Shown piece by piece: positions 1 to 64,000 of a stretch of DNA of 64,000 nucleotides. How positions within the stretch are numbered: the first letter of the stretch is position 1; the number at the start of each line of letters is the position of its first letter. Under the pieces are notes generated by a model. The model had not been told where the DNA came from. It was given only the letters and a program-made list of their open reading frames with translations, and ran no database searches. The position numbers were made by a program, and so were the translations under genes. The stretch comes from Escherichia coli phage KS_S14. The stretch is from the sequence record LC788706.1. The stretch is one strand, 5' to 3'.

Positions 1-170
1 CTTTTGACGGTGATCACATTCCACTAGAACAATTATCCTGTGATTACATGATATTGAAGAACTTTGACGAGACAAAGATCTCAAGCGTTTATAATCGACA
101 GAATCCATTAACGTGGAAATATAAGAAGAAAAAGAAAGGCATCAAATTCTTAAAAAATGTAGTTGCTTAG
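1..170 (+). CDS. hypothetical protein, 3' fragment (gene starts upstream of window)
   Basis: Open frame from window edge to TAG at 168-170; Lys-rich C-terminus. Confidence 0.3.
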   Translation, partial: FDGDHIPLEQLSCDYMILKNFDETKISSVYNRQNPLTWKYKKKKKGIKFLKNVVA

Positions 171-219
171 TTTCCAAAAGTTCTATATAATAATTACATA
201 AATTGAACTGGAGAAGCTA

Positions 220-411
220 ATGAAACGATTAGTTAGATTTAAGTGTTGTGGTTCTGAGCATATTTTTACACATCTTCGTGAATTTAAAATGTGTGATTGT
301 GGTAAATCAGGCTATGACGCAGGGGACGGGTTCTATACACGTACTCTAGGGAACTTCAATGATTTAGAGTTTGAAGATCTCGAAAAACAAGATAAATCGA
401 CCGTTGGCTGA
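220..411 (+). CDS. small Cys-rich protein (possible zinc ribbon)
   Basis: 63 aa ORF with GGAG RBS upstream; CC..CDC motif; 3' end overlaps tRNA-Cys. Confidence 0.45.
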   Translation: MKRLVRFKCCGSEHIFTHLREFKMCDCGKSGYDAGDGFYTRTLGNFNDLEFEDLEKQDKSTVG

Positions 412-473
412 ATGGCTTAGGCGAAGGATTGCAAATCCTTTTTATGTGAGTTCAAATCTCATGCGGTCGTCCA
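398..473 (+). tRNA. tRNA-Cys (anticodon GCA)
   Basis: Hand fold: 7-bp acceptor cgaccgt/gcggtcg, anticodon stem aagga/tcctt with loop ttGCAaa, T-arm gtgag-ttcaaat-ctcat, encoded CCA. Confidence 0.65.
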
Positions 474-492
474 ATTTTTAAGGATATAAGTA

Positions 493-1011
493 GTGCACAA
501 AAAAGTCTTTGATAATTTACTAAAGAGAGGTTTTGTTACAATCGAACCCTTCTCTATAACCACAGAACTAATACAAAGATTTATGGAAGAGTATATAAAT
601 CTTACTGGTACTAGTGGGAATATTAAAAAGAACACAAATACTTTATACGCAAGAAAACTTGCAGCACTATCATTCATAAAGTTTAAGCAAGAAAATAAAC
701 TACCTATTTCTGAAGGTTTTGTATACTGTATTAGTAATCCTGCATGGAAAAATCAGTATAAAATAGGTATGAGTCAAAATCCAAAAGAGAGATTAGCTCA
801 ATATCAGACTTATTCCCCTTATAGGGATTATAAGTTAGAGCATTGGTCTTTTTGGTTTGACAAACGAAAAGGTGAAAAACTAATTCACCAGTATTTCAAA
901 GATTTAAAAGAACATGAGTGGTTTAGTATAAATTCTAGGGATCTTAGTAAATATCTAGAACGTATTAACTCTAGTTCTGACTTATATGGTTCCTTAGCTC
1001 TAATTGGTTAG
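493..1011 (+). CDS. T5orf172-family (GIY-YIG-like) protein, putative homing-endonuclease-like
   Basis: 172 aa; block EGFVY.I.NPAW...YKIGM...ERL..YQTYSPYRDYKL...EWF shared with paralog 2766..3239. Confidence 0.6.
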   Translation: MHKKVFDNLLKRGFVTIEPFSITTELIQRFMEEYINLTGTSGNIKKNTNTLYARKLAALSFIKFKQENKLPISEGFVYCISNPAWKNQYKIGMSQNPKERLAQYQTYSPYRDYKLEHWSFWFDKRKGEKLIHQYFKDLKEHEWFSINSRDLSKYLERINSSSDLYGSLALIG

Positions 1012-1065
1012 AGCGGCATCTTGTTAAGTTGAGGGTTGCTGGTTCGAATCCAGCAGGAACCGCCA
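988..1065 (+). tRNA. tRNA, probably Asn (anticodon GTT), anticodon stem imperfect
   Basis: Acceptor ggttcct/aggaacc, T-arm gctgg-ttcgaat-ccagc, CCA encoded; anticodon loop ttGTTaa with two stem mismatches. Confidence 0.5.
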
Positions 1066-1167
1066 AATTCTGTGTAGAGTTAAGTAAACCGGTAGCCAAC
1101 CAGCTATCATTGCTGACATCGAATTCAGCCACAGATACCATTTTCATTAATAACTGAGAAAACAAGC

Positions 1168-1353
1168 ATGTCCAAGAATGTAATTGCACAGTTAGAAGTT
1201 CATCGTGATAGCACTATCAACAATATTGAAGTTGAGAAGAAATACATCGAAGAACTTAAACATGATATACTAGTAAGTCTTAATCGTCTTAATGTACGAA
1301 AAGAGTTTCTTAAAGAACTTAATGCAGCTATTGAGAAACTCAAAGCTGAATAA
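1168..1353 (+). CDS. hypothetical small coiled-coil protein
   Basis: 61 aa ORF between two tRNA genes; weak RBS. Confidence 0.35.
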   Translation: MSKNVIAQLEVHRDSTINNIEVEKKYIEELKHDILVSLNRLNVRKEFLKELNAAIEKLKAE

Positions 1354-1362
1354 ACAGATCAT

Positions 1363-1439
1363 GCGACCGGGGCTGGCTTGGTAATGGTACTCCCCTGTCA
1401 CGGGAGAGAATGTGGGTTCGAATCCCATCGGTCGCGCCA
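1363..1439 (+). tRNA. tRNA-Asp (anticodon GTC)
   Basis: Acceptor gcgaccg/cggtcgc, anticodon stem ctccc/gggag with loop ctGTCac, T-arm gtggg-ttcgaat-cccat, CCA. Confidence 0.7.
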
Positions 1440-1465
1440 AACTAAACTAGCACGAGAAATATGCT

Positions 1466-1813
1466 ATGATTAATGCTAAAGAAGAATTGTTACTTGCCCT
1501 AAAGAATACTAATTCTGAAGTTAAGTGTATTAAGATAGAATTCGGTTATTATGGGGACAAAGAAGTTTGGGTATTACCCGTAGGTTATACAGAAAAAGAT
1601 ATTGAAGATTTTCTAAATAATCTAGACTTTAAATATGATTCTGGTTTCGGCGGACAATTGCTTTATGGTAACGTATGGTTTACTGATGGAACTTGGTTAG
1701 AACGTGGTGAATATGATGGTTCTGAATGGTGGGAGTACAAGACTACACCAGCAATCCCTGAAGAATGCCGAACAATTAATGGTGAAGTAGATAATACTTT
1801 ACGATTAAACTAA
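1466..1813 (+). CDS. hypothetical protein
   Basis: 115 aa ORF, protein-like composition, no recognised motif. Confidence 0.45.
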   Translation: MINAKEELLLALKNTNSEVKCIKIEFGYYGDKEVWVLPVGYTEKDIEDFLNNLDFKYDSGFGGQLLYGNVWFTDGTWLERGEYDGSEWWEYKTTPAIPEECRTINGEVDNTLRLN

Positions 1814-1935
1814 TAAAATTTCAGTGCAGAACACGGAGCTAGCAATTCGGAAGTGCTGACTCATGATAAGCTGCCTATGTACTTGCGAAGCGGTCGTGTC
1901 CAAGACTCGGACTCTTGCACTGAAAACAATCAAAC

Positions 1936-2055
1936 ATTCTAGCGTGGTTGATGGGGAAACCAGCTTGGCGAGGGCAGAAGCTCGTTCGATTCGAGTGAAA
2001 GAATGGTTCTCGTAAGTCCGCACAAGTGATAACAGGTTCGAGTCCTGTCTAGAAT
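1936..2055 (+). ncRNA. tRNA-like structured RNA candidate with two T-arm-like hairpins
   Basis: 7-bp terminal pairing attctag/ctagaat encloses hairpins ctcg-ttcgatt-cgag and acagg-ttcgagt-cctgt; no canonical cloverleaf; lies in a 370-nt ORF-free gap. Confidence 0.3.
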
Positions 2056-2205
2056 GACACTATAAAGTTTACTTATTATGTAGGTTCCGATAGATCGGCG
2101 GGTCTATTCTGGCATTTAAGAGAGGTCTCGCAAACTTCTTTGTCAGCCGTGGGGTTCATAGCCTCCAGGTGGCCTACACAATAAGTAAATTTATTAAAAA
2201 TTCAT

Positions 2206-2234
2206 TTGCTATTCTGCTTAATTATCCGTATAAT
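2206..2234 (+). promoter_or_regulatory. sigma70-type early promoter (TTGCTA-17-TATAAT)
   Basis: Consensus -35/-10 with 17-bp spacer and AT-rich upstream. Confidence 0.6.
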
Positions 2235-2266
2235 ATATTTTATAAAGTGAAGAGAAGGAAAGCAAA

Positions 2267-2425
2267 ATGAAACACAAGATAGCTCAAGTTTTTATGGCAT
2301 TATGGTGTATGCCAATAGCTATAACAGCATTTAATCTAGATACTTTTACTATAGAAGAAAAATGTATCGGATTAGTTAGCGGCTTTAGTATGCTGGGCTT
2401 ATCTTTGTTGTGGTTGAAGAAATAA
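2267..2425 (+). CDS. small membrane protein (52 aa)
   Basis: ATG 33 nt after promoter -10 with GAAGGA RBS; hydrophobic; below ORF-track cutoff. Confidence 0.35.
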   Translation: MKHKIAQVFMALWCMPIAITAFNLDTFTIEEKCIGLVSGFSMLGLSLLWLKK

Positions 2426-2429
2426 TATT

Positions 2430-2507
2430 CTCCGTGTAGCTCAGTTTGGCCAGAGCGTTTCGTTTGGGGCGATAGGGTCGGGGGTTCAAATCCTCCCACG
2501 GAGACCA
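2430..2507 (+). tRNA. tRNA-Pro (anticodon TGG)
   Basis: Acceptor ctccgtg/cacggag, anticodon loop ttTGGgg, T-arm ggggg-ttcaaat-cctcc, CCA. Confidence 0.55.
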
Positions 2508-2513
2508 AACAAT

Positions 2514-2591
2514 TGCGGGTTAGATCTCTGGTAGAGATCGCTAGTCTCATAAGCTAGAAAGAGGTAGGTTCGATTCCTGCACCCGCTTCCA
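2514..2591 (+). tRNA. tRNA with CAT anticodon (Met or Ile2)
   Basis: Anticodon stem ctagt/gctag with loop ctCATaa, T-arm gtagg-ttcgatt-cctgc, CCA; 1-72 mismatch. Confidence 0.5.
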
Positions 2592-2611
2592 TTTTAATAG
2601 AGGATTTCGAA

Positions 2612-2776
2612 ATGAAAGTATTTCGATTAGTAGTAAGTGACAAACGGTCAGGTAAGAATACATCAAAATCCTTACTTGCCCATTATGGTAAAAATTGGGA
2701 TGAAGTAATGGCAGAGTTTAATACTAATCACCCTTACTTGAAAGTTCACTCTATTAAGGAAGTTTATGCTTATTAA
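2612..2776 (+). CDS. small hypothetical protein (54 aa)
   Basis: ATG with GAGGA RBS; stop overlaps start of next gene. Confidence 0.35.
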   Translation: MKVFRLVVSDKRSGKNTSKSLLAHYGKNWDEVMAEFNTNHPYLKVHSIKEVYAY

Positions 2777-3239
2777 CAGGGTGCTTCAAGCTCTAGATCT
2801 TCCAGAGCTCTTTACTATTACCGACCCCTTAATACATCGGTATATGGAAAAGTATAATGAAATCTCTGGTAAAAAAGGGAAACTAAAATCCTCAGAATTT
2901 AAGTTCTGTTATAGAATGGCAGCATTAAACCTCTTAAAGTACAAGAGGGAGCATAAAATCCCTATAACAGAAGGATTTGTCTATGTAATAGGTAATCCAG
3001 CATGGCCTGGACTATATAAGATAGGTATGACAGTAGATGTGAATGAAAGACTGTCTAGTTATCAAACATATTCGCCTTATCGTGATTACAAGTTATACCA
3101 TTTCAGATTCTCCTCGGACAAGAGAAGAACTGAAAAAGCATTACATAACCTTCTGAAGGACTACAAAGTATCAGGAGAATGGTTTGAAGTACCTCTGTTA
3201 GACGCCTTCAAACTATTAGTAGAAAATTTGGATTGCTAA
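2766..3239 (+). CDS. T5orf172-family (GIY-YIG-like) protein, paralog of 493..1011
   Basis: 157 aa; shares N- and C-terminal blocks with 493..1011; 3' end overlaps tRNA-Lys. Confidence 0.6.
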   Translation: MLINRVLQALDLPELFTITDPLIHRYMEKYNEISGKKGKLKSSEFKFCYRMAALNLLKYKREHKIPITEGFVYVIGNPAWPGLYKIGMTVDVNERLSSYQTYSPYRDYKLYHFRFSSDKRRTEKALHNLLKDYKVSGEWFEVPLLDAFKLLVENLDC

Positions 3240-3307
3240 CTCAACTGGATAAGAGTACCGGACCTTTAATCCGTCAGTTCTGGGTTCGAATCCCAGGCAA
3301 TCCACCA
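3230..3307 (+). tRNA. tRNA-Lys (anticodon TTT), tentative
   Basis: Acceptor ggattgc/gcaatcc, T-arm ctggg-ttcgaat-cccag, CCA; anticodon loop ccTTTaa with C at position 33. Confidence 0.5.
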
Positions 3308-3325
3308 ATTTCAAGAAAAACTCAG

Positions 3326-3354
3326 TTGCTTGATGCTTAATTTCTTGTTATAAT
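3326..3354 (+). promoter_or_regulatory. sigma70-type early promoter (TTGCTT-17-TATAAT) driving a non-coding transcript
   Basis: Consensus hexamers followed by ATAAATTGATGAGGAGAG box. Confidence 0.6.
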
Positions 3355-3361
3355 ATTTATA

Positions 3362-3592
3362 TAAATTGATGAGGAGAGATCCTCATCATAGTTCACTAAG
3401 GTATTAGCTCGACCTAGGACTGGCTGCCAAAAAGCACGATCCCTACGATTCGGGAGAAGTTCTAGATTAGTCCACTAGATTCAGCGGCAACTGAATAGTG
3501 TATTGGGTTTGCGAGATGACGCAGTTCCTTCCGCTCGAAGCGAAGGTGCTGTAGTTACGCCGAGCTAATAGCCTTAGTAAACTAAAGAATTT
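3362..3592 (+). ncRNA. promoter-driven structured RNA candidate upstream of tRNA-Ala
   Basis: Starts with perfect 7-bp hairpin gatgagg/cctcatc after the promoter; no ORF with RBS; further hairpins; ends at tRNA-Ala. Confidence 0.35.
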
Positions 3593-3671
3593 GGGGAATG
3601 GGTCTGCATGGAGTGGACACCTCGCTTGCACCGAGGACATCAGAACGGTTCGATTCCGTTATTCTCCACCA
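3593..3671 (+). tRNA. tRNA-Ala (anticodon TGC)
   Basis: Acceptor ggggaat/attctcc, anticodon stem cctcg/cgagg with loop ctTGCac, T-arm aacgg-ttcgatt-ccgtt, CCA. Confidence 0.6.
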
Positions 3672-3676
3672 AATAC

Positions 3677-3753
3677 GCGTGATTGATGGAATTGGCATAC
3701 ATACCGTCCTTAGAAGTCGGGTTTTGAGGGTTCGAATCCCTTGTCACGCACCA
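3677..3753 (+). tRNA. tRNA with TAG anticodon (Leu-type) but short variable region, atypical
   Basis: Acceptor gcgtgat/gtcacgc, T-arm gaggg-ttcgaat-ccctt, CCA; anticodon loop ctTAGaa; irregular D region. Confidence 0.45.
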
Positions 3754-3878
3754 AATTTGATGGTCAGAGTAAATTAAACCTACTATCTCGGTTGAGCTGT
3801 TTTAATGGGTTCGAATCCCAGCGAGGCGTAACTGCCTGGTGTGATAGAGGCATCATTCCACTAACATTGGAAAAACTA

Positions 3879-4109
3879 ATGAAACGAAAATTAAAAAAGT
3901 CTTATATAATTAAGATAAATAAGCTACGAAGTAGGGCAAAAGGATGGCCACTTCGAATATTAATTGCGGATAACCATACTAGATACCATGCGGAACAACG
4001 TCATTACAAACAGTGGGAGTCATACTGCCGCTCAAAAGCAGGTCGTTTAGATGGATCTTATGAGTTTCTATTTGGTAAGAAGCCTACTAGAGTAGCTTTA
4101 GGTAATTAG
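3879..4109 (+). CDS. small basic protein (76 aa)
   Basis: In-frame ATG inside ORF-track entry 3741..4109, whose upstream part is tRNA-like sequence; Lys/Arg-rich. Confidence 0.35.
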   Translation: MKRKLKKSYIIKINKLRSRAKGWPLRILIADNHTRYHAEQRHYKQWESYCRSKAGRLDGSYEFLFGKKPTRVALGN

Positions 4110-4114
4110 TACTT

Positions 4115-4205
4115 GGAAGAGCAAATCGAATTGGCGACGAAAACCGCTTGGAAAGTGGCTGACTGGTAAAACGGCTTGAGAGTTCAAATCTCTCCTCTTC
4201 CGCCA
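4115..4205 (+). tRNA. tRNA-Ser (anticodon GGA), class II
   Basis: Acceptor ggaagag/ctcttcc, anticodon loop ttGGAaa, long variable arm, T-arm gagag-ttcaaat-ctctc, CCA. Confidence 0.55.
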
Positions 4206-4217
4206 AACAATTTATAT

Positions 4218-4312
4218 GGTAGGTCAATCCAACGGCTGGCGCTGGACTCCGACTTGAAATCGGTTGATCGTAGTGATACGGTGTAAGGGTTCGATCCCCT
4301 TACCTACCTCCA
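4218..4312 (+). tRNA. tRNA-Ser (anticodon TGA), class II
   Basis: Acceptor ggtaggt/acctacc, anticodon loop ctTGAaa, long variable arm, T-arm aaggg-ttcgatc-ccctt, CCA. Confidence 0.55.
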
Positions 4313-4315
4313 AAT

Positions 4316-4451
4316 CTTGGAATATGCCGGAATTGGTAGACGGGACTGCCGAATAGGTTTACTAGGAACATCCACTCCTAGAAATATACCTTAAAAGCGG
4401 TTGAGTTAAATGGTCTAACTCATGAAGGTTCAAGCCCTTCTATTCCTTGAT
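4316..4451 (+). ncRNA. unresolved tRNA-like element (possibly class II tRNA with insertion)
   Basis: Leu-like D-loop gaattggtagac, hairpins ctagg/cctag and gagtta/taactc, perfect T-arm gaagg-ttcaagc-ccttc, no CCA; cloverleaf not resolved by hand. Confidence 0.3.
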
Positions 4452-4562
4452 ACATCAATGGCTCAAAGTGTAACGGTGCTATTTGATGCTCTTGGAAAGA
4501 CTTTCCCGACATGCGTTCGGGGGTAAGCTTCTGAGGCTAGAATAGAAGAGTTTCTGAGAGCC

Positions 4563-4682
4563 GCCACAATTGAAAATTCGTACTCGTCTTGAGCTGCGTG
4601 CAATAGGAGATAACTTGATTAGTATTCTAGAACATGCTAATTGAGGATGGTTTCGCTAACCCTGCGAGTTTTCAATTGTGGC
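4563..4682 (+). ncRNA. long-range stem structure (14-bp perfect inverted repeat) abutting tRNA-His
   Basis: gccacaattgaaaa at 4563-4576 pairs with ttttcaattgtggc at 4669-4682, enclosing about 90 nt; 3' arm overlaps tRNA-His 5' end. Confidence 0.3.
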
Positions 4683-4754
4683 TATATCATAATTGGTTAA
4701 TGATCCTGATTGTGAATCAGGCCTATGTGGATTCGAATTCCACTAGCCACCCCC
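4678..4754 (+). tRNA. tRNA-His (anticodon GTG)
   Basis: Acceptor gtggcta/tagccac, anticodon stem cctga/tcagg with loop ttGTGaa, T-arm gtgga-ttcgaat-tccac. Confidence 0.65.
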
Positions 4755-4780
4755 AAATTAACTTAAATAGGAAATAAAAT

Positions 4781-4981
4781 ATGGCTGATTTCTGCAAACA
4801 ATGCTCCATTGATATGTGGGGTAGAGATACTGGCGACTTATCTGGTCTGATTACAGAAGCCGAAGTCAAAGAAGGTTATGGTGCAGTTGTGGTTTGCGAA
4901 GGATGCGGAGTCATTCGAGTAGATCATGAAGGTAAGCGCCTTGAAGAACCTGAGCCAACCGCAATGGTTCCTGTAGAGTGA
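4781..4981 (+). CDS. small CxxC protein (zinc-ribbon-like)
   Basis: 66 aa; CKQC and CEGCG motifs; RBS present. Confidence 0.45.
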   Translation: MADFCKQCSIDMWGRDTGDLSGLITEAEVKEGYGAVVVCEGCGVIRVDHEGKRLEEPEPTAMVPVE

Positions 4982-4982
4982 A

Positions 4983-5564
4983 ATGAAATTAGAGAATTTT
5001 AAAGTAATCCCAGAATATCCAGAATACTTAATCTCTCCATATGGAGAGGTTTACTCTACTAAGAGTAATAAACTACTTACACATCATTTAGGCAGTGCAG
5101 GATACCCGTTTGTAACGTTCTATGAACAGGGTAAGAATGTTTCTGTTGTATTGCATAGATTATTGGCTAGAGTATTTAAAGATTTACCTTCGCTAGAATC
5201 TGAACTAGAGGTGGATCACAAAGATAGGAATAAATTGAACTTTACCCTAGATAATCTAGTTGTCATGACCAAGGAAGATCACAGAGTAAAAACTACACTT
5301 GAAAGAGGGCATACAGTAGGTGGTAGTAAATGTCCTTATTGTAATAAACAAATAAATTCTTCATCTAAAACTTGTTTTGATTGTAAACCTAAGAGTAGCC
5401 CTGATATTACAGCAGAGCAAATAGAATATTGGGTAATAAACTATTCATGGGTTAAAGCATCAAAAGAGCTGGGACTATCTGATAATGGTCTACGTAAACG
5501 TTATAAATCCTTAACAGGTAAAGATCCAAAAAGTATTAAGAAGAAGGTTAGCCAAGTCGGTTAA
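4983..5564 (+). CDS. HNH homing endonuclease
   Basis: 193 aa; EVDHKDRNKLNFTLDNL HNH motif and C-terminal CxxC..CxxC; 3' end overlaps tRNA-Gln. Confidence 0.65.
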   Translation: MKLENFKVIPEYPEYLISPYGEVYSTKSNKLLTHHLGSAGYPFVTFYEQGKNVSVVLHRLLARVFKDLPSLESELEVDHKDRNKLNFTLDNLVVMTKEDHRVKTTLERGHTVGGSKCPYCNKQINSSSKTCFDCKPKSSPDITAEQIEYWVINYSWVKASKELGLSDNGLRKRYKSLTGKDPKSIKKKVSQVG

Positions 5565-5617
5565 GGCTGGGGTCTCTGAAATCCTGATCAGTGGTTCGAA
5601 TCCACTACCTTCTGCCA
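5542..5617 (+). tRNA. tRNA-Gln (anticodon CTG)
   Basis: Acceptor agaaggt/accttct, anticodon loop ctCTGaa, T-arm agtgg-ttcgaat-ccact, CCA. Confidence 0.55.
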
Positions 5618-5623
5618 AACAAT

Positions 5624-5701
5624 TGGGGATTAGCTTAGCTTGGCCTAAAGCTTCGGCCTTTGAAGTCGAGATCATTGGTTCAAATCCAATATCCCCTGCC
5701 A
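5624..5701 (+). tRNA. tRNA-Gln (anticodon TTG)
   Basis: Anticodon stem tcggc/gtcga with loop ctTTGaa, T-arm attgg-ttcaaat-ccaat, CCA; 1-72 mismatch. Confidence 0.55.
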
Positions 5702-5708
5702 AATAATC

Positions 5709-5784
5709 GCGGTTAAGCACACGGGTTGTGCCGCAGGCCTTCCAAGCCTCGCTGAGTAGGGTTCGATTCCCTCTAGCCGCTCCA
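5709..5784 (+). tRNA. tRNA-Gly (anticodon TCC)
   Basis: Acceptor gcggtta/tagccgc, D-stem gcac/gtgc, anticodon loop ctTCCaa, CCA. Confidence 0.6.
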
Positions 5785-5800
5785 ACTTTAAGGAAACACT

Positions 5801-6022
5801 ATGCACGTTTTTGAGTTTCGTAATAAGAGTACTGATAAGCGAGTTATCATTATTGGAGAAACATATCGAGCATATGAACAAACTGACGGCTCTGTTATCT
5901 TGAATGATGAGAAAGGAGGTTTTAGCTTTTATCCAGAAGAAACGTATGAAGAATTTCGTACTAAGTTTCTTTTACCAGACTGGCTAGCAGTAGCCGAGCA
6001 ACGAGAATCCGAAGATGGCTGA
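5801..6022 (+). CDS. hypothetical protein
   Basis: 73 aa ORF with AAGGAAA RBS. Confidence 0.5.
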   Translation: MHVFEFRNKSTDKRVIIIGETYRAYEQTDGSVILNDEKGGFSFYPEETYEEFRTKFLLPDWLAVAEQRESEDG

Positions 6023-6179
6023 TAACCTAAAATTAAAGGTTGACAAACAAAAGAAATACGTTGAGATTGAATTAGGCGAAGAACGCTTAAAGCTAACTTT
6101 CGAGTTTCTTCAGCAGTTGGCAATGACAGTAATGTCAGATAAATCCCCTGTATTTGAAAAAGAAATTCCGTTGAAATAA
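6015..6179 (+). CDS. small hypothetical protein (54 aa)
   Basis: ATG overlaps stop of upstream gene; below ORF-track cutoff. Confidence 0.35.
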   Translation: MADNLKLKVDKQKKYVEIELGEERLKLTFEFLQQLAMTVMSDKSPVFEKEIPLK

Positions 6180-6189
6180 CGGGTTTATT

Positions 6190-6264
6190 GCTCCTAAAGC
6201 ATTGCTGGTGATGCAGTTGCCTTGTAAGCATCTGAACCGGGTTCGATTCCTGGTGGGAGCACCA
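6190..6264 (+). tRNA. tRNA-Thr (anticodon TGT)
   Basis: Acceptor gctccta/tgggagc, D-stem gcat/atgc, anticodon loop ctTGTaa, T-arm ccggg-ttcgatt-cctgg, CCA. Confidence 0.6.
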
Positions 6265-6279
6265 AATTTAAAAATTCAT

Positions 6280-6308
6280 TTGCTTTCTCTCTTATTTATT
6301 GCTATAAT
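6280..6308 (+). promoter_or_regulatory. sigma70-type early promoter (TTGCTT-17-TATAAT)
   Basis: Consensus hexamers; downstream ATAAATTAATGAGAGG box then RBS and ATG at 6339. Confidence 0.6.
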
Positions 6309-6338
6309 ATTTATATAAATTAATGAGAGGGAAACCAA

Positions 6339-6629
6339 ATGAAACGTTATCTTTCTGTAGTATTCCAAACTGGTGGCCAAAGGTACACCTATGAATTTCC
6401 ATCTTCTTGGAAAATCAAAGAGGGTGATCAAGTAGTAGTGCTAACACCGCGTGAAGGATATAAAGTAGTAACGGTTAAACAAGTATTTCCAAAAGATCAT
6501 GAACCAGCTAAAGGCATCCGCTATAAGATGATTCATGGTGTGGTTCGTCAAGTACCACGAACTGAGGTAGAAGTAGATAAGGCTGGAGAAACTAAATTCC
6601 ATTATACTTCTTACTTAGACAGTGTGTGA
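6339..6629 (+). CDS. hypothetical protein
   Basis: 96 aa ORF immediately after consensus promoter. Confidence 0.5.
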   Translation: MKRYLSVVFQTGGQRYTYEFPSSWKIKEGDQVVVLTPREGYKVVTVKQVFPKDHEPAKGIRYKMIHGVVRQVPRTEVEVDKAGETKFHYTSYLDSV

Positions 6630-6644
6630 TGTAAATATTTTAAT

Positions 6645-6721
6645 GCTTCGGTAGCTTAGCGATCTAAAGCACTCGGCTGATAACCGAGAGATCGGGGGTT
6701 TAAATCCCTCCCGGAGTACCA
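6645..6721 (+). tRNA. tRNA-Ile (anticodon GAT)
   Basis: Acceptor gcttcgg/ccggagt, anticodon stem ctcgg/ccgag with loop ctGATaa, T-arm ggggg-tttaaat-ccctc, CCA. Confidence 0.65.
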
Positions 6722-6818
6722 AATTTAGGAATTAAGACTATGCGTCCAGGAAAGTTTAAAAAAAGCTAATTGGTCTAAAGAGTATAAAGAATACTTACTT
6801 AGTCTAGTAAAACATAAC

Positions 6819-6894
6819 AGTTAGTTGGCAGAGTGGTTATGCACCTCCTTCATACGGAGCGACTACAGTGGTTCAAATCCACTACTAACTACCA
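6819..6894 (+). tRNA. tRNA with CAT anticodon (Met or Ile2)
   Basis: Acceptor agttagt/actaact, anticodon stem ctcc/ggag with loop ttCATac, T-arm agtgg-ttcaaat-ccact, CCA. Confidence 0.55.
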
Positions 6895-6931
6895 TTAAAA
6901 TAGCTAGAGATAGCTAAATTTAGGAGCAGCT

Positions 6932-7126
6932 ATGTTAACAATTAAAATAATGTCAGCCAAGAATGGTGAACATATCCATACGGGCAAAAGCGTAAGCTTT
7001 AATCCTAGAAATAAGAGATTGGCTATAGTTGGAGTAGATCAAGCCATCTTTTTAAAAGAAGATGAAGTAGCATACGTCATGAACCAAACTGGTAAGACAG
7101 TTTCCGTATACTATGGAAAAGTATAA
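6932..7126 (+). CDS. hypothetical protein
   Basis: 64 aa ORF with AGGAG RBS. Confidence 0.45.
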   Translation: MLTIKIMSAKNGEHIHTGKSVSFNPRNKRLAIVGVDQAIFLKEDEVAYVMNQTGKTVSVYYGKV

Positions 7127-7168
7127 AGAATAAAGAGCTGAGCCAAATTCTAACATCGGGGAGATCTA

Positions 7169-7537
7169 ATGAAAGCATATCAAAATCTTAAATCTGGCGT
7201 AATTAACCTTGTTCATGAAAATCAGATTATTCAGCTATATTCCGACAACGGTGAACTTAAACAGAAAGTTCTAGTTGAAGATCTAGAAGGTATCACACCA
7301 CAATTCGATCCTGAAGCCTTCCGTGAAGTTAAGGTGGAAGTCGCCCCTCAAATCGAAGGTGGTCAGCACCTAAATGTCAATGTGTTAAGCCGTGATCAGC
7401 TTTTGGATGCGCAGAAACATCCTGAAAAATACCCTCAATTAACTATCCGTGTTTCAGGGTACGCTGTGCGTTTTAACGCACTGACGCGTGAACAGCAGAA
7501 CGACGTTATTAGTCGTACATTTACTCAGGCGATGTAA
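7169..7537 (+). CDS. grcA: autonomous glycyl-radical cofactor (GrcA/YfiD-like) protein
   Basis: 122 aa; C-terminus [10 protein letters not shown]...[23 protein letters not shown] matches the glycyl-radical signature RVSGYAV of GrcA. Confidence 0.7.
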
Positions 7538-7618
7538 TGGGGCTTGGATACGGTTTCTACGAACTACGTAAGGTAGTCGAGCAAACTCCATTTATCTCCC
7601 AAGTTTTAGGAGAAATGT

Positions 7619-7933
7619 GTGGATCGAGCATTAAGACGTCATCACCGGCAACGTGTAAAGAACAACCGCAAGAAGTATTGGACAGTCTTCCCACATGAAG
7701 AAAGCCCTAAACGGTTAGGTATTATCACTACTACTCCTTGTATCTGTTCTTGTTGGATGTGCGGGAATCCTCGCAAATACTTTAAGAATAGTAAAGCAGG
7801 GATGAAAACCTCGGAGATTAGGAAAATGGAAGCAATGATTACGGATATTTCAAATGATGAATTTGATGGCTTTGTAGGATTCGGAGAAGGAATTAGCTCA
7901 GGCTGTTTCGAAGATGTACGCCCCGATTTGTAA
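7619..7933 (+). CDS. hypothetical Cys-rich protein
   Basis: 104 aa ORF, probable GTG start; followed by terminator. Confidence 0.4.
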   Translation: MDRALRRHHRQRVKNNRKKYWTVFPHEESPKRLGIITTTPCICSCWMCGNPRKYFKNSKAGMKTSEIRKMEAMITDISNDEFDGFVGFGEGISSGCFEDVRPDL

Positions 7934-7944
7934 TTAATAACAAA

Positions 7945-7978
7945 CCCCAGCTATTGAATAGGTAGTCTGGGGTTTTTC
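7945..7978 (+). terminator. rho-independent terminator
   Basis: Stem ccccag...ctgggg followed by T5 run. Confidence 0.6.
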
Positions 7979-8054
7979 TGTATACAGGTAGATAATTTAT
8001 GTATAATAAAATTCATCCACATTAGGTTAATTTAAAAAACTTAATGGAGGTAAT

Positions 8055-8402
8055 ATGAGCCGTACTTATCGTAAACAATCTGGTGATCAGTGGTGGAAGT
8101 CTAAAGAACAATTCTCTCAAGAATATTCTTTCATCAAAGAAAATGGCTACTGGATTCGTGTTATTTATGCCAAATCTTGGGACGACATCAAAAAAGAAAT
8201 GAAGGAAGCAACCATTCGTAATGAGAAAAAGGATGGTTATAACTGGAATTCTGTTAGTAAGAATGTTAAGTGGCATTCTAATAAAATGGTTCGTCAAGGG
8301 AATCGTCAAGAACTCCACCGCGTGATGAAAGATCCAGAAAATTACGACTATAATCGCGATCATGACATGCGTAAGCGTGGATTATGGTGGTGCTACGACT
8401 AA
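8055..8402 (+). CDS. hypothetical protein
   Basis: 115 aa ORF with GGAGG RBS. Confidence 0.5.
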   Translation: MSRTYRKQSGDQWWKSKEQFSQEYSFIKENGYWIRVIYAKSWDDIKKEMKEATIRNEKKDGYNWNSVSKNVKWHSNKMVRQGNRQELHRVMKDPENYDYNRDHDMRKRGLWWCYD

Positions 8403-8419
8403 TTTCTGAAATAATTCAT

Positions 8420-8448
8420 TTGCTAAACCTCTCTTTTCTTGTTATAAT
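8420..8448 (+). promoter_or_regulatory. sigma70-type early promoter (TTGCTA-17-TATAAT)
   Basis: Consensus hexamers with downstream ATAAATTGATGGGAGAGG box. Confidence 0.6.
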
Positions 8449-8478
8449 ATATTTATAAATTGATGGGAGAGGTTTGAA

Positions 8479-8760
8479 ATGAAAACTCGTCTAGACTGTG
8501 CTATCCACGTTGTCGAGCATAGTGTTGTTGGAACCTGTATGTCTTACCATGAGGCAGGTCGCTTAATTAAAGAACGTGTGGCAGATGTATGTGGATTGAA
8601 GATTACTGCTGAGGAAGCTGATGATCTTTTAGGCCAAGCACTTGAGAAAACCGAAATATTCCTCTGTGATTCTTGTTCTTGGTGGTGTGAAGCTCACGAA
8701 CATTCCTTCAATGATTATGATGTATGCCGTGACTGTAATGAGGAAGATACTGATGAATAA
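8479..8760 (+). CDS. hypothetical acidic Cys-rich protein
   Basis: 93 aa ORF after promoter; CDSCSWWC...CRDC motifs. Confidence 0.5.
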   Translation: MKTRLDCAIHVVEHSVVGTCMSYHEAGRLIKERVADVCGLKITAEEADDLLGQALEKTEIFLCDSCSWWCEAHEHSFNDYDVCRDCNEEDTDE

Positions 8761-9052
8761 GTTTATTATTGCATTGATGGTTTCGGCAGTTAGTTTCGGT
8801 TCTCTAGCATCTACCAAAGTTTTTATGAAAAATGGCAATGTTAAAGTACAACAGAACGGCATTATTACCGAGTATGGTAAAGTTCGTGATGTTAAGGAAC
8901 GTAACGGCAAAGTAGAAATATATACTAATAAAAACTTCTCTACTCCGGCTGTTACTGTTAGCAAACGTGGTGGGATAACTACTCAACGTACTAATAGCTC
9001 TAGTTCTTTTACTTGTCGTTATGATTGCGACTTTGAAGGTGAAGATGAATAA
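8753..9052 (+). CDS. secreted or periplasmic protein with N-terminal signal peptide
   Basis: ATG overlapping upstream stop; N-terminus MNKFIIALMVSAVSFGSLAST is signal-peptide-like. Confidence 0.45.
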   Translation: MNKFIIALMVSAVSFGSLASTKVFMKNGNVKVQQNGIITEYGKVRDVKERNGKVEIYTNKNFSTPAVTVSKRGGITTQRTNSSSSFTCRYDCDFEGEDE

Positions 9053-9440
9053 TTTAGACCCTAGAATTAAATTTGCAATTACAGAAATCCAAGATCAAAT
9101 TGATGAGGACTTCACTGTTTGGTCAAGGTCTGGTAATGGAGAATATTGCCAGCTTTATAGCATGAAAATGGGTATCTCAATTGAGCTTAATATCAACTCT
9201 GAAGGTAGAGTAGAAGCCCAACCTATGTTTAGTATTCCAGGCTTCTCTGGATTTGTTGCAGGTATGAAATTGTGTCTACCAAATAACCATCTTCATCGAG
9301 TTATTTGTCAACTAGAGACTATTAAACACTTCTTACCAGAAGATAACATTAATGACCACTACCATGAAGTAGTAGCAGCTCATATGATGAAAGAATGCAA
9401 ACGTCGGAGAGAAGAACGTGAAAAAGCTAAACATCAATAG
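9045..9440 (+). CDS. hypothetical protein
   Basis: In-frame ATG with GAAGGTGAAG RBS inside ORF-track entry 9021..9440. Confidence 0.45.
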   Translation: MNNLDPRIKFAITEIQDQIDEDFTVWSRSGNGEYCQLYSMKMGISIELNINSEGRVEAQPMFSIPGFSGFVAGMKLCLPNNHLHRVICQLETIKHFLPEDNINDHYHEVVAAHMMKECKRRREEREKAKHQ

Positions 9441-9714
9441 CACAGTGCAGATTCCAGCAACTAAGGATATTTTAACATTCCTACGTAGTGAAAACACTCA
9501 GTTTTGGCACGACTATATTCAGGAAAATAAAAATAATCCAGATATAGTGGCTTTTGCCAAAACCCGTATTGGGGAATACAAAGATCCAGAAATTAAAGAT
9601 GGCATGATTACTATGCAGTTATGGATAGCTATGAAAACATTTGGACCTACTATGAGTTTAGGATTTGCCCCTCTGTTTACTGATATTCTAATTAAGGAAA
9701 AGGATCTGAAATGA
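9418..9714 (+). CDS. hypothetical protein
   Basis: 98 aa ORF, overlapping-start arrangement. Confidence 0.4.
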   Translation: MKKLNINSTVQIPATKDILTFLRSENTQFWHDYIQENKNNPDIVAFAKTRIGEYKDPEIKDGMITMQLWIAMKTFGPTMSLGFAPLFTDILIKEKDLK

Positions 9715-9995
9715 TTATCTCTCCATTTGCTCTTTGGTTCGTCATTGGGTCTATAGTTGCTATTTACAGCTTGATTGATGATCTGTATATCTCTAAGAAC
9801 AAAGATGTACTTTTATATGTTATACATAAAACACGTCCACTAGATCTAGCACCTCTTGACGATAAAACACTATTAAGATGTGGTATGTCTGTGCTATTTA
9901 TTATGGATATTCTGCTAGGACCAGCATCTGTGTTTTTCTTTTATAGAAAAACTCGTAATATGAAAAAATTTAAAGCTGAAATGCAGAATACCTAA
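9711..9995 (+). CDS. small membrane protein
   Basis: 94 aa; two hydrophobic segments. Confidence 0.45.
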   Translation: MIISPFALWFVIGSIVAIYSLIDDLYISKNKDVLLYVIHKTRPLDLAPLDDKTLLRCGMSVLFIMDILLGPASVFFFYRKTRNMKKFKAEMQNT

Positions 9996-10105
9996 AGAAC
10001 TCGCGTAGGACCGAGTTGCGTCACCTGCAACTGTTACGGATAAGGGGCACGACTCCCTTAGTGCGGTAAGTGGTGAGGTGGCTGCTAGCCCTAACTGGAG
10101 ATAAT

Positions 10106-10450
10106 ATGACTATATTACTAATTCTTGTTACAACTTGGTTTTTAATTGGTGCTGGGTATGCAGTAGCTGTACTTAGACATTTGGACGAATATTCTGCTGA
10201 ATGGTTCATCAAATACCTTCGTATCGACAACAAGGAACATGAATTTAAAGATGAAAAGCAGAAAAAGGCAGTAGAGAAAATGACAGCCAAAGAATGTTTA
10301 TTCTACATGCGTATTATAGGATTCTTTGGGTTATTAATTGCTGGCCCAATTGGTTCTACTATTGCTCCGTACAAAGAAACAGTTGCCGACATCAAATTAT
10401 GGAGAAATGCAGGGGTACTACGCAAAGCTAGAGAAACTAATATTACATAA
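10106..10450 (+). CDS. membrane protein
   Basis: ATG with GGAG RBS; hydrophobic helices. Confidence 0.45.
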   Translation: MTILLILVTTWFLIGAGYAVAVLRHLDEYSAEWFIKYLRIDNKEHEFKDEKQKKAVEKMTAKECLFYMRIIGFFGLLIAGPIGSTIAPYKETVADIKLWRNAGVLRKARETNIT

Positions 10451-10495
10451 GATTGACACTAAGTCAACTTACTAGCAAAAGCAAATAATGACAAA

Positions 10496-10529
10496 GCCCA
10501 GCCTGCACTTTTGCGACTGGGCTATTTTT
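10496..10529 (+). terminator. rho-independent terminator
   Basis: Stem gcccag...ctgggc followed by TATTTTT. Confidence 0.55.
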
Positions 10530-10544
10530 GTAATAAAATTTTAG

Positions 10545-10573
10545 TTGCATAGATGCCCAAACTTTTGTATAAT
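10545..10573 (+). promoter_or_regulatory. sigma70-type promoter (TTGCAT-17-TATAAT)
   Basis: Hexamers with 17-bp spacer upstream of ORF 10605. Confidence 0.5.
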
Positions 10574-10604
10574 ATACTCATAGATTGAGGCAATAGGATT
10601 AAAT

Positions 10605-11303
10605 ATGAGAATCATTTCTAAATTCGCAGATGTGTATGATTTGCAGAACAGTTTGTTTGATCCCGATCGTGTTTGGGAGCGTAAAACTGAAGAGTTACTA
10701 GTTAAGGTAACTGATGATGCAGAAAAGAACATTGTGCATACTCGCCAAGTATTTCGTGAGGGTTCACTATCTTTCCGTGGTGACTTCGAATACTTCGTAA
10801 ACCCACTGTTTATTGCAGGTGAAGTTTACTGGCTACACGAGCTGTACTGCTGGCACCCAGCATTTAGTTTCAAAACGTTCAACCTCGACACTATGTTCGA
10901 TAAAATGGAAGAGATGGGATTGCATGCTCGCTCCTACTTAATGGATAAGAGTCGTGGAGATGTTCGTGAAACAATGCGTGATTTGCTCGTTGAAGCAAAA
11001 CCTAAAGCAGAACGTATCTTGTCCGAACTGCGTGTACCGATTGCATATGTGAAAGGTATTAAGAAGAACGATAACGATGATGTTCGTAACTTCGTGATTC
11101 AGACTAACATTCGTTTCCATCAGTCAGGTATTCCGTGGCAGGAAATTGAAAGTAACTTATACCGTTTACACCAAGTTCTTGAACAGTATATCTTCGGTGT
11201 ACTGGGAACTGGTGAGCCTGATATGATTAAAGTATCAGATAAAGACAGGTTAGCAGCACATGGATTTGATACAAAAACTTCTTTCAGGAATATGGCAAGG
11301 TAA
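10605..11303 (+). CDS. hypothetical protein
   Basis: 232 aa ORF after promoter; no recognised motif. Confidence 0.55.
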   Translation: MRIISKFADVYDLQNSLFDPDRVWERKTEELLVKVTDDAEKNIVHTRQVFREGSLSFRGDFEYFVNPLFIAGEVYWLHELYCWHPAFSFKTFNLDTMFDKMEEMGLHARSYLMDKSRGDVRETMRDLLVEAKPKAERILSELRVPIAYVKGIKKNDNDDVRNFVIQTNIRFHQSGIPWQEIESNLYRLHQVLEQYIFGVLGTGEPDMIKVSDKDRLAAHGFDTKTSFRNMAR

Positions 11304-11709
11304 GTGGTATATCCTGGGAGCAGGTCTAGCGATAGGCATCGGATTCGGTGCTTATCACTTAGTTAATAAGGTTGAGACTCTAGCAGGTGATCTTGCAGTA
11401 GCTACTAAAAAGATCTCTTCTCTAGAAACCTCCCTTAATAATGTGAGGGCTGAGAGTGAACTTCGTGAGACTCGAATGAATCAGTATTTCACAATGAATA
11501 ATGTTTCGCAAGCAGATCTAGACAAGAAAATTAATCAGCTTGATAAAGCACTTAGTCGTCAAGATATTATAGCTGCAAAGCCTGGATTGGTTACATTAAT
11601 TGCTAAAAAGCAGAGTAAGGAGTTCGAGGAAAGATTAGCATGTTTAACTGGAAACTTGGAATACTGCTCGCAGCCGCAATCACAATCACAGGCTGTGCAC
11701 AAGAAATAA
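11260..11709 (+). CDS. i-spanin-like protein (N-terminal TM helix plus coiled coil)
   Basis: 149 aa; hydrophobic N-terminus then long helical region; 3' end overlaps lipoprotein gene. Confidence 0.4.
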   Translation: MDLIQKLLSGIWQGKWYILGAGLAIGIGFGAYHLVNKVETLAGDLAVATKKISSLETSLNNVRAESELRETRMNQYFTMNNVSQADLDKKINQLDKALSRQDIIAAKPGLVTLIAKKQSKEFEERLACLTGNLEYCSQPQSQSQAVHKK

Positions 11710-11993
11710 AGCCAGAACCTACCCATGAACTACCAACAGCTCATGTGGACTGGCCTAAAGAACTTCAACCTTGTAGCTTTGATTTCAAATTTGAAAAGAA
11801 ATTAGCTACAAACGGTGAAGATGACGTAGTAGTAGTCGTACCATATAAAGATTGGAATATGTTGGCAAAATGCCGCGAGGCAGAATATTCATATATCTCA
11901 CGACTGACAAGTATGGTTTGCTTCTACCGCCAAGATTTGCAAGAAAAACGTTGTTTAGTATATTATCCACCAATTAACAATAGGAAAGATTAA
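11640..11993 (+). CDS. lipoprotein (o-spanin-like), overlapped with upstream gene
   Basis: 117 aa; signal peptide with lipobox ITGC; starts 70 nt inside previous ORF in another frame. Confidence 0.45.
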   Translation: MFNWKLGILLAAAITITGCAQEIKPEPTHELPTAHVDWPKELQPCSFDFKFEKKLATNGEDDVVVVVPYKDWNMLAKCREAEYSYISRLTSMVCFYRQDLQEKRCLVYYPPINNRKD

Positions 11994-12745
11994 TGTCAGT
12001 ATTAGTCGGTTTACATGGCGGGGCAGGTGCAGGAAAAGATACCGTTGCAAAATTAATTATCGATTGGTGTAACGACACGTATCCAATGTATTTAGCCCGT
12101 CGTTATAGTTTTGCTAAGCCCGTTTATGAACTTGCATCCGTAATCCTCGGTGTAACTCCAGAGTTTCTAGGAGAGCGCAGGGGGAAAGAGATTGACCAAT
12201 GGTTTACGGTCACACAATCTCAATTGGAGCGAGCTAGAGACGTATGGTTTAAATACGGTATCGATAAGTTTGAAGACTTCTCGTACGTTTGGCCGATTTT
12301 TGAGGAAAAATATCTTAATCCTCAACAACTTATCTCAGAGAATAAAGAAGACGGACTTTATAGTTTATTTATTTCTCCAAGAAAAATGTTACAGCTCGTA
12401 GGGACAGAGCTAGGAAGGCAGCTGGTGCATGAACGCATTTGGCTCATAATTCTGGAGCAATCCATCGCTAAAGACGACCCAGATGTCGCCGTAATAACAG
12501 ATGTTAGATTCCCCAATGAAGGAGAGCTACTCAGAGAAACAAACCATTTAGATATGGATTCTTTGATAGTAAATGTAGTACCAGCTAAGCAGAAGTTCAC
12601 TATTAAATCAGATCATCCATCTGAAAGTGGTATTCCTGCAAAATATATTACTCACGAATTAGTTAATAAATTCGATGGTATCAATAACCTTAAACTAGAA
12701 GTTTATAACTTCTGTGACTTAGAGCTAGAACCACTAGTTGGATAA
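11993..12745 (+). CDS. P-loop kinase, probable deoxynucleoside monophosphate kinase
   Basis: 250 aa; Walker A GGAGAGKDT near N-terminus; size as recalled for T5 dNMP kinase. Confidence 0.5.
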   Translation: MSVLVGLHGGAGAGKDTVAKLIIDWCNDTYPMYLARRYSFAKPVYELASVILGVTPEFLGERRGKEIDQWFTVTQSQLERARDVWFKYGIDKFEDFSYVWPIFEEKYLNPQQLISENKEDGLYSLFISPRKMLQLVGTELGRQLVHERIWLIILEQSIAKDDPDVAVITDVRFPNEGELLRETNHLDMDSLIVNVVPAKQKFTIKSDHPSESGIPAKYITHELVNKFDGINNLKLEVYNFCDLELEPLVG

Positions 12746-12757
12746 TCAAGGATCGCT

Positions 12758-13357
12758 ATGACTAATAAAAAAGAAGAAAAGACTAACCTGTTTCACTCCA
12801 TTCGCCAATCTAATGAGTATACCTTTTTCTTTGATGAAGAACTCGGTCCGCCGGATGAATACCGTGATTTATCAATGGTACTTATGCAAGCAAATGAGGA
12901 CGACGAAATTAATCTGATGATTAATGGTCCAGGTGGTTATGTTGATACTGCTGCACAGTTATCTAACTTAATTGCTAATTGCCGTGGAACAGTTATAGGA
13001 CATCTGGTTGGTCCTAGTGCTTCTGCTTACTGCACAATTTTCCTATCCTGTCATGGATGGGTAGTACATCCACATGCTACGCTAATGGGACACACGTTCT
13101 CTGGCGGATTCTGTGAGAAAGGTCAAGAAATCAAGAAAGCCTATGAATCTTACAACAAGTTCGTAGAAGATATGATGCTAGATGTCTACTATCCGTTCTT
13201 CTCAATAGATGAAATAGACGAGATGGTAAAAGACAACAAAAATATCTATCTAGATAGCAAGGAAATTCATAAGCGTATTGAAATCTTGGCGAAATATAGA
13301 TCTGAGCAATATAATAAAATGCAGTTAACTCAATCTGAGAAGCACAACGAAGAGTAA
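12758..13357 (+). CDS. ClpP-like serine protease (S14 family)
   Basis: 199 aa; INGPGG, GPSASAY and GHTFSGG motifs resemble ClpP. Confidence 0.55.
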   Translation: MTNKKEEKTNLFHSIRQSNEYTFFFDEELGPPDEYRDLSMVLMQANEDDEINLMINGPGGYVDTAAQLSNLIANCRGTVIGHLVGPSASAYCTIFLSCHGWVVHPHATLMGHTFSGGFCEKGQEIKKAYESYNKFVEDMMLDVYYPFFSIDEIDEMVKDNKNIYLDSKEIHKRIEILAKYRSEQYNKMQLTQSEKHNEE

Positions 13358-13367
13358 GTAATTTTAA

Positions 13368-13397
13368 GCCAGGGTTAAGTACCCTGGCTTTTCTTTT
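13368..13397 (+). terminator. rho-independent terminator
   Basis: Stem agccaggg...ccctggct followed by T-rich run. Confidence 0.6.
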
Positions 13398-13459
13398 ATC
13401 TAAAATTCTTCTTGACAACGACATAATTTTATGCTCCAAGTGTAACATTTAAAAACCCA

Positions 13460-13488
13460 TTGAAATTTTCCTCCAAAATTAGTATAAT
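13460..13488 (+). promoter_or_regulatory. sigma70-type promoter (TTGAAA-17-TATAAT)
   Basis: Hexamers with 17-bp spacer; GAGGAGG RBS follows. Confidence 0.5.
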
Positions 13489-13513
13489 GGTACTGGTTAG
13501 AGGAGGTTACAAA

Positions 13514-14170
13514 TTGGAAAAGTTCTTACAATTATTAACAGTACTGCTCCAAGAAGCGAAAGACCCAGCATCGCTTCTTAAACGTCTGCTAACTATCTTA
13601 GTTGCTGTCATTATTTTCTTATTTGTTAGTAATACTAGTGAAGTAATGTCATTCTTAAAGACTTTTTCCACGTCTGCAGTTTTACAGGATTTACAAACCC
13701 AGAGGATAGATAACTTCCCTAATGTGGCGAGGGAAAAGAGCATGGTTCTCTTCTCTCAGACGGGTGCAGATGCTGTTTTTGTAGTCAAGTATAAACCAGA
13801 TGCTATCAATGATTATTCCAATATTATTGCATGGGAAAGTAATGCGCAATTAGATAGGGCTGACTTGGCCGATAAAGCGGTAAATAAAACGTCTGAATTA
13901 TACAGACGTCATTTAGAGGGCTTTAACTACGCATCGGATTTAAGTGTAAGAGTAAATAAATATATGGGGTTAAATATACCTGCGTTTAAAAACGTTACTT
14001 TTAATTACATATACACTTGTCCATACTTCAATCTAAAAAATATCTATGCTGGGTACATTGGTATTGCTTGGAAAGATAATCCGGTAGATACAGCTGATTC
14101 TGAACAGTTCAAGGAATATTTAGCAAAGCTCTGTTCCCCACAACAGAGATCTTTAGGTAGGTCAATATGA
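13514..14170 (+). CDS. holin candidate (membrane-anchored, 218 aa from TTG start)
   Basis: TTG 7 nt after GAGGAGG RBS; ORF-track ATG at 13460 lies upstream of the -10 so cannot be the start; TM helix; directly upstream of endolysin. Confidence 0.45.
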   Translation: MEKFLQLLTVLLQEAKDPASLLKRLLTILVAVIIFLFVSNTSEVMSFLKTFSTSAVLQDLQTQRIDNFPNVAREKSMVLFSQTGADAVFVVKYKPDAINDYSNIIAWESNAQLDRADLADKAVNKTSELYRRHLEGFNYASDLSVRVNKYMGLNIPAFKNVTFNYIYTCPYFNLKNIYAGYIGIAWKDNPVDTADSEQFKEYLAKLCSPQQRSLGRSI

Positions 14171-14580
14171 GTTTTAAATTTGGTAAAAATAGCGAAAAAC
14201 AATTAGCTACCGTTAAGCCCGAGCTACAAAAAGTAGCTCGTAGGGCTTTAGAATTATCTCCGTATGATTTCACAATCGTGCAAGGTATTCGTACAGTAGC
14301 ACAAAGTGCCCAGAACATTGCTAATGGTACTTCATTTCTAAAAGATCCTAGTAAAAGCAAACATATTACTGGGGATGCTATTGATTTTGCTCCATATATT
14401 AATGGCAAAATTGATTGGAATGACTTAGAAGCATTTTGGGCAGTTAAAAAGGCTTTTGAACAAGCTGGTAAAGAACTAGGCATTAAACTTCGTTTTGGTG
14501 CTGATTGGAATGCTTCGGGAGACTATCACGATGAAATAAAACGTGGTACCTATGATGGCGGTCATGTAGAACTAGTTTAA
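14167..14580 (+). CDS. endolysin, L-alanyl-D-glutamate peptidase type
   Basis: 137 aa; length and position after holin as recalled for T5 endolysin; start overlaps holin stop. Confidence 0.55.
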   Translation: MSFKFGKNSEKQLATVKPELQKVARRALELSPYDFTIVQGIRTVAQSAQNIANGTSFLKDPSKSKHITGDAIDFAPYINGKIDWNDLEAFWAVKKAFEQAGKELGIKLRFGADWNASGDYHDEIKRGTYDGGHVELV

Positions 14581-14657
14581 TTAATAACTTAGGCGGGAAT
14601 ATTCCCGCCTTTTTAGGCAAAGGGGGCTTTAATAATTTTTGAAGATAGGAGAAAGCC

Positions 14658-15074
14658 ATGTTTGCAGAACTATTCACTATGATGCTGCTAGGTATCTGGA
14701 AAATAAGTCTAGTAGTATTCGTTTTAATGATAGTCTTTACTATCCTTGCATTAACTACCCGAAATAGCTTATTAATAAAGGTTATTCACGGACTAGAGTA
14801 TATAATTATGGGTTCATTCGGCGTTTGTAAATGCAATTGCCATAGAGATACGAAATATTGTTGGTTATGGATGGAACTAGAGAATCCTATATCCATAGCT
14901 TTAGCTGTTTCATTCGGTATGATTCTTATGGCCCTTACTCTAGCATTGATACCTTTGATGTTAGCTGGGGGAGTTACAGCGTATTTCATCCTTTTCTCCC
15001 CGATACTTATGTACTCAATTTACCCAATAACTATGTATCTAGTTAGGAAAAGATTTATACATGCAGTAGATTAA
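14658..15074 (+). CDS. multi-pass membrane protein
   Basis: 138 aa, several hydrophobic helices. Confidence 0.45.
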   Translation: MFAELFTMMLLGIWKISLVVFVLMIVFTILALTTRNSLLIKVIHGLEYIIMGSFGVCKCNCHRDTKYCWLWMELENPISIALAVSFGMILMALTLALIPLMLAGGVTAYFILFSPILMYSIYPITMYLVRKRFIHAVD

Positions 15075-15087
15075 GATAAAAAAGTAG

Positions 15088-15116
15088 TTGACTTTTAGCC
15101 CTAGTTATTATATAAT
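15088..15116 (+). promoter_or_regulatory. sigma70-type early promoter (TTGACT-17-TATAAT)
   Basis: Consensus hexamers; downstream ACATAAATTAG box. Confidence 0.55.
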
Positions 15117-15149
15117 ATATACATAAATTAGTTAAGAGAGGTATATATT

Positions 15150-15581
15150 ATGTCTGATCGTTTCTACACTCAAATGGCGGAACATTTTCGTATACCACAT
15201 TACGAGCTAAACATTGCACTCCGTGATCATGACTCTCCTGAGTACAAAAAGCTCGAAAAGAAAGCGGAAAAATCTATTGATACAAAGGTAGGTGCATCTA
15301 TGTCTAAGGGCAAAAAGTTAACTCGTCTTGATCTTAATAAAATTTTAACTGAACTTTTGGGTACGGATATTGAAGGTGCTAAATTACCACTTCTTGTACT
15401 AGAGACTATGATTAAAAAGGTCAAAAATAAAGAATATAAGAAGGTAGAAGTCCCGGAAGGCAGATTAAAGGCTCCTTATCAGGAAGCATTAACCGAGTGT
15501 TTGGGTGTAAATCTTGATCTGAGCACCGCAACCGTAAAAACTATGAAAAACTTCTTAGAGGCCATTAATAACTATGAGTAA
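15150..15581 (+). CDS. hypothetical protein
   Basis: 143 aa ORF after promoter. Confidence 0.5.
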   Translation: MSDRFYTQMAEHFRIPHYELNIALRDHDSPEYKKLEKKAEKSIDTKVGASMSKGKKLTRLDLNKILTELLGTDIEGAKLPLLVLETMIKKVKNKEYKKVEVPEGRLKAPYQEALTECLGVNLDLSTATVKTMKNFLEAINNYE

Positions 15582-15864
15582 ATTAGTATATCTATTGAAA
15601 GGTTCTACTTGTAACCCGTGTAAACTTTTCGAACCTGTGTTTGATAAAGTAGTCAATGACTATAATTTGGAAATCCATAAAGAGACTGATAATACAGAAT
15701 TAATGCAGAAATTTGGTGTACGCCAAGTTCCCGTAGTAGTTCTGGCGGATCGCTTACCTAATGGTCGAGTAGAAGCTAATCATATTTTGATTGGACGTCA
15801 GCTTCGTAAAGAAACTATGCACGAAGCTATTAAAAATTTCCTGGATGATAATCCAGAGGATTAA
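15574..15864 (+). CDS. thioredoxin/glutaredoxin-like protein
   Basis: 96 aa; CNPC redox motif near N-terminus. Confidence 0.5.
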   Translation: MSKLVYLLKGSTCNPCKLFEPVFDKVVNDYNLEIHKETDNTELMQKFGVRQVPVVVLADRLPNGRVEANHILIGRQLRKETMHEAIKNFLDDNPED

Positions 15865-15871
15865 TAAACCA

Positions 15872-15900
15872 AGCCTGATCTTAGCGGATCAGGCTTTTAT
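15872..15900 (+). terminator. rho-independent terminator
   Basis: Stem agcctgatc...gatcaggct followed by TTTTAT. Confidence 0.6.
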
Positions 15901-15904
15901 TTTA

Positions 15905-15934
15905 CTTGCTTTTTGCTAAAAATTTTGGTATAAT
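15905..15934 (+). promoter_or_regulatory. sigma70-type early promoter (TTGCTT-18-TATAAT)
   Basis: Hexamers plus ATAAATTGATGAGAAGG downstream box. Confidence 0.55.
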
Positions 15935-15991
15935 ACTTATATAAATTGATGAGAAGGCTATCTACGCACTACAAGAAATAGGAGTATTCCA

Positions 15992-16369
15992 ATGAACTAT
16001 GCATACCTTATTATTAATAATAACGTAGTTTGTGGTACTCGCGCTGTTGAGATGGGTATTACAGAAGAAAAGTATAAGTCACTTCCAGAAAAAGAACAAC
16101 AATATTATGTTGAAGAAGCTGCTTGGGAGTATGCTGAGGTTTATCCCGAAGAACGTGAAGATCGTCTTACTCTTGTTGTGTCTCTGGGTTTGGTTGGCTG
16201 TGATACCGAAGTTGATACAGACTTAGGGACTTTGGAGGAGTGGGAAGAGTTAGATATCTCAGCTAAAAACTCCTTAATCCGTGAAGCCTTTTGGGAAGCT
16301 GTAGATTGCCACGTAGTATTTGAGCCTAATGATGAAGAGGCTGAAAAACATACTAACCATTGGAGATAA
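15992..16369 (+). CDS. hypothetical acidic protein
   Basis: 125 aa ORF after promoter. Confidence 0.5.
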   Translation: MNYAYLIINNNVVCGTRAVEMGITEEKYKSLPEKEQQYYVEEAAWEYAEVYPEEREDRLTLVVSLGLVGCDTEVDTDLGTLEEWEELDISAKNSLIREAFWEAVDCHVVFEPNDEEAEKHTNHWR

Positions 16370-16373
16370 TTAA

Positions 16374-16619
16374 ATGTTAGCAGAGCAAGCAAAACATTTA
16401 GCTAGAGTTAATAGAGCTGCTCTTCTCAAGAGCAGAAAGAAACCGTATAGATACGTTAAAAGACGGATTATATCTTCTGTAGAATGTGGTGGTTCTTATG
16501 TGCAGTTTAACCGTGACGAAATTAGCTATGAAGCTATAAAATCCCTCTATAAAGAGGGTTATACTCTAAAACTATCAAATAATTATGGTACAACTATTTT
16601 AAATGTTATTTGGGAATAA
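16374..16619 (+). CDS. hypothetical protein
   Basis: 81 aa ORF. Confidence 0.4.
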   Translation: MLAEQAKHLARVNRAALLKSRKKPYRYVKRRIISSVECGGSYVQFNRDEISYEAIKSLYKEGYTLKLSNNYGTTILNVIWE

Positions 16620-16621
16620 TT

Positions 16622-17485
16622 ATGAAAAAAGAATTTAATGTACATAAAACACTAGTAGTACCTGATGATGTTAACTTATTCTTTGTTGGCGATATTCATG
16701 GATGCAACGATTTGCTAGAAGATGCGTTGAAATTAGCTGGATATAACGGCAAGAAAGATTGCGTTGTATGTGTAGGGGATTTAATTGACCGAGGCACGCA
16801 GAATCTACAAGTTCTAGCTAAATTCCTGTATAACCCACGCTTTATCAGTGTCCGTGGAAACCACGACCAGTTTATGATTGTGGGAGATTGGGCTAATTGG
16901 ATGTATAACGGTGGTATGTGGGCTATGAATGAACTAGATGCAGATACCATTAAAAATATTGCCGAAGACATGGCTGAAAAAATGCCAGTATTCCTAACTG
17001 TGCTGCATCGTGGCAAGAAATATGGTGTTGTTCATGGTGGTGTACCTTTTACGTACAAAGAATGTGGTAACGAAGTAGAAACCCCAGTATGGGGTAACCT
17101 TATTGCACAAGTAGAAGCAGCTAAGGAAGACCCACATGACCATCCTGGATACCATGTTGAACCATACTTATGGGATCGAGATGTAATTCAAGAAATAGGT
17201 TTCCATTTGTCCAAAAATGGTGAGGAACACTCGTATTTCCAGCGTTATGCAGGATTTAAAGAGAAATACATGGTAGAAGTACCTCCAGTTAGTGGAGTAG
17301 ACTTTGTGTTTCACGGACATACTGGAGTACCTTACCCTATTTTATACCAGAATCGTGTTTACCTAGATACTGGCGGTGTTTTCAACGGGCAGTTGACGGT
17401 TGCGCAGGTTAACGATGAAACTGGCAAAATCACCACATTTACCACAGATAAAAATGATAGCTGCGGTGTACAGAGGATCCTTTAA
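16622..17485 (+). CDS. Ser/Thr protein phosphatase (calcineurin-like)
   Basis: Motifs GDIHGC, GDLIDRG, RGNHD; start moved to ATG at 16622. Confidence 0.7.
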   Translation: MKKEFNVHKTLVVPDDVNLFFVGDIHGCNDLLEDALKLAGYNGKKDCVVCVGDLIDRGTQNLQVLAKFLYNPRFISVRGNHDQFMIVGDWANWMYNGGMWAMNELDADTIKNIAEDMAEKMPVFLTVLHRGKKYGVVHGGVPFTYKECGNEVETPVWGNLIAQVEAAKEDPHDHPGYHVEPYLWDRDVIQEIGFHLSKNGEEHSYFQRYAGFKEKYMVEVPPVSGVDFVFHGHTGVPYPILYQNRVYLDTGGVFNGQLTVAQVNDETGKITTFTTDKNDSCGVQRIL

Positions 17486-17781
17486 TGAATGATAGAATGA
17501 AAGAAGTACAAGAAGAATTACGAGCAATGCGTATTGATGCCCTTCGTTGGAGGGCATTAGTTAATGCTTTCGTCAAAGGAGATACCGGAGTAATATATTC
17601 TGGAATAGCAGTCAATTTTTGTTTTAATTCTCCTGCTGAAATAGAAATAGAAACAAGGCTTACTACCTATCTTAATGAGGTAGACCTTAAGGAAGGAGAG
17701 ATTCCCGAGGAGTTTAAAACTAGAGTATTAACTACCTGGGTTGATAATTTATACAAAAAAGGAGTAAGTGATGAAGGTTAA
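17485..17781 (+). CDS. hypothetical protein
   Basis: 98 aa ORF. Confidence 0.45.
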   Translation: MNDRMKEVQEELRAMRIDALRWRALVNAFVKGDTGVIYSGIAVNFCFNSPAEIEIETRLTTYLNEVDLKEGEIPEEFKTRVLTTWVDNLYKKGVSDEG

Positions 17782-18361
17782 ATTCTGGTCAGACTTGCAC
17801 TTAGACCACCCTGGAGCACTACGTTTCCGTCCGTGGTTTAAGAACATGAAAGAGCACGATGAGTATATTCTAGATACTTTGTCCAAGCATATTGGTAAAC
17901 GAACAAAACTTATTTTGCTAGGAGATATTGCAGTAGGTCGTGAAGGTCTGGCCAAATTAAAGTCGGTTATCCACAATGTCCCTAATCAACTCATTATGGG
18001 TAATCATGATGCGGAGCGTCAAGGGCTGAGTATTAGGGACTTAGCGGAAGTTTATGACGATATTCAAGCTCTAGGCAAACAGACTGGAGGTGGCAAAAAG
18101 TTTTGGCTATCTCACTGCCCTTTGCATCCCAATGAACTTCGTGGCAAACTAAATATTCACGGACATGTACATACTACTTCCCTACGTGATCCACGTTATA
18201 TTAATGTCTCATTTGAAATGAGTAAAACTCCAATTCCGCTAGAGGATATTGTGTCTGGTAAGTTTACTAGTTATGATAGAGTAGTTAATTGTACTACCGG
18301 CGAAGTATTACAAATAGGGGAAGATGTAGCTGCTGTATTACGTGGCGATATAAATGTATAA
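17771..18361 (+). CDS. calcineurin-like metallophosphoesterase
   Basis: Motifs DLHLDHPG, GDIAVG, GNHD, GHVHT. Confidence 0.6.
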   Translation: MKVKFWSDLHLDHPGALRFRPWFKNMKEHDEYILDTLSKHIGKRTKLILLGDIAVGREGLAKLKSVIHNVPNQLIMGNHDAERQGLSIRDLAEVYDDIQALGKQTGGGKKFWLSHCPLHPNELRGKLNIHGHVHTTSLRDPRYINVSFEMSKTPIPLEDIVSGKFTSYDRVVNCTTGEVLQIGEDVAAVLRGDINV

Positions 18362-18468
18362 GTATATAGCCGAGGCTATTATTAAACGAATCATACAAGC
18401 AGTAGCAATACTTATAATCATTTGTACTGCTATTGGCACAGGATTAGGCATTTTAATTGAAAGTTTTA

Positions 18469-18498
18469 TTTGCTAAAATGCTTAAGTTTCTGTATAAT
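18469..18498 (+). promoter_or_regulatory. sigma70-type early promoter (TTGCTA-18-TATAAT)
   Basis: Hexamers plus ATAAATTGATGAGAAGG box. Confidence 0.55.
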
Positions 18499-18528
18499 TA
18501 CTTTATAAATTGATGAGAAGGAATCAAA

Positions 18529-18960
18529 ATGAACAAAGTTGATAAAGCTCTAGTTTTCGCAGCAGCAGATAAGTTTGAACAAGTTAAGGCAACTTTCCGA
18601 ACCTTGTTCCAGTCTTACGTTCAGGATAAGTCTAATCCTATCTCTGAACGTTTGATGGTCTGGGAATGTCATGCTTGCAATGCCCTATTAATTGCGGATT
18701 ATCGTAGTGATATAGATAAAGATCTTTGTGAAATCCTTATCCCCGAGGAAGCAGAACGTTATCAGTTAATATCTTTCCAAGATTTGGCGGAGCATATCAT
18801 TCCTGATGATCTTTGGGATAAATACTATGGTGATCCTGAAGATGAAGGAATGACTCCAGAAGCCTGTATTGAGCTGATCTGCAAAGATCATCCTGAAATT
18901 GCAGAGAAATTTGAAAAAGTTTTTGCTTCTGAGTTCTCCGGCGTTGTTAACGATTGGTAA
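18529..18960 (+). CDS. hypothetical protein
   Basis: 143 aa ORF after promoter. Confidence 0.5.
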   Translation: MNKVDKALVFAAADKFEQVKATFRTLFQSYVQDKSNPISERLMVWECHACNALLIADYRSDIDKDLCEILIPEEAERYQLISFQDLAEHIIPDDLWDKYYGDPEDEGMTPEACIELICKDHPEIAEKFEKVFASEFSGVVNDW

Positions 18961-18977
18961 GTAATTAAAAAATTCAG

Positions 18978-19006
18978 TTGCTTTAAGCCTTAAAATTCTG
19001 TATAAT
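18978..19006 (+). promoter_or_regulatory. sigma70-type early promoter (TTGCTT-17-TATAAT)
   Basis: Consensus hexamers plus ATAAATTAATGAGAGAGG box. Confidence 0.6.
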
Positions 19007-19038
19007 AAGTTCATAAATTAATGAGAGAGGAAATTCTA

Positions 19039-19290
19039 ATGGAAAACATGACTAAAAACGAAATGGCTAACGTTCTGGCAATTCTCCTCGACATGCAGGG
19101 TTTTGAAGGACAGCTCATGAAGATGTCTATTCCGGCGATGAAAAAGATGTATGATTCTCTGAATAAGAATGCTATGGCGTTCAACCTTGCAAAACAGGAA
19201 GCTCGTTTTGCTAAAGAGCATCAAGCGACTGCCGAACGTCGTGCAGCATCTTTTGAGCGTGAAGTTAAGCAACTGAAAGGTAAGAAATAA
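19039..19290 (+). CDS. hypothetical protein
   Basis: ORF-track start 19021 lies inside the promoter downstream box; ATG at 19039 follows an RBS. Confidence 0.45.
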   Translation: MENMTKNEMANVLAILLDMQGFEGQLMKMSIPAMKKMYDSLNKNAMAFNLAKQEARFAKEHQATAERRAASFEREVKQLKGKK

Positions 19291-19312
19291 GGACTAAGGG
19301 AGTATATAATTA

Positions 19313-19594
19313 ATGTTGATTGAAATTCTCATTGGATTGCTAGTGCTTATGACACTAGTAGCTATAGGTGGGATTATTGGTATTGTAAGCATGCGAAAAA
19401 ATATAGAGAGTATGCTTACTACTAATAGTGGACTTCACTGCCGCTTAATAGAACAAGAACAAGATATTGAACTAGCACAAAGACGCTCAGATATTCTAAA
19501 AGAAAAACTAAACAATATTGAAGCAATAGCTGGGAATACAAAATTACCTAATAAAGTGATGCGTGCTCAGATAATTACGGAGATTAAAAAATGA
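19313..19594 (+). CDS. small membrane protein
   Basis: 93 aa with N-terminal hydrophobic helix. Confidence 0.4.
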   Translation: MLIEILIGLLVLMTLVAIGGIIGIVSMRKNIESMLTTNSGLHCRLIEQEQDIELAQRRSDILKEKLNNIEAIAGNTKLPNKVMRAQIITEIKK

Positions 19595-19836
19595 TGATGT
19601 TTATTCTAGCGTTTTATTTGATTGTGGTTGGTGTACTGGTTACCAAGTACCACACATGGACGCCAAAGAATGTTGTTAAGGTAGCTTTATTTGTTATTCC
19701 AGTTCCACTTATTATCTTTTCTATGTTACTGGTGATGTTAATCGGTAAAGTAACAAAAACAGATGTTAAGCGCATTGCTGACGAATTGCAACAGTCCTGT
19801 GATATGGTAGAGGATATTCTTAAAGATGAAGCTTAA
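19591..19836 (+). CDS. small membrane protein
   Basis: 81 aa, two hydrophobic helices. Confidence 0.4.
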   Translation: MMMFILAFYLIVVGVLVTKYHTWTPKNVVKVALFVIPVPLIIFSMLLVMLIGKVTKTDVKRIADELQQSCDMVEDILKDEA

Positions 19837-20152
19837 TTTTAATGAATTAAATACCTTACATGAGATATTACAGTTTGTGAACAATAATATTAGTATTCCA
19901 GATGATACACTAGAAGTTCTCACGGTAATCGAGAAAAAGGTAGGAATTGAGATTGAGGACTCCTGGAAACCGCTTTCTGTATTAACACCTCTTAATATGA
20001 AAGTGATAGTTAAAAATATCGATACTGGTGAAGAATGTAAGATGATTCGTAAAGAACTAGCTGATAGTTATTCACCAAAGTCTGTAGTAATGTATCATGA
20101 TGACACACCTAAGGTTCTACAGACAGCTAATTATGTATGGCGTCTCCCATGA
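19826..20152 (+). CDS. hypothetical protein
   Basis: 108 aa ORF. Confidence 0.45.
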   Translation: MKLNFNELNTLHEILQFVNNNISIPDDTLEVLTVIEKKVGIEIEDSWKPLSVLTPLNMKVIVKNIDTGEECKMIRKELADSYSPKSVVMYHDDTPKVLQTANYVWRLP

Positions 20153-20251
20153 TTGATTTAGTACCAATTACTGCGGGGATAATAGCACTATTAGTGCTCG
20201 CAGTTTTCATTATTGTGGAGCAGGCCAAAGTAATAAGGAGACTTAAAAACA

Positions 20252-20452
20252 ATGATAAAACGTCTTGTTTATCAAGCACCAAAGATTGTAACTGAGTATT
20301 TTATATTACTGCCTCAGATTGTATTTCTAACAGCACTATTTAATATACTTTTTCAACATCTAGGAATAACTGAAAATATCTTCTACACTTCTGGACTACT
20401 TCCTTTTATGTATGAAGGCATTATCACGGCAATTAACGGAGTTCGTAAATGA
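20252..20452 (+). CDS. small hydrophobic protein
   Basis: 66 aa ORF. Confidence 0.35.
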   Translation: MIKRLVYQAPKIVTEYFILLPQIVFLTALFNILFQHLGITENIFYTSGLLPFMYEGIITAINGVRK

Positions 20453-20910
20453 CAGCACTACAACAACTACAGAATTACTGGTTTGATAACCAATTTAACG
20501 ATCTTTTCATCCAGTTGTTTGTCGAAACGAACGGACGCTTCAACTACCGATTCTTTAATAAGTTTCATGAAACAAAGTTCTCGCATACAGAAATTAATGC
20601 AGCGATCCAAGACCTAACTGGTTCTAAAGTAATTCAATATCGCGAAGTAGACTTTACACCAGATTGTTTTGGATTTGAGTTGTTTAAGAAAGCATATAAA
20701 TTTGGTAAGTTTGAAGATGCTCGTCAATGGGTTCACGATTTTTGGTATAACACCGATATTGTTCCTAGTCGCGTGCTGATTCTTAACTGGATTGCTAAGC
20801 AACATCCACCTAAAACGCAATCATCCTTCTTACCGACTGACACAGGAAACCTCTACCATGACAGAAAAGAAAAATCCATTATTGGAGCAGATGAAGGAGT
20901 GGGAGAGTAA
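20449..20910 (+). CDS. hypothetical protein
   Basis: 153 aa ORF. Confidence 0.45.
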   Translation: MTALQQLQNYWFDNQFNDLFIQLFVETNGRFNYRFFNKFHETKFSHTEINAAIQDLTGSKVIQYREVDFTPDCFGFELFKKAYKFGKFEDARQWVHDFWYNTDIVPSRVLILNWIAKQHPPKTQSSFLPTDTGNLYHDRKEKSIIGADEGVGE

Positions 20911-21229
20911 TATTGAAACTGGTCTAATAGACGGTGAAGATATTGTCAACTCCATGCTAGAAGTAACAGTAGATAATATTAATCCTATTTTGGCCAAAGA
21001 AACCTCCGATCTTATAGGACTCTCTAGCACATTTGATTCTTTAGCTAAATTAGCCTTAGATGACGAAGAGATAACCAAAGAAGATCTCGCCTCAGCTATG
21101 AATATGGCTATTAACGCTTACATTGGTAAACGTACCGATGAACTTGGTAAACAGATCAATAAGCGTGATACTACGCTAGGTCTTATGGAAACGGCCACTA
21201 TGTTACGAAGTGGTAAACAACTTCATTAA
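20858..21229 (+). CDS. hypothetical acidic protein
   Basis: In-frame ATG inside ORF-track entry 20792..21229; start uncertain. Confidence 0.4.
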   Translation: MTEKKNPLLEQMKEWESNIETGLIDGEDIVNSMLEVTVDNINPILAKETSDLIGLSSTFDSLAKLALDDEEITKEDLASAMNMAINAYIGKRTDELGKQINKRDTTLGLMETATMLRSGKQLH

Positions 21230-21236
21230 TTCTAGA

Positions 21237-21265
21237 GGCCAGGACTTAATTGTTCTGGCCTTTTG
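21237..21265 (+). terminator. rho-independent terminator
   Basis: Stem ggccag...ctggcc followed by TTTT. Confidence 0.6.
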
Positions 21266-21288
21266 AGTACATATAAAAGGAGACTATA

Positions 21289-21522
21289 GTGGAAATTGTA
21301 TTAGTTATTCTTGCAATAGCACTATTATTCGCAATCAGCGTATCTATTAAAAAGACTCATGATCTTAATAGGACTATAGATGATAACAGAAAACTACGTG
21401 GTGAAAAGGCTAGGCTTAACCTACAACATGAAGCTCTGAAGTTATTTGTAGTTCAGGGCAATAGAAACCATACTCCTGAAGACTTTATTAAACAGCTTAA
21501 AAAGCACTTAGGGCTCAAATAA
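21289..21522 (+). CDS. small membrane protein
   Basis: 77 aa with N-terminal TM helix. Confidence 0.4.
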   Translation: MEIVLVILAIALLFAISVSIKKTHDLNRTIDDNRKLRGEKARLNLQHEALKLFVVQGNRNHTPEDFIKQLKKHLGLK

Positions 21523-21707
21523 TGGAAACTCTTTTTCTTTTAATGCTCGTAGGTTCTCTGTTACTAATACTAGCACTTCTACTAATCTGCAATATTCTTA
21601 ATAATAAGAATCTAGAGCTAAAGTGTGAGAACCAAATCCTTAACCGTGAACTTAAACAATATAATCTAGCAGCCCATAAACTGTTAGACAAACTGGAGAA
21701 TAAATAA
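21522..21707 (+). CDS. small membrane protein
   Basis: 61 aa, hydrophobic N-terminus. Confidence 0.35.
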   Translation: METLFLLMLVGSLLLILALLLICNILNNKNLELKCENQILNRELKQYNLAAHKLLDKLENK

Positions 21708-22309
21708 TGACTTTTAATGCGCAACAATCTATTCAAGTAGTGCCAGATCATGAACTGAACACATGGGATTATAGCTTTAAAGATTTAACCGCTACTGTAC
21801 AATTTAAATCTATGAAGCTAACATTTGCACACACTGACCTTAGAGCATGTAAAGGTCTTGAGGATAAGCTCGAAGATGCTCGCAAGATTTTTGGTAAGGC
21901 TCGCATCCCAGCTGATAATCTAATTAACGCATTAATCGATGCAGGGTACAAACTTGTGAAGACTGAGGTGAACCGCCCTAGTACTCCAGTGACTATTAGA
22001 GATCCGTGGCAGTCAGGGACAATCGCAATGCTGAATAAATCATCGGATTTGCACAATGTTCCTTGTGGGGGTGTGATAAGTAGTACGCAGTCATATAAGT
22101 TTGGGGAAGATTACGGCCCTTCTGTACAGTTGAAACATACTCAAGAAGCTTTTGAATCTGATATGCGAAGCGTAGCACCTGCGGATGCTGAAGGTTTTAG
22201 AAGTCCCATCTATGTTACTCACTTTAATAATCTTAGGCCTGGGAGTATAAATGATGCTATCCTTGAAGCGTTGGGAGCTGCTATTAATGAAGATAAGAGG
22301 AGTAATTAA
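21707..22309 (+). CDS. hypothetical protein
   Basis: 200 aa ORF. Confidence 0.5.
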   Translation: MTFNAQQSIQVVPDHELNTWDYSFKDLTATVQFKSMKLTFAHTDLRACKGLEDKLEDARKIFGKARIPADNLINALIDAGYKLVKTEVNRPSTPVTIRDPWQSGTIAMLNKSSDLHNVPCGGVISSTQSYKFGEDYGPSVQLKHTQEAFESDMRSVAPADAEGFRSPIYVTHFNNLRPGSINDAILEALGAAINEDKRSN

Positions 22310-23034
22310 TGAGTATAAAAAAGAATTTAGCAGAGATTATTAAGTTAGCTAGAGCTTGTAATGGAAAATGTGTTTCTCAGCTTAATGAACTAGAAGCACA
22401 TGCAGTAGCATTTTGTGCAGAGTTTTATCCTGCATACCTTAATGCTAGTGGGCAACCTAAATATAATAAGGATGCCGAAGAAGTTACGTTAGCTCCTTCA
22501 TATATTAGCTTGCGTCGTTTAATTCAAACCGTTGATCCTACTATTAAAGGATTCTCAGCAGATTCATTCCACGTCTTTGCAGATAAAGAACTCCCGTATT
22601 TTAAAGAAGGAAATGCAAAGTCATGTTTAGAATGTTATCCTAATATACTGATGATTCCTCAAAAGCAATGTAAATACGATCATCTTCCTAGACTTACAAA
22701 GAAAGTAGCACCACCTTATTCTTCTCTATCTGAATTAAAGCTAGGAATTGTATCTACACTTGCGCAGATTCATCTAAGTATAGTTGACGACTCAACAACA
22801 TCTAACCCTATTCTAGATGCTGCTCACTTTGAAATTTTACGTGATCCTGAACAAGCTAGAAAAGTTGCTAAGTCTGTTAAGTTTGATATATCAACAATTC
22901 TTGACACTAAACAAGAAACTAGACCTAGAGGAAGTGTAGATTATTCTGCGCTAAATTCCGAGTCATCTTACTTAGCAACATTCCTTTTCATGGCGTCAAA
23001 AGGGGTTATTCTAAAGGTTAATAAAGATGGATGA
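22309..23034 (+). CDS. hypothetical protein
   Basis: 241 aa ORF. Confidence 0.5.
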   Translation: MSIKKNLAEIIKLARACNGKCVSQLNELEAHAVAFCAEFYPAYLNASGQPKYNKDAEEVTLAPSYISLRRLIQTVDPTIKGFSADSFHVFADKELPYFKEGNAKSCLECYPNILMIPQKQCKYDHLPRLTKKVAPPYSSLSELKLGIVSTLAQIHLSIVDDSTTSNPILDAAHFEILRDPEQARKVAKSVKFDISTILDTKQETRPRGSVDYSALNSESSYLATFLFMASKGVILKVNKDG

Positions 23035-23755
23035 TTTACGTGCTGAAATTAATAAAAAGTTACGAGAGGAAGCCCGGAGGTTTCCTCTTAAAAACTTTTT
23101 GAAGTCAAATGGCTCTACTAATATAACGAAGATTAGGCAACTTCACCCTGACTTCCAACAAGAGGCCTTAAACCTTATCTTTATTAGGAAAGCTTTAAAA
23201 GTCCAGAAAGAAGAGTATGGGTATGAAAGAGTTAATTATAAGACAGCCAATCAGTTAGTAGAGATATGGTGCTATAAACATAAAGGATACTTTATGCAAA
23301 CTGCTAGATCTCACCTAGATGGGCACGGTTGTTTACAATGTGCTAGGGAAAGCAACCTAAATACACCTATCGAGAAACCGGAGGTAGAAGAAGATGTTCA
23401 GTCCCCCACATATCTCTATATCTTCTCTAATAAAGATCAGTCTAGGAAGAAATTAAAGACAAAGATTGGGGTTTCTAGAGAGCCACATCAAAGGTTTAAG
23501 AATCTAGAGTATGATAAATTGCGTGTGCCGGGTTTTGAAGATATGGAAGTATTTGGTATCTACCAGTATAAGAAAGGATCGAAAGAACTCGCTTACAAAA
23601 TAGAACACCAAGCACATAAATTTTTCGAGAATAAATTTGCTAACCATTATAAATTCGATGGAGCAAAAGAGATATTCAACATTAAAGCTGTAGAGGCAGA
23701 AGAATATCTATTAAGTCAAGGTTGCATAAAAATTTACCCAACTCCAAACTCATGA
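23027..23755 (+). CDS. zinc-ribbon plus T5orf172/GIY-YIG-like domain protein
   Basis: 242 aa; HxGxxxxxHLDGHGCLQC zinc-ribbon-like element and C-terminal YLYIF...KIGVS...EIF block. Confidence 0.5.
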   Translation: MDDLRAEINKKLREEARRFPLKNFLKSNGSTNITKIRQLHPDFQQEALNLIFIRKALKVQKEEYGYERVNYKTANQLVEIWCYKHKGYFMQTARSHLDGHGCLQCARESNLNTPIEKPEVEEDVQSPTYLYIFSNKDQSRKKLKTKIGVSREPHQRFKNLEYDKLRVPGFEDMEVFGIYQYKKGSKELAYKIEHQAHKFFENKFANHYKFDGAKEIFNIKAVEAEEYLLSQGCIKIYPTPNS

Positions 23756-23782
23756 CAAAAATTTAAAAGTAACGAAATCTGC

Positions 23783-23813
23783 TTGACATTCGTGAGAATA
23801 ATGTGTTATAATA
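23783..23813 (+). promoter_or_regulatory. sigma70-type promoter (TTGACA-19-TATAAT) facing the non-coding repeat field
   Basis: Perfect hexamers; no ORF for about 1.7 kb downstream. Confidence 0.45.
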
Positions 23814-24175
23814 ATCTCATAGATTAAAAACATCAACTTGTTTTTACCTCTAGGCCGTAGATTTACATCATTCCTCGTAGGAAAACACTTGATGACGGTT
23901 CTGTTCGCAGGTTCTCGTCAATTGTTCTTCCACACCGAGACTTAGGAGGATGTATCAAATCGCACGCGCCTAGAGGGGCTAACTCTCATGAAATGGGGGT
24001 ATATTAACTTTTAAATAACTGATAAATATTTAAAGGCAATATCTGTGTTCAAGATGATACACTTGTTGCCGCCCATCTGCTAGGATGGCACAACACTTTC
24101 TTCTAGACTCCTAAGTTTTTATGAAAACTCTAGTCAACTCAGGTGGTTTTCATGTTCCTAGAAACTTCAGCAATA

Positions 24176-24213
24176 GGCGGTTTAATACAGGGCGGTTATG
24201 GGGAGGGCGGTTA
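24176..24213. repeat. three direct copies of GGCGGTT(A/T)
   Basis: aggcggttt, gggcggtta, gggcggtta within 38 bp. Confidence 0.5.
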
Positions 24214-24256
24214 TTTCTAGGAGACATTTTTTGAAAACACATTTCCAGAAATTACT

Positions 24257-24856
24257 GTCGGATTTGCACACTGACATAGGTTTAAAAACTGGTCGGATTT
24301 GCACAATCGCCTAAGTTTTTAGGAACTCTTACTCTCCTGAAAATAGCAGCATTATTTCGGGCCGAAGGCCCGTGATTGCCTGAGTTTTTAGGGCCACAGA
24401 AATTTTCACTTGTCAAGCTATTTTGCCCCATTTTGCTAATAAAATTTTACTTTATCTGCACTTACCTCAAATTAACCCAAATCTTCTCAACTCTTCCCCA
24501 AAATCCCCGCAAATCAGGTGCTCCGCACCAAACATGCGCCCCTCTCGCAGTTCCCCCAAGTTTCTCTCGATCTCTCAACTTCTCCCCAAACCCATACAAT
24601 CACACACCATCTAATCGAAGTCACAAAAATCTTGTCGGATTCGCACAAATAAACCCATGTCGGATTTGCACATATTCTAGCTAATTCCACAGGATTCGAA
24701 CGCAGTTCGTGATTGCTGGAGTTTTTAGGAAAATTCATTGTCGGATTTGCACACTATAAAAATTTTTCGGGTCGGATTTGCACACTACCAAAAATTGTCG
24801 GATTCGCACATACACGCCCACGCGTAATCCATGGGGGCAAATGTCGGATTTGCACA
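24257..24856 (+). repeat. iteron-like array: 8 direct copies of GTCGGATT(T/C)GCACA
   Basis: Copies at 24257, 24292, 24634, 24659, 24740, 24771, 24797, 24843, same orientation, irregular spacing; several flanked by AGTTTTTAG motifs. Confidence 0.7.
24470..24600 (+). repeat. C-rich, G-poor strand-asymmetric tract
   Basis: About 130 bp with almost no G on the + strand. Confidence 0.45.
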
Positions 24857-24884
24857 AAAGCGCAGGGCAATTGCCCTGCTCGCC

Positions 24885-25070
24885 TGAATGCGAATGATAA
24901 TGAGAATAATTATCATTTAAGAAGTGGAATGCAAATGATAATTATTCTCATTTACGAAAGGGGGGTGAGAACTATTCAGGAAGTGAAACGATTCTCATTT
25001 AAAAAGTGAAATGATTATCGGTTAGACAGTGGAATGCGAATGATAATGATTCTCATTTAAGAATGGAAGT
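24885..25070. repeat. cluster of about 60-bp direct repeats each containing AATGAGAAT/ATTCTCATT palindromes
   Basis: ggaatgc(g/a)aatgataat three times; attctcattta four times; long AT-rich inverted repeats. Confidence 0.6.
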
Positions 25071-25090
25071 GAGAAACACTGTTATTTAAG

Positions 25091-25172
25091 TTATCAACAG
25101 ACTTATCAACAGCACGATTTGACTTGACAGAATCCTAGCCATTTTGAGGCGTTATTAACAGACTTATCCACA
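25091..25172 (+). promoter_or_regulatory. DnaA-box cluster
   Basis: TTATCAACA at 25091 and 25104; TTATCCACA at 25164. Confidence 0.5.
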
Positions 25173-25182
25173 GCTTATCCTA

Positions 25183-25198
25183 CTGTATATTTATACAG
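25183..25198. promoter_or_regulatory. SOS-box-like palindrome CTGTATATTTATACAG (left copy of inverted repeat)
   Basis: tactgtatatttatacagta resembles LexA consensus CTGT-N8-ACAG; partner at 28927. Confidence 0.4.
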
Positions 25199-25393
25199 TA
25201 TTCCTATGTAGTGAATAATTCTAATATAGGCCTAAAACGTCCTGAATCGCATTCTAACGCGTTTAATTTTGGTGGGGATACTAAAACAAGGGCAAAATTG
25301 GAGGAGGCTTGAAAATTAGTTAGCACGCTAACGATCACACAAGGCGACACGTAACACCCTAATCATTAGCAGGCTAACCATCGCGGGCGCGGT

Positions 25394-25416
25394 CAAATGA
25401 GAATGATTCTCATTTG
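25394..25416. repeat. 23-bp perfect palindrome CAAATGAGAATGATTCTCATTTG
   Basis: Perfect dyad; same core as the 24885-25070 repeats. Confidence 0.55.
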
Positions 25417-25566
25417 AAAATTGGGGGCACTCCCTGATAGTTGCGCCCCTTGATTATTATAGTAGTGGGCAACCGTTACGCTTTGCCCACTCCCCCCACT
25501 CATCTTGATGCCTAGACTTGCGACGGCGTACTAAAAACCGTTTATACCAGTGATTAAACCATCGTT

Positions 25567-25770
25567 TCATAAATCCTCCTCCGGTAGTCGGTGCGTGATC
25601 TTTTCCTCCTCTCCGTAGGAATCGACCAAATGTTGGTAGTAACCATCGTGATCATAAATCACTTTATCATACTCGCCACGCTCGACCGCTTGCCGGTTTT
25701 CCGGCGTATCGGGCACGTAAAAAACATCAACCATTGTACTAATTTTGGTTACAACAATTTTATTGCTCAT
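25567..25770 (-). CDS. hypothetical protein
   Basis: Start moved to second ATG with AGGGG RBS; last gene of minus-strand block. Confidence 0.4.
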   Translation of the reverse strand: MSNKIVVTKISTMVDVFYVPDTPENRQAVERGEYDKVIYDHDGYYQHLVDSYGEEEKITHRLPEEDL

Positions 25771-25870
25771 AATAACCCCTAGTAAATATATTTTTGCCAA
25801 TAGTGGCAAACGTTATCGCCACCAGCGGAATCATTTGCAGCCTCAACATTACCAGCGAAAATATATAATC

Positions 25871-26215
25871 TCATTGCGCCACCTTTCGAAACGCTGTTTC
25901 AATACTATCCGCAGTGGATTGAATATACGCTCCTTTCATTATCAGGCGCTCGGTACATACCTTACGGAAGATATTAATAAAATCATCTTCATTTTCTGCA
26001 ATTAATGCTTCACCCATAACCTGAACGTCGCAAGATGCAAAGGTCAAAAATTGAAACGCTAGTTCACGGGCAACGACCGCATTGATTTTATAATGCGCCT
26101 TGCCCTCATAAATATTAACAACGCCCTTGTAAGCTGGGGAAAGCTGATTTAAGTAATTTGCTAACAATGCAGGACGGCAATTAGCAACAAAACGATTGCC
26201 CTCATAAATAACCAT
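25871..26215 (-). CDS. hypothetical protein
   Basis: 114 aa ORF in minus-strand operon. Confidence 0.45.
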   Translation of the reverse strand: MVIYEGNRFVANCRPALLANYLNQLSPAYKGVVNIYEGKAHYKINAVVARELAFQFLTFASCDVQVMGEALIAENEDDFINIFRKVCTERLIMKGAYIQSTADSIETAFRKVAQ

Positions 26216-26338
26216 TTGACAGCCTCCCGATTAGATAGCCAGATAAAAGCATAAAAATCCCCAATGAAATGGGGTCATTTTTAAATAAGGTGGCGGTAAA
26301 ACCGCCAACCATTGCAAGGATAATAATGGTAACGCTTT

Positions 26339-26551
26339 TCATAGTACCCCACGAAACGCAGCGTAAAAGGTGGCAAAGTATTTAACCGTTTCAGCGATCA
26401 CGTTGCCGCGCTTATCAAATTTTTTCTCAGTAACACGAAAGGCATTTTTGTTACGTGCTACATATTCGATTTTACAATCTTCACGCTCGAACGTGTTAAC
26501 ATCCACCAGCTTAAAGCCTTTCGAACGTGCAAGGGAAACGTTACGAATCAT
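26339..26551 (-). CDS. hypothetical protein
   Basis: 70 aa ORF. Confidence 0.4.
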   Translation of the reverse strand: MIRNVSLARSKGFKLVDVNTFEREDCKIEYVARNKNAFRVTEKKFDKRGNVIAETVKYFATFYAAFRGVL

Positions 26552-26752
26552 TTTTATTCTCCTTTACCAGTCATGCAGCCCAGCAGATAAGAAAAAACGG
26601 CAATGCCAGCGCCGATAATAACAGCGTGAACGCCGAAAGCTATTGCAAATAACGATAAGATAGCGCCCAAGATACCCGCCAGAATAGCTCGAAAAATAAC
26701 CATTTGTAATACTCCCCTAGTTATCGGGGGATATAATATCCCCCGTTATTAA

Positions 26753-27016
26753 TTACATTAAAACAATTTTTGCAGCTTGTTTTTTGGTGCAATGTTCCGC
26801 CTTCAGGGTATCCAGCAAAAAGCCAGCCGTTTGCTGATCGATTTTATCGGCGTTATACAATTCTTGGATGGTGTTATAAGTTTTAGCAATGCCGTATTCT
26901 TGCACCATTTCGTGAATAATAACGCGGTTAGATACCCAGCCTTGAGCGGTGAACAGATGACTAGCAGAAGAATAAGCAACCATTTTAAGCCTCCAAATTT
27001 TTGGGAAAATTTTCAA
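26753..27016 (-). CDS. hypothetical protein
   Basis: 87 aa ORF. Confidence 0.4.
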   Translation of the reverse strand: MKIFPKIWRLKMVAYSSASHLFTAQGWVSNRVIIHEMVQEYGIAKTYNTIQELYNADKIDQQTAGFLLDTLKAEHCTKKQAAKIVLM

Positions 27017-27089
27017 CCGTCCTTAAACGGTGTAAAGGCATTATAACAAAAAAGGCCACCAATTATGGCGACCTTTACAAAACTTTACA

Positions 27090-27584
27090 TTAAACTACTT
27101 GTAATGTTTCAATATTGAAACATCGTTTCAATTCGTCATGCAAAACAGCATATTCCTCCCATCGGGTACTATCAGGAATATAAACAAGCTGTTTTAATCG
27201 GTTTGCATATATTACCGCTTTGTTATCGACTATCTCGACGCCACCATATTTAATAATTAATTTCATGACGGAATTAATAGGATCACCGCCGTTTACATAT
27301 GTGCCGGATTTACTTAGTTGATAATGATAAAGGCTTGCATATACGTTTTCATTCTCATACCATTCACCAGTTTCTTCGTCTTCGTAACCATCGCTACCAA
27401 AACGAGAAGCATTATCAATAGCCATTTCATGAGCGAAAGCGTCCAGATCCGTACCAGCAGGAACAAAATATTCCTCGGTGTTCCCTTCCCCGCAATAGCC
27501 AGTATGACAATCAACTAAAATGATCATATCATGTTTAGCCGTGCTCACTTCCCCTAGTGAGAAGCCGTATTTTTCTTCAGCCAT
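27090..27584 (-). CDS. hypothetical acidic protein
   Basis: 164 aa ORF with GGAGG RBS. Confidence 0.5.
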   Translation of the reverse strand: MAEEKYGFSLGEVSTAKHDMIILVDCHTGYCGEGNTEEYFVPAGTDLDAFAHEMAIDNASRFGSDGYEDEETGEWYENENVYASLYHYQLSKSGTYVNGGDPINSVMKLIIKYGGVEIVDNKAVIYANRLKQLVYIPDSTRWEEYAVLHDELKRCFNIETLQVV

Positions 27585-27649
27585 TAGTTAGCCTCCTATT
27601 AGTTAACAAGGGAATAGTAAAGTGGGGAAACAATCCCCACTAAATATTA

Positions 27650-28660
27650 TTACTCGCTTTCGATGTTAGTGGTGAAAGTAGAAATATCGATACCTTTTAC
27701 CATTTCATCAATCATTTCAGCGATGTTAAAACTTTGCACCATTTCCAGCATTGCCGCTTCCATAGCTGCGCCTGCTACCGCTTTCGCTTTCTGGTTATTC
27801 GGGGCGTACTGGTCAACCGCTACGCTCAGCAGGTTAGCAATAACTACCCGACCAATCGGCGTATCAATATAACCTTTGATCATGAATGGTGCTTTTTTAG
27901 CCGCTACTTTCGTAATTTGAGTTAATGCAATTTTGCCAGCTTCCAGTTTTGCAGCATTTACAACAGCGGATTTATTAGCGGCAACGATATTAGCGATCTT
28001 GGTCATGGTATTATTTCCTTTGTTTTCAGTAGTTTGAGTGTTAACGCTTTGAGTGTTAGAATTTACAGCATGTTTTTCCGTGTTGTCAATAGGCTGATCT
28101 TCCTCCTTCCAGAAAGAAAAGCCCGCGCTTTCAATATCCCCATCATATACATAAGGGTACACTTCCGACGGTAACAAAAAATTACCATCGCCATCAAAAG
28201 CCATTATAGCGGTATATTGAGACCCGTCGTTATCCGGCTTATGCCATCCAGCAGGTAAATACTTCCAGATAACATCTAAAAATCCCTCAATGCTAGAAAG
28301 TCCATTTATCAGATCAAGTCCAATAAGCTCAAAACCATTTATATTAAATGATTGACGGCCTGAATTGCTATGATATGCAACAATATTATTGCCCTGCGCA
28401 ATAATAAAATCGGCATCCGGCCCCGCTCCCCTACCTGTAAAGATATGGCAATCACGGTTATATAAAACAAGCGTTGCCCCTTGCTTATATAGTGGTAGAA
28501 AACTATCTATATCATAAGCGTCATAATCATCAAAAAAGTTTTGATGAATAGTTTCAGCCTTGTTAATAAAATGTTTAATGCTGGTTGACTTGCTACCATC
28601 CAGCAGGTTGCGCAATGCACCTTTTAAGACGGTTGCGTTATCTGGTTTATACAGCCTCAT
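27650..28660 (-). CDS. hypothetical protein (first gene of minus-strand block)
   Basis: 336 aa ORF with GAGGAGG RBS; Ala/Lys-rich C-terminal helical region. Confidence 0.55.
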   Translation of the reverse strand: MRLYKPDNATVLKGALRNLLDGSKSTSIKHFINKAETIHQNFFDDYDAYDIDSFLPLYKQGATLVLYNRDCHIFTGRGAGPDADFIIAQGNNIVAYHSNSGRQSFNINGFELIGLDLINGLSSIEGFLDVIWKYLPAGWHKPDNDGSQYTAIMAFDGDGNFLLPSEVYPYVYDGDIESAGFSFWKEEDQPIDNTEKHAVNSNTQSVNTQTTENKGNNTMTKIANIVAANKSAVVNAAKLEAGKIALTQITKVAAKKAPFMIKGYIDTPIGRVVIANLLSVAVDQYAPNNQKAKAVAGAAMEAAMLEMVQSFNIAEMIDEMVKGIDISTFTTNIESE

Positions 28661-28926
28661 TTGTTCGGCCTCCTCGTTAATCGGTGAGTGAATGATAAAG
28701 GTAATTTTCTAGCATAGGCAAATATTATTTTACCTTTTTATTTTCCTTGCCTAGCGTCTAATTTTATGCTAACCGCGCAGCGGTGTAATAAAGAGCAAAA
28801 CACGGCGAAGCCACCAGGCCGCAGCATTGAGGCTTTACTTTACTATTACCTTGCAGCGTTTAGCTCGTTAGAATGCGATTTAGGCCGCTTAAAATTGATT
28901 GCAGTTGTTAACACTACCTTTTTACC

Positions 28927-28966
28927 CTGTATATTTATACAGTGGAATAACCTGTGGATAAGTCTG
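28927..28966. repeat. right copy of about 40-bp inverted repeat with SOS-box-like palindrome and DnaA box
   Basis: Reverse complement of 28927-28966 matches 25159-25198 at about 34 of 40 positions. Confidence 0.55.
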
Positions 28967-29361
28967 TGCAAAAGTCCTTATATCGCCGCCTATCGTGTCA
29001 AGTTATTTCGTGCTGTGGATAACGTTGTGGATAACCTAAATGATAGTGCTTCTCACTTAGCTAGATGATTTCTTATAGTTATTATTTCTCATTAATTTAT
29101 ATGTATATTATATATCATGAAATAGTTAGTTAGCTAATGAGATTTTTCGTGATTAATAGTCTGCTAATAGTTTACTCGGTTACAGTCCACCAGCATGATT
29201 ATCATCCTAGCAATTATTATCCTGCTATCTTTCCGATGCATACTAACAAATAAAAGTCAATTAATTTATTTCATAAAATAAGTAGTTATCCACTGGAAAA
29301 TAAAAGTCAAGTGGATAACTAGGAAAATTTCATTTTTGCTTTTGGGGATAAGTTATCAACA
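28953..29361. promoter_or_regulatory. DnaA-box cluster in divergent control region
   Basis: TGTGGATAA at 28953, 29024, 29036; TTATCCAC at 29286; GTGGATAAC at 29311; TTATCAACA at 29353. Confidence 0.5.
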
Positions 29362-29766
29362 AGGCTAGAATGCACCTAAAACGCCCTAGAACGCGATGAA
29401 AGTTTTAGCCATGCCATTGCATTGCCTACCCTCGTTTATCGCTACCACGAGCTTTTTAGTTTTTGTCAAGTAGGGCAAGGCAAATATAAATGAAAAAATT
29501 ACTTGCCAACCTGCTGGGTTTTATGGTATTCGCGCGCCCGTTTCTTTTAATTTTAGGCCGTCGCCGCACGCCGTCCGGTGAGTTTTTGTCTTTACATTTC
29601 TTTACAAAAATAAGGTTGCGCCATTTTCGGGAATCCCCTATTATTTATCTCGTAGGGCGGCAATGACGAACTACACGGCGGGAAGTTTACCGCCACGCTC
29701 TTTAAAAATTGGGTACATCTTAAAGCCTATCGGCGGTAAACTTATACATTATAAGGAATCGACGAT

Positions 29767-29970
29767 ATGAAACAAACTTTATTGATCACTGGCAAGCCTA
29801 TTAAGGCACTAGATAGCAAAACAAAAAAATTGTTGACAGTAGCGCAAAGATCGGTAAAATACCGATTCACGCAGTACAAGAAAGGCCGCCAGCAAGGTTT
29901 AGAAATGATCTGGCGAAATATTATGATTGACTTGAAAGAAAATCATAAAAAACTGCAAAAAATTGTTTGA
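29767..29970 (+). CDS. hypothetical basic protein
   Basis: 67 aa; first ORF of + strand pre-early-like operon. Confidence 0.4.
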   Translation: MKQTLLITGKPIKALDSKTKKLLTVAQRSVKYRFTQYKKGRQQGLEMIWRNIMIDLKENHKKLQKIV

Positions 29971-30136
29971 CAATCTAGCCGATAGGTTTTAAGATGTACT
30001 CAGTTCGATAAGAGCGATAACTTGATAAAATTTGACGGTCGGTGCTTACCATAATGCATCCCGCCCCCTAACTGGGATATAGCGGCCTACGTGGAGTTCT
30101 TTAAATTGGTTAAACTGGCGAGCGGATTGTTACTTA

Positions 30137-30164
30137 TTACCTGCTAGTATTTTCTAGCAGGTAA
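30137..30164 (+). promoter_or_regulatory. intercistronic palindrome ttacctgctag/ctagcaggtaa
   Basis: 11-bp perfect arms with 6-nt AT loop between genes. Confidence 0.4.
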
Positions 30165-30200
30165 TGCGGAACAATCCCCAAATAACTAGGAGTTTATATT

Positions 30201-30452
30201 ATGCAAAACGTTATTACCGCGCCTAAAATTGGTCAATCCGTCTTTATTCCTTTCGTTACTAAAACGGATGAATTAACCGGAAAAGCCGAACGCATTAAAG
30301 GTGCGGCGCTTATGCCGTTCGATACAATCGACGCGGTATACGCTGAAACGGAACGCAGTAACAACGGCAAACCAGTTTTTAGCGTTCGCGTTAAATCCGG
30401 TGACGTTGTAAAGGTTGTTCAACGCAACGAAAAATGGGAAGCTGTTTTGTAA
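30201..30452 (+). CDS. hypothetical protein
   Basis: 83 aa ORF with AGGAG RBS. Confidence 0.45.
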   Translation: MQNVITAPKIGQSVFIPFVTKTDELTGKAERIKGAALMPFDTIDAVYAETERSNNGKPVFSVRVKSGDVVKVVQRNEKWEAVL

Positions 30453-30466
30453 TTTAGTGTTAACTT

Positions 30467-30494
30467 TATATTCCCCTGAAATATGGGGAATATA
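30467..30494 (+). promoter_or_regulatory. intercistronic palindrome tatattcccc/ggggaatata
   Basis: 10-bp perfect arms, 8-nt loop. Confidence 0.4.
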
Positions 30495-30553
30495 ACGATT
30501 AACATTAAGTTAATCATTAAATCCCTTAAATTAAACTAATAGGAGTTTTTACC

Positions 30554-30961
30554 ATGACTAACGCAAAAACCGCAAAATTCGCATGGAATGAAGAAAACAC
30601 TCAGAAAGCTGTTACCATGTATCAGCAGTTAATCAATGAAAACGGTTTAGATTTCGCAAATAGCGACGGTCTGAAAGAGATTGCGAAAGCAGTAGGCGCG
30701 GCCTCCCCCGTGTCAGTTCGCTCAAAATTGACCAGCGCGAAAGCATATCAAAAAAGCGATAAGCCGCGCAAAGTAGGCGGCGGTAGCTCTGTGCGTAAAG
30801 CTCATTATGTACGCGTTATCGCTAAACATGCTATTGATTCCGGCATTATCAAAGACGCCGACGATCTGGCAAGTCTGGAAAGTGCAAAACTTGAAACGCT
30901 GGACGCAGTAGCGCAACTGTTAGGCGTTGCCGATGAAGTAAAACAAGCCGCAGGCGAATAA
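30554..30961 (+). CDS. pre-early protein, possibly A2-like
   Basis: 135 aa; immediately upstream of the A1-like gene; assignment by position and size only. Confidence 0.35.
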   Translation: MTNAKTAKFAWNEENTQKAVTMYQQLINENGLDFANSDGLKEIAKAVGAASPVSVRSKLTSAKAYQKSDKPRKVGGGSSVRKAHYVRVIAKHAIDSGIIKDADDLASLESAKLETLDAVAQLLGVADEVKQAAGE

Positions 30962-30962
30962 T

Positions 30963-31006
30963 AGTTATATCTTGCCCCCTTTTAGTGAGGGGGCAATAAT
31001 ATAACT
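30963..31006 (+). promoter_or_regulatory. intercistronic GC-cored palindrome
   Basis: ttatatcttgccccc...gggggcaataatataa imperfect inverted repeat. Confidence 0.4.
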
Positions 31007-31051
31007 GTTTAGCGATAGTTATTTTCTTCCCTTAAATCAGGAGTTTTAAAA

Positions 31052-31249
31052 ATGGTTTTCTTCCCTACTGAATCATTAATTCTAGGCTTGTTTATTATGG
31101 CGGCCTCGTTATTGTTCGCTTATTTTCAAAATGATTTAGACTCATATTATTTTAAGCGTAAGTCTAAATTGGCAAAGCGTTTAGGTCTGATTTGTTTTAT
31201 TGCCGCCGTTGCTTGTGGTGTTAGTTCTAGCCTGATGCCTTTAAATTAA
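31052..31249 (+). CDS. small membrane protein
   Basis: 65 aa, two hydrophobic helices. Confidence 0.4.
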   Translation: MVFFPTESLILGLFIMAASLLFAYFQNDLDSYYFKRKSKLAKRLGLICFIAAVACGVSSSLMPLN

Positions 31250-31260
31250 TGTTGCAAATT

Positions 31261-31286
31261 ATAACGCCTATTATTCGAGGCGTTAT
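31261..31286 (+). promoter_or_regulatory. intercistronic palindrome ataacgcct/aggcgttat
   Basis: 9-bp arms, 8-nt loop. Confidence 0.4.
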
Positions 31287-31339
31287 ATTTGGCAATATTG
31301 CCGTTATTAATCTAATCCCTTTAATGGAGTTTTATTACT

Positions 31340-33010
31340 ATGATTATTTCCGCAGAAAAACAAACCGTTATCCTGAAAATGGCCGCTGACTTTAATTTCT
31401 ATGGTAAACGTCTGCGCGCTACTAAACTGGAAGTCTGCGACGATATATCAAAAGCGGTCTACGATACTACTAAACACTCCACCGCTATCTGCGACTGGCT
31501 GGAAGCAAATAAACCAGCTAAACCGAAAGCTGCAAAAGTAGCAAAAGCCATTAAAAACGATGAGCGCCCAGAAGCGGCGGGAATTGTTTCTAGTACGGTT
31601 GAGCAATGGGAAGTAAAACAGGGTAAACGCTTTATTATTACGTCGATTCAGAATAATACTTTCCCGCATAAAAACTTTTTGTCCTCGCTTGAACAATACG
31701 CTAAATATATCGGCGCTGATTTGCTTGTTTCTAAGTATATTTATAATAAAAACGGCTTCCAGAATGGAGAAGGTGCAGACGGTATCAAATACGATCCCGC
31801 ATTTGATAAATATATTTGCAGCAAAAACGTGTTTTTAAATAACCGCCGCTTTGCTTTCATGGCTGAAATTAATGTTTTGCCCACCGCAGATTATCCGCTT
31901 TCAGGATTCGCAGAAACTGCAACGGCTTTAAATATTGAAGGGCTGGCAATTGGTCATGCTAAAATTACCGCCGAAAGCGTGCCAGCTCTCAAAGGTGAGG
32001 TAGTGCGCCGCATGTATTCAACCGGAACGGCGACGTTAAAAAACTATATCCAGCAAAAAGCAGGGCAAAAAGCCGAGGCGCTGCATAACTTCGGCGCGCT
32101 GATTGTTGAGTTCGACGAGGACGGGGAATTTTTTGTTCGCCAGCTTGAAACAATGGATGAAAGCGGGGTGTTTTATGATCTGAACGTTTGCGCTACTCCT
32201 GCCGGATGTTATGAAACATCGGGACATGTTTTAGGCTTGCAATATGGCGACATCCACGCAGAAAAATTAGATGAGGAGTGCGCCGCCGCATCTTGGGGGC
32301 ATGGTGACACCTACGGGCTTGTGGATATTCTTAAACCAAAATATCAATTCGTCCATGACGTGCATGATTTTACATCACGCAACCATCACAACCGCGCATC
32401 CGGTGTATTCCTAGCAAAACAATACGCCGCCGGACGTGATAAGGTATTAGATGATCTTATCGATACGGGGCGCGTATTGGAATCAATGGAGCGCGATTTT
32501 TCTCAAACGATCATCGTAGAATCAAACCATGATTTAGCTTTATCCCGTTGGCTGGATGATCGTAACGCCAACATTAAAGACGACCCTGCAAACGCGGAAC
32601 TATATCACCGCCTGAATGCCGCTATTTACGCCGCAATCGGTGAGCATGATGAAACGTTTAACGTGCTTGATTATGCGCTGCGCAAAGTTGCAGGTTGTGA
32701 GTTTAACGCCATTTTCCTAACGACTGACCAGTCTTTCAAGATTGCAGGCATTGAATGCGGCGTACACGGTCACAATGGCATTAACGGCAGCCGTGGCAAT
32801 CCTAAACAATTTAAGAAATTGGGCAAGTTAAACACGGGGCATACGCATACCGCCAGCATTTACGGCGGTGTATATACCGCTGGCGTGACTGGTAGTCTGG
32901 ACATGGGTTACAACGTTGGCGCGTCTAGCTGGACTCAAACGCATATTATTACCTATGCAAACGGTCAACGCACTTTGATTGACTTTAAGAATGGTAAATT
33001 CTTTGCGTAA
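31340..33010 (+). CDS. A1: A1-like pre-early protein, calcineurin-like metallophosphoesterase (putative nuclease)
   Basis: 556 aa, the size recalled for T5 A1; motifs GDIHAEK, HDVHD, ESNHD, GHNGINGSRGN, GHTHT. Confidence 0.6.
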   Translation: MIISAEKQTVILKMAADFNFYGKRLRATKLEVCDDISKAVYDTTKHSTAICDWLEANKPAKPKAAKVAKAIKNDERPEAAGIVSSTVEQWEVKQGKRFIITSIQNNTFPHKNFLSSLEQYAKYIGADLLVSKYIYNKNGFQNGEGADGIKYDPAFDKYICSKNVFLNNRRFAFMAEINVLPTADYPLSGFAETATALNIEGLAIGHAKITAESVPALKGEVVRRMYSTGTATLKNYIQQKAGQKAEALHNFGALIVEFDEDGEFFVRQLETMDESGVFYDLNVCATPAGCYETSGHVLGLQYGDIHAEKLDEECAAASWGHGDTYGLVDILKPKYQFVHDVHDFTSRNHHNRASGVFLAKQYAAGRDKVLDDLIDTGRVLESMERDFSQTIIVESNHDLALSRWLDDRNANIKDDPANAELYHRLNAAIYAAIGEHDETFNVLDYALRKVAGCEFNAIFLTTDQSFKIAGIECGVHGHNGINGSRGNPKQFKKLGKLNTGHTHTASIYGGVYTAGVTGSLDMGYNVGASSWTQTHIITYANGQRTLIDFKNGKFFA

Positions 33011-33024
33011 TTAAATTATTCCCC

Positions 33025-33048
33025 TAGCGGCTTGAAATATAGCCGCTA
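33025..33048 (+). promoter_or_regulatory. intercistronic palindrome tagcggct/agccgcta
   Basis: 8-bp arms, 8-nt loop tgaaatat. Confidence 0.4.
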
Positions 33049-33064
33049 TTACAGGAGTCAAAAA

Positions 33065-33322
33065 ATGAAAGTTATTCTACCCAAAACACTAGACGAAAAA
33101 GCATTTATTTCCCCCGATGAAATGGAATCAAATAAAGTTTACAGCTTCGGGCCTATCCTAGCCGTCAAAACTGATACGGATGGCATTATTTCCATTGATT
33201 ATCGTGATAATGATGTTGTTCCTTTTGATGACGATAGCGCTTTTTATGAGTGGTTAAGCGATAATAATTTACCCGTAAATGGTGAATTAACGCCGTATCA
33301 AATGCAGATTATTATCAAATAA
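33065..33322 (+). CDS. hypothetical protein
   Basis: Start at second ATG with AGGAG RBS. Confidence 0.4.
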   Translation: MKVILPKTLDEKAFISPDEMESNKVYSFGPILAVKTDTDGIISIDYRDNDVVPFDDDSAFYEWLSDNNLPVNGELTPYQMQIIIK

Positions 33323-33360
33323 TTTAAATCCTTTATTAAACTAACTGGAGTTTTATAAAT

Positions 33361-33753
33361 ATGAAAAAGCAAAATATTCCATTCGATCGCGCTCAGTCTT
33401 CTATTGTTCTGGTTTATTCTAATGGTGAACGTTACCACGTCGAGGCGGGGCACGTTATTGATGATCTATTAGATTTCAATGACGCTTTACAGGTTACTAC
33501 CTTTGCCTATACGCAAGGCCGCGCAAGTAGTTACATTAAGGCCGCAGGCGTTTATGTTGATACGGTGAAACAAGAAACGATTATCATCGACGCCGTAAAA
33601 TCCGGTCTAGCCTTTGCGGTTGTCGCGCCTTGCCCCGCTTGCCTTGATGATCAATTGATTTCTGCAAAAGTATATACTTGTGCTGGGATTCGTTCCCATG
33701 TATCAGGTGAGGATGTTAGTTTTATTGCCGATGCGTTGGCTTATGGTCTTTAA
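33361..33753 (+). CDS. hypothetical protein
   Basis: 130 aa ORF with GGAG RBS. Confidence 0.45.
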   Translation: MKKQNIPFDRAQSSIVLVYSNGERYHVEAGHVIDDLLDFNDALQVTTFAYTQGRASSYIKAAGVYVDTVKQETIIIDAVKSGLAFAVVAPCPACLDDQLISAKVYTCAGIRSHVSGEDVSFIADALAYGL

Positions 33754-33766
33754 TAGTTGATTTATT

Positions 33767-33793
33767 ATTGCCCGCTGATAAATAGCGGGCAAT
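33767..33793 (+). promoter_or_regulatory. intercistronic palindrome attgcccgct/agcgggcaat
   Basis: 10-bp arms, 7-nt loop. Confidence 0.4.
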
Positions 33794-33832
33794 GCTGGAT
33801 AAACTAAATCCCTTTAATGGAGAACGTAACAA

Positions 33833-34567
33833 ATGAATAAAGCTATTATGAATATTTCCCGCAGCTTCCCGCATATTTCCCGCGTCATGATTTGGGATTT
33901 AGACGGCACTATCATTAATTCTTTCCACCGCGTAGCGCCTTGCTTTGATAGCGAGGGCAATTTAGATTTAAATAAGTATAAAAATGAAGCGTGTAAACAT
34001 CATTTAATAATGCAGGATACATTATTACCATTAGTTGAATACATGCGCCAGTGCATGAACGACGCAAATACTTTAAACATTATTTGTACCGCTCGACTAA
34101 TGAGCAAGTCGGACTATTATTATTTGCGTAAACAAGGGTTGCGCGGTCGTGGGGATAGTAATATCCGCGTTTTTTCCCGTGATACACTACACAAATATTT
34201 TGAGGCTGATAAAGTTAGCGAGATATACCACAGTAAGGACGCAGTTTATAAATCTTATTATTTTGAATTATTTAAACAGTTATATCCGAACGCTGATTTT
34301 ACAATGATTGATGATCATAAAGGTGTATTATCAGCGGCGGCATCATACGGATTTAAAACGCTGGACGCGCAAGCCGTTAACGATATTCTATCAATCGGCG
34401 TGGCATTAATAGGTGAAACCTTTATTGATGAATCCCTCGATGATGATAATGATTATCAATTCCTAGCCGACCGTTTAAAATTATGTTGGGAAGGTATGAC
34501 CGAGGAAGAACGCGCAGAATATAGTTGCAGCCCGCAACAATATATTGAGAAATTAAAAGTTGCGTAA
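33833..34567 (+). CDS. dmp: HAD-superfamily 5'-deoxyribonucleotidase (Dmp-like)
   Basis: 244 aa; N-terminal IWDLDGTI (DxDGT HAD motif); size recalled for T5 Dmp. Confidence 0.55.
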   Translation: MNKAIMNISRSFPHISRVMIWDLDGTIINSFHRVAPCFDSEGNLDLNKYKNEACKHHLIMQDTLLPLVEYMRQCMNDANTLNIICTARLMSKSDYYYLRKQGLRGRGDSNIRVFSRDTLHKYFEADKVSEIYHSKDAVYKSYYFELFKQLYPNADFTMIDDHKGVLSAAASYGFKTLDAQAVNDILSIGVALIGETFIDESLDDDNDYQFLADRLKLCWEGMTEEERAEYSCSPQQYIEKLKVA

Positions 34568-34584
34568 TAATTAAAGTTGAAACT

Positions 34585-34621
34585 GTTTCATCCTGTAATT
34601 AAAATGGTTGCAGGATGAAAC
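34585..34621 (+). promoter_or_regulatory. palindrome gtttcatcctg/caggatgaaac after last operon gene
   Basis: 11-bp arms; possible bidirectional terminator between convergent units. Confidence 0.4.
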
Positions 34622-34731
34622 AATTACCCTGCTAATAGTAACGGGAGTGGCGGTTAGCAGACTAAGTATTCTCCCCCAACCCACTGGGCACACCTCCATG
34701 TGTAATCTTATGAAATTTGGCAAAAGTCAAA

Positions 34732-34977
34732 TTAGCGCATAGAAGGGTCATCAAACCTGTATTCTGGTCTGAACTCACGGAATCTCTTCCGCGACGCCCG
34801 AGATCCATCCGACCACTCCCGCTCAAACTCCGCACGTTTCTCGTCAAACTTCCGCTCCCTTTCCGCAATCTCCCTCGTCACTCCCGCAATATATTTACGA
34901 TGCTTATTGATTGCCGCAGTCGTCCCGAAAACTCCCGCGAGTATCCCGATAATAAAAGCAATTATAATACTAAACAT
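34732..34977 (-). CDS. small membrane protein with charged C-terminal tail
   Basis: 81 aa; N-terminal TM helix; last gene of overlapping minus-strand cluster. Confidence 0.4.
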   Translation of the reverse strand: MFSIIIAFIIGILAGVFGTTAAINKHRKYIAGVTREIAERERKFDEKRAEFEREWSDGSRASRKRFREFRPEYRFDDPSMR

Positions 34978-35164
34978 CTAATTCCCTCTCAATTTGCAGA
35001 ATACGAGTGCTATCACAACGTTGCAGTAGTACTAGCTTTTCTAGAATAACTTGTTGTTGTTTCACTTGGGCTTCTAGAGTTTTTAGGCGGAGATACACGA
35101 CACGAGAGACAATAAGGATTACCCAGACTAATATTACTATTAGTGTAACTGCCACTTCCATCAT
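34970..35164 (-). CDS. small membrane protein with coiled-coil tail
   Basis: 64 aa; start overlaps upstream stop. Confidence 0.35.
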   Translation of the reverse strand: MMEVAVTLIVILVWVILIVSRVVYLRLKTLEAQVKQQQVILEKLVLLQRCDSTRILQIERELDV

Positions 35165-35267
35165 TTACGTTTCTCCGACAGTAGGGTTTCAATTCTAGCT
35201 AAGTGATTATCTAAAATACATTGACCAATAATCACAACCCCCAGTAGTGCAATAATTACCCATTCCA
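35160..35267 (-). CDS. very small membrane protein (35 aa)
   Basis: ATG overlapping stop of upstream ORF; hydrophobic; hand-found. Confidence 0.25.
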
Positions 35268-35395
35268 TTATATCCACCCCGCCATAGCTGCTAACCAAAA
35301 ACCTACGAAAATAAAGAATAGGATAGTTCCGAACCCAAAACTATTTATCCAACTCTCATACACCTCTCCGCGTCTATTCTTTCTTTTGTTTGACA
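35267..35395 (-). CDS. small membrane protein (42 aa)
   Basis: ATG with AGGAG RBS; basic N-terminus then hydrophobic helix; hand-found. Confidence 0.3.
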
Positions 35396-35572
35396 TATCT
35401 TTCATGCTCCTATAAGTGTGGTATTTGAAATATTCTATAACTTGTGCACAACCAACCGTGCCTATGAACTCCTAGAAGGACTTCTACTTTTCTTATATAG
35501 TGTTTTCTGCCAGTATACCGTCCAAGAAATAAAAAATTTAGTTTACTTGGATGTCTTTTTGTTTTATACTAA

Positions 35573-35839
35573 TTACAGGTAATTAGATTGCTCTAGTTTA
35601 AATTTACAATCACCGTATTTAAGGTCAAACTGACTGAGATCCCACCACCCAAACTTAGTACGGAGCTGTACTACTGGAAAGCGATCTCCCTTAATACGAA
35701 CTTTTTGAACCTTGAGGCCGTAATGTTCCTCTCCCGCACCACCAAAAGATTTTACAAATCCCATACAAAATGGTTTGGGGGCAGGTGCACAACCAGATAA
35801 CATAACTGTGGCAACTAGTGCAATCACAAACTTTTTCAT
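35573..35839 (-). CDS. lipoprotein, Llp-like (possible receptor-blocking lytic-conversion protein)
   Basis: 88 aa; signal peptide with lipobox LSGC; divergent from receptor-binding-protein candidate. Confidence 0.45.
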   Translation of the reverse strand: MKKFVIALVATVMLSGCAPAPKPFCMGFVKSFGGAGEEHYGLKVQKVRIKGDRFPVVQLRTKFGWWDLSQFDLKYGDCKFKLEQSNYL

Positions 35840-35924
35840 ATTTATCTCTCCATTTCTAATTTATGAATCTATTATAGCAAAATAGAGAGATGAAAGCAAA
35901 TACATTTTTATAATAGGAGATTAT

Positions 35925-37682
35925 ATGGGTTTTTTCGCTGGAAAGTATAGCGATGGTAAGACCGTACTATCTTTAAATACTGAATCTGGTGGTGACATTA
36001 ATCGTCACTATAGTCCAAGTAATAATAGTATTTTTCATAGTGATATGCCATTTGTTCTAGTTGATGGTACTTATGAGGCAGGATTAGGTGATGCCGGGAA
36101 TGGGTTTTTCGTATGTCAGATGCCTCCTGATATAGTAAATATTAAATCTAATGATCCTGGTAGAGTTATACTAACTGCTATTGAGATTAATGGTACTCAC
36201 AGAGCTTTTCTTAATGGTACTCAGAGTAAAGTTGGTCAAACTATAGTTGCCACTCAAGCAGACCCCTTTAGATCTTTTGCTAGTGTTTCTCAAACCAGTG
36301 GATTTGCATTTGGTAATAGTCTAGCATCTGGAACTTATAATTATAACCCATCGATAGGGCACGAAGAATCTATTTCTAGGAGTGGTACAGGTGGTACTAC
36401 GTTACATAGTACCTACCATGGGATAGTTAGGCCTGGTGCGGGAGCTCCTGTAGGTGTTACTGTTGCAGAAGCCTTTGCACAGTTAGGTTTTCCTACTAAT
36501 AGTAGCACAGTACCTGTAGATGGGAATAACCCGTATTATTGGGATCCTGGATGGATGTCGCCTCTAGGAGCAGCACATAGAGGGCATGATTGGTTTTATG
36601 TTTGCAACTCTAATATACGTGGATACGGTGGGGTTAGACAAGGGCTCCCAGGTAATGTAAATACTATGTACCACGACGGTGGGAACAGATTTGTTTGTAG
36701 GGGATCTACTACTAATTTAGCTAACCAGTCGGGTGACTCTACAATACTACAGGATTGGTATAATATAACCCCTACTAAGGTTATTTGGTATGTTCTTAAT
36801 TTAAGGTACTCTAATGGTGGAATGAGTATTTCAGGCAACCCCTTTACTGGTTCTGATATTCTTATATCTCCTTCTAATTTCATAATTAAAGGGGTAAGTC
36901 TCCCTAATACCGGGTATAAATTTATAAATCAGAATGCTTTTGGTAACCTAGGTTACCGTCCTGATATGGAGTATATAGGAAATAACGCAGCGTATACCGG
37001 GGTTTTTGGGGATACCACGGCAAGGTGTGAACTTGTAGGGTCTAGTAATGGAGGATTATGGTCTCCTGTAGACTATGGTGGAGCTAAATCCCAAATTAGC
37101 ATTTACAAATTCGGAGCTGGTAAGCAATGGTATGTAAACTCTAGGGATAATACTATCGGTAATGAACACGGGGTTGTTTGGGGACCATCAGCAGTTCCAT
37201 TACGACTTTTTGGTGGAAATGTAGGTAGCTCTTACATGGGGGATGATATTACTCCCAGCTACCCGGGAACAGGGGATAGATACGTTGGTTTATCAACTAT
37301 TGGGCTAGGTATACCGGGTGGCAATGCTACAGTAATTCTTACCACTGAAGTTATATCAGGTAACCTTAACTGTGCAGGTGTTCCTGCTAATACATGGAAT
37401 AACGGTGTGTTTCAAGTGCAAGGAAGAAGAGCATATAGCTATAGTAATGGAGATGCAATATTCCACCAGATTTTAACATTACCAGTAGGGTATTTAGTAC
37501 CTTTTCATACTACATCTGCTTTTAGATACACACCTAACAATGCCCTAAGTAGAAATAGTTTTATATACACTGCTAAAAATCTGGGGAATGGAAATGTAGA
37601 GTTAGGGGTAGTTATGCACGTAAGTTTAGGTAGTGCAGTTTTCCTACCGAGATTAAGAGTAACAGTTCAACGCCTTACCTAA
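35925..37682 (+). CDS. receptor-binding tail protein candidate (pb5/Oad-like)
   Basis: 585 aa; Gly/Asn/Ser-rich; adjacent to lipoprotein and terminal-repeat-like region; N-terminus MGFFAGK resembles recalled pb5 start. Confidence 0.45.
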
Positions 37683-37692
37683 AGGAGGAAAT

Positions 37693-38175
37693 ATGGCAAA
37701 TGATGTATTAGTACCAGATCTTATGTCCCCTGAAGGGATGGATGTAATTGAAGCATATTTACAGTGTGGCAGCGATGTGCCTTCTGCCGCACGTAGTCTT
37801 GGGATGTCCGAAATTGCTTTTCGAGATATTATGAATCGTAGTGAAGTTAAGAACTACTTAAATGATATTTTTATGGAGAGTGGTTTCCGTAACAGAGATC
37901 GTTTATTTGGTGTTCTGGATGAAGTTATCAAGCGTAAACTAGAGGAACTAGAAGAAACTGGCATGGGTTCTGACCAAGATATTATGGATATTCTCTGGAA
38001 AGCACATAAAATGAAAATGGAAGAAATGAAAATGATGGTAGAACTGGAGAAAGTGAAGGCAGCAGCCCGTACTCCAGCTAACCAGACCAACATCCAGAAT
38101 AATATTATTGCTGGAGCTGGGGATCAAAACTACATGGACTTAATTACTTCCCTAGCTACTGGAGGTAAGAAGTAA
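37693..38175 (+). CDS. terminase small subunit candidate
   Basis: 160 aa directly upstream of large terminase; HTH-like N-terminus. Confidence 0.5.
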
Positions 38176-39491
38176 TGGAAGTATCAAGACCTTACGTTAA
38201 TACAGTAGATGTTATTGATTTCGGAATAGATAAACGTTTCTTTCGTCTACCTGTTTCGGGAATACTAGCACAAGAAGGTATTACACCTAATGGTCCTCAA
38301 ATAGCGATTATTAATGCTCTAGAGGATCCTAGACATCGTTTTGTAACGGCGTGTGTATCACGCCGTGTAGGTAAATCCTTCATCGCATATACTCTTGGGT
38401 TCCTAAAATTGCTGGAACCTAATGTGAAGGTGTTAGTAGTTGCTCCTAACTATTCACTGGCCAACATCGGATGGTCTCAGATTCGTGGTCTTATTAAAAA
38501 ATATGGCCTACAAACTGAACGTGAGAACGCTAAAGATAAGGAAATTGAGTTAGCTAATGGTTCTCTGTTTAAACTAGCTTCCGCTGCTCAGGCTGACTCC
38601 GCAGTTGGACGTTCATATGATTTTATCATCTTTGACGAGGCGGCAATTTCCGATGTGGGTGGTGATGCCTTCAGGGTTCAGCTGCGTCCTACTCTAGATA
38701 AACCTAATTCTAAGGCTCTATTTATTTCCACACCTCGTGGAGGTAACTGGTTTAAAGAGTTTTACGCCTACGGATTTGATGATACGTTGCCTAACTGGGT
38801 ATCTATTCATGGTACATATCGTGATAACCCTCGTGCTGACCTGAATGATATAGAAGAAGCACGTCGTACGGTTAGTAAAAACTACTTCCGCCAGGAATAT
38901 GAAGCTGACTTCTCTGTATTTGAAGGTCAGATTTTTGATACTTTCAATGCTATTGACCATGTTAAAGACCTTAAGGGTATGCGTCATTTCTTTAAAGATG
39001 ATGAAGCATTCGAAACGTTGCTTGGTATCGACGTTGGTTATCGTGATCCTACAGCAGTTCTTACTATTAAGTATCATTACGATACGGATACTTACTATGT
39101 ATTAGAAGAGTATCAGCAGGCGGAGAAAACTACAGCTCAGCATGCTGCTTACATTCAGCACTGTATAGATCGTTATAAAGTTGATCGTATTTTTGTTGAC
39201 TCCGCGGCAGCTCAGTTCCGTCAAGACTTAGCTTATGAGCATGAAATTGCATCAGCTCCAGCTAAAAAATCTGTCCTAGATGGCCTAGCATGCCTGCAAG
39301 CACTGTTCCAACAGGGTAAGATTATTGTAGATGCCTCATGCTCCTCCTTAATTCATGCACTGCAGAACTATAAGTGGGACTTCCAAGAAGGTGAAGAGAA
39401 ATTATCACGTGAAAAACCACGTCATGATGCTAATTCTCACCTTTGTGATGCGCTGCGCTATGGAATTTACTCTATTTCCCGTGGTAAATAA
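38175..39491 (+). CDS. terminase large subunit
   Basis: 438 aa; Walker A-like RRVGKS, Walker B-like DFIIFDEAA, C-terminal nuclease-like region. Confidence 0.75.
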   Translation: MEVSRPYVNTVDVIDFGIDKRFFRLPVSGILAQEGITPNGPQIAIINALEDPRHRFVTACVSRRVGKSFIAYTLGFLKLLEPNVKVLVVAPNYSLANIGWSQIRGLIKKYGLQTERENAKDKEIELANGSLFKLASAAQADSAVGRSYDFIIFDEAAISDVGGDAFRVQLRPTLDKPNSKALFISTPRGGNWFKEFYAYGFDDTLPNWVSIHGTYRDNPRADLNDIEEARRTVSKNYFRQEYEADFSVFEGQIFDTFNAIDHVKDLKGMRHFFKDDEAFETLLGIDVGYRDPTAVLTIKYHYDTDTYYVLEEYQQAEKTTAQHAAYIQHCIDRYKVDRIFVDSAAAQFRQDLAYEHEIASAPAKKSVLDGLACLQALFQQGKIIVDASCSSLIHALQNYKWDFQEGEEKLSREKPRHDANSHLCDALRYGIYSISRGK

Positions 39492-39662
39492 ATAAATATA
39501 GGATGGGATACTACTCAGTTGGTATCCCATTCCTGTATTTTAAAATCCCCTTTACAAATTCGATACGATTATGTATACTATATTCATTGATCGGGAGAAC
39601 TTCTCCCATAATAGAACGTAAACAAGAAAAATTAATGCTCTACATGGGGTGTAGGAGATTCT

Positions 39663-40337
39663 ATGGGTCGACAAAAGCTAACAATAAAAGATATAAATAT
39701 TAGATTAGCTGATCGTGGAATCCAAATTGTCGGTGAGTATGTAAACCAACGTACAAAAACAGTATTTAAATGCCAGAGAGCACATGTTTGGGAAGCAACA
39801 CCACATTCTATACTCCATATGGGGAGAGGTTGTCCACACTGCTCCAATAATACAATATCGTTAGATGAAGTTAATAACAGAATATCTAATATAGGGTATA
39901 CTCTGTTAAGCAGCTATACTAATGCTAAAACAAAACTACATCTACGCTGCAATAATGGTCATGACTGTTTAATTACCTTAGATGGATTGACTCAAGGTAA
40001 GAGATGTCCTTATTGTTCTCTTAAGTGGGAGAATGGCGGATTCCTCTATATCATGTCCTCCTCTAGTGGTACTAAAGTAGGCATAAGCTTATACCCTGAG
40101 AAACGGCTGAATGAAGTTAAAAGAGAATCTGGATTTTCTGACCTATACTTGTTCACCATGTATCATCTGCCAGATAGAGAGACTGCTTTAGATTTAGAAA
40201 AGGAAGTTCACAGAGAATATTATAATAAAAACTGTGGGTTTTCTAATTTTACAGGAAGCACGGAATTTTTTAATGTTGCTCCTGAGGATATAGTAATCTT
40301 TCTAAGTAGCTTTGGATTGGAGGATTATGGCCACTAA
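39663..40337 (+). CDS. zinc-ribbon plus T5orf172/GIY-YIG-like homing-endonuclease-like protein
   Basis: 224 aa; two GxGCPxC ribbon repeats and C-terminal GGFLYIM...KVGIS...EFF block; sits between terminase and portal. Confidence 0.5.
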   Translation: MGRQKLTIKDINIRLADRGIQIVGEYVNQRTKTVFKCQRAHVWEATPHSILHMGRGCPHCSNNTISLDEVNNRISNIGYTLLSSYTNAKTKLHLRCNNGHDCLITLDGLTQGKRCPYCSLKWENGGFLYIMSSSSGTKVGISLYPEKRLNEVKRESGFSDLYLFTMYHLPDRETALDLEKEVHREYYNKNCGFSNFTGSTEFFNVAPEDIVIFLSSFGLEDYGH

Positions 40338-40764
40338 TACTAAGTACAAACGTGATGCCATTTCCATAATGAGGGATGGTATAAAATCTAGGTATAGTAA
40401 GGATGGTTGCTGTGCTATATGTGGTAGTAGTGAAGACCTAGAACTTCACCATTATCATACTATATCTCAGCTAATAAAAAAATTTGCTAAAGAACTCCAG
40501 CTGGATTTCACTGATGAGAATATCGTCCTTTCAAATAGGGAAGCATTCTACAAGAAATATGAGCATGAGTTAGTTAGGGACGTGGTAACATTGTGCCAGC
40601 ACCATCACCAATTATTACATAAGGTTTACACAAAAGAACCTCCTTTATTTTCTGCTAATAAGCAAAAAGCGTGGGTTCAAAAGCAGAAAGACAAATTACA
40701 GAATCCTCAAGAAAAGACACAAGTCAAGACTGAAACAAAATCAGGATTCGCAAGGTTCTTATAA
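40312..40764 (+). CDS. HNH endonuclease
   Basis: 150 aa; CCAICGSSEDLELHHYH and CQHHHQLLH motifs. Confidence 0.6.
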   Translation: MDWRIMATNTKYKRDAISIMRDGIKSRYSKDGCCAICGSSEDLELHHYHTISQLIKKFAKELQLDFTDENIVLSNREAFYKKYEHELVRDVVTLCQHHHQLLHKVYTKEPPLFSANKQKAWVQKQKDKLQNPQEKTQVKTETKSGFARFL

Positions 40765-41981
40765 TGGGTTTTAAAAGCTGGATTACTGAAAAGCTAAATC
40801 CGGGTCAACGTATTATAAGAGACATGGAACCAGTTAGTCATCGCACTAACCGTAAGCCTTTTACCACTGGACAAGCCTATAGCAAGATTGAGATTCTCAA
40901 TCGAACTGCCAATATGGTTATAGATAGTGCGGCGGAGTGTTCTTATACTGTCGGAGATAAATATAATATTGTTACGTACGCTAATGGCGTCAAAACAAAG
41001 ACTCTAGACACTCTCTTAAATGTACGACCTAATCCATTCATGGATATAAGTACATTCCGTAGACTTGTAGTCACTGACCTACTTTTTGAAGGTTGTGCAT
41101 ACATCTATTGGGATGGCACATCGCTTTACCATGTCCCGGCTGCTCTTATGCAGGTCGAGGCAGATGCCAATAAGTTTATCAAAAAATTTACATTTAATAA
41201 TCAGATAGACTATCGCGTAGATGAGATTATCTTTATAAAGGATAACAGTTACGTGTGTGGCACAAATTCTCAAATTTCTGGACAATCTCGTGTTGCTACT
41301 GTTATTGATTCTCTTGAAAAGCGTTCTAAGATGCTTAACTTTAAAGAGAAATTCTTAGATAACGGAACCGTGATTGGTCTTATTCTTGAGACGGATGAAA
41401 TCCTGAACAAGAAATTGCGTGAGCGTAAACAAGAAGAATTACAACTCGATTATAATCCTAGTACGGGTCAGTCTTCTGTCCTGATTCTAGATGGTGGTAT
41501 GAAAGCTAAACCGTACTCCCAAATATCCTCTTTTAAAGATCTAGACTTTAAGGAAGACATCGAAGGATTTAATAAATCTATTTGTCTAGCCTTTGGAGTT
41601 CCGCAAGTACTGCTTGATGGTGGTAATAATGCGAATATTCGACCAAACATCGAATTGTTCTATTATATGACTATCATTCCTATGCTGAACAAACTGACTA
41701 GTTCTCTTACTTTCTTTTTTGGTTATAAGATTACCCCTAATACTAAGGAGGTAGCTGCATTAACACCAGATAAAGAAGCTGAGGCTAAACATTTAACCTC
41801 ATTGGTTAATAATGGTATTATGACTGGTAACGAAGCTCGTTTAGAGCTGAACCTTGAACCTTTAGATGATGAGCAGATGGATAGGATTCGTATTCCTGCT
41901 AACGTTGCTGGTTCTGCAACAGGTGTATCTGGTCAAGAAGGTGGTAGACCTCAAGGTTCCACCGAGGGAGATAAAGAATGA
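40764..41981 (+). CDS. portal protein
   Basis: 405 aa, next structural gene after terminase and upstream of protease; size near recalled T5 portal. Confidence 0.6.
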   Translation: MGFKSWITEKLNPGQRIIRDMEPVSHRTNRKPFTTGQAYSKIEILNRTANMVIDSAAECSYTVGDKYNIVTYANGVKTKTLDTLLNVRPNPFMDISTFRRLVVTDLLFEGCAYIYWDGTSLYHVPAALMQVEADANKFIKKFTFNNQIDYRVDEIIFIKDNSYVCGTNSQISGQSRVATVIDSLEKRSKMLNFKEKFLDNGTVIGLILETDEILNKKLRERKQEELQLDYNPSTGQSSVLILDGGMKAKPYSQISSFKDLDFKEDIEGFNKSICLAFGVPQVLLDGGNNANIRPNIELFYYMTIIPMLNKLTSSLTFFFGYKITPNTKEVAALTPDKEAEAKHLTSLVNNGIMTGNEARLELNLEPLDDEQMDRIRIPANVAGSATGVSGQEGGRPQGSTEGDKE

Positions 41982-42472
41982 TTGATTATAATGGTCTAAA
42001 GACCATTTTTGGTGAAAAACTGCCAGAATCTCATATCTTCTTTGCTACGGTTGCTGCGCATAAATATGTTCCTAGCTATGCTTTTCTGCGTAGAGAACTA
42101 GGGCTTTCATCTGCGCATACTAACCGTAAAGTATGGAAGAAATTTGTAGAGGCTTATGGTAAAGCAGTTCCTCCTGCTCCACCGGCCCCACCGTTAACTC
42201 TTTCTAAAGATTTAACTGCTAGCATGTCAGTTGAAGAGGGAGCAGCATTAACACTTTCTGTTACTGCAACTGGTGGTACTGGTCCATATACTTATGCATG
42301 GACTAAAGATGGTTCTCCTATTCCGGATGCTTCAGGAGCTACCTATACTAAGCCTACAGCAGCAGCTGAGGATGCCGGCTCTTATAAAGTAACTGTAACA
42401 GATAGTAAGCAAGTAAGTAAGGACTCTACTACATGTGCTGTGACAGTTAATCCTACTGTTCCTGGAGGCTAA
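41978..42472 (+). CDS. capsid decoration protein with Ig-like domain (pb10-like)
   Basis: 164 aa; proline-rich linker then Ig-like C-terminal region. Confidence 0.5.
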   Translation: MIDYNGLKTIFGEKLPESHIFFATVAAHKYVPSYAFLRRELGLSSAHTNRKVWKKFVEAYGKAVPPAPPAPPLTLSKDLTASMSVEEGAALTLSVTATGGTGPYTYAWTKDGSPIPDASGATYTKPTAAAEDAGSYKVTVTDSKQVSKDSTTCAVTVNPTVPGG

Positions 42473-42475
42473 TAA

Positions 42476-43108
42476 ATGACACAAGCTGCTATTGACTATA
42501 ACAAGTTAAAATCAGCACCCGTTCATTTAGATGCTTATATTAAATCTATTGATAGCGAATCCAAAGAAGGTGTTGTAAAAATCCGTGGATTCGCTAATAC
42601 AATTAGTAAAGATCGCGCTGGTGATGTAATTCCTGCTTCTGCGTGGAAAACGTCTAATGCACTTACTAACTACATGAAAAACCCGATTATTCTTTTCGGA
42701 CACGATCATCGTCGTCCAATCGGTAAGTGTATTGATCTTAATCCTACTGAAATGGGTCTCGAAATCGAATGCGAGATCTATGAAAGTTCTGACCCGGCTA
42801 TCTTTTCACTAATTAAAAACGGTGTACTGAAAACTTTTAGTATCGGATTCCGCTGCCTAGATGCAGAGTGGGATGAAGCTACTGATATATTTATTATTAA
42901 AGATTTAGAACTATACGAAGTCTCGGTAGTTTCTGTACCTTGTAATCAGGACTCAACATTCAATCTCGCTAAGAGCATGAATGGTCATGATTATACTGAA
43001 TGGCGTAAATCTTTTACTGCAATAAGTTCTAAAGCTGTCCCAGCTCAAGAACGTAATCTTTCTGAACTAGAAAAACTTGCGATAGCTTTAGGCTACGTTA
43101 AAGAATAA
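42476..43108 (+). CDS. prohead protease
   Basis: 210 aa between decoration and capsid genes; FGHDH motif. Confidence 0.55.
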   Translation: MTQAAIDYNKLKSAPVHLDAYIKSIDSESKEGVVKIRGFANTISKDRAGDVIPASAWKTSNALTNYMKNPIILFGHDHRRPIGKCIDLNPTEMGLEIECEIYESSDPAIFSLIKNGVLKTFSIGFRCLDAEWDEATDIFIIKDLELYEVSVVSVPCNQDSTFNLAKSMNGHDYTEWRKSFTAISSKAVPAQERNLSELEKLAIALGYVKE

Positions 43109-43125
43109 CGGAGAATTATTTAAAA

Positions 43126-44502
43126 ATGACTATTGATATTAATAAGCTGAAAGAAGAACTTGGTCTGGGTGATCTGGCTAAATCTCTGGAAGGTCTGACC
43201 GCTGCTCAGAAAGCTGCCGAAGCTGAACGTATGCGCAAAGAGCAGGAAGAAAAAGAACTGGCTCGTATGAATGATCTGGTTTCTAAAGCAGTTGGTGAAG
43301 ATCGTCAGAAGCTAGAAGAAGCTCTGGAACTGGTTAAATCCCTGGATGAAAAATCTAAAAAGAGCGCAGAACTGTTTGCACAGACTGTAGAAAAACAGCA
43401 GGAAACTATTATTGGTCTTCAGGACGAAATCAAATCTCTACTGGCAGCTCGTGAAGGACGTTCCTTCGTCGGTGATAGCGTAGCTAAAGCACTGTATGGT
43501 ACTCAGGAAGCTTTCGAAGATGAAGTTGAAAAACTAGTTCTGCTATCTTATGTAATGGAAAAAGGCGTATTCGAAACTGAACATGGTCAGAATCACCTTA
43601 AAGCTGTAAACACCTCTTCTTCAGTTCAGGTTTCTAATGAAAACTATGAAACTATTTTCTCCCAGCGTATCATTCGTGATCTGCAGAAAGAGCTGGTAGT
43701 TGGTGCACTGTTCGAAGAATTGCCGATGTCTAGTAAGATTCTTACTATGCTAGTTGAACCAGATGCTGGTAAAGCTACTTGGGTTGCTGCTTCTACTTAT
43801 GGTACTGATGCAACTACTGGTGAAGAAGTTAAAGGTGCTCTGACTGAAATTCATTTCAGTACTTACAAATTAGCTGCTAAGTCCTTCATTACTGATGAAA
43901 CTGAAGAAGATGCAATCTTCTCTCTGCTGCCTCTGCTGCGTAAACGCCTGATTGAAGCACACGCTGTTTCTATCGAAGAAGCTTTCATGACTGGTGATGG
44001 TTCTGGTAAGCCGAAAGGTCTGCTGACCCTTGCTAGCGAAGATAGTGCTAAGGTTGTTACCGAGGCTAAAGCTGATGGTTCTGTATTAGTAACTGCTAAA
44101 ACTATTTCTAAACTGCGTCGTAAACTGGGCCGTCATGGTCTGAAACTTAGCAAACTAGTACTGATCGTATCTATGGATGCTTATTACGATCTGCTGGAAG
44201 ATGAAGAATGGCAGGATGTTGCACAGGTTGGTAACGATGCTGTTAAACTGCAAGGTCAGGTTGGTCGTATTTATGGTCTGCCAGTTGTAGTTTCTGAATA
44301 CTTCCCTGCTAAAGCTGCTTCCGCAGAATTCGCAGTTATCGTTTATAAAGATAACTTTGTAATGCCGCGTCAGCGTGCTGTTACTGTTGAACGTGAGCGC
44401 CAAGCTGGTAAACAGCGTGACGCGTACTACGTTACCCAGCGTGTTAACCTGCAACGTTACTTTAATAACGGCGTTGTATCCGGTACTTACGCTGCATCTT
44501 AA
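43126..44502 (+). CDS. major capsid protein precursor
   Basis: 458 aa; coiled-coil N-terminal scaffold-like domain; HK97-like position; highly expressed codon style. Confidence 0.7.
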   Translation: MTIDINKLKEELGLGDLAKSLEGLTAAQKAAEAERMRKEQEEKELARMNDLVSKAVGEDRQKLEEALELVKSLDEKSKKSAELFAQTVEKQQETIIGLQDEIKSLLAAREGRSFVGDSVAKALYGTQEAFEDEVEKLVLLSYVMEKGVFETEHGQNHLKAVNTSSSVQVSNENYETIFSQRIIRDLQKELVVGALFEELPMSSKILTMLVEPDAGKATWVAASTYGTDATTGEEVKGALTEIHFSTYKLAAKSFITDETEEDAIFSLLPLLRKRLIEAHAVSIEEAFMTGDGSGKPKGLLTLASEDSAKVVTEAKADGSVLVTAKTISKLRRKLGRHGLKLSKLVLIVSMDAYYDLLEDEEWQDVAQVGNDAVKLQGQVGRIYGLPVVVSEYFPAKAASAEFAVIVYKDNFVMPRQRAVTVERERQAGKQRDAYYVTQRVNLQRYFNNGVVSGTYAAS

Positions 44503-44523
44503 TACAGGCTTTTCAGCCGATAA

Positions 44524-44548
44524 GGAGAGCTTCGGCTCTCCTTTTTTA
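44524..44548 (+). terminator. rho-independent terminator after capsid gene
   Basis: Stem ggagagc-ttcg-gctctcc followed by T6. Confidence 0.7.
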
Positions 44549-44561
44549 TTGGGAAAAATAA
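44547..44561 (+). promoter_or_regulatory. conserved late-region motif TATTGGGAAAAATAAA abutting start codon
   Basis: One of three near-identical copies, each directly after a terminator. Confidence 0.3.
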
Positions 44562-45074
44562 ATGCAAATCATCACAGCCGAAGATTATAGATTATATGGT
44601 GGTTTAAAACGACCTGAATTAGAATCTGGTGTAGAAATGATGATTACTGCTGCCAATGCGCTGATTACGAGCCTTCTAGGCATGGATGATGCTGATGCGG
44701 TAGACCAGTTAATCAATACAAAACCTACACGTAGGAAATATTTTCTGAGCTCACCATCTGCTACCTCCGTAACTAAAGTGACGATTAACGATAAGGAGAT
44801 TGACCCAGAGCAGTATAAGCTATACTCTGATGGTATTATCCTTCTCAAATTTAATCCTCCAGAAGGTTATATGGATGTAGCATATACACAAGGTGGATTC
44901 AATCCAATACCTGAAGATCTCAAACTTGCAGCATGTATGTTAGTAGATCATTGGCACAAACAAGATTACCGCCAAGCTAAAACAATTGGTGGAGAAACAG
45001 TTACTTTTAATAATACTAAGTCTGGTATTCCAGAGCATATTCGTACTATTATTGAAGTTTACAGGAGAGTATAA
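44562..45074 (+). CDS. head completion or adaptor protein candidate
   Basis: 170 aa immediately downstream of capsid gene. Confidence 0.4.
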   Translation: MQIITAEDYRLYGGLKRPELESGVEMMITAANALITSLLGMDDADAVDQLINTKPTRRKYFLSSPSATSVTKVTINDKEIDPEQYKLYSDGIILLKFNPPEGYMDVAYTQGGFNPIPEDLKLAACMLVDHWHKQDYRQAKTIGGETVTFNNTKSGIPEHIRTIIEVYRRV

Positions 45075-45841
45075 TGTCTCTTTCTGATTTAGCTACACAA
45101 ATTATCAAGGAGCAATTAGATACTGCGGGACGTTCCGAGAATAATAAGAATACCGTTGTATATTCTGTTGAAACAGGACTGAAAGATCCTACTAGAGATG
45201 GTACTGTTGCTCAGGTATCTTTTAAATTCTCAAAACCTGTATCCCAAGACCTCCTTAATGTTAGGACCGCTTCTATTCTAAAAGCAGTTTCTTCTAGCTT
45301 AGATCTAACAGGAGACTTAGGTGCTTTAGAAAGTCTTATTCAAGCAACCTCTGGTAAAAAATCCTCTGTAGGTAAAAAACGTTCTACTGGTAGAGTTCAA
45401 GTAAACTTTGGAGACCCTAGAGACGTAGAAGATGGATATTCTGGTGCAGTAACAGGTGCTTCAGGACGTTTTGTATCTAATAGCAATATGAAGGTTATTC
45501 TGGAGTTGGTTGCTAAAGAATACTTAATAAAGGATATGAAAAAAGCAGGAGCTCCACTTAAATTTAGAACAGGTCGTTTTGCAAATTCTCTAAAAGTTAA
45601 AGATGTTATGCTTAGAGATACTGGAACTAGCAAAGGTGCTCCTGAATTAAATGTTACATATAATTATATGGTACGTCCATATTCAGTATTTAACCCCGCA
45701 GTGTCTACATATCGAAGATTATCATTACGACCATATCCAGGTGCTAGAAACCCCCAAAAATTAATTGGAGAGGCGATAGCTAAAGCTGCAAGAGACCTAA
45801 TTCACTCCAGATACAAAATTAAGGTTAATCAAGGAACCTAA
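45074..45841 (+). CDS. hypothetical structural protein
   Basis: 255 aa in head-tail joining region. Confidence 0.45.
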   Translation: MSLSDLATQIIKEQLDTAGRSENNKNTVVYSVETGLKDPTRDGTVAQVSFKFSKPVSQDLLNVRTASILKAVSSSLDLTGDLGALESLIQATSGKKSSVGKKRSTGRVQVNFGDPRDVEDGYSGAVTGASGRFVSNSNMKVILELVAKEYLIKDMKKAGAPLKFRTGRFANSLKVKDVMLRDTGTSKGAPELNVTYNYMVRPYSVFNPAVSTYRRLSLRPYPGARNPQKLIGEAIAKAARDLIHSRYKIKVNQGT

Positions 45842-45844
45842 TAA

Positions 45845-46330
45845 ATGGATCACAGAACAAGTATAGCACAAGCTCTGGTTGATCGAATAGCCAAACAAAT
45901 GGATGGCTCTCAACCAGATGAATATTTTAATAACTTGTATGGAAACGTCTCACGTCAAACTTATAAGTTTGAGGAGATACGAGAGTTTCCTTATGTTGCA
46001 GTTCATATCGGAACTGAAACTGGGCAATATCTTCCCTCAGGTCAACAGTGGATGTTTTTAGAACTTCCTATCCTGGTGTATGATAAAGAGAAAACAGACA
46101 TTCAAGAGCAACTTGAAAAACTCGTAGCGGATATAAAAACCGTTATTGACACAGGTGGAAATTTAGAATATACTGTTAGTAAACCTAATGGATCGACCTT
46201 CCCATGTGAGGCGACTGATATGAGCATTACATCAGTTAGTACAGATGAGGGTCTACTGGCCCCATATGGTTTAGCAGAAATAAATGTAACAGTGAGGTAT
46301 CAGCCTCCACGTAGGTCACTTCGCAGATAA
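45845..46330 (+). CDS. tail completion protein candidate
   Basis: 161 aa upstream of tail tube gene. Confidence 0.4.
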   Translation: MDHRTSIAQALVDRIAKQMDGSQPDEYFNNLYGNVSRQTYKFEEIREFPYVAVHIGTETGQYLPSGQQWMFLELPILVYDKEKTDIQEQLEKLVADIKTVIDTGGNLEYTVSKPNGSTFPCEATDMSITSVSTDEGLLAPYGLAEINVTVRYQPPRRSLRR

Positions 46331-46356
46331 GTTACAGATTAGGAGAAAATAATTAA

Positions 46357-47754
46357 ATGTCTTTACAACTATTACGTAATACTCGAATCTTCGTGTCTAC
46401 GGTTAAGACTGGTCACAACAAGACCAACACGCAAGAGATTCTAGTTCAGGATGATATTTCTTGGGGTCAGGACAGTAACTCAACAGATATTACTGTTAAC
46501 GAAGCTGGTCCGCGTCCTACTCGTGGTTCTAAACGATTTAACGATTCCTTAAACGCAGCTGAGTGGAGTTTTTCTACTTATATCCTGCCATATATCAATA
46601 AAGATGATCAGAAGCAAATCGTTCCTGACTATATGTTATGGCATGCACTTTCTAGTGGTAAAGCTATTAACTTAGGAGGTAATACAGGAGCACACAATAA
46701 CGAAGCTAACTTCATGGTTAACTTCAAAGATAACTCCTATCATGAGTTAGCAATGTTACATATTTATATTCTGACTGATAAAGCATGGAGTTATATCGAT
46801 TCCTGTCAGATTAACCAGGCAGAAGTTAACGTTGATATTGAGGATATTGGTCGTGTAACTTGGTCCGGTAATGGTAATCAGCTTATTCCTCTGGATGAGC
46901 AACCATTTGACCCAGATGAGTTAGGTATTGATGATGAAACTTATATGACTATCCAGGGTTCTTATATTAAGAACAAACTAACGATCTTGAAGATCAAGGA
47001 TATGGATACCAATAAGTCTTATGACATACCTATTACTGGTGGTACTTTCACTATTAATAACAACATCACGTACCTAACCCCGAATATTATGTCTCGTGTT
47101 AATATTCCGATCGGTTCATTTACTGGCGCATTTGAACTAACTGGTTCATTAACTGCTTATCTGAATGATAAATCTCTTGGTTCTATGGAGCTATACAAAG
47201 ATCTTATCAAGACTCTGAAGGTAGTTAACCGCTTCGAAATTGCTCTAGTACTTGGTGGTGAATACGATGAAGAACGTCCTGCGGCTATTCTGGTAGCTAA
47301 ACAAGCACACGTTAATATTCCTACTATTGAAACTGATGATGTACTTGGTACTTCAGTAGAGTTTAAAGCTATTCCATCTGATCTGGATGCTGGTGATGAA
47401 GGTTACTTAGGCTTCTCTAGTAAATATACCAAAACAACTATTAATAACTTGATTGTTAATGGTGATGGTGCTACTAATGCTGTAACCGCAATTACTGTTA
47501 AATCTGCTGGTGATGCTACTACAGTAAATAACTCGGCTACTCTTCAAATGAGTGTTGAAGTTACTCCTTCTTCCGCAAAGAATAAGGAAGTTACTTGGGC
47601 TATCACTGCCGGTGATGCAGCTACAATTGATCCAGAATCTGGCCTATTAACTGCGGACACCACTAAAACTGGTGAAGTAACTGTAGAAGCTACTGCTAAA
47701 GATGGTTCTGGAGTTAAAGGTACTAAACAGATTACTGTAACAGCAGGTGGCTAA
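46357..47754 (+). CDS. major tail tube protein with C-terminal Ig-like domain (pb6-like)
   Basis: 465 aa; C-terminal Big_2-like stretch; position before tape measure. Confidence 0.6.
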   Translation: MSLQLLRNTRIFVSTVKTGHNKTNTQEILVQDDISWGQDSNSTDITVNEAGPRPTRGSKRFNDSLNAAEWSFSTYILPYINKDDQKQIVPDYMLWHALSSGKAINLGGNTGAHNNEANFMVNFKDNSYHELAMLHIYILTDKAWSYIDSCQINQAEVNVDIEDIGRVTWSGNGNQLIPLDEQPFDPDELGIDDETYMTIQGSYIKNKLTILKIKDMDTNKSYDIPITGGTFTINNNITYLTPNIMSRVNIPIGSFTGAFELTGSLTAYLNDKSLGSMELYKDLIKTLKVVNRFEIALVLGGEYDEERPAAILVAKQAHVNIPTIETDDVLGTSVEFKAIPSDLDAGDEGYLGFSSKYTKTTINNLIVNGDGATNAVTAITVKSAGDATTVNNSATLQMSVEVTPSSAKNKEVTWAITAGDAATIDPESGLLTADTTKTGEVTVEATAKDGSGVKGTKQITVTAGG

Positions 47755-47758
47755 TTAA

Positions 47759-48658
47759 ATGTACTACTCTCTAATGAGAGAGTCAAAAGTTATAGTTGAG
47801 TATGATGGTAGGGCATTTCATTTTGATGCCCTATCAAACTATGATATACAGACTTCCTACGAGGAATTCAAGACTCTTCGTAGGACTGTTCATCGTAGAA
47901 CTAACTATGCAGACTCTATTATAAATGCTCAAACCCCTTCTTCTATCTCTCTAGCAGTAAATTTTAGTAATACTCTTACTGAAGCTAACTTCTTTGAATG
48001 GTTAGGTTTTGATAGAAAAGGTAATACTTTCTTACTCCCATTATATAGTAATAATATTGAACCTATTATGTTCAATATCTATATAGTAAACAAAGATAAT
48101 AACTGTGTATATTTTGAAAACTGTTATGTATCTACAGTAGATTTTTCTTTAGATAAGAATATACCAATTCTTAATATTGGTATTGAGTCTGGGAAATTCT
48201 CAGAAGTATCTACCTATAGAGAAGCAGCTTCTATTATACAGGGTGAAGTAATGTCTTACAGCCCAGTAATAGCTTCTACTAATGGCAGCATCTTACCCGG
48301 TCTTATCTCTGCTTCCTTATCTTTCCAACAGCAGTGCTCCTGGAGAGAGGATAAGAGTGTTTTTGATATAAATAAAATTTATAATAATAAAAGAGCCTAT
48401 GTAACTGAAATGAATGCTTCGGCAACCATTTCTCTATACTACTTAAAACGTTTTGCAGGAGATATGGTTTACAATATCGAACCGGAGACAGATGTACCTT
48501 TAAATATAAGAAATAATAATATTTCTATAGATTTTCCTTCAGCACGTATTACAAAACGCCTAGAGTTCTCAGATGTGTATAGAGTTGAGTGGGATGTTAT
48601 ACCTACTGCTTCTTCAGACCCAGTGAGAATAGATTTCTTTGGAGAAATTAAAAAATGA
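47759..48658 (+). CDS. hypothetical tail-associated protein
   Basis: 299 aa between tail tube and tape measure. Confidence 0.45.
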   Translation: MYYSLMRESKVIVEYDGRAFHFDALSNYDIQTSYEEFKTLRRTVHRRTNYADSIINAQTPSSISLAVNFSNTLTEANFFEWLGFDRKGNTFLLPLYSNNIEPIMFNIYIVNKDNNCVYFENCYVSTVDFSLDKNIPILNIGIESGKFSEVSTYREAASIIQGEVMSYSPVIASTNGSILPGLISASLSFQQQCSWREDKSVFDINKIYNNKRAYVTEMNASATISLYYLKRFAGDMVYNIEPETDVPLNIRNNNISIDFPSARITKRLEFSDVYRVEWDVIPTASSDPVRIDFFGEIKK

Positions 48659-49059
48659 TTAATTTAAAAGATATTACTCTTGATACTCGTACTATTACTC
48701 TTTCCTACCCAGGTATGCCGAATTTTAAACTAGAACTTAACTATATGTCTCGTGCTACCTCTAAACGTGTTATTTCTTCTGCTAAACGTGATGAATGGGT
48801 TAATGGTACGCTGATACAAGTACAGGATGATGATAAGTTTATTGAAGCCTTTGTTGATGCAGCTATTAAAGGCTGGACTGGCTTAACTGTTGGTGACGTT
48901 GAAAAACTGATGCTGATTGAAACTGATGCTGATCCTGAAACTGAAGTTCCTTTTAGCCGCGACAATGCTGTAATGCTTATGCAGAACTCTGCTGCGTTTG
49001 ATTCTTGGATCAACCAGACAGTGTTCCACTTAGACACTTTTCGTAGCCCAAAAGCGTAA
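48655..49059 (+). CDS. hypothetical tail-associated protein
   Basis: 134 aa. Confidence 0.45.
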   Translation: MINLKDITLDTRTITLSYPGMPNFKLELNYMSRATSKRVISSAKRDEWVNGTLIQVQDDDKFIEAFVDAAIKGWTGLTVGDVEKLMLIETDADPETEVPFSRDNAVMLMQNSAAFDSWINQTVFHLDTFRSPKA

Positions 49060-49120
49060 AGAACTCCTAGATGCTGTTGCTGATTTTGCAGATAAGTGTA
49101 TTAAAAGCTCAGCATCTAAA

Positions 49121-49489
49121 ATGACTAAACAACAATATTTAATACTTTGTGAATCAATGGGTATAGAGCCTGATCCTAAGGCCATACCTGTTGAACTTGA
49201 AGACTTTCCACCTATTGTAGCTACTAGTATGAATATTTATAATAGTCTAATTGACTGTTTCATACCTGGTGACTTCCCTATCTTTATAGGTAAAGACAAA
49301 GCTGCTCTAGGTGTTTTATTTGATATTTATGGGATTACTGATCCTATAGAAAAAGAATTTGTTCTACACATTATCAATATATTTGATGCTAAAGCTGTAG
49401 ATGCTGCACGTAAACGTGCTGAGAAGCATAAACCGCAAAACGGAAGGATTCCTAACGTTAAGCCACATGCTAGATCTCGTGCACGGTAA
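49121..49489 (+). CDS. tail assembly chaperone candidate
   Basis: 122 aa immediately upstream of tape measure. Confidence 0.4.
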   Translation: MTKQQYLILCESMGIEPDPKAIPVELEDFPPIVATSMNIYNSLIDCFIPGDFPIFIGKDKAALGVLFDIYGITDPIEKEFVLHIINIFDAKAVDAARKRAEKHKPQNGRIPNVKPHARSRAR

Positions 49490-49524
49490 AAGTTTCCTCC
49501 AATGGGCGTTCCACGATGAGGCTT

Positions 49525-49557
49525 GGCTCTGGGTGATTTGCCCAGAGCCTTTTTTTA
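49525..49557 (+). terminator. rho-independent terminator
   Basis: Stem ggctctggg...cccagagcc followed by T7. Confidence 0.7.
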
Positions 49558-49572
49558 TTGGGAAAAATAAAA
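49556..49572 (+). promoter_or_regulatory. conserved late-region motif TATTGGGAAAAATAAAA
   Basis: Second copy, directly before tape measure start. Confidence 0.3.
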
Positions 49573-49573
49573 C

Positions 49574-52500
49574 ATGACTGATAAGCTAATACGAGAATTA
49601 CTAATAGACGTTAAACAGAAGGGGGCAACTCGTACTGCAAAGTCTATTGAAAACGTATCTGATGCGTTGGAAAATGCTGCTGCTGCTTCCGAACTGACAA
49701 ATGAGCAGTTAGGTAAAATGCCCAAAACTCTTTATTCCATTGAGAGGGCAGCAGACAGAGCAGCAAAAAGTCTTACTAAAATGCAAGCTAGTAGGGGTAT
49801 GGCTGGTATCACCAAATCTATTAATGATATTGGTGATAAACTAGATTACCTAGCTATCCAACTTATTGAAGTAACAGATAAACTAGAAATTGGATTCGAT
49901 GGAGTTTCTAGATCTGTTAAAACAATGGGCAATGATGTTGCAGCTGCAACAGAGAAAGTTCAAGATAGGTTATACGATACTAATAGAGTTTTAGGCGGTA
50001 CAACCAGAGGTTTTAATGATACTGCTGGTGCCGCTGGTAGAGCGTCTAGAGCCATTGGTAATACTTCTGGTTCAGCACGTGGTGCAACTCGTGATTTTGC
50101 AGCAATGGCTAAGATAGGTGGTAGTTTACCTATTATGTACGCAGCTCTTGCTTCCAACATCTTCGTTTTGCAATCAGCATTTGAACAACTTAAACTAGGT
50201 GATCAGCTAAATCGTTTAGAAAAATTTGGTGTTATAGTAGGTACTCAGACAGGTACTCCTGTTCAGACCCTTGCTAGATCACTACAAGAAGCTGCTGGAT
50301 ATGCTATTTCTTTTGAGGAAGCAATGAGACAGGCATCTTCAGCATCAGCTTATGGGTTTGATGCCGAACAACTTAATAAATTTGGTTTAGTAGCTCGTCG
50401 TGCGGCTGCTGTTCTTGGCGTTGATATGACTGATGCACTTAACCGTGTAATTAAGGGCGTATCTAAACAAGAAATCGAACTTCTGGATGAACTTGGTGTC
50501 ACCATTCGTCTTAATGACGCATACGCTGATTATGTTAAACAGTTAAATGCTGCAAACACAGGTATAACATATAATGTTAATAGTCTTACCACTTTCCAGA
50601 AGCAACAAGCATACGCTAATGCGGTAATTGCTGAATCTACTAAGCGTTTTGGCTACCTAGATGAAGTACTACGTGCAACTCCATGGGAGCAATTTGCTGC
50701 TAATGCAGATGCTGCACTAAGAAAAATACAACAAGCTGCTGCTAAGTATTTAGGGCCAGTAATTGATGCTATCAACACAGTATTTTATACATCTCAGGCT
50801 TCTATATCTGCTGAGGCAGCTAGGGCCCAAGAAAAAACTAATAGACAGATAGACCCTACCAACGTTGGTGCTGTTGCTTTAAGTTTAGCTGCATCTGAAG
50901 AAGGCTATAATAAAGCTCTAGATATGTATAAGGAATCTCTTGATAAGCGTAATAAGCTAAAATCTGAGTTCGATAAACGAATGGAACAAGCAGATTTCTA
51001 TACAAAACTAGCTATACGTCAAGTTGGTGAAGGTATTCCTATTGGTCTTGCAGCAGCAGGTGCCTCGGAGGCCAATAAGCAATTTGTAGCAGAAACTGCA
51101 GCTATGGGTCTACAAGTAACTAGACTTGGTAAGGAAGTAGAGGATTCTACAGAGAACCTCAATGCTTGGAAATCAGCGTATCAAGCTGCCGGGGCTGCTG
51201 CTGCAAAGGCTAGTCCAGAGTTTCAGAAGCAAATTAATCTACAGAGAGATACTACTGATCCTGGTGCTGTATATGATTTTAACTCTACTGTATTAAAAGG
51301 ACTAACTGAGCAGCAGAAAGCATACAATCAGACTAAGAAAACTGCTAGTGACTTAGCTAATGATATACAGAACGTTGCTCAGAATACAGATACTGCTGCT
51401 AAAACTAGTGCTACTTTAGCAGATGCTATAAAAAACATAGAATCTCTATCTCTAGGTACTGGTAAGAGTGCTGATGAATACGTTAAAAATCTTAACCTAG
51501 GCTATAATACTCTGTCTGAAATGAAAACTGCGTCTCAGGCCTTATCTGAGTACGTTAAACTAACTGGTAATGAGACTAAGAACCAGTTAGCAGTTCAACA
51601 GAAGATAGCTGACGTATACAACCAAACTAAAGATAAAGAAAAAGCACAGGAAGCTGGTAGGCGTTTAGAACTCCAACAGTTAGAAGAGCAAGAAGCTGCT
51701 TTACGCCGTGTACTTCAAACTAATCAGGGAAATAAAGCTGTTGAGAAAGAAATTGAAAAAATTCAGCTGGAGAAACTTAAACTTACTAATCAGGGTATGG
51801 AGGCTCAGAAGAAGGTTAAGGATTATACAGATAAAATCCTGGGTGTAGATCGTGAGATAGCTCTCTTAAATAACCGTACTATGACAGATACTCAGTATCG
51901 TCTAGCACAGTTAAATCTTGAATTGACCATTGAAAAGGAAAAGTACGAATGGTATACAAAACAAGCTGATAAACAGAAAGAGGCTGAACAGTCTAGACGT
52001 GCTCAAGCCCAAATTGAACGTGAAATCTGGAAATTCCGCCAAGATCAGATTGCTTCAATGGCTGCTGGTAGAGAGGAAGAACAGCAAAGACAATTTACTG
52101 CTAAACCACTAATGGGAAATGCGGAGCGCTTACAGGAACAGCTAAAATTATATGAAGACTTAAAGCAGAAAACATTAGGTAATGCTGCGGCACAAGCGGA
52201 GTATAATAAAAAGATAGCTGAAACTAGGGCACAACTAGCAGGTTTAAGGGCACAGAGAAATGCGGAGATGCAAGCTTCTGTTGGATCTTCTTTAGGTGCT
52301 GTGTATACTCCTACAACTGGACTATCTGGAGAAGATAAAGATTTTGCTGATATGGGAAATAGAATGGCTTCTTATGATCAGGCAATTTCTAAACTATCTG
52401 AGTTAAATTCCGAAGCAACTGCTGTAGCTCAAAGCATGGGTAATTTAACCAATGCTATGATTCAGTTCTCTATGGGGTCTTTAGACACTACTTCCACGAT

Positions 52501-53254
52501 CGCAGCAGGTATGCAGACTGTAGCCTCTATGATTCAATATAGTACTAGTCAACAGGTTAGTGCGATTGATCAGGCTATTGCAGCAGAGCAGAAACGAGAT
52601 GGTAAATCAGAAGCATCTAAAGCTAAGTTGAAGAAGTTGGAAGCTGAAAAGCTGAAGATTCAACAAGACGCAGCTAAGAAGCAGATTATCATCCAAACTG
52701 CAGTAGCTGTAATGCAGGCAGCCACCGCTGTTCCATATCCGTTCTCTATTCCACTAATGGTTGCGGCAGGTTTGGCGGGTGCCTTAGCTCTTGCTCAAGC
52801 ATCTTCTGCTTCTAGTATGTCAAGTATTGCTGATTCGGGAGCTGATACAACTAGTTACTTAACCTTAGGAGAGCGTCAGAAGAATATAGATGTGTCTATG
52901 TCTGCTAATGCAGGTGAACTATCTTATATTCGTGGAGATAAAGGCATAGGCGGTGCTAACTCTTTCGTTCCTCGCGCTGAGGGTGGTAATATGTACCCTG
53001 GGGTTAGCTATCAAATGGGTGAGCATGGTACAGAAGTAGTTACCCCTATGGTTCCTATGAAAGCTACACCTAATGATGAGCTAAAAACCTCATCTAACTC
53101 AACTTCAGGAAGACCTATCATCTTGAATATTAGTGCTATGGATGCTGCAAGTTTCAGAGAGTTTGCTTCTAGTAATAGTAGTGCTCTAAGAGACGCAGTA
53201 GAATTAGCTCTGAATGAGAACGGTGCTAGTTTGAAAACATTAGGAAATTCTTAA
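49574..53254 (+). CDS. tail tape measure protein (pb2-like)
   Basis: 1226 aa; Ala/Gln-rich coiled coil, C-terminal hydrophobic segment; size close to recalled T5 pb2. Confidence 0.75.
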   Translation: MTDKLIRELLIDVKQKGATRTAKSIENVSDALENAAAASELTNEQLGKMPKTLYSIERAADRAAKSLTKMQASRGMAGITKSINDIGDKLDYLAIQLIEVTDKLEIGFDGVSRSVKTMGNDVAAATEKVQDRLYDTNRVLGGTTRGFNDTAGAAGRASRAIGNTSGSARGATRDFAAMAKIGGSLPIMYAALASNIFVLQSAFEQLKLGDQLNRLEKFGVIVGTQTGTPVQTLARSLQEAAGYAISFEEAMRQASSASAYGFDAEQLNKFGLVARRAAAVLGVDMTDALNRVIKGVSKQEIELLDELGVTIRLNDAYADYVKQLNAANTGITYNVNSLTTFQKQQAYANAVIAESTKRFGYLDEVLRATPWEQFAANADAALRKIQQAAAKYLGPVIDAINTVFYTSQASISAEAARAQEKTNRQIDPTNVGAVALSLAASEEGYNKALDMYKESLDKRNKLKSEFDKRMEQADFYTKLAIRQVGEGIPIGLAAAGASEANKQFVAETAAMGLQVTRLGKEVEDSTENLNAWKSAYQAAGAAAAKASPEFQKQINLQRDTTDPGAVYDFNSTVLKGLTEQQKAYNQTKKTASDLANDIQNVAQNTDTAAKTSATLADAIKNIESLSLGTGKSADEYVKNLNLGYNTLSEMKTASQALSEYVKLTGNETKNQLAVQQKIADVYNQTKDKEKAQEAGRRLELQQLEEQEAALRRVLQTNQGNKAVEKEIEKIQLEKLKLTNQGMEAQKKVKDYTDKILGVDREIALLNNRTMTDTQYRLAQLNLELTIEKEKYEWYTKQADKQKEAEQSRRAQAQIEREIWKFRQDQIASMAAGREEEQQRQFTAKPLMGNAERLQEQLKLYEDLKQKTLGNAAAQAEYNKKIAETRAQLAGLRAQRNAEMQASVGSSLGAVYTPTTGLSGEDKDFADMGNRMASYDQAISKLSELNSEATAVAQSMGNLTNAMIQFSMGSLDTTSTIAAGMQTVASMIQYSTSQQVSAIDQAIAAEQKRDGKSEASKAKLKKLEAEKLKIQQDAAKKQIIIQTAVAVMQAATAVPYPFSIPLMVAAGLAGALALAQASSASSMSSIADSGADTTSYLTLGERQKNIDVSMSANAGELSYIRGDKGIGGANSFVPRAEGGNMYPGVSYQMGEHGTEVVTPMVPMKATPNDELKTSSNSTSGRPIILNISAMDAASFREFASSNSSALRDAVELALNENGASLKTLGNS

Positions 53255-53261
53255 AACTGGA

Positions 53262-53285
53262 GGAGGACTTTGAGTCCTCCTTTTC
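53262..53285 (+). terminator. rho-independent terminator after tape measure
   Basis: Stem ggaggac-tttga-gtcctcc followed by TTTT. Confidence 0.65.
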
Positions 53286-53286
53286 T

Positions 53287-53303
53287 TTATGGAAAAATAA
53301 AAA
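53287..53303 (+). promoter_or_regulatory. conserved late-region motif TTATGGAAAAATAAAAA
   Basis: Third copy, again directly after a terminator. Confidence 0.3.
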
Positions 53304-53307
53304 TTTC

Positions 53308-53336
53308 TTGATAAAATTTTCTAATACTATTATAAT
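53308..53336 (+). promoter_or_regulatory. sigma70-type promoter (TTGATA-17-TATAAT) inside late tail cluster
   Basis: Consensus hexamers, then GAGGAG RBS and ATG at 53364. Confidence 0.45.
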
Positions 53337-53363
53337 ATTGTTATTAAAGAGGAGAAATTAACT

Positions 53364-53978
53364 ATGAGATTACCAGACCCATACACGAATCCAGAACTTT
53401 CAGGCTTAGGATTCGAAAGTGTTAACCTGATTGATAATGACCCAGTAATTCGTGATGAGTTACCAAATGGTAAAGTTAACGAAGTTAAGGTATCTGCTCA
53501 ATACTGGGGTATAAATATTTCTTATCCAGAATTATTTCCAGATGAATATAGTGTTCTAGATGCATTTATTCTAGAATACAAAAGGACTGGTGGTTATATA
53601 GATGTTATATTACCACAATACGAAGCTTTTAGAGTTAGAGGTAATACTAGCCTAGTAAATATACCTGCTGGACAGAAGGGTTCTAATATAACTATGGATA
53701 CAAAAGGACTTCTCACAGGTATTCCAAAACCAGGGGATCTATTTAAGCTATCTAACCATCCAAAAGTATATAAAATAACATCATTCAATAAATCAGGCAA
53801 TACGTGGTCTATAAACTTATACCCTGATTTATTTATAACTACTACTGGGGCTGAGAAACCAGTGTTTAACGGAATACTATTTAGAACAAAACTCATGAAT
53901 GGTGATGCTTTCGGATCTACATTAAATAATAACGGAACATATTCCGGCATCTCATTAAATTTACGGGAAAGTTTATGA
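53364..53978 (+). CDS. distal tail protein (pb9-like)
   Basis: 204 aa immediately after tape measure; length matches recalled T5 pb9. Confidence 0.55.
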   Translation: MRLPDPYTNPELSGLGFESVNLIDNDPVIRDELPNGKVNEVKVSAQYWGINISYPELFPDEYSVLDAFILEYKRTGGYIDVILPQYEAFRVRGNTSLVNIPAGQKGSNITMDTKGLLTGIPKPGDLFKLSNHPKVYKITSFNKSGNTWSINLYPDLFITTTGAEKPVFNGILFRTKLMNGDAFGSTLNNNGTYSGISLNLRESL

Positions 53979-56824
53979 AGAAAATACTAGATAGTGCTAG
54001 AAACTACTTAAAAAATAATAGCAGAATAAAAACTGCTAGTCTAATTTCCCTAGAATTACCTGGCTCTACTGGTACTAGTACTGCTTTTATTTATTTAACT
54101 GATTATTTTAGAGATGTACTATATAATGGTATTTTGTACCAGGCCGGTAAGGTTAAGTCCATTAGCACACATAAACAAAATAGAGATTTATCTATTGGCA
54201 GTCTATCTTTTACTATTACGGGTACAGCGCAGGATGAAGTACTGAAATTAGTGCAGAATGGTGTGTCCTTTTTAGATAGAATAGTAACAATCCACCAAGC
54301 AATTATTACAGAGGATGGTTCTATTTTACCTGTAGACCCAGACACAAATGGCCCTTTATTATACTTTAGAGGGAGAATTACCGGTGGGGGTATTAAGGAC
54401 AACATTAGTACTTCTGGGGTTGGAACCTCCACAATTACTTGGAATTGTTCTAACCAATTCTATGACTTTGATAGGGTTAACGGTAGATTTACTGATGATG
54501 CTTCTCATAGAGGGCTTGAGGTTGTAGCAGGGCAATTAGTTCCATCTAACGGGGCTAAAAGACTTGAGTACCAAGAAGATTATGGGTTCTTTCATGCTAA
54601 TAAAAGTATCTCTATTTTAGCAAAATATCAGGTACAGGAAGAGAGATACAAGCTAAAGTCTAAGAAAAAGCTATTTGGCCTATCTAGAAGCTATAGTCTT
54701 AAAAAGTATTATGAGACTGTTACTAAAGAAGTAGATATAGATTTTAACCTTGCTGCTAAGTATATACCAGTAGTTTATGGTGTACAGAAAATACCAGGAA
54801 TACCTATTTTTGCGGATACGGAACTACACAATCCTAATATAGTTTATGTAGTATACGCCTTTGCTGAAGGGGAGATAGACGGTTTTCTTGACTTTTCCTT
54901 CGGGGATAACCCTATGATTTGTATGGACTCTAATGATAGCTCTGCTAGAACCTGTTTCGGTGTTAAAAAAGTAGCAGGAGACACCATGCAAAGAATAGCA
55001 TCAGGAATATCTTCTAGTAGTCCTTCTGTGCATGGTCAGGAATATAAGTATAATGATGGTAATGGTGATATAAGGATTTGGACTTATCATGGAAAAGCTG
55101 ATCAAACGGCTTCTGAAGTATTAGTAGACATAGCGAAAGAACGTGGGTTCTACCTTCAGAATATGAATGGCAATGGACCGGAGTACTGGGATGCTAGGTA
55201 TAAACTACTAGATACTGCATACGCAGTGGTGCGCTTCACTATTAATGAAAATAGGACTGAGATTCCTGAAGTTAGTGCTGAAATTCAAGGTAAAAAAGTA
55301 AAAGTCTATCATTCTGATGGTAGAGTAACTGCTAATAGTACTAGTTTAAATGGTATTTGGCAAACACTTGACTACTTAACCTCCGATAGATACGGTGCTA
55401 ATATTACCATTGATCAGTTCCCTCTTCAGCAATTAATACAGGAAGCAGCTATTTTAGATATTATAGATGAATCCTATCAGGTATCTTGGCAGCCATATTG
55501 GAGATACGTTGGGTGGACTGATCCACTAGCAGAAAATAGACAAATAGTACAAATGAATACTATTCTGGATACATCTGAATCAGTATTTAAAAATGTGCAA
55601 GGTTTATTAGAGTCCTACGGTGGGGCTATTAACAACTTATCTGGCCAGTACAGGATTACTGTAGAAAAATACTCTAATACTCCATTAGAGATTAATTTTC
55701 TAGATACTTACGGTGATTTGGAGCTATCAGATACTACTGGTAGAAATAAATTCAACTCAGTTCAAGCATCTATCGTAGATCCAGCCCTTAGCTGGAAAAC
55801 TAATTCCATTACATTCTATAACTCCAAGTATAAGGAACAGGACAAGAACCTAGACAAAAAATTACAATTATCTTTTGCAAATATAACTAACTACTATACT
55901 GCTAGAAGTTTTGCAGACAGAGAACTTAAGAAATCTAGGTATTCTAGAACCCTCTCATTTTCTTTACCATATCAATTCATTGGTATTGAGCCTAATGATG
56001 CTATTGCATTTACATACGACCGTTACGGATGGGATAAGAAGTACTTTTTAGTAGATGAAGTCGAAAACTCTAGGGAAGGAAAGATAAATGTTACTCTACA
56101 GGAGTATGGAAAAGATGTATTCATCAACTCTGATCAAGTAGATAATAGTGGTAATGATATACCAGATATTAGTAACAACGTTCTTCCTCCTAGAGATTTT
56201 AAGTATACTCCTACACCCGGTGGCTTAGTTGGTTCTATAGGTAAAAATGGTGAGTTATCCTGGCTTCCGAGTCTAACCAATAATGTAGTTTATTACTCTA
56301 TTGTGCACTCAGGCCATGCCGAACCTTACATAGTACAACAGTTAGAGACCAATCCTAACGAACGTATGATCCAAGAAATAATTGGGGAACCAGCAGGTCT
56401 GGCTATATTTGAGATAAGAGCAGTAGATATTAATGGTAGAAGAAGTTCCCCGGTGACTCTGTCTATAGAACTTAACTCTGCTAAAAACCTTAGTGTAGTA
56501 TCTAATTTTAGGGTAACTAATACTGCTTCTGGAGATGTAACTGAGTTTGTTGGCCCAGATGTAAAACTAGCTTGGGATAGAATACCTGAAGAAGATATAA
56601 TAGAGAGTATATTTTATACACTTGAAATACACGATTCGCAAAATAGGATGTTAAGAAGTGTACGTATTGAAAATCAGTATACTTATGACTATTTATTAAC
56701 ATATAATAAGGCAGACTTTGCTCTCCAGAACAGCGGTGCTCTAGGTATAAATAGAAAATTGTATTTTCGTATTAGGGCTGAAGGGGATGATGGAGAACAG
56801 TCTGTGGAGTGGGCATCCATTTAA
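53975..56824 (+). CDS. baseplate hub / tail tip protein (pb3-like)
   Basis: 949 aa; position after distal tail protein; length matches recalled T5 pb3. Confidence 0.6.
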   Translation: MKKILDSARNYLKNNSRIKTASLISLELPGSTGTSTAFIYLTDYFRDVLYNGILYQAGKVKSISTHKQNRDLSIGSLSFTITGTAQDEVLKLVQNGVSFLDRIVTIHQAIITEDGSILPVDPDTNGPLLYFRGRITGGGIKDNISTSGVGTSTITWNCSNQFYDFDRVNGRFTDDASHRGLEVVAGQLVPSNGAKRLEYQEDYGFFHANKSISILAKYQVQEERYKLKSKKKLFGLSRSYSLKKYYETVTKEVDIDFNLAAKYIPVVYGVQKIPGIPIFADTELHNPNIVYVVYAFAEGEIDGFLDFSFGDNPMICMDSNDSSARTCFGVKKVAGDTMQRIASGISSSSPSVHGQEYKYNDGNGDIRIWTYHGKADQTASEVLVDIAKERGFYLQNMNGNGPEYWDARYKLLDTAYAVVRFTINENRTEIPEVSAEIQGKKVKVYHSDGRVTANSTSLNGIWQTLDYLTSDRYGANITIDQFPLQQLIQEAAILDIIDESYQVSWQPYWRYVGWTDPLAENRQIVQMNTILDTSESVFKNVQGLLESYGGAINNLSGQYRITVEKYSNTPLEINFLDTYGDLELSDTTGRNKFNSVQASIVDPALSWKTNSITFYNSKYKEQDKNLDKKLQLSFANITNYYTARSFADRELKKSRYSRTLSFSLPYQFIGIEPNDAIAFTYDRYGWDKKYFLVDEVENSREGKINVTLQEYGKDVFINSDQVDNSGNDIPDISNNVLPPRDFKYTPTPGGLVGSIGKNGELSWLPSLTNNVVYYSIVHSGHAEPYIVQQLETNPNERMIQEIIGEPAGLAIFEIRAVDINGRRSSPVTLSIELNSAKNLSVVSNFRVTNTASGDVTEFVGPDVKLAWDRIPEEDIIESIFYTLEIHDSQNRMLRSVRIENQYTYDYLLTYNKADFALQNSGALGINRKLYFRIRAEGDDGEQSVEWASI

Positions 56825-58881
56825 TGATTTCAAATAATGCACCAGCCAAAATGGTCTTAAATAGTATAATGACTGGATATACTTTGGCTTATGTCCAGCA
56901 CTCCATTTATACTGATTATGATGTTATTGGTAGATCTTTTTGGTTAAAAATAGGAGAAAGTATAGATAGACGTGATTACACCGGTATAGATACTTTCTTC
57001 GTAATGATTAATAATTTAACCCCCTCTACCTCCTATGAGATTCAGGGGGCTTTCTATGACTCAATTATTGACTCAGAGTTACTAGAAGCTAAGATTGGTA
57101 TCAACCTCTCTAATGAAACTAACTTTAGAACAAAGGAAAAGCCAATAATTACTGCAGCAAGATCTGAATCAGAACCCGTTGACGTTGGTGTTGGTGCTCC
57201 AATAGTTGTTGTAGAGACTGCTGGTGAGGCTAGTTACTGCACTATTGAATTAAAAAGTACTGCATCAGAAGATAGTGAATGGGTTAAATATTACATAGGA
57301 GCACTGGGACCTACTATCAAATTTGGTGGTGTTCCTGTTGGCAACTATAAGATCAGAATATCTGGTCAAGTTACTATGCCAGATGGTGTTACAGTTGACT
57401 CATCTGGCTATTATGAATATCCTAGCGTTTTCACTGTAGCTTATAATTTCGTACCACCTACTGCACCTACTAACATTGACTTTAAAGCTGCACGAATCGC
57501 AGACGGTAAGGAACGATATGATGTTAGAATAGAGTGGGACTGGGAACGTGGTGCTGGTGCTAATGTCCGTGAATTTCTGGTTACTTATATAAACTCTGAA
57601 GAATATTCTAAGACTGGCTGGGCTAAAGCTCAAAAGATAAACGTTGGTGCTGCCAGAGCCGCAACGATTATATCATTCCCATGGAAAGTTGAGCATACTT
57701 TTAAGGTATCATCAATTGCCTGGGGACCAAATAAGCAAGATATAGCAGAATCAGCTCCTGTAACGTTTATACTTAATGAAGATACTCCTCTAGACAACAG
57801 CTTTGTCAATGAGACTGGTATTGATGTTAACTATGCCTTTATTAAGGGCAGCATGAAAGATGGAGAAATCTGGAGACAGACATTCTTAATCGACGCAGCT
57901 ACTGGTGCTATTAACATTGGTCTGCTAGATGAAGAAGGAAAAGCACCTATTTCTTTTGACCCTATAAACCGTGTTGTTAACGTTGATGGTAAAGTAATTA
58001 CTAGAGATATTAATGCTGCGAACTTTATCATGACTAACTTATCTGGTAAGGATAATCCAGCAATTTACACTCAAGGTAAATCTTGGGGTGATAATAACTC
58101 CGGTATTTGGATGGGTATGGATAATACTTCTGCCAAAGCTAAACTAGACATTGGTAACGCCACACAATGGATACGTTATGATGGTGATGTGCTACGTATT
58201 TCTAGTGGAGTAGTTATTGGAACTCCTAATGGCGATGTAGATCTGGGTACTGGTATGCAAGGTAAGCAAACAGTATTTGTTTATAAGTTAGCAACATCTC
58301 TACCTGCTAAACCACTAGAACAAGATTATCCGCCTCCTGGTTGGTCAAAAACTCCACCTAACCGTACAGATATGACACAAAATATCTATACCACTACAGG
58401 TACGCTTGATCCAGTTACTAATAGGTTATTAGAGGGTACTAGCTGGTCGGATGTAGTTCAGTGGAGTGGTACTGAAGGTACTATAGGGCATGATGGACAA
58501 CGTGGTCCTGGGATGTATTCTGTAGGTATAGCAGGTTTAGGTGGTTGGGATGATGGACAAGCTAATTCCTTCTTTCAAAGTAACTTCGGTTCTCCACCAG
58601 TTAAATACGATGTATTAACTGAATTTAATAGTAATGCCCCCCAATCAGCATTTACAAGGCAATGGAATGGGTCTGGTTGGGTTAACCCTGCAATGGTTCT
58701 CCATGGAAACATGATTGTTAATGGGACGGTGACGGCAGATAAAATTGTAGCAGGAAATGCTTTCTTATCTCAGATCGGTGTTAACATCATTTATGATAGG
58801 AATGCTGCATTATCGGGAAACCCTGAGGCATACTACAAGATGAAGATAGACCTAAATAGTGGGTATATCCATATAAGGTAA
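56809..58881 (+). CDS. central tail fibre / tail tip protein (pb4-like)
   Basis: 690 aa following baseplate hub. Confidence 0.55.
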   Translation: MGIHLMISNNAPAKMVLNSIMTGYTLAYVQHSIYTDYDVIGRSFWLKIGESIDRRDYTGIDTFFVMINNLTPSTSYEIQGAFYDSIIDSELLEAKIGINLSNETNFRTKEKPIITAARSESEPVDVGVGAPIVVVETAGEASYCTIELKSTASEDSEWVKYYIGALGPTIKFGGVPVGNYKIRISGQVTMPDGVTVDSSGYYEYPSVFTVAYNFVPPTAPTNIDFKAARIADGKERYDVRIEWDWERGAGANVREFLVTYINSEEYSKTGWAKAQKINVGAARAATIISFPWKVEHTFKVSSIAWGPNKQDIAESAPVTFILNEDTPLDNSFVNETGIDVNYAFIKGSMKDGEIWRQTFLIDAATGAINIGLLDEEGKAPISFDPINRVVNVDGKVITRDINAANFIMTNLSGKDNPAIYTQGKSWGDNNSGIWMGMDNTSAKAKLDIGNATQWIRYDGDVLRISSGVVIGTPNGDVDLGTGMQGKQTVFVYKLATSLPAKPLEQDYPPPGWSKTPPNRTDMTQNIYTTTGTLDPVTNRLLEGTSWSDVVQWSGTEGTIGHDGQRGPGMYSVGIAGLGGWDDGQANSFFQSNFGSPPVKYDVLTEFNSNAPQSAFTRQWNGSGWVNPAMVLHGNMIVNGTVTADKIVAGNAFLSQIGVNIIYDRNAALSGNPEAYYKMKIDLNSGYIHIR

Positions 58882-58887
58882 TAAATA

Positions 58888-59310
58888 ATGAGTACTGAAA
58901 ATAGAGTTATAGACTTAGTAATAGATGAAAAAGTACCTTATGGTCTAATGATGCAATTCTTAGATGTTGATGATAGTACTTATCCACCTACAAATACCCC
59001 TGTTAACTTAACAGGGTATTCCCTAAGGGGTACTATAAAGGCGGGGCTTGATGAGAACGCGGAAACTTTGGCATCTTTTACTACTAAAATTATTGATGCT
59101 GCTCAAGGTGCTATAGCTATAAGTTTACCTGTAGAGGCGGTAGATAATATTGGTGAAAAAGCTACCAAAGAGAGAGATAAGTATAACCCTCGCCAACGTT
59201 TTGCAGGATACTATGATATAATTATGACACGAGATGTCATAGGATCAGCTATTAGCTCTTTTCGTATAATGGAGGGTAAAGTATTTATCAGTGATGGGGT
59301 AACTAGATAA
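58888..59310 (+). CDS. collar protein candidate (p132-like)
   Basis: 140 aa between pb4-like and fibre genes. Confidence 0.4.
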
Positions 59311-60983
59311 TGGCAATAACTACTAAGATTATTGTACAACAAATATTAAATATTGATGATACTAAAGCTACTGCTAGTAAATTTCCTAGATACACAGTAA
59401 CTCTTGGAAATTCTATTAGCTCTATTACTGCTAATGAGTTAGTATCTTCTATAGAGGCTGCTGCTAAATCTGCTGCGGCTGCAAAAGATTCTGAAATAGC
59501 TGCTAAAACCTCAGAACTTAATGCTAAGAACTCTGAACAGAAAGCTGCTATTTCTGCTACTGAAGCAGGAAAACAAGCTACTAATGCTGCTAATAGTGCT
59601 AATACTGCTAAAACTGAAGCCGATCGTTCAAAAACTGAGGCTGATAGATCAGAAGCTGCTGCTAATTCTACCCCCGACATTCAACCTCTTCCAGATGTAT
59701 GGATACCGTTTAACGATTCTCTAGATATGATCACCGGCTTTGCGCCAGGCTATAAAAAAATAACAGTCGGTGATGAGGAAATAACACTGCCCAGTGACAA
59801 GATTGTTAGCTTTACACGTGCATCAACTGCGACATATATTAATAAATCAGGTGTATTAACTGTTGCGGGGATTGATGAACCTAGATTTGAAAAGGATGGT
59901 TTGCTCATTGAGGGGCAAAGAACTAACTATCATCTTAACTCACTTACGCCATCTAAGTGGGGAGCTACAACAAGTGTAACTATAACAGAAAGTGGTGTTG
60001 ATGAGTTTGGATTTACTTATGGGCGGTTTCAAATAAAGGACGAAAAAATTGGGACAAATACGGCAATGAATATCGCTGCGATTTCAGGAGGAAGAGGTGT
60101 CGATGTTACCGGAACTGAAAAGTATGTTACAACATCATGTCGTGTAAAAAGCGATAGTGCTAATATACAATGTCGTATAAGATTTGAAAGATATGACGGA
60201 TCCGCATATTTTTATCTAGCAGATGCATATCTTAATATAACAGATATGTCCATTAGAAAAACGGGAGTAGGGGCTGCAAGAATAACCGCCCGAGCGGAGA
60301 AAGAATCTAATGGATGGATTTATTTCGAGGTTACATATCAATCTGAAGCTATTGATAATATGGTTGGCTCTCAGATCCAAATTGCTCCACCTGTTTCACC
60401 TGGCACTTATTCTGGTGGAGAGTACTTACAGGTAGCTACCCCTCAAGTTGAAGGCGGGGCGTGCGCTTCATCGTTTATTATTACAGAAGCGACTCCAGTA
60501 ACACGGGCAAGCGATATGGTCACATTACCAATAAAAAACAACCTTTACAATTTGCCGTTTACAGTACTTGTGGAAGCTCATAAAAACTGGAGTATAACGC
60601 CAAATGCAGCGCCACGTGTTTTTGATACCAGCGGTCATCAAACCGGAGCGGCTATTATTCTTGCTTTCGGATCTGCCGAAGGCGATAATGATGGTTTCCC
60701 TTATTGCGATATAGGTAAATCAAACAGAAGGGTTTACGAGAATGCAAAACTAAAAAAGATGATCATGGGAATGAGAGTAAAGAGTGATTACAATACTTGC
60801 TGTGTAAGTAATGCCAGAATATCAAGCGAAACAAAAACGGAATGGAGATACATACAATCAACGGCTACTATAAGGATTGGAGGACAAACAACTACGGGCG
60901 GACGTCATCTTTTCGGGCACGTTAGAAACTTTAGAATCTGGCATAAGGAACTAACTGATAGACAAATGAAGGAGTATGTATGA
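59310..60983 (+). CDS. tail fibre protein with Ala-rich coiled-coil N-terminus and distinct C-terminal domain
   Basis: 557 aa; N-terminal AAAKSAAAAKDSEIAAK coiled coil; C-terminal half has different composition. Confidence 0.55.
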   Translation: MAITTKIIVQQILNIDDTKATASKFPRYTVTLGNSISSITANELVSSIEAAAKSAAAAKDSEIAAKTSELNAKNSEQKAAISATEAGKQATNAANSANTAKTEADRSKTEADRSEAAANSTPDIQPLPDVWIPFNDSLDMITGFAPGYKKITVGDEEITLPSDKIVSFTRASTATYINKSGVLTVAGIDEPRFEKDGLLIEGQRTNYHLNSLTPSKWGATTSVTITESGVDEFGFTYGRFQIKDEKIGTNTAMNIAAISGGRGVDVTGTEKYVTTSCRVKSDSANIQCRIRFERYDGSAYFYLADAYLNITDMSIRKTGVGAARITARAEKESNGWIYFEVTYQSEAIDNMVGSQIQIAPPVSPGTYSGGEYLQVATPQVEGGACASSFIITEATPVTRASDMVTLPIKNNLYNLPFTVLVEAHKNWSITPNAAPRVFDTSGHQTGAAIILAFGSAEGDNDGFPYCDIGKSNRRVYENAKLKKMIMGMRVKSDYNTCCVSNARISSETKTEWRYIQSTATIRIGGQTTTGGRHLFGHVRNFRIWHKELTDRQMKEYV

Positions 60984-61258
60984 GAGATATAATCCTAAAA
61001 TTCACGGATAAATCAGCATATAAAGATTTTCTCTTAAAAATAGAGTGGGATACTAATGAAAATTTGCAAAACCAAATAATGCTTGACGAAATTGGATATA
61101 CTTATACTGAAATCTCTCCGCTAGGTGATGAGGAACCTAGATGCATCCGTAATGAAGGGTATTATATTAATGTAAGGATTCTTGATGAATCCTTTACTTA
61201 CGAATCCTTCGAGCCTTTTATAGTTCAGCTAGAACAGCCTCTTAGAGTATGGGCATAA
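60980..61258 (+). CDS. hypothetical protein, possible fibre assembly factor
   Basis: 92 aa between two fibre genes. Confidence 0.4.
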   Translation: MRDIILKFTDKSAYKDFLLKIEWDTNENLQNQIMLDEIGYTYTEISPLGDEEPRCIRNEGYYINVRILDESFTYESFEPFIVQLEQPLRVWA

Positions 61259-61267
61259 GGTTTTATA

Positions 61268-63036
61268 ATGGTAACTAAAACAGTAATTCCTACGGATATT
61301 ACAAAACTTAAAAATGAGTCACTTAATAAAAATAATAACCTGAGTGACTTAGCAGACCGTGCAGCAGCATGGCTAAATGTGCGTCCTATTGGATCTACCC
61401 CTCTTGCTGGAGATCCTGTTAGTGACTATGATGCCGCAACTAAGCGTTGGGTGGAGAACAAACTTAATACTGGCACAGTAGGACCCACAATGAATGGTGT
61501 TATGAACTACGGGGTGGGGGATTTTCATCTTCGAGATAGCCGTGCGTATATTCAACCTTATGAGGTAGTTTCTGATGGGCAGCTTCTTAACAGGGCTGAC
61601 TGGCCTGAACTTTGGGCGTATGCACAAATGGTTGGAGCTATAGATGATTCAGTTTGGTTAGCAGATGTAGGACAACGTGGGAAATATTCTACGGGAGATG
61701 GTACCACTACTTTCCGCGTCCCAGATCGTAATGGTGTGCAACTAAATTCAATCAAAGGGTTATTCGCTCGTGGTGACGGTGGGGGGATGCTGGTCAAGCT
61801 GGTTCAATATCAGAAGCTGCAGCACCCAATATTACTGGTAGTTTTCCTGGCGCTATTGCTGGTGCATATGAAGAAGCGCTTAATAGATATTCATCTAGAT
61901 TTGGTCTTATTGGGGCGATTGGTGGTGAAAACGGCTTAGGTGCCGCTCCTGGAGGTGCATCTAAATCATTCGCCGTAGTTAATCCTGATAACCAATACGG
62001 ATTTAGTTTTGATGCAAACTTAGCGGACCCTGTTTATGGGCGTTATGGAATAAAAGGTACTATTATTCCAAACAGCTTTATAGGTGTCTGGGTAATCCGT
62101 GCTTCTGGTGGGTTCGTGGCTGCAAAGACTTCGTGGAGTGTTATTAGTGGTGATGCTGTCAAACCTAATACTGGTACTACTGTTTATGGCGGGAGTGTAC
62201 TATCTGAGTATAAAGTAGGTACTAGTAGTGAGGCTGTAAGTACACTACGAGCTAAAGCTACTATTGGTGGCACCTACTCTACTGAACTACTAATAGACAA
62301 TAAATCTACCGGTAAATCGAATTCCGCCCAGCTTGTAGATAATGGGGATTTTGTAACGGATCGTTTTAAAGCTAGATTAGTTACTGGCATGGCGTGGTCT
62401 CAGACTGGCTGGGTACAAGGTACTCTTTCTCAGAACGAGGTCAATATAGGTAGTACATTTAACTTTAATAGTATATTGAGCGGTTCCCAGTCTTCTTCCG
62501 CAGGGTATAAGACATCTGCACATTTTGGATTAATTCATAATGACTTAGGCTCATTTGCAGATTCTTGTTGGCAGGTAGCGGGAGATGATGATAATAAATT
62601 TGGTGTGCGTTTAAAAATTCAGCCGAATAATAATAGTATTTATTTTTATTCTTGGTGGCCAGGTGCTTCAGCAACCTATACTTTGCAATTAAATGCTGTA
62701 TCTGATTCTCGCTTAAAGCATGATATTAAGGCTATAGACGCAACTAAGTCCATCGAGGTATTAAAAGGATTAGAATTCCAATCCTTTGTATATAATAACG
62801 ATGAAAAATCTCGTGTCCGACGTGGGGTTATTGCTCAGCAAGTAGAGACTATAGAACCACTTTATGTAAAAACTAGAAAATTTTATAATGATGACGGAAT
62901 AGAGCAGGAGCAAAAGGAATTAGATACAACTCCAATGCTTCTTGACACTATGCATGTTGTGCAAGATCTTATTAAACGGATTGAAGATCTAGAGAAAGAG
63001 CTTGAGCAATTAAAGGTACAATTAGTATCACAATAA
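61268..63036 (+). CDS. L-shaped tail fibre-like protein with C-terminal intramolecular-chaperone domain; interrupted by frameshift at G6 run 61781-61786
   Basis: Frame 2 ORF 61268..61939 and frame 1 ORF opening after TGA at 61774 join at GGGGGG; C-terminus SDSRLKHDIKAID...GVIAQQVE...LEKELEQLK resembles self-cleaving chaperone domain. Confidence 0.5.
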
Positions 63037-63037
63037 A

Positions 63038-63078
63038 AGAAAACCCCAGTGGACAAAATCCACTGGGGTTTATTATTT
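63038..63078. terminator. bidirectional rho-independent terminator between convergent genes
   Basis: Stem ccccagtgga...tccactgggg flanked by A-run upstream and T-run downstream. Confidence 0.7.
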
Positions 63079-63092
63079 ATTTTATATGTAGA

Positions 63093-63539
63093 TTACTTAC
63101 TTCCTGAACTTCCAAATCCTCCTTCTCCACGTACAGTCTCTTCTAACTCATCAACGATTTCAAAATTATGAGTTGAGTAATGTGGCAATACCACTAGCTG
63201 ACAAAGTCTCTCGAAATTCTCCAGAGTTTGCATTTCAGAACCGTAATTATAGAGGTTCATCTTAATAGTACCACGATAGTCTGAGTCGATCACCCCTGCG
63301 GTGTTTGCAATCATCAAATAGCGCTTACCTAAAGAGCTACGAGGAACCACCAAACCGAACCAACCTCGCGGAATTTCTACCGCGACACCGGTGTCAATCA
63401 TTAGGGATTTGCCTGGCGCAATAGCACGTAAATCTGCGGCAGGGTTTGTACCAAAGAATGCTCGCAGATCCATACCTGCGGCATCTTCGGAACCAATCTT
63501 AGGCATACAATCTGGATTAGTTAATTTAATTTTAATCAT
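63093..63539 (-). CDS. dut: dUTPase
   Basis: 148 aa; motifs AAGMDL, RSSLG, GVIDSDYRG and C-terminal RGEGGFGSSG. Confidence 0.85.
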   Translation of the reverse strand: MIKIKLTNPDCMPKIGSEDAAGMDLRAFFGTNPAADLRAIAPGKSLMIDTGVAVEIPRGWFGLVVPRSSLGKRYLMIANTAGVIDSDYRGTIKMNLYNYGSEMQTLENFERLCQLVVLPHYSTHNFEIVDELEETVRGEGGFGSSGSK

Positions 63540-64000
63540 TGTTCTGCAATCTCCAAAATATCTTTTGTAAACTTATCTAATACATCTTGACCTACAGCAG
63601 CAATAGCGTCCACACAGTAGGTAGGTAAATCAACTAAAATTAGGTTTCGATAAAGCAATTCTTCCGAAGCATTTAAATTCTGTATATATTTCTGTTTTCC
63701 AGGTAGTGGAAGCTGATCAATAATATCCAGAACGTTACCAAATTCACGAATAATATTATACCCGCGTTTTGCCCCAATACCTTCAACACCACGGATATTA
63801 TCCCCTAAATCACCCATAATTGCTTTCAGAGAGATAAACTGCTCTACATCGTCAACATTATGGTGCTCATACATATCACGAAGATGATATTCACGACGTG
63901 TTGTAAAAGAGAAGCGAGAAACTTTATCAGTTAATAAAGTATCCCAGTCACCATCGGTAGAAATTAGCCAAACATGATCATATAGATGCCCAATCAGCTT
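63536..64000 (-). CDS. 5'-3' flap endonuclease (D15-like), 3' portion; gene continues beyond window
   Basis: C-terminal H3TH-like region LGDNIRGVEGIGAKRG; open frame continues to window edge. Confidence 0.65.
   Translation of the reverse strand, partial: KLIGHLYDHVWLISTDGDWDTLLTDKVSRFSFTTRREYHLRDMYEHHNVDDVEQFISLKAIMGDLGDNIRGVEGIGAKRGYNIIREFGNVLDIIDQLPLPGKQKYIQNLNASEELLYRNLILVDLPTYCVDAIAAVGQDVLDKFTKDILEIAEQ

Follow-up and report, generated by a model that had tools for sequence, protein, structure and literature searches.

The gene at positions 59310-60983 of a 64,000-nt stretch of DNA from Escherichia coli phage KS_S14 (LC788706.1; hereafter the window) most probably encodes the virion-anchored proximal subunit of an L-shaped lateral tail fibre that carries a portable tip cassette, a reading to which we assign a probability of about 0.8 on the basis of sequence comparisons. 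The types of O-antigen or capsule that a T5-like phage can cross are set by its lateral tail fibres, and fibre modules therefore matter for host-range prediction and engineering. The window belongs to a T5-like phage, and the gene is largely ordinary, being a proximal lateral tail-fibre gene with a tip cassette of the sugar-binding type in an arrangement already described for the closest relatives. Its main message has been published for phages mar004NP2 (2019) and IrisVonRoten (2025). Added here are a corrected basis for the claim of exchange, which is evident from distribution rather than from GC content; the proposal that the exchange unit has three parts, namely the module, a 92-aa gene, and an adaptor peptide on the second fibre; and the documentation of a KS_S14 genome in which the shaft allele is minimal and the distal fibre gene broken. 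The shaft allele and the distal break are relevant before KS_S14 or its fibre is put to host-range use.

In the proposed mechanism, the first ~39 residues of the protein would plug into the LtfC collar, residues 40-117 would form a short trimeric coiled-coil rod, and residues ~118-557 would constitute the portable tip cassette, in which two conserved scaffold segments flank a CBM-like jelly-roll. The jelly-roll most likely binds a surface polysaccharide (O-antigen, LPS, or capsule) that would serve as the primary reversible receptor. The cassette moves between phage lineages along with the translationally coupled 92-aa gene and, in many phages, with the second fibre gene too, whose 16-residue N-terminal peptide probably docks onto the cassette.

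The locus follows the T5-type order of pb3, pb4, ltfC, and fibre genes, after which dut and a flap endonuclease gene lie on the opposite strand. The ltfC gene (58888..59310, + strand) codes for the collar protein (p132 type) to which the lateral fibres are fastened; its product matches the Pfam family LtfC (PF23926, E 8e-15) and is 84% identical to DT57C LtfC. The ltfC stop codon overlaps the ATG of the LtfA-type, short-shaft 557-aa fibre ORF (59310..60983, + strand) by 1 nt. An earlier note on this DNA had described one gene at 59310-61258 and called it the second fibre gene. There are two genes in this interval, the 557-aa fibre gene and a separate ORF, orf92 (60980..61258, + strand), for the conserved 92-aa partner of the C-terminal module, and the fibre gene is the first and virion-anchored one, located directly downstream from ltfC in the late tail operon. 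The observation thus held in part, in that the 557-aa ORF and its Ala-rich N terminus are confirmed, whereas its coordinates and its statement on GC content are not. The 557-aa product has 100% identity to a KS_S14 protein that is annotated as hypothetical.

The frameshifted gene for the distal (LtfB-type, "T-shaped") fibre, which matches phrog_6921, occupies 61268..63036 on the + strand. The tail-fibre operon is closed by a bidirectional terminator hairpin (63041..63071) whose 13-14-bp stem includes 7 G-C pairs and which is followed by a T-rich tail on either strand. Promoter scanning gave matches no higher than shuffled expectation, and a literature search for KS_S14 returned nothing relevant. 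An antisense Ala-rich ORF of 125 aa (59303-59680) was discounted because it mirrors the GCT-rich codons of the shaft.

The N-terminal anchor (aa 1-39; 59310..59426, + strand) is homologous to the N termini of DT57C LtfA and T5 pb1. By analogy with the cryo-EM structure of DT57C (Ayala 2023, PMC10713586), the protein would be a trimeric fibre seated in the LtfC ring, into which the anchor is predicted to insert. The anchor is followed by an Ala/Ser/Thr-rich coiled-coil shaft (aa 40-117; 59427..59660, + strand), recognized by its composition and by its alignment to the DT57C LtfA helix, with a strong GCT/TCT/ACT codon bias. The coiled-coil N terminus had been proposed earlier, and both composition and homology bear it out: residues 1-130 include 28 Ala, 15 Ser, and 14 Thr, and the N terminus is 55% identical to DT57C LtfA 1-202 (E 5e-34), a protein in which a coiled coil of three helices starts at T40 (PMC10713586). 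The 557-aa protein is mosaic, with matches to one PHROG family, 5481/24369, at aa 1-120 (phrog_5481, E 3e-53; phrog_24369, a 1396-aa profile, E 2e-29) and to a second, 1419/5939, at aa 82-557.

Evidence that the C-terminal part is portable comes from its distribution. A C-terminal module of ~427 aa was found by tblastn in 220 phage records, always at the C terminus of a lateral or side fibre; its identity is 35-77% among carriers, which belong to six or more lineages of coliphages. Carriers include Tequintavirus, Drexlerviridae such as tunus and KarlJaspers (69-74%), Dhillonvirus such as KarlBarth (59%), Vequintavirus FFH2 (44%), lambdoid phages such as phage 21 (51-65%), and Queuovirinae such as BRET and KurtStettler (35-68%), and in these other lineages the module is followed by an orf92 homologue. 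N-terminal anchors and shafts, in contrast, are lineage-specific, so that the module is joined to unrelated anchors of the T5 pb1, PF08400, and PF12571/PF03406 types. Judged by this distribution rather than by its composition, the C-terminal ~427 aa is an exchanged cassette; the exchange proposed in the earlier note therefore stands, on different grounds from the compositional ones given there.

Column identities computed over 10 fibres from other lineages, with KS_S14 as the reference, divide the module into three segments. The conserved proximal part (aa 118-217; 59661..59960, + strand) shows 65-74% column identity and the conserved distal part (aa 378-557; 60441..60980, + strand) 51-76%. 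Between them lies the most variable segment, a CBM-like jelly-roll domain with a putative glycan-binding site (aa 218-377; 59961..60440, + strand).

The closest relative is mar004NP2 (HOV62_gp054-gp051), to which positions 53,250-64,000 of the window are essentially identical, with 4 SNPs; the locus has 99.9% DNA identity, compared with 87-97% for the remaining genome. The two phages share ltfC, the proximal fibre, the 92-aa ORF, and the ltfB orthologue. They differ in the length of the proximal fibre and in one homopolymer of the distal gene. The 796-aa "tail protein" of mar004NP2 and the 557-aa fibre are identical except for a 239-aa gap and one G531E-type substitution. For mar004NP2, Michniewski et al. 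(2019, PMC6563131) had already put forward an L-shaped fibre made of LtfB and the product of one of the two genes that precede ltfB. In the mar004NP2 record the proximal fibre is marked as virion-confirmed by mass spectrometry and the distal fibre is not, which is weak counter-evidence because only eight proteins were detected in all (PMC6563131).

IrisVonRoten (Bas32; Maffei 2021, PMC8594841) has the same gene order and a module that is 95% identical over the last 440 aa, but its shaft allele is that of a 796-aa fibre and its distal fibre of 574 aa is intact. In the AlphaFold-Multimer model of a later report (Humolli 2025, 10.1101/2024.09.12.612763), Gp22 is the proximal fibre, and its galectin-like C-terminal domain protrudes. 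Gp24 is the T-shaped distal fibre, in which RBD1 (Gp12-like) and RBD2 (T5-like) are combined with an intramolecular chaperone. This published model suggests that the distal fibre is attached to the proximal one, and the comparative linkage seen here is consistent with it. The KS_S14 distal fibre shares with Gp24 the N-terminal ~170 aa and the C-terminal two-thirds. The ~100 aa that follow residue 170 in IrisVonRoten are unlike those of KS_S14, and receptor specificity may therefore differ from that of IrisVonRoten, which is reported to infect O16.

The rod of KS_S14 is the shortest allele seen, being 239 aa shorter than those of mar004NP2 and IrisVonRoten. Relative to the 796-aa alleles it carries a 717-bp in-frame deletion whose junction lies at 59544..59558 (+ strand), where two BLAST pieces share 15 nt. 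The long allele has the junction sequence, GCTGCTA(T/A)TTCTGCT, at each of the two ends, and both ends are members of a 13-copy family of 16-nt repeats inside shaft DNA with a 21-nt period. The shaft was probably shortened by deletion between 15-nt repeats in this periodic DNA.

The distal fibre gene measures 1769 nt in KS_S14 rather than the 1770 nt of mar004NP2, in which it forms an ORF of 589 aa, and it falls into two separate ORFs, one of 223 aa and one of 306 aa. The frameshift site is a G6 homopolymer (61775..61780, + strand) that is G7 in mar004NP2; the gene is otherwise the same in the window and in mar004NP2. The intramolecular chaperone of the distal fibre (Peptidase_S74; 62701..62859, + strand) is recognizable at aa 196-248 of the ORF at 62116 (PF13884, E 1.3e-12). 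A programmed -1 ribosomal slip on the G run that restores the frame was considered unlikely because mar004NP2, PMBT29, and IrisVonRoten encode the distal fibre as one uninterrupted ORF.

The short shaft, the frameshift, or both might instead be sequencing or assembly artefacts of the deposited genome, and we regard this as a serious possibility, although one with the lesser share of the odds. The highly repetitive shaft DNA could be collapsed by assemblers, a 1-nt change in a G7 run is a typical homopolymer error, and OR896837, from the same species, has its distal gene annotated as three CDS. The frameshift could accordingly be a homopolymer sequencing error. For the shaft, the comparisons point the other way. 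A Logan contig from an independent sample (L008) also encodes a 557-aa fibre, on a different sequence background with 41 nt differences, together with the 92-aa ORF and an intact distal fibre of 576 aa, and shaft length differs widely among many relatives. Judging from this contig and from that variation, the short allele is natural. A real inactivating frameshift is plausible because lateral fibres are often lost on permissive hosts (Golomidova 2016, PMC4728585), and VSe12 likewise carries a truncated version of 64 aa. If the 1-nt deletion is real, the virion would carry the proximal fibre only, bearing its own lectin-like tip.

What the tip does is suggested by its fold. The module gave nothing above threshold in Pfam; the sole C-terminal match, to the concanavalin A-like lectin/glucanase family Laminin_G_3 (PF13385) over the last 48 residues (aa 505-552), scores 18.7 bits, below the gathering threshold of 27.6, and marks a weak LamG-like end. 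The NCBIfam model GTA_spike_fiber (NF048003), however, matches aa 199-400 over profile positions 1-181 of 182, with 59 bits against a cut-off of 36 (E 9e-16). Similarly, the central jelly-roll matches the head spike fibre Rcc01080 of the Rhodobacter capsulatus gene transfer agent, RcGTA (PDB 6tb9, E 2e-9), and this central domain has a CBM fold. An AF2 monomer of the 436-aa module reached a mean pLDDT of 55, with confidence for the central domain only and low values in aa 378-557. Rcc01080 decorates the capsid of a gene transfer agent, whereas the KS_S14 jelly-roll forms the predicted tip of a siphovirus lateral fibre and has on either side a conserved segment that lies outside the match to Rcc01080.

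It could be argued that the module serves mainly as a structural hub for the distal fibre, such that the jelly-roll binds no receptor and the distal fibre alone recognizes the host. The flanks of the jelly-roll are indeed highly conserved across lineages, the adaptor peptide described below co-occurs with the module, and the published IrisVonRoten model speaks only of a possible additional receptor-binding domain. We nevertheless judge this explanation unlikely. Fibres of the phage 21 type and of FFH2 end in the module and have no second fibre gene adjacent to them, and the jelly-roll is more variable than the rest of the module, as expected of a receptor-binding surface. In addition, the jelly-roll has a CBM fold, and the RcGTA head spike fibre, to which it is homologous, is described as a protein that binds an extracellular polysaccharide as its receptor (PMC10218006).

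The second part of the proposed exchange unit is orf92. Its start overlaps the end of the fibre gene as ATGA, and an AAGGAG Shine-Dalgarno sequence lies 5 nt upstream. An orf92 homologue stands directly after the module in all 80 of 80 loci; that of IrisVonRoten (bas32_0023) is 92% identical to the KS_S14 protein, and AKFV33 has a distant homologue (35.5% identity). No sequence or fold similarity was found between orf92 and the known fibre chaperone families (Tfa or gp38-like). The 557-aa protein has no Pfam match to Peptidase_S74 (PF13884), and because the proximal fibre thus lacks an intramolecular chaperone, orf92 is most likely its dedicated assembly chaperone or an adaptor. The protein is not simply a connector for a second fibre, because the phage 21-type prophages and Vequintavirus FFH2 have the module and orf92 without an adjacent gene of that kind; in the phage 21 types, a gene for a 97-aa membrane protein stands where the third gene would be.

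The third part is the N-terminal peptide of the distal fibre, MVTKTVIPTDITKLKN (61268..61315, + strand), a candidate docking adaptor whose motif is conserved across lineages. In most module carriers from other lineages, the third gene opens with the same peptide as the KS_S14 distal fibre. The motif MVTKTVIPxDITxLK opens the gene after the orf92 homologue in 10 annotated phages from at least six lineages and is present in 31 of 77 IMG/VR loci, where the start lies 10-13 nt past the orf92 stop codon except for one overlapping start. A tblastn search with the 35-aa N-terminal peptide retrieved T5-like phages only (36 records) because the query was too short; conservation across lineages was established by reading the third genes directly. 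Apart from the shared opening, these third genes have bodies of 98 to 579 aa that bear no relation to one another.

Tentatively, then, the module, the 92-aa protein, and the 16-residue peptide may act as a portable "socket, helper and plug" for interchangeable second fibres in at least six coliphage lineages, although we hold this to be slightly less than an even chance. The lineages in question are the T5-like, T1-like, Dhillonvirus, lambdoid, Queuovirinae, and rV5-like phages. On this view, the 92-aa protein would represent a family of fibre chaperones or adaptors not characterised before.

Base composition contributes little to the case for exchange. The earlier note had described the C-terminal half as noticeably higher in GC and different in codon style from its neighbours. 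A recently acquired foreign domain that is still visible in this way is quite improbable, and the percentile tests largely refute it. The GC content of 59700-60980 is 0.404 in a window of 0.386, a value at the 79th percentile when all windows of its length are compared and at the 69th when only coding windows are, and its GC3 of 0.293 equals the gene mean (0.298 +/- 0.06). The next gene is GC-richer (0.41-0.48 over 61300-62400). Only the codon style received weak support. Synonymous-codon typicality of the C-terminal half is 0.055, whereas the eight long genes give 0.171 +/- 0.064 in windows of 427 codons; this is in the lowest 6.6%, one gene alone scores lower (31340-33010), and GCG, ACA, ACG, and TCA codons are modestly enriched. 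The compositional outlier within the fibre gene is the N-terminal Ala-rich part and not the C-terminal half: GC3 over aa 1-130 is 0.123, below all 708 coding windows of the same length, and its 28 Ala codons include 23 GCT. Composition was therefore rejected as evidence of transfer, which the distribution of the module demonstrates instead.

The earlier note had also suggested a branched two-component fibre. Two components agree with the published accounts of mar004NP2 and IrisVonRoten, but the implied branching of the DT57C type, in which LtfB docks by a phiEco32 gp15-like N terminus on a gp14-like region in the middle of the LtfA shaft, is highly improbable in KS_S14. There is real likeness between the two systems. 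DT57C (Golomidova 2016, PMC4728585; Ayala 2023, PMC10713586) shares the LtfC collar and the LtfA anchor and coiled coil, and in both phages a pair of fibre genes lies between ltfC and dut. The second gene of the pair, which carries Peptidase_S74 and is frameshifted in KS_S14, encodes a product 44% identical to DT57C LtfA 511-1073 and 57% identical to DT57C LtfB 206-528. Moreover, AKFV33, with its distant orf92 homologue, is named among the phages with two ltf genes (Golomidova 2016, PMC4728585).

The docking parts, however, are absent from KS_S14. The match to LtfA covers aa 1-202 only, and even the 796-aa orthologue aligns by BLASTP to DT57C residues ~1-205 only, without the gp14-like region (DT57C LtfA aa 223-471). 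The proximal fibre of DT57C has a receptor-binding domain and a chaperone at its end, whereas that of KS_S14 ends in the CBM-like cassette and is without Peptidase_S74. Alignment of the distal fibre with LtfB begins no earlier than LtfB residue 206, and the fibre opens with MVTKTVIPTDITKLKN rather than the MSRPLMPKSGAMAPYVV of DT57C LtfB, without the gp15-like 45 aa. Finally, KS_S14 differs from DT57C in having the extra 92-aa gene between its two fibre genes.

The span 59310-61258 belongs to the terminal part of a late tail operon of the T5 type, downstream from the genes for pb3 (53975-56824), pb4 (56809-58881, with four PB4 Pfam domains) and the LtfC collar protein (58888-59310, PF23926). 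An earlier note had read this span as a single "second fibre gene," but it holds two genes, both on the + strand. The proximal fibre gene (59310-60983) is a 557-aa ORF whose product shares 100% identity with a hypothetical protein from Escherichia coli phage KS_S14, and this gene is the first, virion-anchored fibre gene. The other gene, orf92 (60980-61258), is a 92-aa ORF whose start codon sits within an ATGA overlap, preceded at a distance of 5 nt by the ribosome-binding site AAGGAG. The distal fibre gene follows on the + strand (61268-63036), where it is seen as two ORFs in different frames. Genes for dUTPase and a flap endonuclease lie on the opposite strand 3' of these three genes. A hairpin at 63041-63071, with a perfect 13-14-bp stem and T-rich tails on both strands, separates the convergent fibre operon and dut, and is likely a bidirectional terminator closing the tail-fibre operon.

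Residues 1-120 of the proximal fibre match the T5 pb1-type fibre families phrog_5481 and phrog_24369. An orthologous 796-aa protein shares 55% identity with residues 1-202 of LtfA from phage DT57C, which has branched lateral fibres, and LtfC is 84% identical between the window and DT57C. In the cryo-EM structure of DT57C, the N-terminal part of LtfA inserts in a dodecameric LtfC ring and forms a three-helix coiled coil from T40 (PMC10713586). Homology to a solved structure thus backs the proposed Ala-rich coiled-coil N-terminus.

The same cannot be said of the higher GC content and different codon style that had been attributed to the C-terminal half (59700-60980). Its GC content of 0.404, relative to 0.386 for the window, falls at the 79th percentile when ranked against windows of equal length, and at the 69th when ranked against coding windows of that length. 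Moreover, its GC3 (0.293) equals the gene mean (0.298 +/- 0.06), and the distal fibre gene is richer in GC, reaching 0.48. A leave-one-gene-out score on synonymous codons, computed for 427-codon windows from eight long genes, gave 0.055 for the C-terminal half versus 0.171 +/- 0.064. This value is in the lowest 6.6% of windows, with only gene 31340-33010 lower, and counts as a weak signal. The stretch that clearly stands out is instead the N-terminal 130 codons, whose GC3 of 0.123 is below all 708 comparison windows and in which GCT accounts for 23 of 28 Ala codons. Little of the compositional observation is therefore left beyond the weak codon signal, and the contrast within the gene is made by the repetitive shaft and not by a foreign tip. 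An antisense 125-aa Ala-rich ORF (59303-59680, - strand) mirrors the GCT-rich shaft codons and is almost certainly not a gene.

Horizontal exchange of the C-terminal domain nevertheless finds support of another kind. A tblastn search with residues 131-557 recovered the module in 220 phage records, with identities of 69-74% in Drexlerviridae, 59% in Dhillonvirus KarlBarth, 51-65% in lambdoid phages (phage 21, 2G7b), 35-68% in Queuovirinae (BRET, KurtStettler), 44% in Vequintavirus FFH2, and 28% in Rhodobacter phage RcapMu. In all annotated cases it is the module with which a lateral or side fibre of the tail ends at its C-terminus. A protein-database search gave 2681 matches, whose N-terminal anchors are of at least four kinds (T5 pb1-type, PF08400/PF13620, PF12571/PF03406). 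It is this spread over lineages and anchors, and not composition, that shows exchange of the module between phages.

Residues 199-400 match the NCBIfam model NF048003 "GTA_spike_fiber" (59 bits; cut-off 36) and the RcGTA head spike fibre Rcc01080 (PDB 6tb9, E 2e-9), and the confidence of an AF2 monomer model is limited to this domain. The RcGTA protein is described as receptor-binding, with an extracellular polysaccharide as the receptor (PMC10218006). When 11 fibres of various lineages are compared, conservation is lowest in the jelly-roll (aa 218-377), with 36-55% column identity, whereas its flanks (aa 118-217, 378-437, and 518-557) are 65-76% conserved. This pattern fits a conserved scaffold displaying a variable, putatively glycan-binding surface.

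The module stands immediately upstream of orf92 in 80 of 80 IMG/VR loci carrying orf92. This ORF belongs to phrog_1361, a family of unknown function, and has homologues in 205 phage records; none of its 302 protein clusters, all unnamed, contains a Pfam domain. The Peptidase_S74 intramolecular chaperone is present in T5 pb1, in DT57C LtfA and LtfB, and in the distal fibre here, but a Pfam search found none in the 557-aa proximal fibre. From its position and linkage to the module, and given this difference, we propose that the orf92 product might act in trans as a helper or adaptor dedicated to assembly of the proximal fibre.

The distal fibre is one 589-aa ORF in Escherichia phage vB_Eco_mar004NP2 (Tequintavirus), and this orthologue shares 44% identity with residues 511-1073 of DT57C LtfA and 57% with residues 206-528 of LtfB. 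The two components of the fibre that the earlier note suggested match the published arrangement, although the branching is not of the DT57C type. Golomidova et al. proposed a gp14-like region of LtfA and a phiEco32 gp15-like N-terminus of LtfB as the docking pair. Alignment to DT57C found the former missing from the proximal fibre and the latter from the distal fibre, and therefore this mechanism does not apply here.

Instead, the distal fibre opens with MVTKTVIPTDITKLKN. In ten annotated phages from at least six lineages, this motif also opens the gene next to the orf92 homologue on its downstream side, and it occurs in 31 of 77 IMG/VR loci, 10-13 nt past the orf92 stop codon (one annotated start overlaps the stop). 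The bodies of these motif-bearing genes, 64 to 586 aa long, are mutually unrelated. We read the peptide as a probable plug attaching interchangeable second fibres to the cassette, a reading that agrees with the conservation of Drexlerviridae distal subunits being restricted to the far N-terminus (PMC8594841) and with the model for IrisVonRoten described below. Taken together, module, orf92, and peptide may constitute a portable socket-helper-plug system in which the 92-aa protein represents a new fibre helper family, a tentative proposal to which we assign a probability of about 40%. In FFH2 the adjacent position holds no third fibre gene, and in about 43 prophage loci of the phage 21 type a 97-aa membrane protein stands where this gene would be. 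That predicted protein (MDISPLLHALCAVAAQ...) starts 13 nt past the orf92 homologue in IMG/VR E. coli prophage loci (L025-L073) and in phage 21 (L005, 5569-5862).

The two-fibre arrangement itself is already described, because it has been published for two close relatives. At the 99.9%-identical locus of mar004NP2, an ltfB orthologue was reported after two non-orthologous genes, one of which was suggested to form a fibre together with LtfB (Michniewski et al. 2019). For the IrisVonRoten proteins (95% identical), Humolli et al. (2025) present Gp22 as a proximal fibre whose galectin-like C-terminal domain may be an additional receptor-binding domain, and Gp24 as a T-shaped distal fibre attached to Gp22 in an AlphaFold-Multimer model. 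IrisVonRoten infects K-12 with restored O16 antigen. To these accounts, our analysis adds corrected gene boundaries, refutation of the argument from GC, the short shaft and broken distal gene of this genome, and the cross-lineage linkage of module, 92-aa ORF, and adaptor peptide. The original observation is partly confirmed and its interpretation partly supported.

The shaft is 239 aa shorter than in mar004NP2, IrisVonRoten, and PMBT29 (each 796 aa), and outside this gap only one residue differs from mar004NP2. The deletion junction (59544-59558) is a 15-nt GCTGCTA(T/A)TTCTGCT, which the long allele has on either side of the stretch missing here, and both ends are members of a 13-copy repeat family in 21-nt periodic, heptad-coding DNA. 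Among T5-type fibres carrying the module, its start residue is 126, 203, 217, 253, 263, 267, or 365. An independent Logan assembly (L008, ERR11478452) also has a 557-aa fibre, in a different background, together with the 92-aa ORF and a distal fibre that is intact at 576 aa. From these comparisons the short form is best read as one probable allele of a length-polymorphic rod, and collapse of shaft DNA during assembly is the less likely origin. The two 557-aa alleles differ at 41 nt, and 33 of these differences lie within the first 275 nt (L008 824-1100 versus window 59310-59585), a clustering that suggests an additional recombination point between anchor/shaft and module. The module is nearly identical in the two alleles.

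The sole difference from mar004NP2 in the distal gene is a run of six G residues at 61775-61780 in place of seven, which shifts the frame after residue 172 and yields ORFs of 223 aa and 306 aa. This may reflect real inactivation of the distal fibre, given that loss of lateral fibres is frequent on permissive hosts (Golomidova et al.), or it may be a homopolymer sequencing error. The distal gene is annotated as three CDS in OR896837.1 (L015, 3353-5125), a second mar004NP2 isolate with a 685-aa shaft allele, and is reduced to a 64-aa remnant in VSe12. Apparent decay of this gene, or error, is recurrent across records.

DNA at 58800-63100 is 99.9% identical to mar004NP2, and near-identity extends from ~53,250 to the window end at 64,000, with four SNPs in 10.8 kb. 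The 53 kb upstream are only 87-97% identical, and the change is sharp, at 53,000-53,250, the 3' end of the tape-measure gene (49574-53254). The tail-tip and lateral-fibre block, at least 10.8 kb long, thus has the look of a recombination unit that was shared or exchanged recently. Elsewhere, ~540 bp of mar004NP2 (12415-12951 of its locus, L017), containing an H-N-H endonuclease F-TflVI gene, are missing at ~11,294-11,301, which is a homing-endonuclease presence/absence polymorphism. Window segments 24,000-25,500 and 28,500-30,900 have only 86-89% identity to mar004NP2 with dense small indels, and their counterparts there are largely without annotated genes.

Follow-up and report, generated by a model that had tools for sequence, protein, structure and literature searches.

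The record of Escherichia coli phage KS_S14 (LC788706.1) contains a tail-fibre gene that cannot be read through in one frame. Within the 64,000-nt stretch of DNA analysed here (the window), the gene at 61268–63036 changes frame at a run of six G residues, which raises the question of whether the break belongs to the phage or to its record and, in the former case, whether it is a lesion or a means of expression. A preliminary description, made from the letters alone, had named a G lost in assembly, a pseudogene, or ribosomal slippage yielding two fibre isoforms. We put at roughly 0.6 the probability that the six-G run is a real allele, derived by slippage, in which the fibre gene is off, regardless of whether the run has also evolved as a switch.

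The split gene in the lateral-fibre locus

The geometry of the break proposed in the preliminary description holds, i.e., a −1 shift is required at the G run, and seven Gs are the intact state. The features of the region are as follows.

58888..59310, plus strand: LtfC-like collar protein that anchors lateral fibres (PF23926, E = 8.4e-15)
59310..60983, plus strand: proximal lateral-fibre subunit, LtfA-like (residues 1-121 match 8hqz_d residues 1-121)
60980..61258, plus strand: conserved 92-aa protein between the two fibre genes (phrog_1361), function not assigned
61268..61939, plus strand: 5' half of the split fibre gene in frame 2 (ATG 61268, stop 61937-61939, 223 aa), with 173 native residues (61268-61786) followed by 50 out-of-frame residues and the stop (61787-61939)
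61774..61776, plus strand: frame-1 TGA that closes the downstream frame shortly 5' of the tract
61781..61786, plus strand: poly-G tract, G6 in KS_S14 and G7 in the intact gene, site of the one-base length change
61783..63036, plus strand: frame-1 continuation, fibre residues 173-589 (417 aa, 100% identity to phage vB_Eco_mar004NP2); frame 1 is open after the TGA up to the stop at 63034-63036
62116..63036, plus strand: downstream ORF as annotated (BEU75853.1, KSS14E_0940, 306 aa, GTG start)
62701..62859, plus strand: Peptidase_S74 intramolecular chaperone domain (residues 479-531; coordinates computed from residue numbers)
63041..63071, no strand: intrinsic terminator, bidirectional, separating the fibre gene from the convergent dUTPase gene

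The tract lies within codons 171–173 of a 589-codon gene, where length changes shift the frame. The intact gene reads GGT GGG GGG GAT (Gly-Gly-Gly-Asp) at this point, and the KS_S14 junction reads GGT GGG GGG ATG. The first frame-1 start past the TGA is the GTG at 62116, so a near-full-length restart product is impossible. The product of the 5' half is deposited as BEU75852.1 ('hypothetical protein KSS14E_0930', 223 aa), and BEU75853.1 is a piece of the fibre and no separate gene. For the annotation, this means that KSS14E_0930 and KSS14E_0940, both entered as hypothetical proteins, are the two halves of one lateral tail-fibre gene. As this gene ends its transcription unit, no gene lies beyond it on which the premature stop could act.

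That the gene codes for a tail fibre with a conserved C-terminal chaperone domain was confirmed. The restored 589-aa protein carries Pfam Peptidase_S74 (PF13884; E = 3.4e-12, 46.9 bits against a cut-off of 22), and its counterpart in vB_Eco_mar004NP2 (mar004NP2 below) is a subunit of the lateral tail fibre that ends in a Peptidase_S74 chaperone, named an ltfB orthologue (PMC6563131). The restored protein aligns to residues 526–1072 of 8hqz_d (E = 6e-135), and its C-terminus also matches 6f45_A. The gene order is that of the T5-like LtfC/LtfA/LtfB locus, with pb4, the LtfC collar, a proximal fibre with an LtfC-docking N-terminus, the distal fibre and the convergent dut. KS_S14 is a T5-like Tequintavirus whose gene at 61268–63036 specifies the distal subunit of the L-shaped lateral tail fibre. 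Probably attached to the proximal subunit, the protein carries the variable distal region, which is presumed to bind the receptor; its self-cleaving C-terminal chaperone is required for trimer folding.

A close comparison is offered by the branched LtfA/LtfB fibres of DT57C and DT571/2 (PMC4728585; PMC10713586; 8hqz_d). As in KS_S14, they have an LtfC collar in which the N-terminus of the proximal subunit is docked, and their second fibre gene ends in an S74 chaperone and adjoins dut. In contrast to these phages, KS_S14 has the 92-aa gene between the fibre genes and a much shorter proximal subunit (557 aa), and its distal fibre best matches the distal half of 8hqz_d (1076 aa) and does not single out LtfB. 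In DT571/2, two places match the restored fibre, the best of them annotated ltfA; the module is common to ltfA and ltfB. The proximal subunit gene of KS_S14 is also 717 nt shorter than that of mar004NP2, the difference lying inside a region of 21-nt-periodic repeats.

One base apart from an intact gene

In mar004NP2, the gene is a single CDS of 1770 nt that differs from the KS_S14 sequence by one more G and by no substitution. The preliminary description had predicted that seven Gs would give one continuous ORF, and a single added G indeed gives exactly the 589-aa mar004NP2 protein. The first 173 residues of frame 2 and the 417 residues of frame 1 are each 100% identical to parts of it. As both halves match one intact protein, the split is a real interruption of a known gene and not a pair of chance ORFs. 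Relatives annotate one continuous CDS of 1698–1773 nt, and all 14 deposited records have 1, 4 or 7 nt more than KS_S14 at the tract. The possibility that KS_S14 is simply the mar004NP2 record with a single altered base was rejected, the two being only 96.2% identical over 25 kb.

The lack of substitutions against the intact CDS indicates that the frameshift event is very recent. It bears directly on the view that the fibre has long been non-functional in this lineage and that the gene is an old, decaying pseudogene, a view with which the interruption itself and the dispensability of lateral fibres on some hosts would agree. Over the 1770 nt there is no further indel, both protein halves are unchanged, and neither the start region nor the terminator nor any of the partner genes is damaged in the window. 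The gene thus bears no additional lesion, which refutes long-standing decay to the point that we give it hardly any credence. The word pseudogene remains apt for a very recent null allele, but in no other sense.

The same single base may be read as a fault of the record. In that case, the true state would be G7 with an intact gene, and one G would have been dropped from the KS_S14 consensus at the longest G run of the region. One homopolymer base as the sole difference from an intact gene is the classic signature of a miscall, and a noisy record with indels in the fibre gene does exist (OR896837). Moreover, the sister phage NG_A1, deposited by the same submitters in the same batch, has three frame-split genes among 57 tested, in 50 kb. 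In KS_S14, however, the fibre gene is the only one found split when 119 mechanical reference ORFs (80 aa or longer) are compared with the window, although the latter contains 65 homopolymers of 6 nt or more, five of them runs of 7. The comparison with mar004NP2 over 52280–64000 reveals only two length differences, the tract base and a 717-nt block. The NG_A1 record itself also speaks in part against miscalling. Two of its three breaks change whole dinucleotide units and resemble replication slippage more than miscalled bases, and two of its split genes are lateral-fibre genes with repeat-slippage frameshifts.

Length states of the G run

The tract was found in several lengths among related phages. 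Seven Gs are the majority state, present in mar004NP2, PMBT29, phC17, an IMG/VR contig, a human-gut contig, two ENA metagenome scaffolds, ERR5898689 and SRR8960770. Six Gs occur on four genetic backgrounds, in KS_S14, SRR31518524, ERR11474195 and SRR13300666, and the carriers are genetically distinct: one (L045) differs from KS_S14 by 5 mismatches and a 21-nt indel, another (L046) has the long mar004NP2-type upstream gene, and a third (L051) carries an allele of 91% identity. Eight Gs were seen on two backgrounds, SRR23801862 and ERZ19211393 (4 contigs); some G8 contigs may represent the same phage resampled. Ten Gs were found once (SPLA5b). A run of 13 in the noisy record OR896837, also a single case, was discounted as proof of long expansions, since other 1-nt indels of that record in the same gene make the count unreliable. 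The off-frame states in the census are all ±1, and about one sixth of the public contigs with a pure run are off.

The off-frame copies came only from exact-protein look-up in Logan and ENA assemblies. Scanning of the IMG/VR, metagenome and genome collections for the flank patterns with a variable gap yielded nothing but copies with G7, apart from one chance match (L010). The exact proteins that G4, G5, G8, G9 and G11–G14 would encode on the mar004NP2 background had no match in a collection of 15 billion proteins; for G8, the absence is explained by gene callers reporting a 421-aa downstream ORF instead.

The recurrence of G6 in three further runs on different backgrounds and of G8 in two more, among them contigs of 87 kb and 108 kb, together with the lack of any other split gene in the 64 kb, weakens the suggestion of a G lost in assembly. 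We therefore regard a dropped base as unlikely, if well short of negligible, and infer that the change lies in the DNA of the phage rather than in the consensus.

The G run itself is not above chance, as the window has 4 G6/C6 runs and shuffled sequences have 10.75 ± 3.56; what exceeds chance is the variation in length that this one run shows among sequences otherwise nearly identical. Ten mar004NP2-type alleles have 8 substitution sites in 1770 nt, but the tract takes 4 states in them. A comparison over 15 loci covered 21 homopolymers of 5 nt or more in 59600–64000; the poly-G tract is the only one that varies repeatedly, the rest barely varying. Four alleles carry an interrupted run, GGGGGAG, and no length variants of it were found among them. 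In-frame and out-of-frame states, near-identical genomes and confinement to one tract are the marks of a phase-variable repeat, seen here as variation between assemblies.

The census also bears on the suggestion that ribosomal slippage yields two fibre isoforms. Programmed recoding would have the ribosome or the RNA polymerase slip on the G run, so that the 223-aa protein and the full-length fibre are both designed products. The sequence would allow it in one respect, as the tRNA-Gly in the P site could move by −1 from GGG 61784–61786 to 61783–61785, re-pair perfectly and so give the exact wild-type 589-aa protein. Yet scanning revealed no in-phase X_XXY_YYZ heptamer anywhere in 61268–61939, and no downstream structure is evident, the folds of 61787–61860, 61790–61890 and 61787–61940 giving z = +0.41, +0.67 and +0.20 against shuffles. 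Relatives do not keep the two-frame layout, since the nearest ones, with G7 or G10, have a single uninterrupted frame, and the 50-aa out-of-frame tail is not conserved in its own right. There is also the opposite off-frame state, G8, and no single recoding design accounts for both. Runs of 6, 7, 8, 10 and 13 Gs among near-identical phages point to a mutation hot spot that switches the fibre off, and not to a programmed recoding signal, which we consider very improbable. The junction peptide of a full-length fibre made from the G6 virus would be GDGGGDAGQAGSISEAAAPNITGSFPGAIAGAYEEALNR.

A precedent that speaks for ribosomal frameshifting at such runs is the thymidine kinase gene of herpes simplex virus, which is dispensable under some conditions and in which ±1 null mutations fall predominantly in a run of about seven Gs. 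When this run is altered, mutants still make low levels of the enzyme through ribosomal frameshifting, and this leakiness and reversion both return some function. The parallel is that of a mechanistic analogue only, concerning a eukaryotic virus, drug selection and a different polymerase.

Probable slippage, possible switching and fibre loss

We thus favour a real allele produced by replication slippage. The polymerase would slip on a seven-G run during DNA replication, giving KS_S14 with its G6 product. We propose that, owing to the six Gs, the ribosome leaves the native frame after residue 173, adds 50 wrong residues and terminates. The distal domains and the chaperone would then not be produced, the truncated product would presumably be non-functional, and the fibre branch would be off until a reverse slip re-creates the intact gene. 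KS_S14 as sequenced is therefore probably without the distal lateral-fibre branch, which bears on its host range or therapeutic use.

Such variants may survive or become enriched during propagation because the fibre is dispensable on hosts lacking a protective O-antigen; relaxed or positive selection on the propagation host would then account for the allele. An ltfB null mutant of DT571/2 is devoid of lateral fibres; its growth on laboratory strains is normal, but it fails on hosts with an O-antigen, and passage on C600 selected fibre deletions (PMC4728585). This evidence of dispensability comes from DT57C and DT571/2, phages other than KS_S14. In a study of the T5-like Salmonella phage 37, the fibre variants described are point mutations and short in-frame alterations, with no mention of frameshifts or homopolymers (PMC12541327). 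A search of the literature on KS_S14 or NG_A1 found nothing relevant.

A special case of slippage, and one that does not compete with it, is that the tract has been kept by selection as a reversible ON/OFF switch of the distal fibre branch. OFF states in both directions (G6 and G8) and an in-frame expansion (G10) occur in nature, and roughly a sixth of the pure-run contigs are off. The pure tract is present on alleles that diverge by 3–9% at the nucleotide level (L053, L050, L051, L012, L009), and GGG is a minority Gly codon in the fibre gene and its neighbours. Precedents also exist. In Fletchervirus phages of Campylobacter, as the work of Sorensen et al. (2021, Cell Rep 35:109214) is presented in PMC12633550, G runs likewise lie inside a receptor-binding or tail-fibre gene, and slippage shifts the frame to give subpopulations with and without the receptor-binding protein. 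The tracts reported there measure 7–11, with the intact tract of 7 considered here at the lower end. According to the same account, each genome has several tracts, conserved throughout the genus, and stock heterogeneity and an effect on host range were measured, whereas here a single tract in one allele lineage of a T5-like phage is concerned, with variation known between assemblies only. In phages T2 and T4, coding homopolymers of at least 6 nt slip by ±1 at about 1e-4 to 1e-3 per read and form contingency loci, the resulting null alleles being reversible and favoured wherever the gene carries a cost (Gomez, Barrick and Waters, bioRxiv 2025, PMC12633550). KS_S14 shares with them a coding homopolymer of at least 6 nt with ±1 length states. 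The examples in that study, in which rates and reversion were measured, are A runs in the defence-evasion genes agt and rIIA, unlike the G run of a fibre gene considered here; T5-like fibre genes are not reported in it.

Several observations argue against selective maintenance. The long run is limited to one allele lineage and is interrupted in the four close alleles mentioned above, and one synonymous A-to-G change suffices to make it. An anciently conserved tract was rejected, as 30 more distant IMG/VR homologues keep the RGDGG motif with mixed codons and without the run. Furthermore, about 200 nt around the site are 93–99.5% identical even between otherwise divergent alleles, so recent recombination, and not a long history of maintenance, may explain the G7 they have in common. 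A gene that is dispensable under some conditions is expected to acquire homopolymer nulls even with no selection for switching, and such repeats are under-represented in tail fibres according to the T2/T4 preprint (PMC12633550). An evolved switch therefore seems doubtful to us, and we are equally hesitant about its stronger form, in which G7 and G6/G8 interconvert at such high frequency that every lysate holds fibre-plus and fibre-minus particles. Were the switch real, it would be a heritable and reversible bet-hedge on a fibre needed on O-antigen-shielded hosts but useless, or even a trap, on rough hosts or O-antigen debris.

With or without selection for switching, slippage at the seven-G run would turn a host-range determinant off and possibly back on. 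T5-like phages are used in biocontrol and as models, and with the OFF state in roughly a sixth of public assemblies, their stocks may be mixtures whose host range drifts with the propagation strain. Homopolymer contingency tracts of phages were already known, and the KS_S14 tract adds an example from a T5-like lateral fibre. It offers a simple system for asking whether such a run is an adaptive switch or a weak point, having an E. coli host, a known ltfB-null phenotype and natural interrupted-tract alleles as controls. Repeat-mediated breaks are also found in the partner genes, at an A7 in the proximal fibre gene, an (AG)n in LtfC and a T run in NG_A1; counting these, and if the switch were real, the entire lateral-fibre module would be set up to be lost quickly and reversibly.

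The interrupted gene and its locus

The preliminary description placed a tail-fibre gene split at a run of six G residues here, and reading 61100-63300 with its ORFs listed bore out all of its coordinates. A frame-2 ORF starts at ATG 61268, just 3′ of AAGG (61257-61260), and ends at a stop codon at 61937-61939, giving a 223-aa product; the run, GGGGGG, lies at 61781-61786. Frame 1 is closed by a TGA at 61774-61776 but stays open from there to the stop codon at 63034-63036. Its earliest ATG, GTG or TTG past this TGA is GTG 62116, and re-initiation therefore cannot yield a near-full-length fibre. The zero-frame codons over the run read GGT GGG GGG ATG, and one additional G (GGT GGG GGG GAT GCT) unites both frames. 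Exact protein look-up identified the 223-aa product as BEU75852.1 (KSS14E_0930) and the 306-aa ORF from GTG 62116 as BEU75853.1 (KSS14E_0940), both encoded on the 109,808-nt KS_S14 contig and labelled 'hypothetical protein'. For annotation, these two entries are a single broken fibre gene.

The proposed tail-fibre identity and C-terminal chaperone were likewise upheld: the restored 589-aa protein matches PHROG tail-fibre families and carries a Peptidase_S74 intramolecular chaperone domain (residues 479-531). It aligns almost end to end with PDB chain 8hqz_d ('L-shaped tail fiber assembly') over chain residues 526-1072 (E = 6e-135). The mar004NP2 paper treats the gene as an orthologue of ltfB of DT57C and DT571/2 (PMC6563131). 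As the N-terminal module has two matching sites in DT571/2, the stronger of which carries the ltfA annotation, the term 'distal lateral-fibre subunit' is used here instead of strict ltfB orthology.

Features of the lateral-fibre locus
58888-59310: LtfC-like collar protein (PF23926), upstream of the split gene
59310-60983: proximal fibre subunit, 557 aa, upstream of the split gene; residues 1-121 match 8hqz_d residues 1-121
60980-61258: conserved 92-aa ORF with no assigned function (phrog_1361)
61268-63036: distal fibre subunit, split at 61781-61786
63041-63071: strong bidirectional terminator, downstream of the split gene
beyond 63041-63071: convergent dUTPase gene

The distal gene is modular. 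Its first ~290 residues (61268-62150), within which the tract lies, show 85-99% identity among many coliphage fibres, from T5-like, rV5-like and other phages; the next ~190 (62150-62700) are particular to each allele, and the S74 chaperone that follows is common to alleles again. The 92-aa ORF overlaps the proximal gene stop by 4 nt and is present between both fibre genes in all relatives examined; its product may act in fibre assembly or as an adaptor. The proximal subunit, 557 aa here, has 796 aa in mar004NP2 (594-2984 of locus L001). This 717-nt difference is in frame, with a breakpoint near 59544-59558, and sits within an Ala/Ser/Glu-rich region of 21-nt (7-aa) tandem repeats. Since the proximal products of relatives have 511, 790 and 796 aa and the SRR31518524 locus (L045) adds a 21-nt indel, shaft length varies via repeat recombination.

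Nature of the lesion

The fibre region of vB_Eco_mar004NP2, a T5-like Tequintavirus, is 100% identical to that of KS_S14, the record spanning 2102 bases and the query 2101. In this phage, PMBT29, SPLA5b and JLBYU40 the gene is a single CDS of 1770-1773 nt labelled 'tail fiber protein', and alignment of the KS_S14 gene with the mar004NP2 CDS reveals no substitutions and one missing G. Across 39001-64000, identity of the window to mar004NP2 is no more than 96.2%, and the window matches no record of the phage collection. Over 52280-64000 the two differ in length only by the missing G and the 717-nt block of the proximal fibre gene. Mechanical ORFs (119, each at least 80 aa long) were taken from the syntenic part of mar004NP2, translated and searched against the window. 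The fibre gene alone (1/119) matched in two frames, frame 2 covering residues 1-173 and frame 1 residues 173-589, both pieces 100% identical to the mar004NP2 protein. A pseudogene had been among the explanations first offered. The gene is indeed interrupted, but the lone missing G, the lack of substitutions and the absence of any other split gene among those tested rule out an old pseudogene.

An error of one base in the KS_S14 consensus, the true tract being G7, is the chief competing explanation, to which we give a minority weight. The split gene is the only one among the 119 despite 65 homopolymers of at least 6 nt in the window (46 A6, 4 A7, 10 T6, 1 T7, 2 C6, 2 G6), none of the others disrupting a tested gene, so the assembly is without the signature of general homopolymer trouble. 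Such an error would also leave the tract polymorphism between assemblies standing. G6/C6 runs are not over-represented in the window (4 observed vs 10.75 ± 3.56 expected).

Ribosomal slippage yielding two fibre isoforms, also suggested at first, did not survive closer analysis. No in-phase X_XXY_YYZ heptamer occurs along the upstream ORF, the folds of three windows downstream are no more stable than those of shuffled controls (z = +0.41, +0.67, +0.20), and the two-frame layout is not conserved in relatives. Programmed frameshifting was rejected on these grounds and is a highly improbable cause of the split gene. If a single tRNA slipped by -1 on the run, its re-pairing would be perfect and the exact wild-type protein would result; judged from the sequence, some leaky full-length expression from the G6 gene is conceivable.

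Length variation of the tract

The same site was read in every related sequence obtainable, and variation was compared between assemblies.

Tract length at the fibre-gene site
G6 (out of frame): window; Logan SRR31518524; ERR11474195; SRR13300666
G7 (intact): phages mar004NP2, PMBT29, phC17; contigs IMG/VR 3300045988_054024, human-gut OXIW01000060, ENA scaffolds in ERZ28600177 and ERZ28662105; Logan ERR5898689, SRR8960770
G8 (out of frame, opposite direction): Logan SRR23801862 (87-kb contig); ENA ERZ19211393 (108-kb SPAdes contig; 421-aa product on four contigs)
G10 (in frame, +1 Gly): SPLA5b
G13 (discounted, further 1-nt indels in gene): OR896837

The G6 carriers are distinct genomes, not copies of one: SRR31518524 is separated from the window by 5 mismatches plus a 21-nt indel, ERR11474195 combines a long mar004NP2-type upstream gene with 0 mismatches to mar004NP2, and SRR13300666 bears a 91%-identical allele. 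One G8 carrier has a 99.9%-identical allele and the other a 96%-identical one. The SRR8960770 protein variant (P0149) occurs on at least 24 contigs. Overall, ~11 off-frame contigs stand against some 40-55 intact pure-run contigs, not all independent. Products predicted for G4, G5, G9 and G11-G14 in the mar004NP2 background had no exact match in a 15-billion-protein collection; thus the off-frame states seen are one step from G7. OR896837.1, a second record named vB_Eco_mar004NP2, has its fibre gene annotated as three pieces, with a 3-nt deletion, two 1-nt indels, G13 and no substitutions. The pattern suggests an indel-prone assembly whose tract length is untrustworthy.

Ten mar004NP2-type alleles have 8 substitution sites in 1770 nt vs four tract states. 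At least 3 length changes at the tract thus compare with 0.0045 substitutions per site, several hundred times fewer. As a control, 21 runs of at least 5 nt in 59600-64000 were compared over 15 aligned loci. The tract differed in length from the window in 11 of the 15, and the other homopolymer events were two only, one in the noisy OR896837 record and A7->A8 at 59754 in ERR5898689. The latter (A7 at 59754-59760, A8 at 476-483 of L049, the ERR5898689 locus) splits the proximal fibre gene into 164-aa and 414-aa products on a contig whose distal gene is intact (G7), a second homopolymer break at the locus.

In four close alleles, those of JLBYU40, Lindwurm, WP85 and PH204, the run is interrupted (GGGGGAG) yet still encodes Gly-Gly-Gly, and no length variants were found among them. 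Restriction of variation to the uninterrupted run is what slipped-strand mispairing would predict. In thirty more distant homologues the RGDGG motif persists but is encoded with mixed Gly codons, so the long run is specific to the KS_S14/mar004NP2 allele lineage. Their length varies just 3′ of the motif, which places the tract in an indel-tolerant stretch and explains the tolerance of G10.

We consider a genuine G7->G6 replication-slippage mutation at a hypermutable tract in KS_S14 the probable cause of the split (about 0.6, an adaptive variant included; the plain reading falls a little short of an even chance). The slip would leave a truncated 223-aa product lacking both the chaperone and the distal region presumed to bind the receptor, and hence a fibre-OFF variant, reversible in principle. 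That the tract is an evolved switch, a reading nested within slippage, is unlikely, given that the run is confined to one allele lineage and that one synonymous change suffices to create it. We favour the simpler view, in which a gene that is dispensable under some conditions breaks most easily at this tract.

Fibre loss in related phages

Slippage-prone homopolymers in phage genes are already established, and the G run of the herpes simplex thymidine-kinase gene is an analogue of the KS_S14 tract. The tract matters for host-range stability of T5-like stocks and offers a convenient system to test whether phage homopolymer tracts are adaptive. Poly-G tracts of 7-11 in receptor-binding proteins of Campylobacter Fletchervirus phages are described in a 2025 preprint, which showed that A runs of T2 and T4 act as reversible 'contingency loci' and listed runs of at least 6 nt in BASEL phages, where they are under-represented in tail fibres (PMC12633550). 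We found no report in the literature of a slippage-prone tract in T5-like lateral-fibre genes.

An OFF allele could persist if the fibre is dispensable, as it is in the related phages DT57C and DT571/2 on some hosts. An engineered ltfB nonsense mutant of DT571/2 had no visible lateral fibres and grew normally on laboratory strains, but its growth was lost or reduced on O-antigen-producing hosts, with a 1e-5 efficiency of plating, from revertants, on one of them; long cultivation on E. coli C600 selected a fibre-locus deletion (PMC4728585). According to the DT57C structure paper, the phage needs these fibres on strains with O-antigen but can do without them on rough ones (PMC10713586). Because the split gene ends its transcription unit, truncation would carry no polar cost.

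The sister phage NG_A1 (LC788705.1; loci L054 and L055), from sewage in Shinjuku, belongs to the KS_S14 submission batch, with adjacent accession numbers. In record coordinates, its distal fibre homologue (37511-39240) is broken within a run of five T (GGTTTTTCACC), at which intact homologues imply +1 base, and its LtfC gene (34748-35172) by (AG)4 -> (AG)5; the corresponding (AG)4 falls inside the LtfC gene of the window (58888-59310). A third split gene, an early gene at ~3041-4055, is broken at a (TA)n dinucleotide repeat. Thus 3 of 57 genes tested in 50 kb are split, two of them in the lateral-fibre module, which makes up ~4% of that length; the chance of two of three breaks falling there is estimated at ~0.6%. 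This distribution points to real lateral-fibre loss, tolerated or selected, by repeat slippage rather than random base-calling error. In the T5 reference genome, the LtfC homologue (gp135/136) is also frameshifted, which was taken for a sequencing error (PMC10713586, Table 1 footnote).
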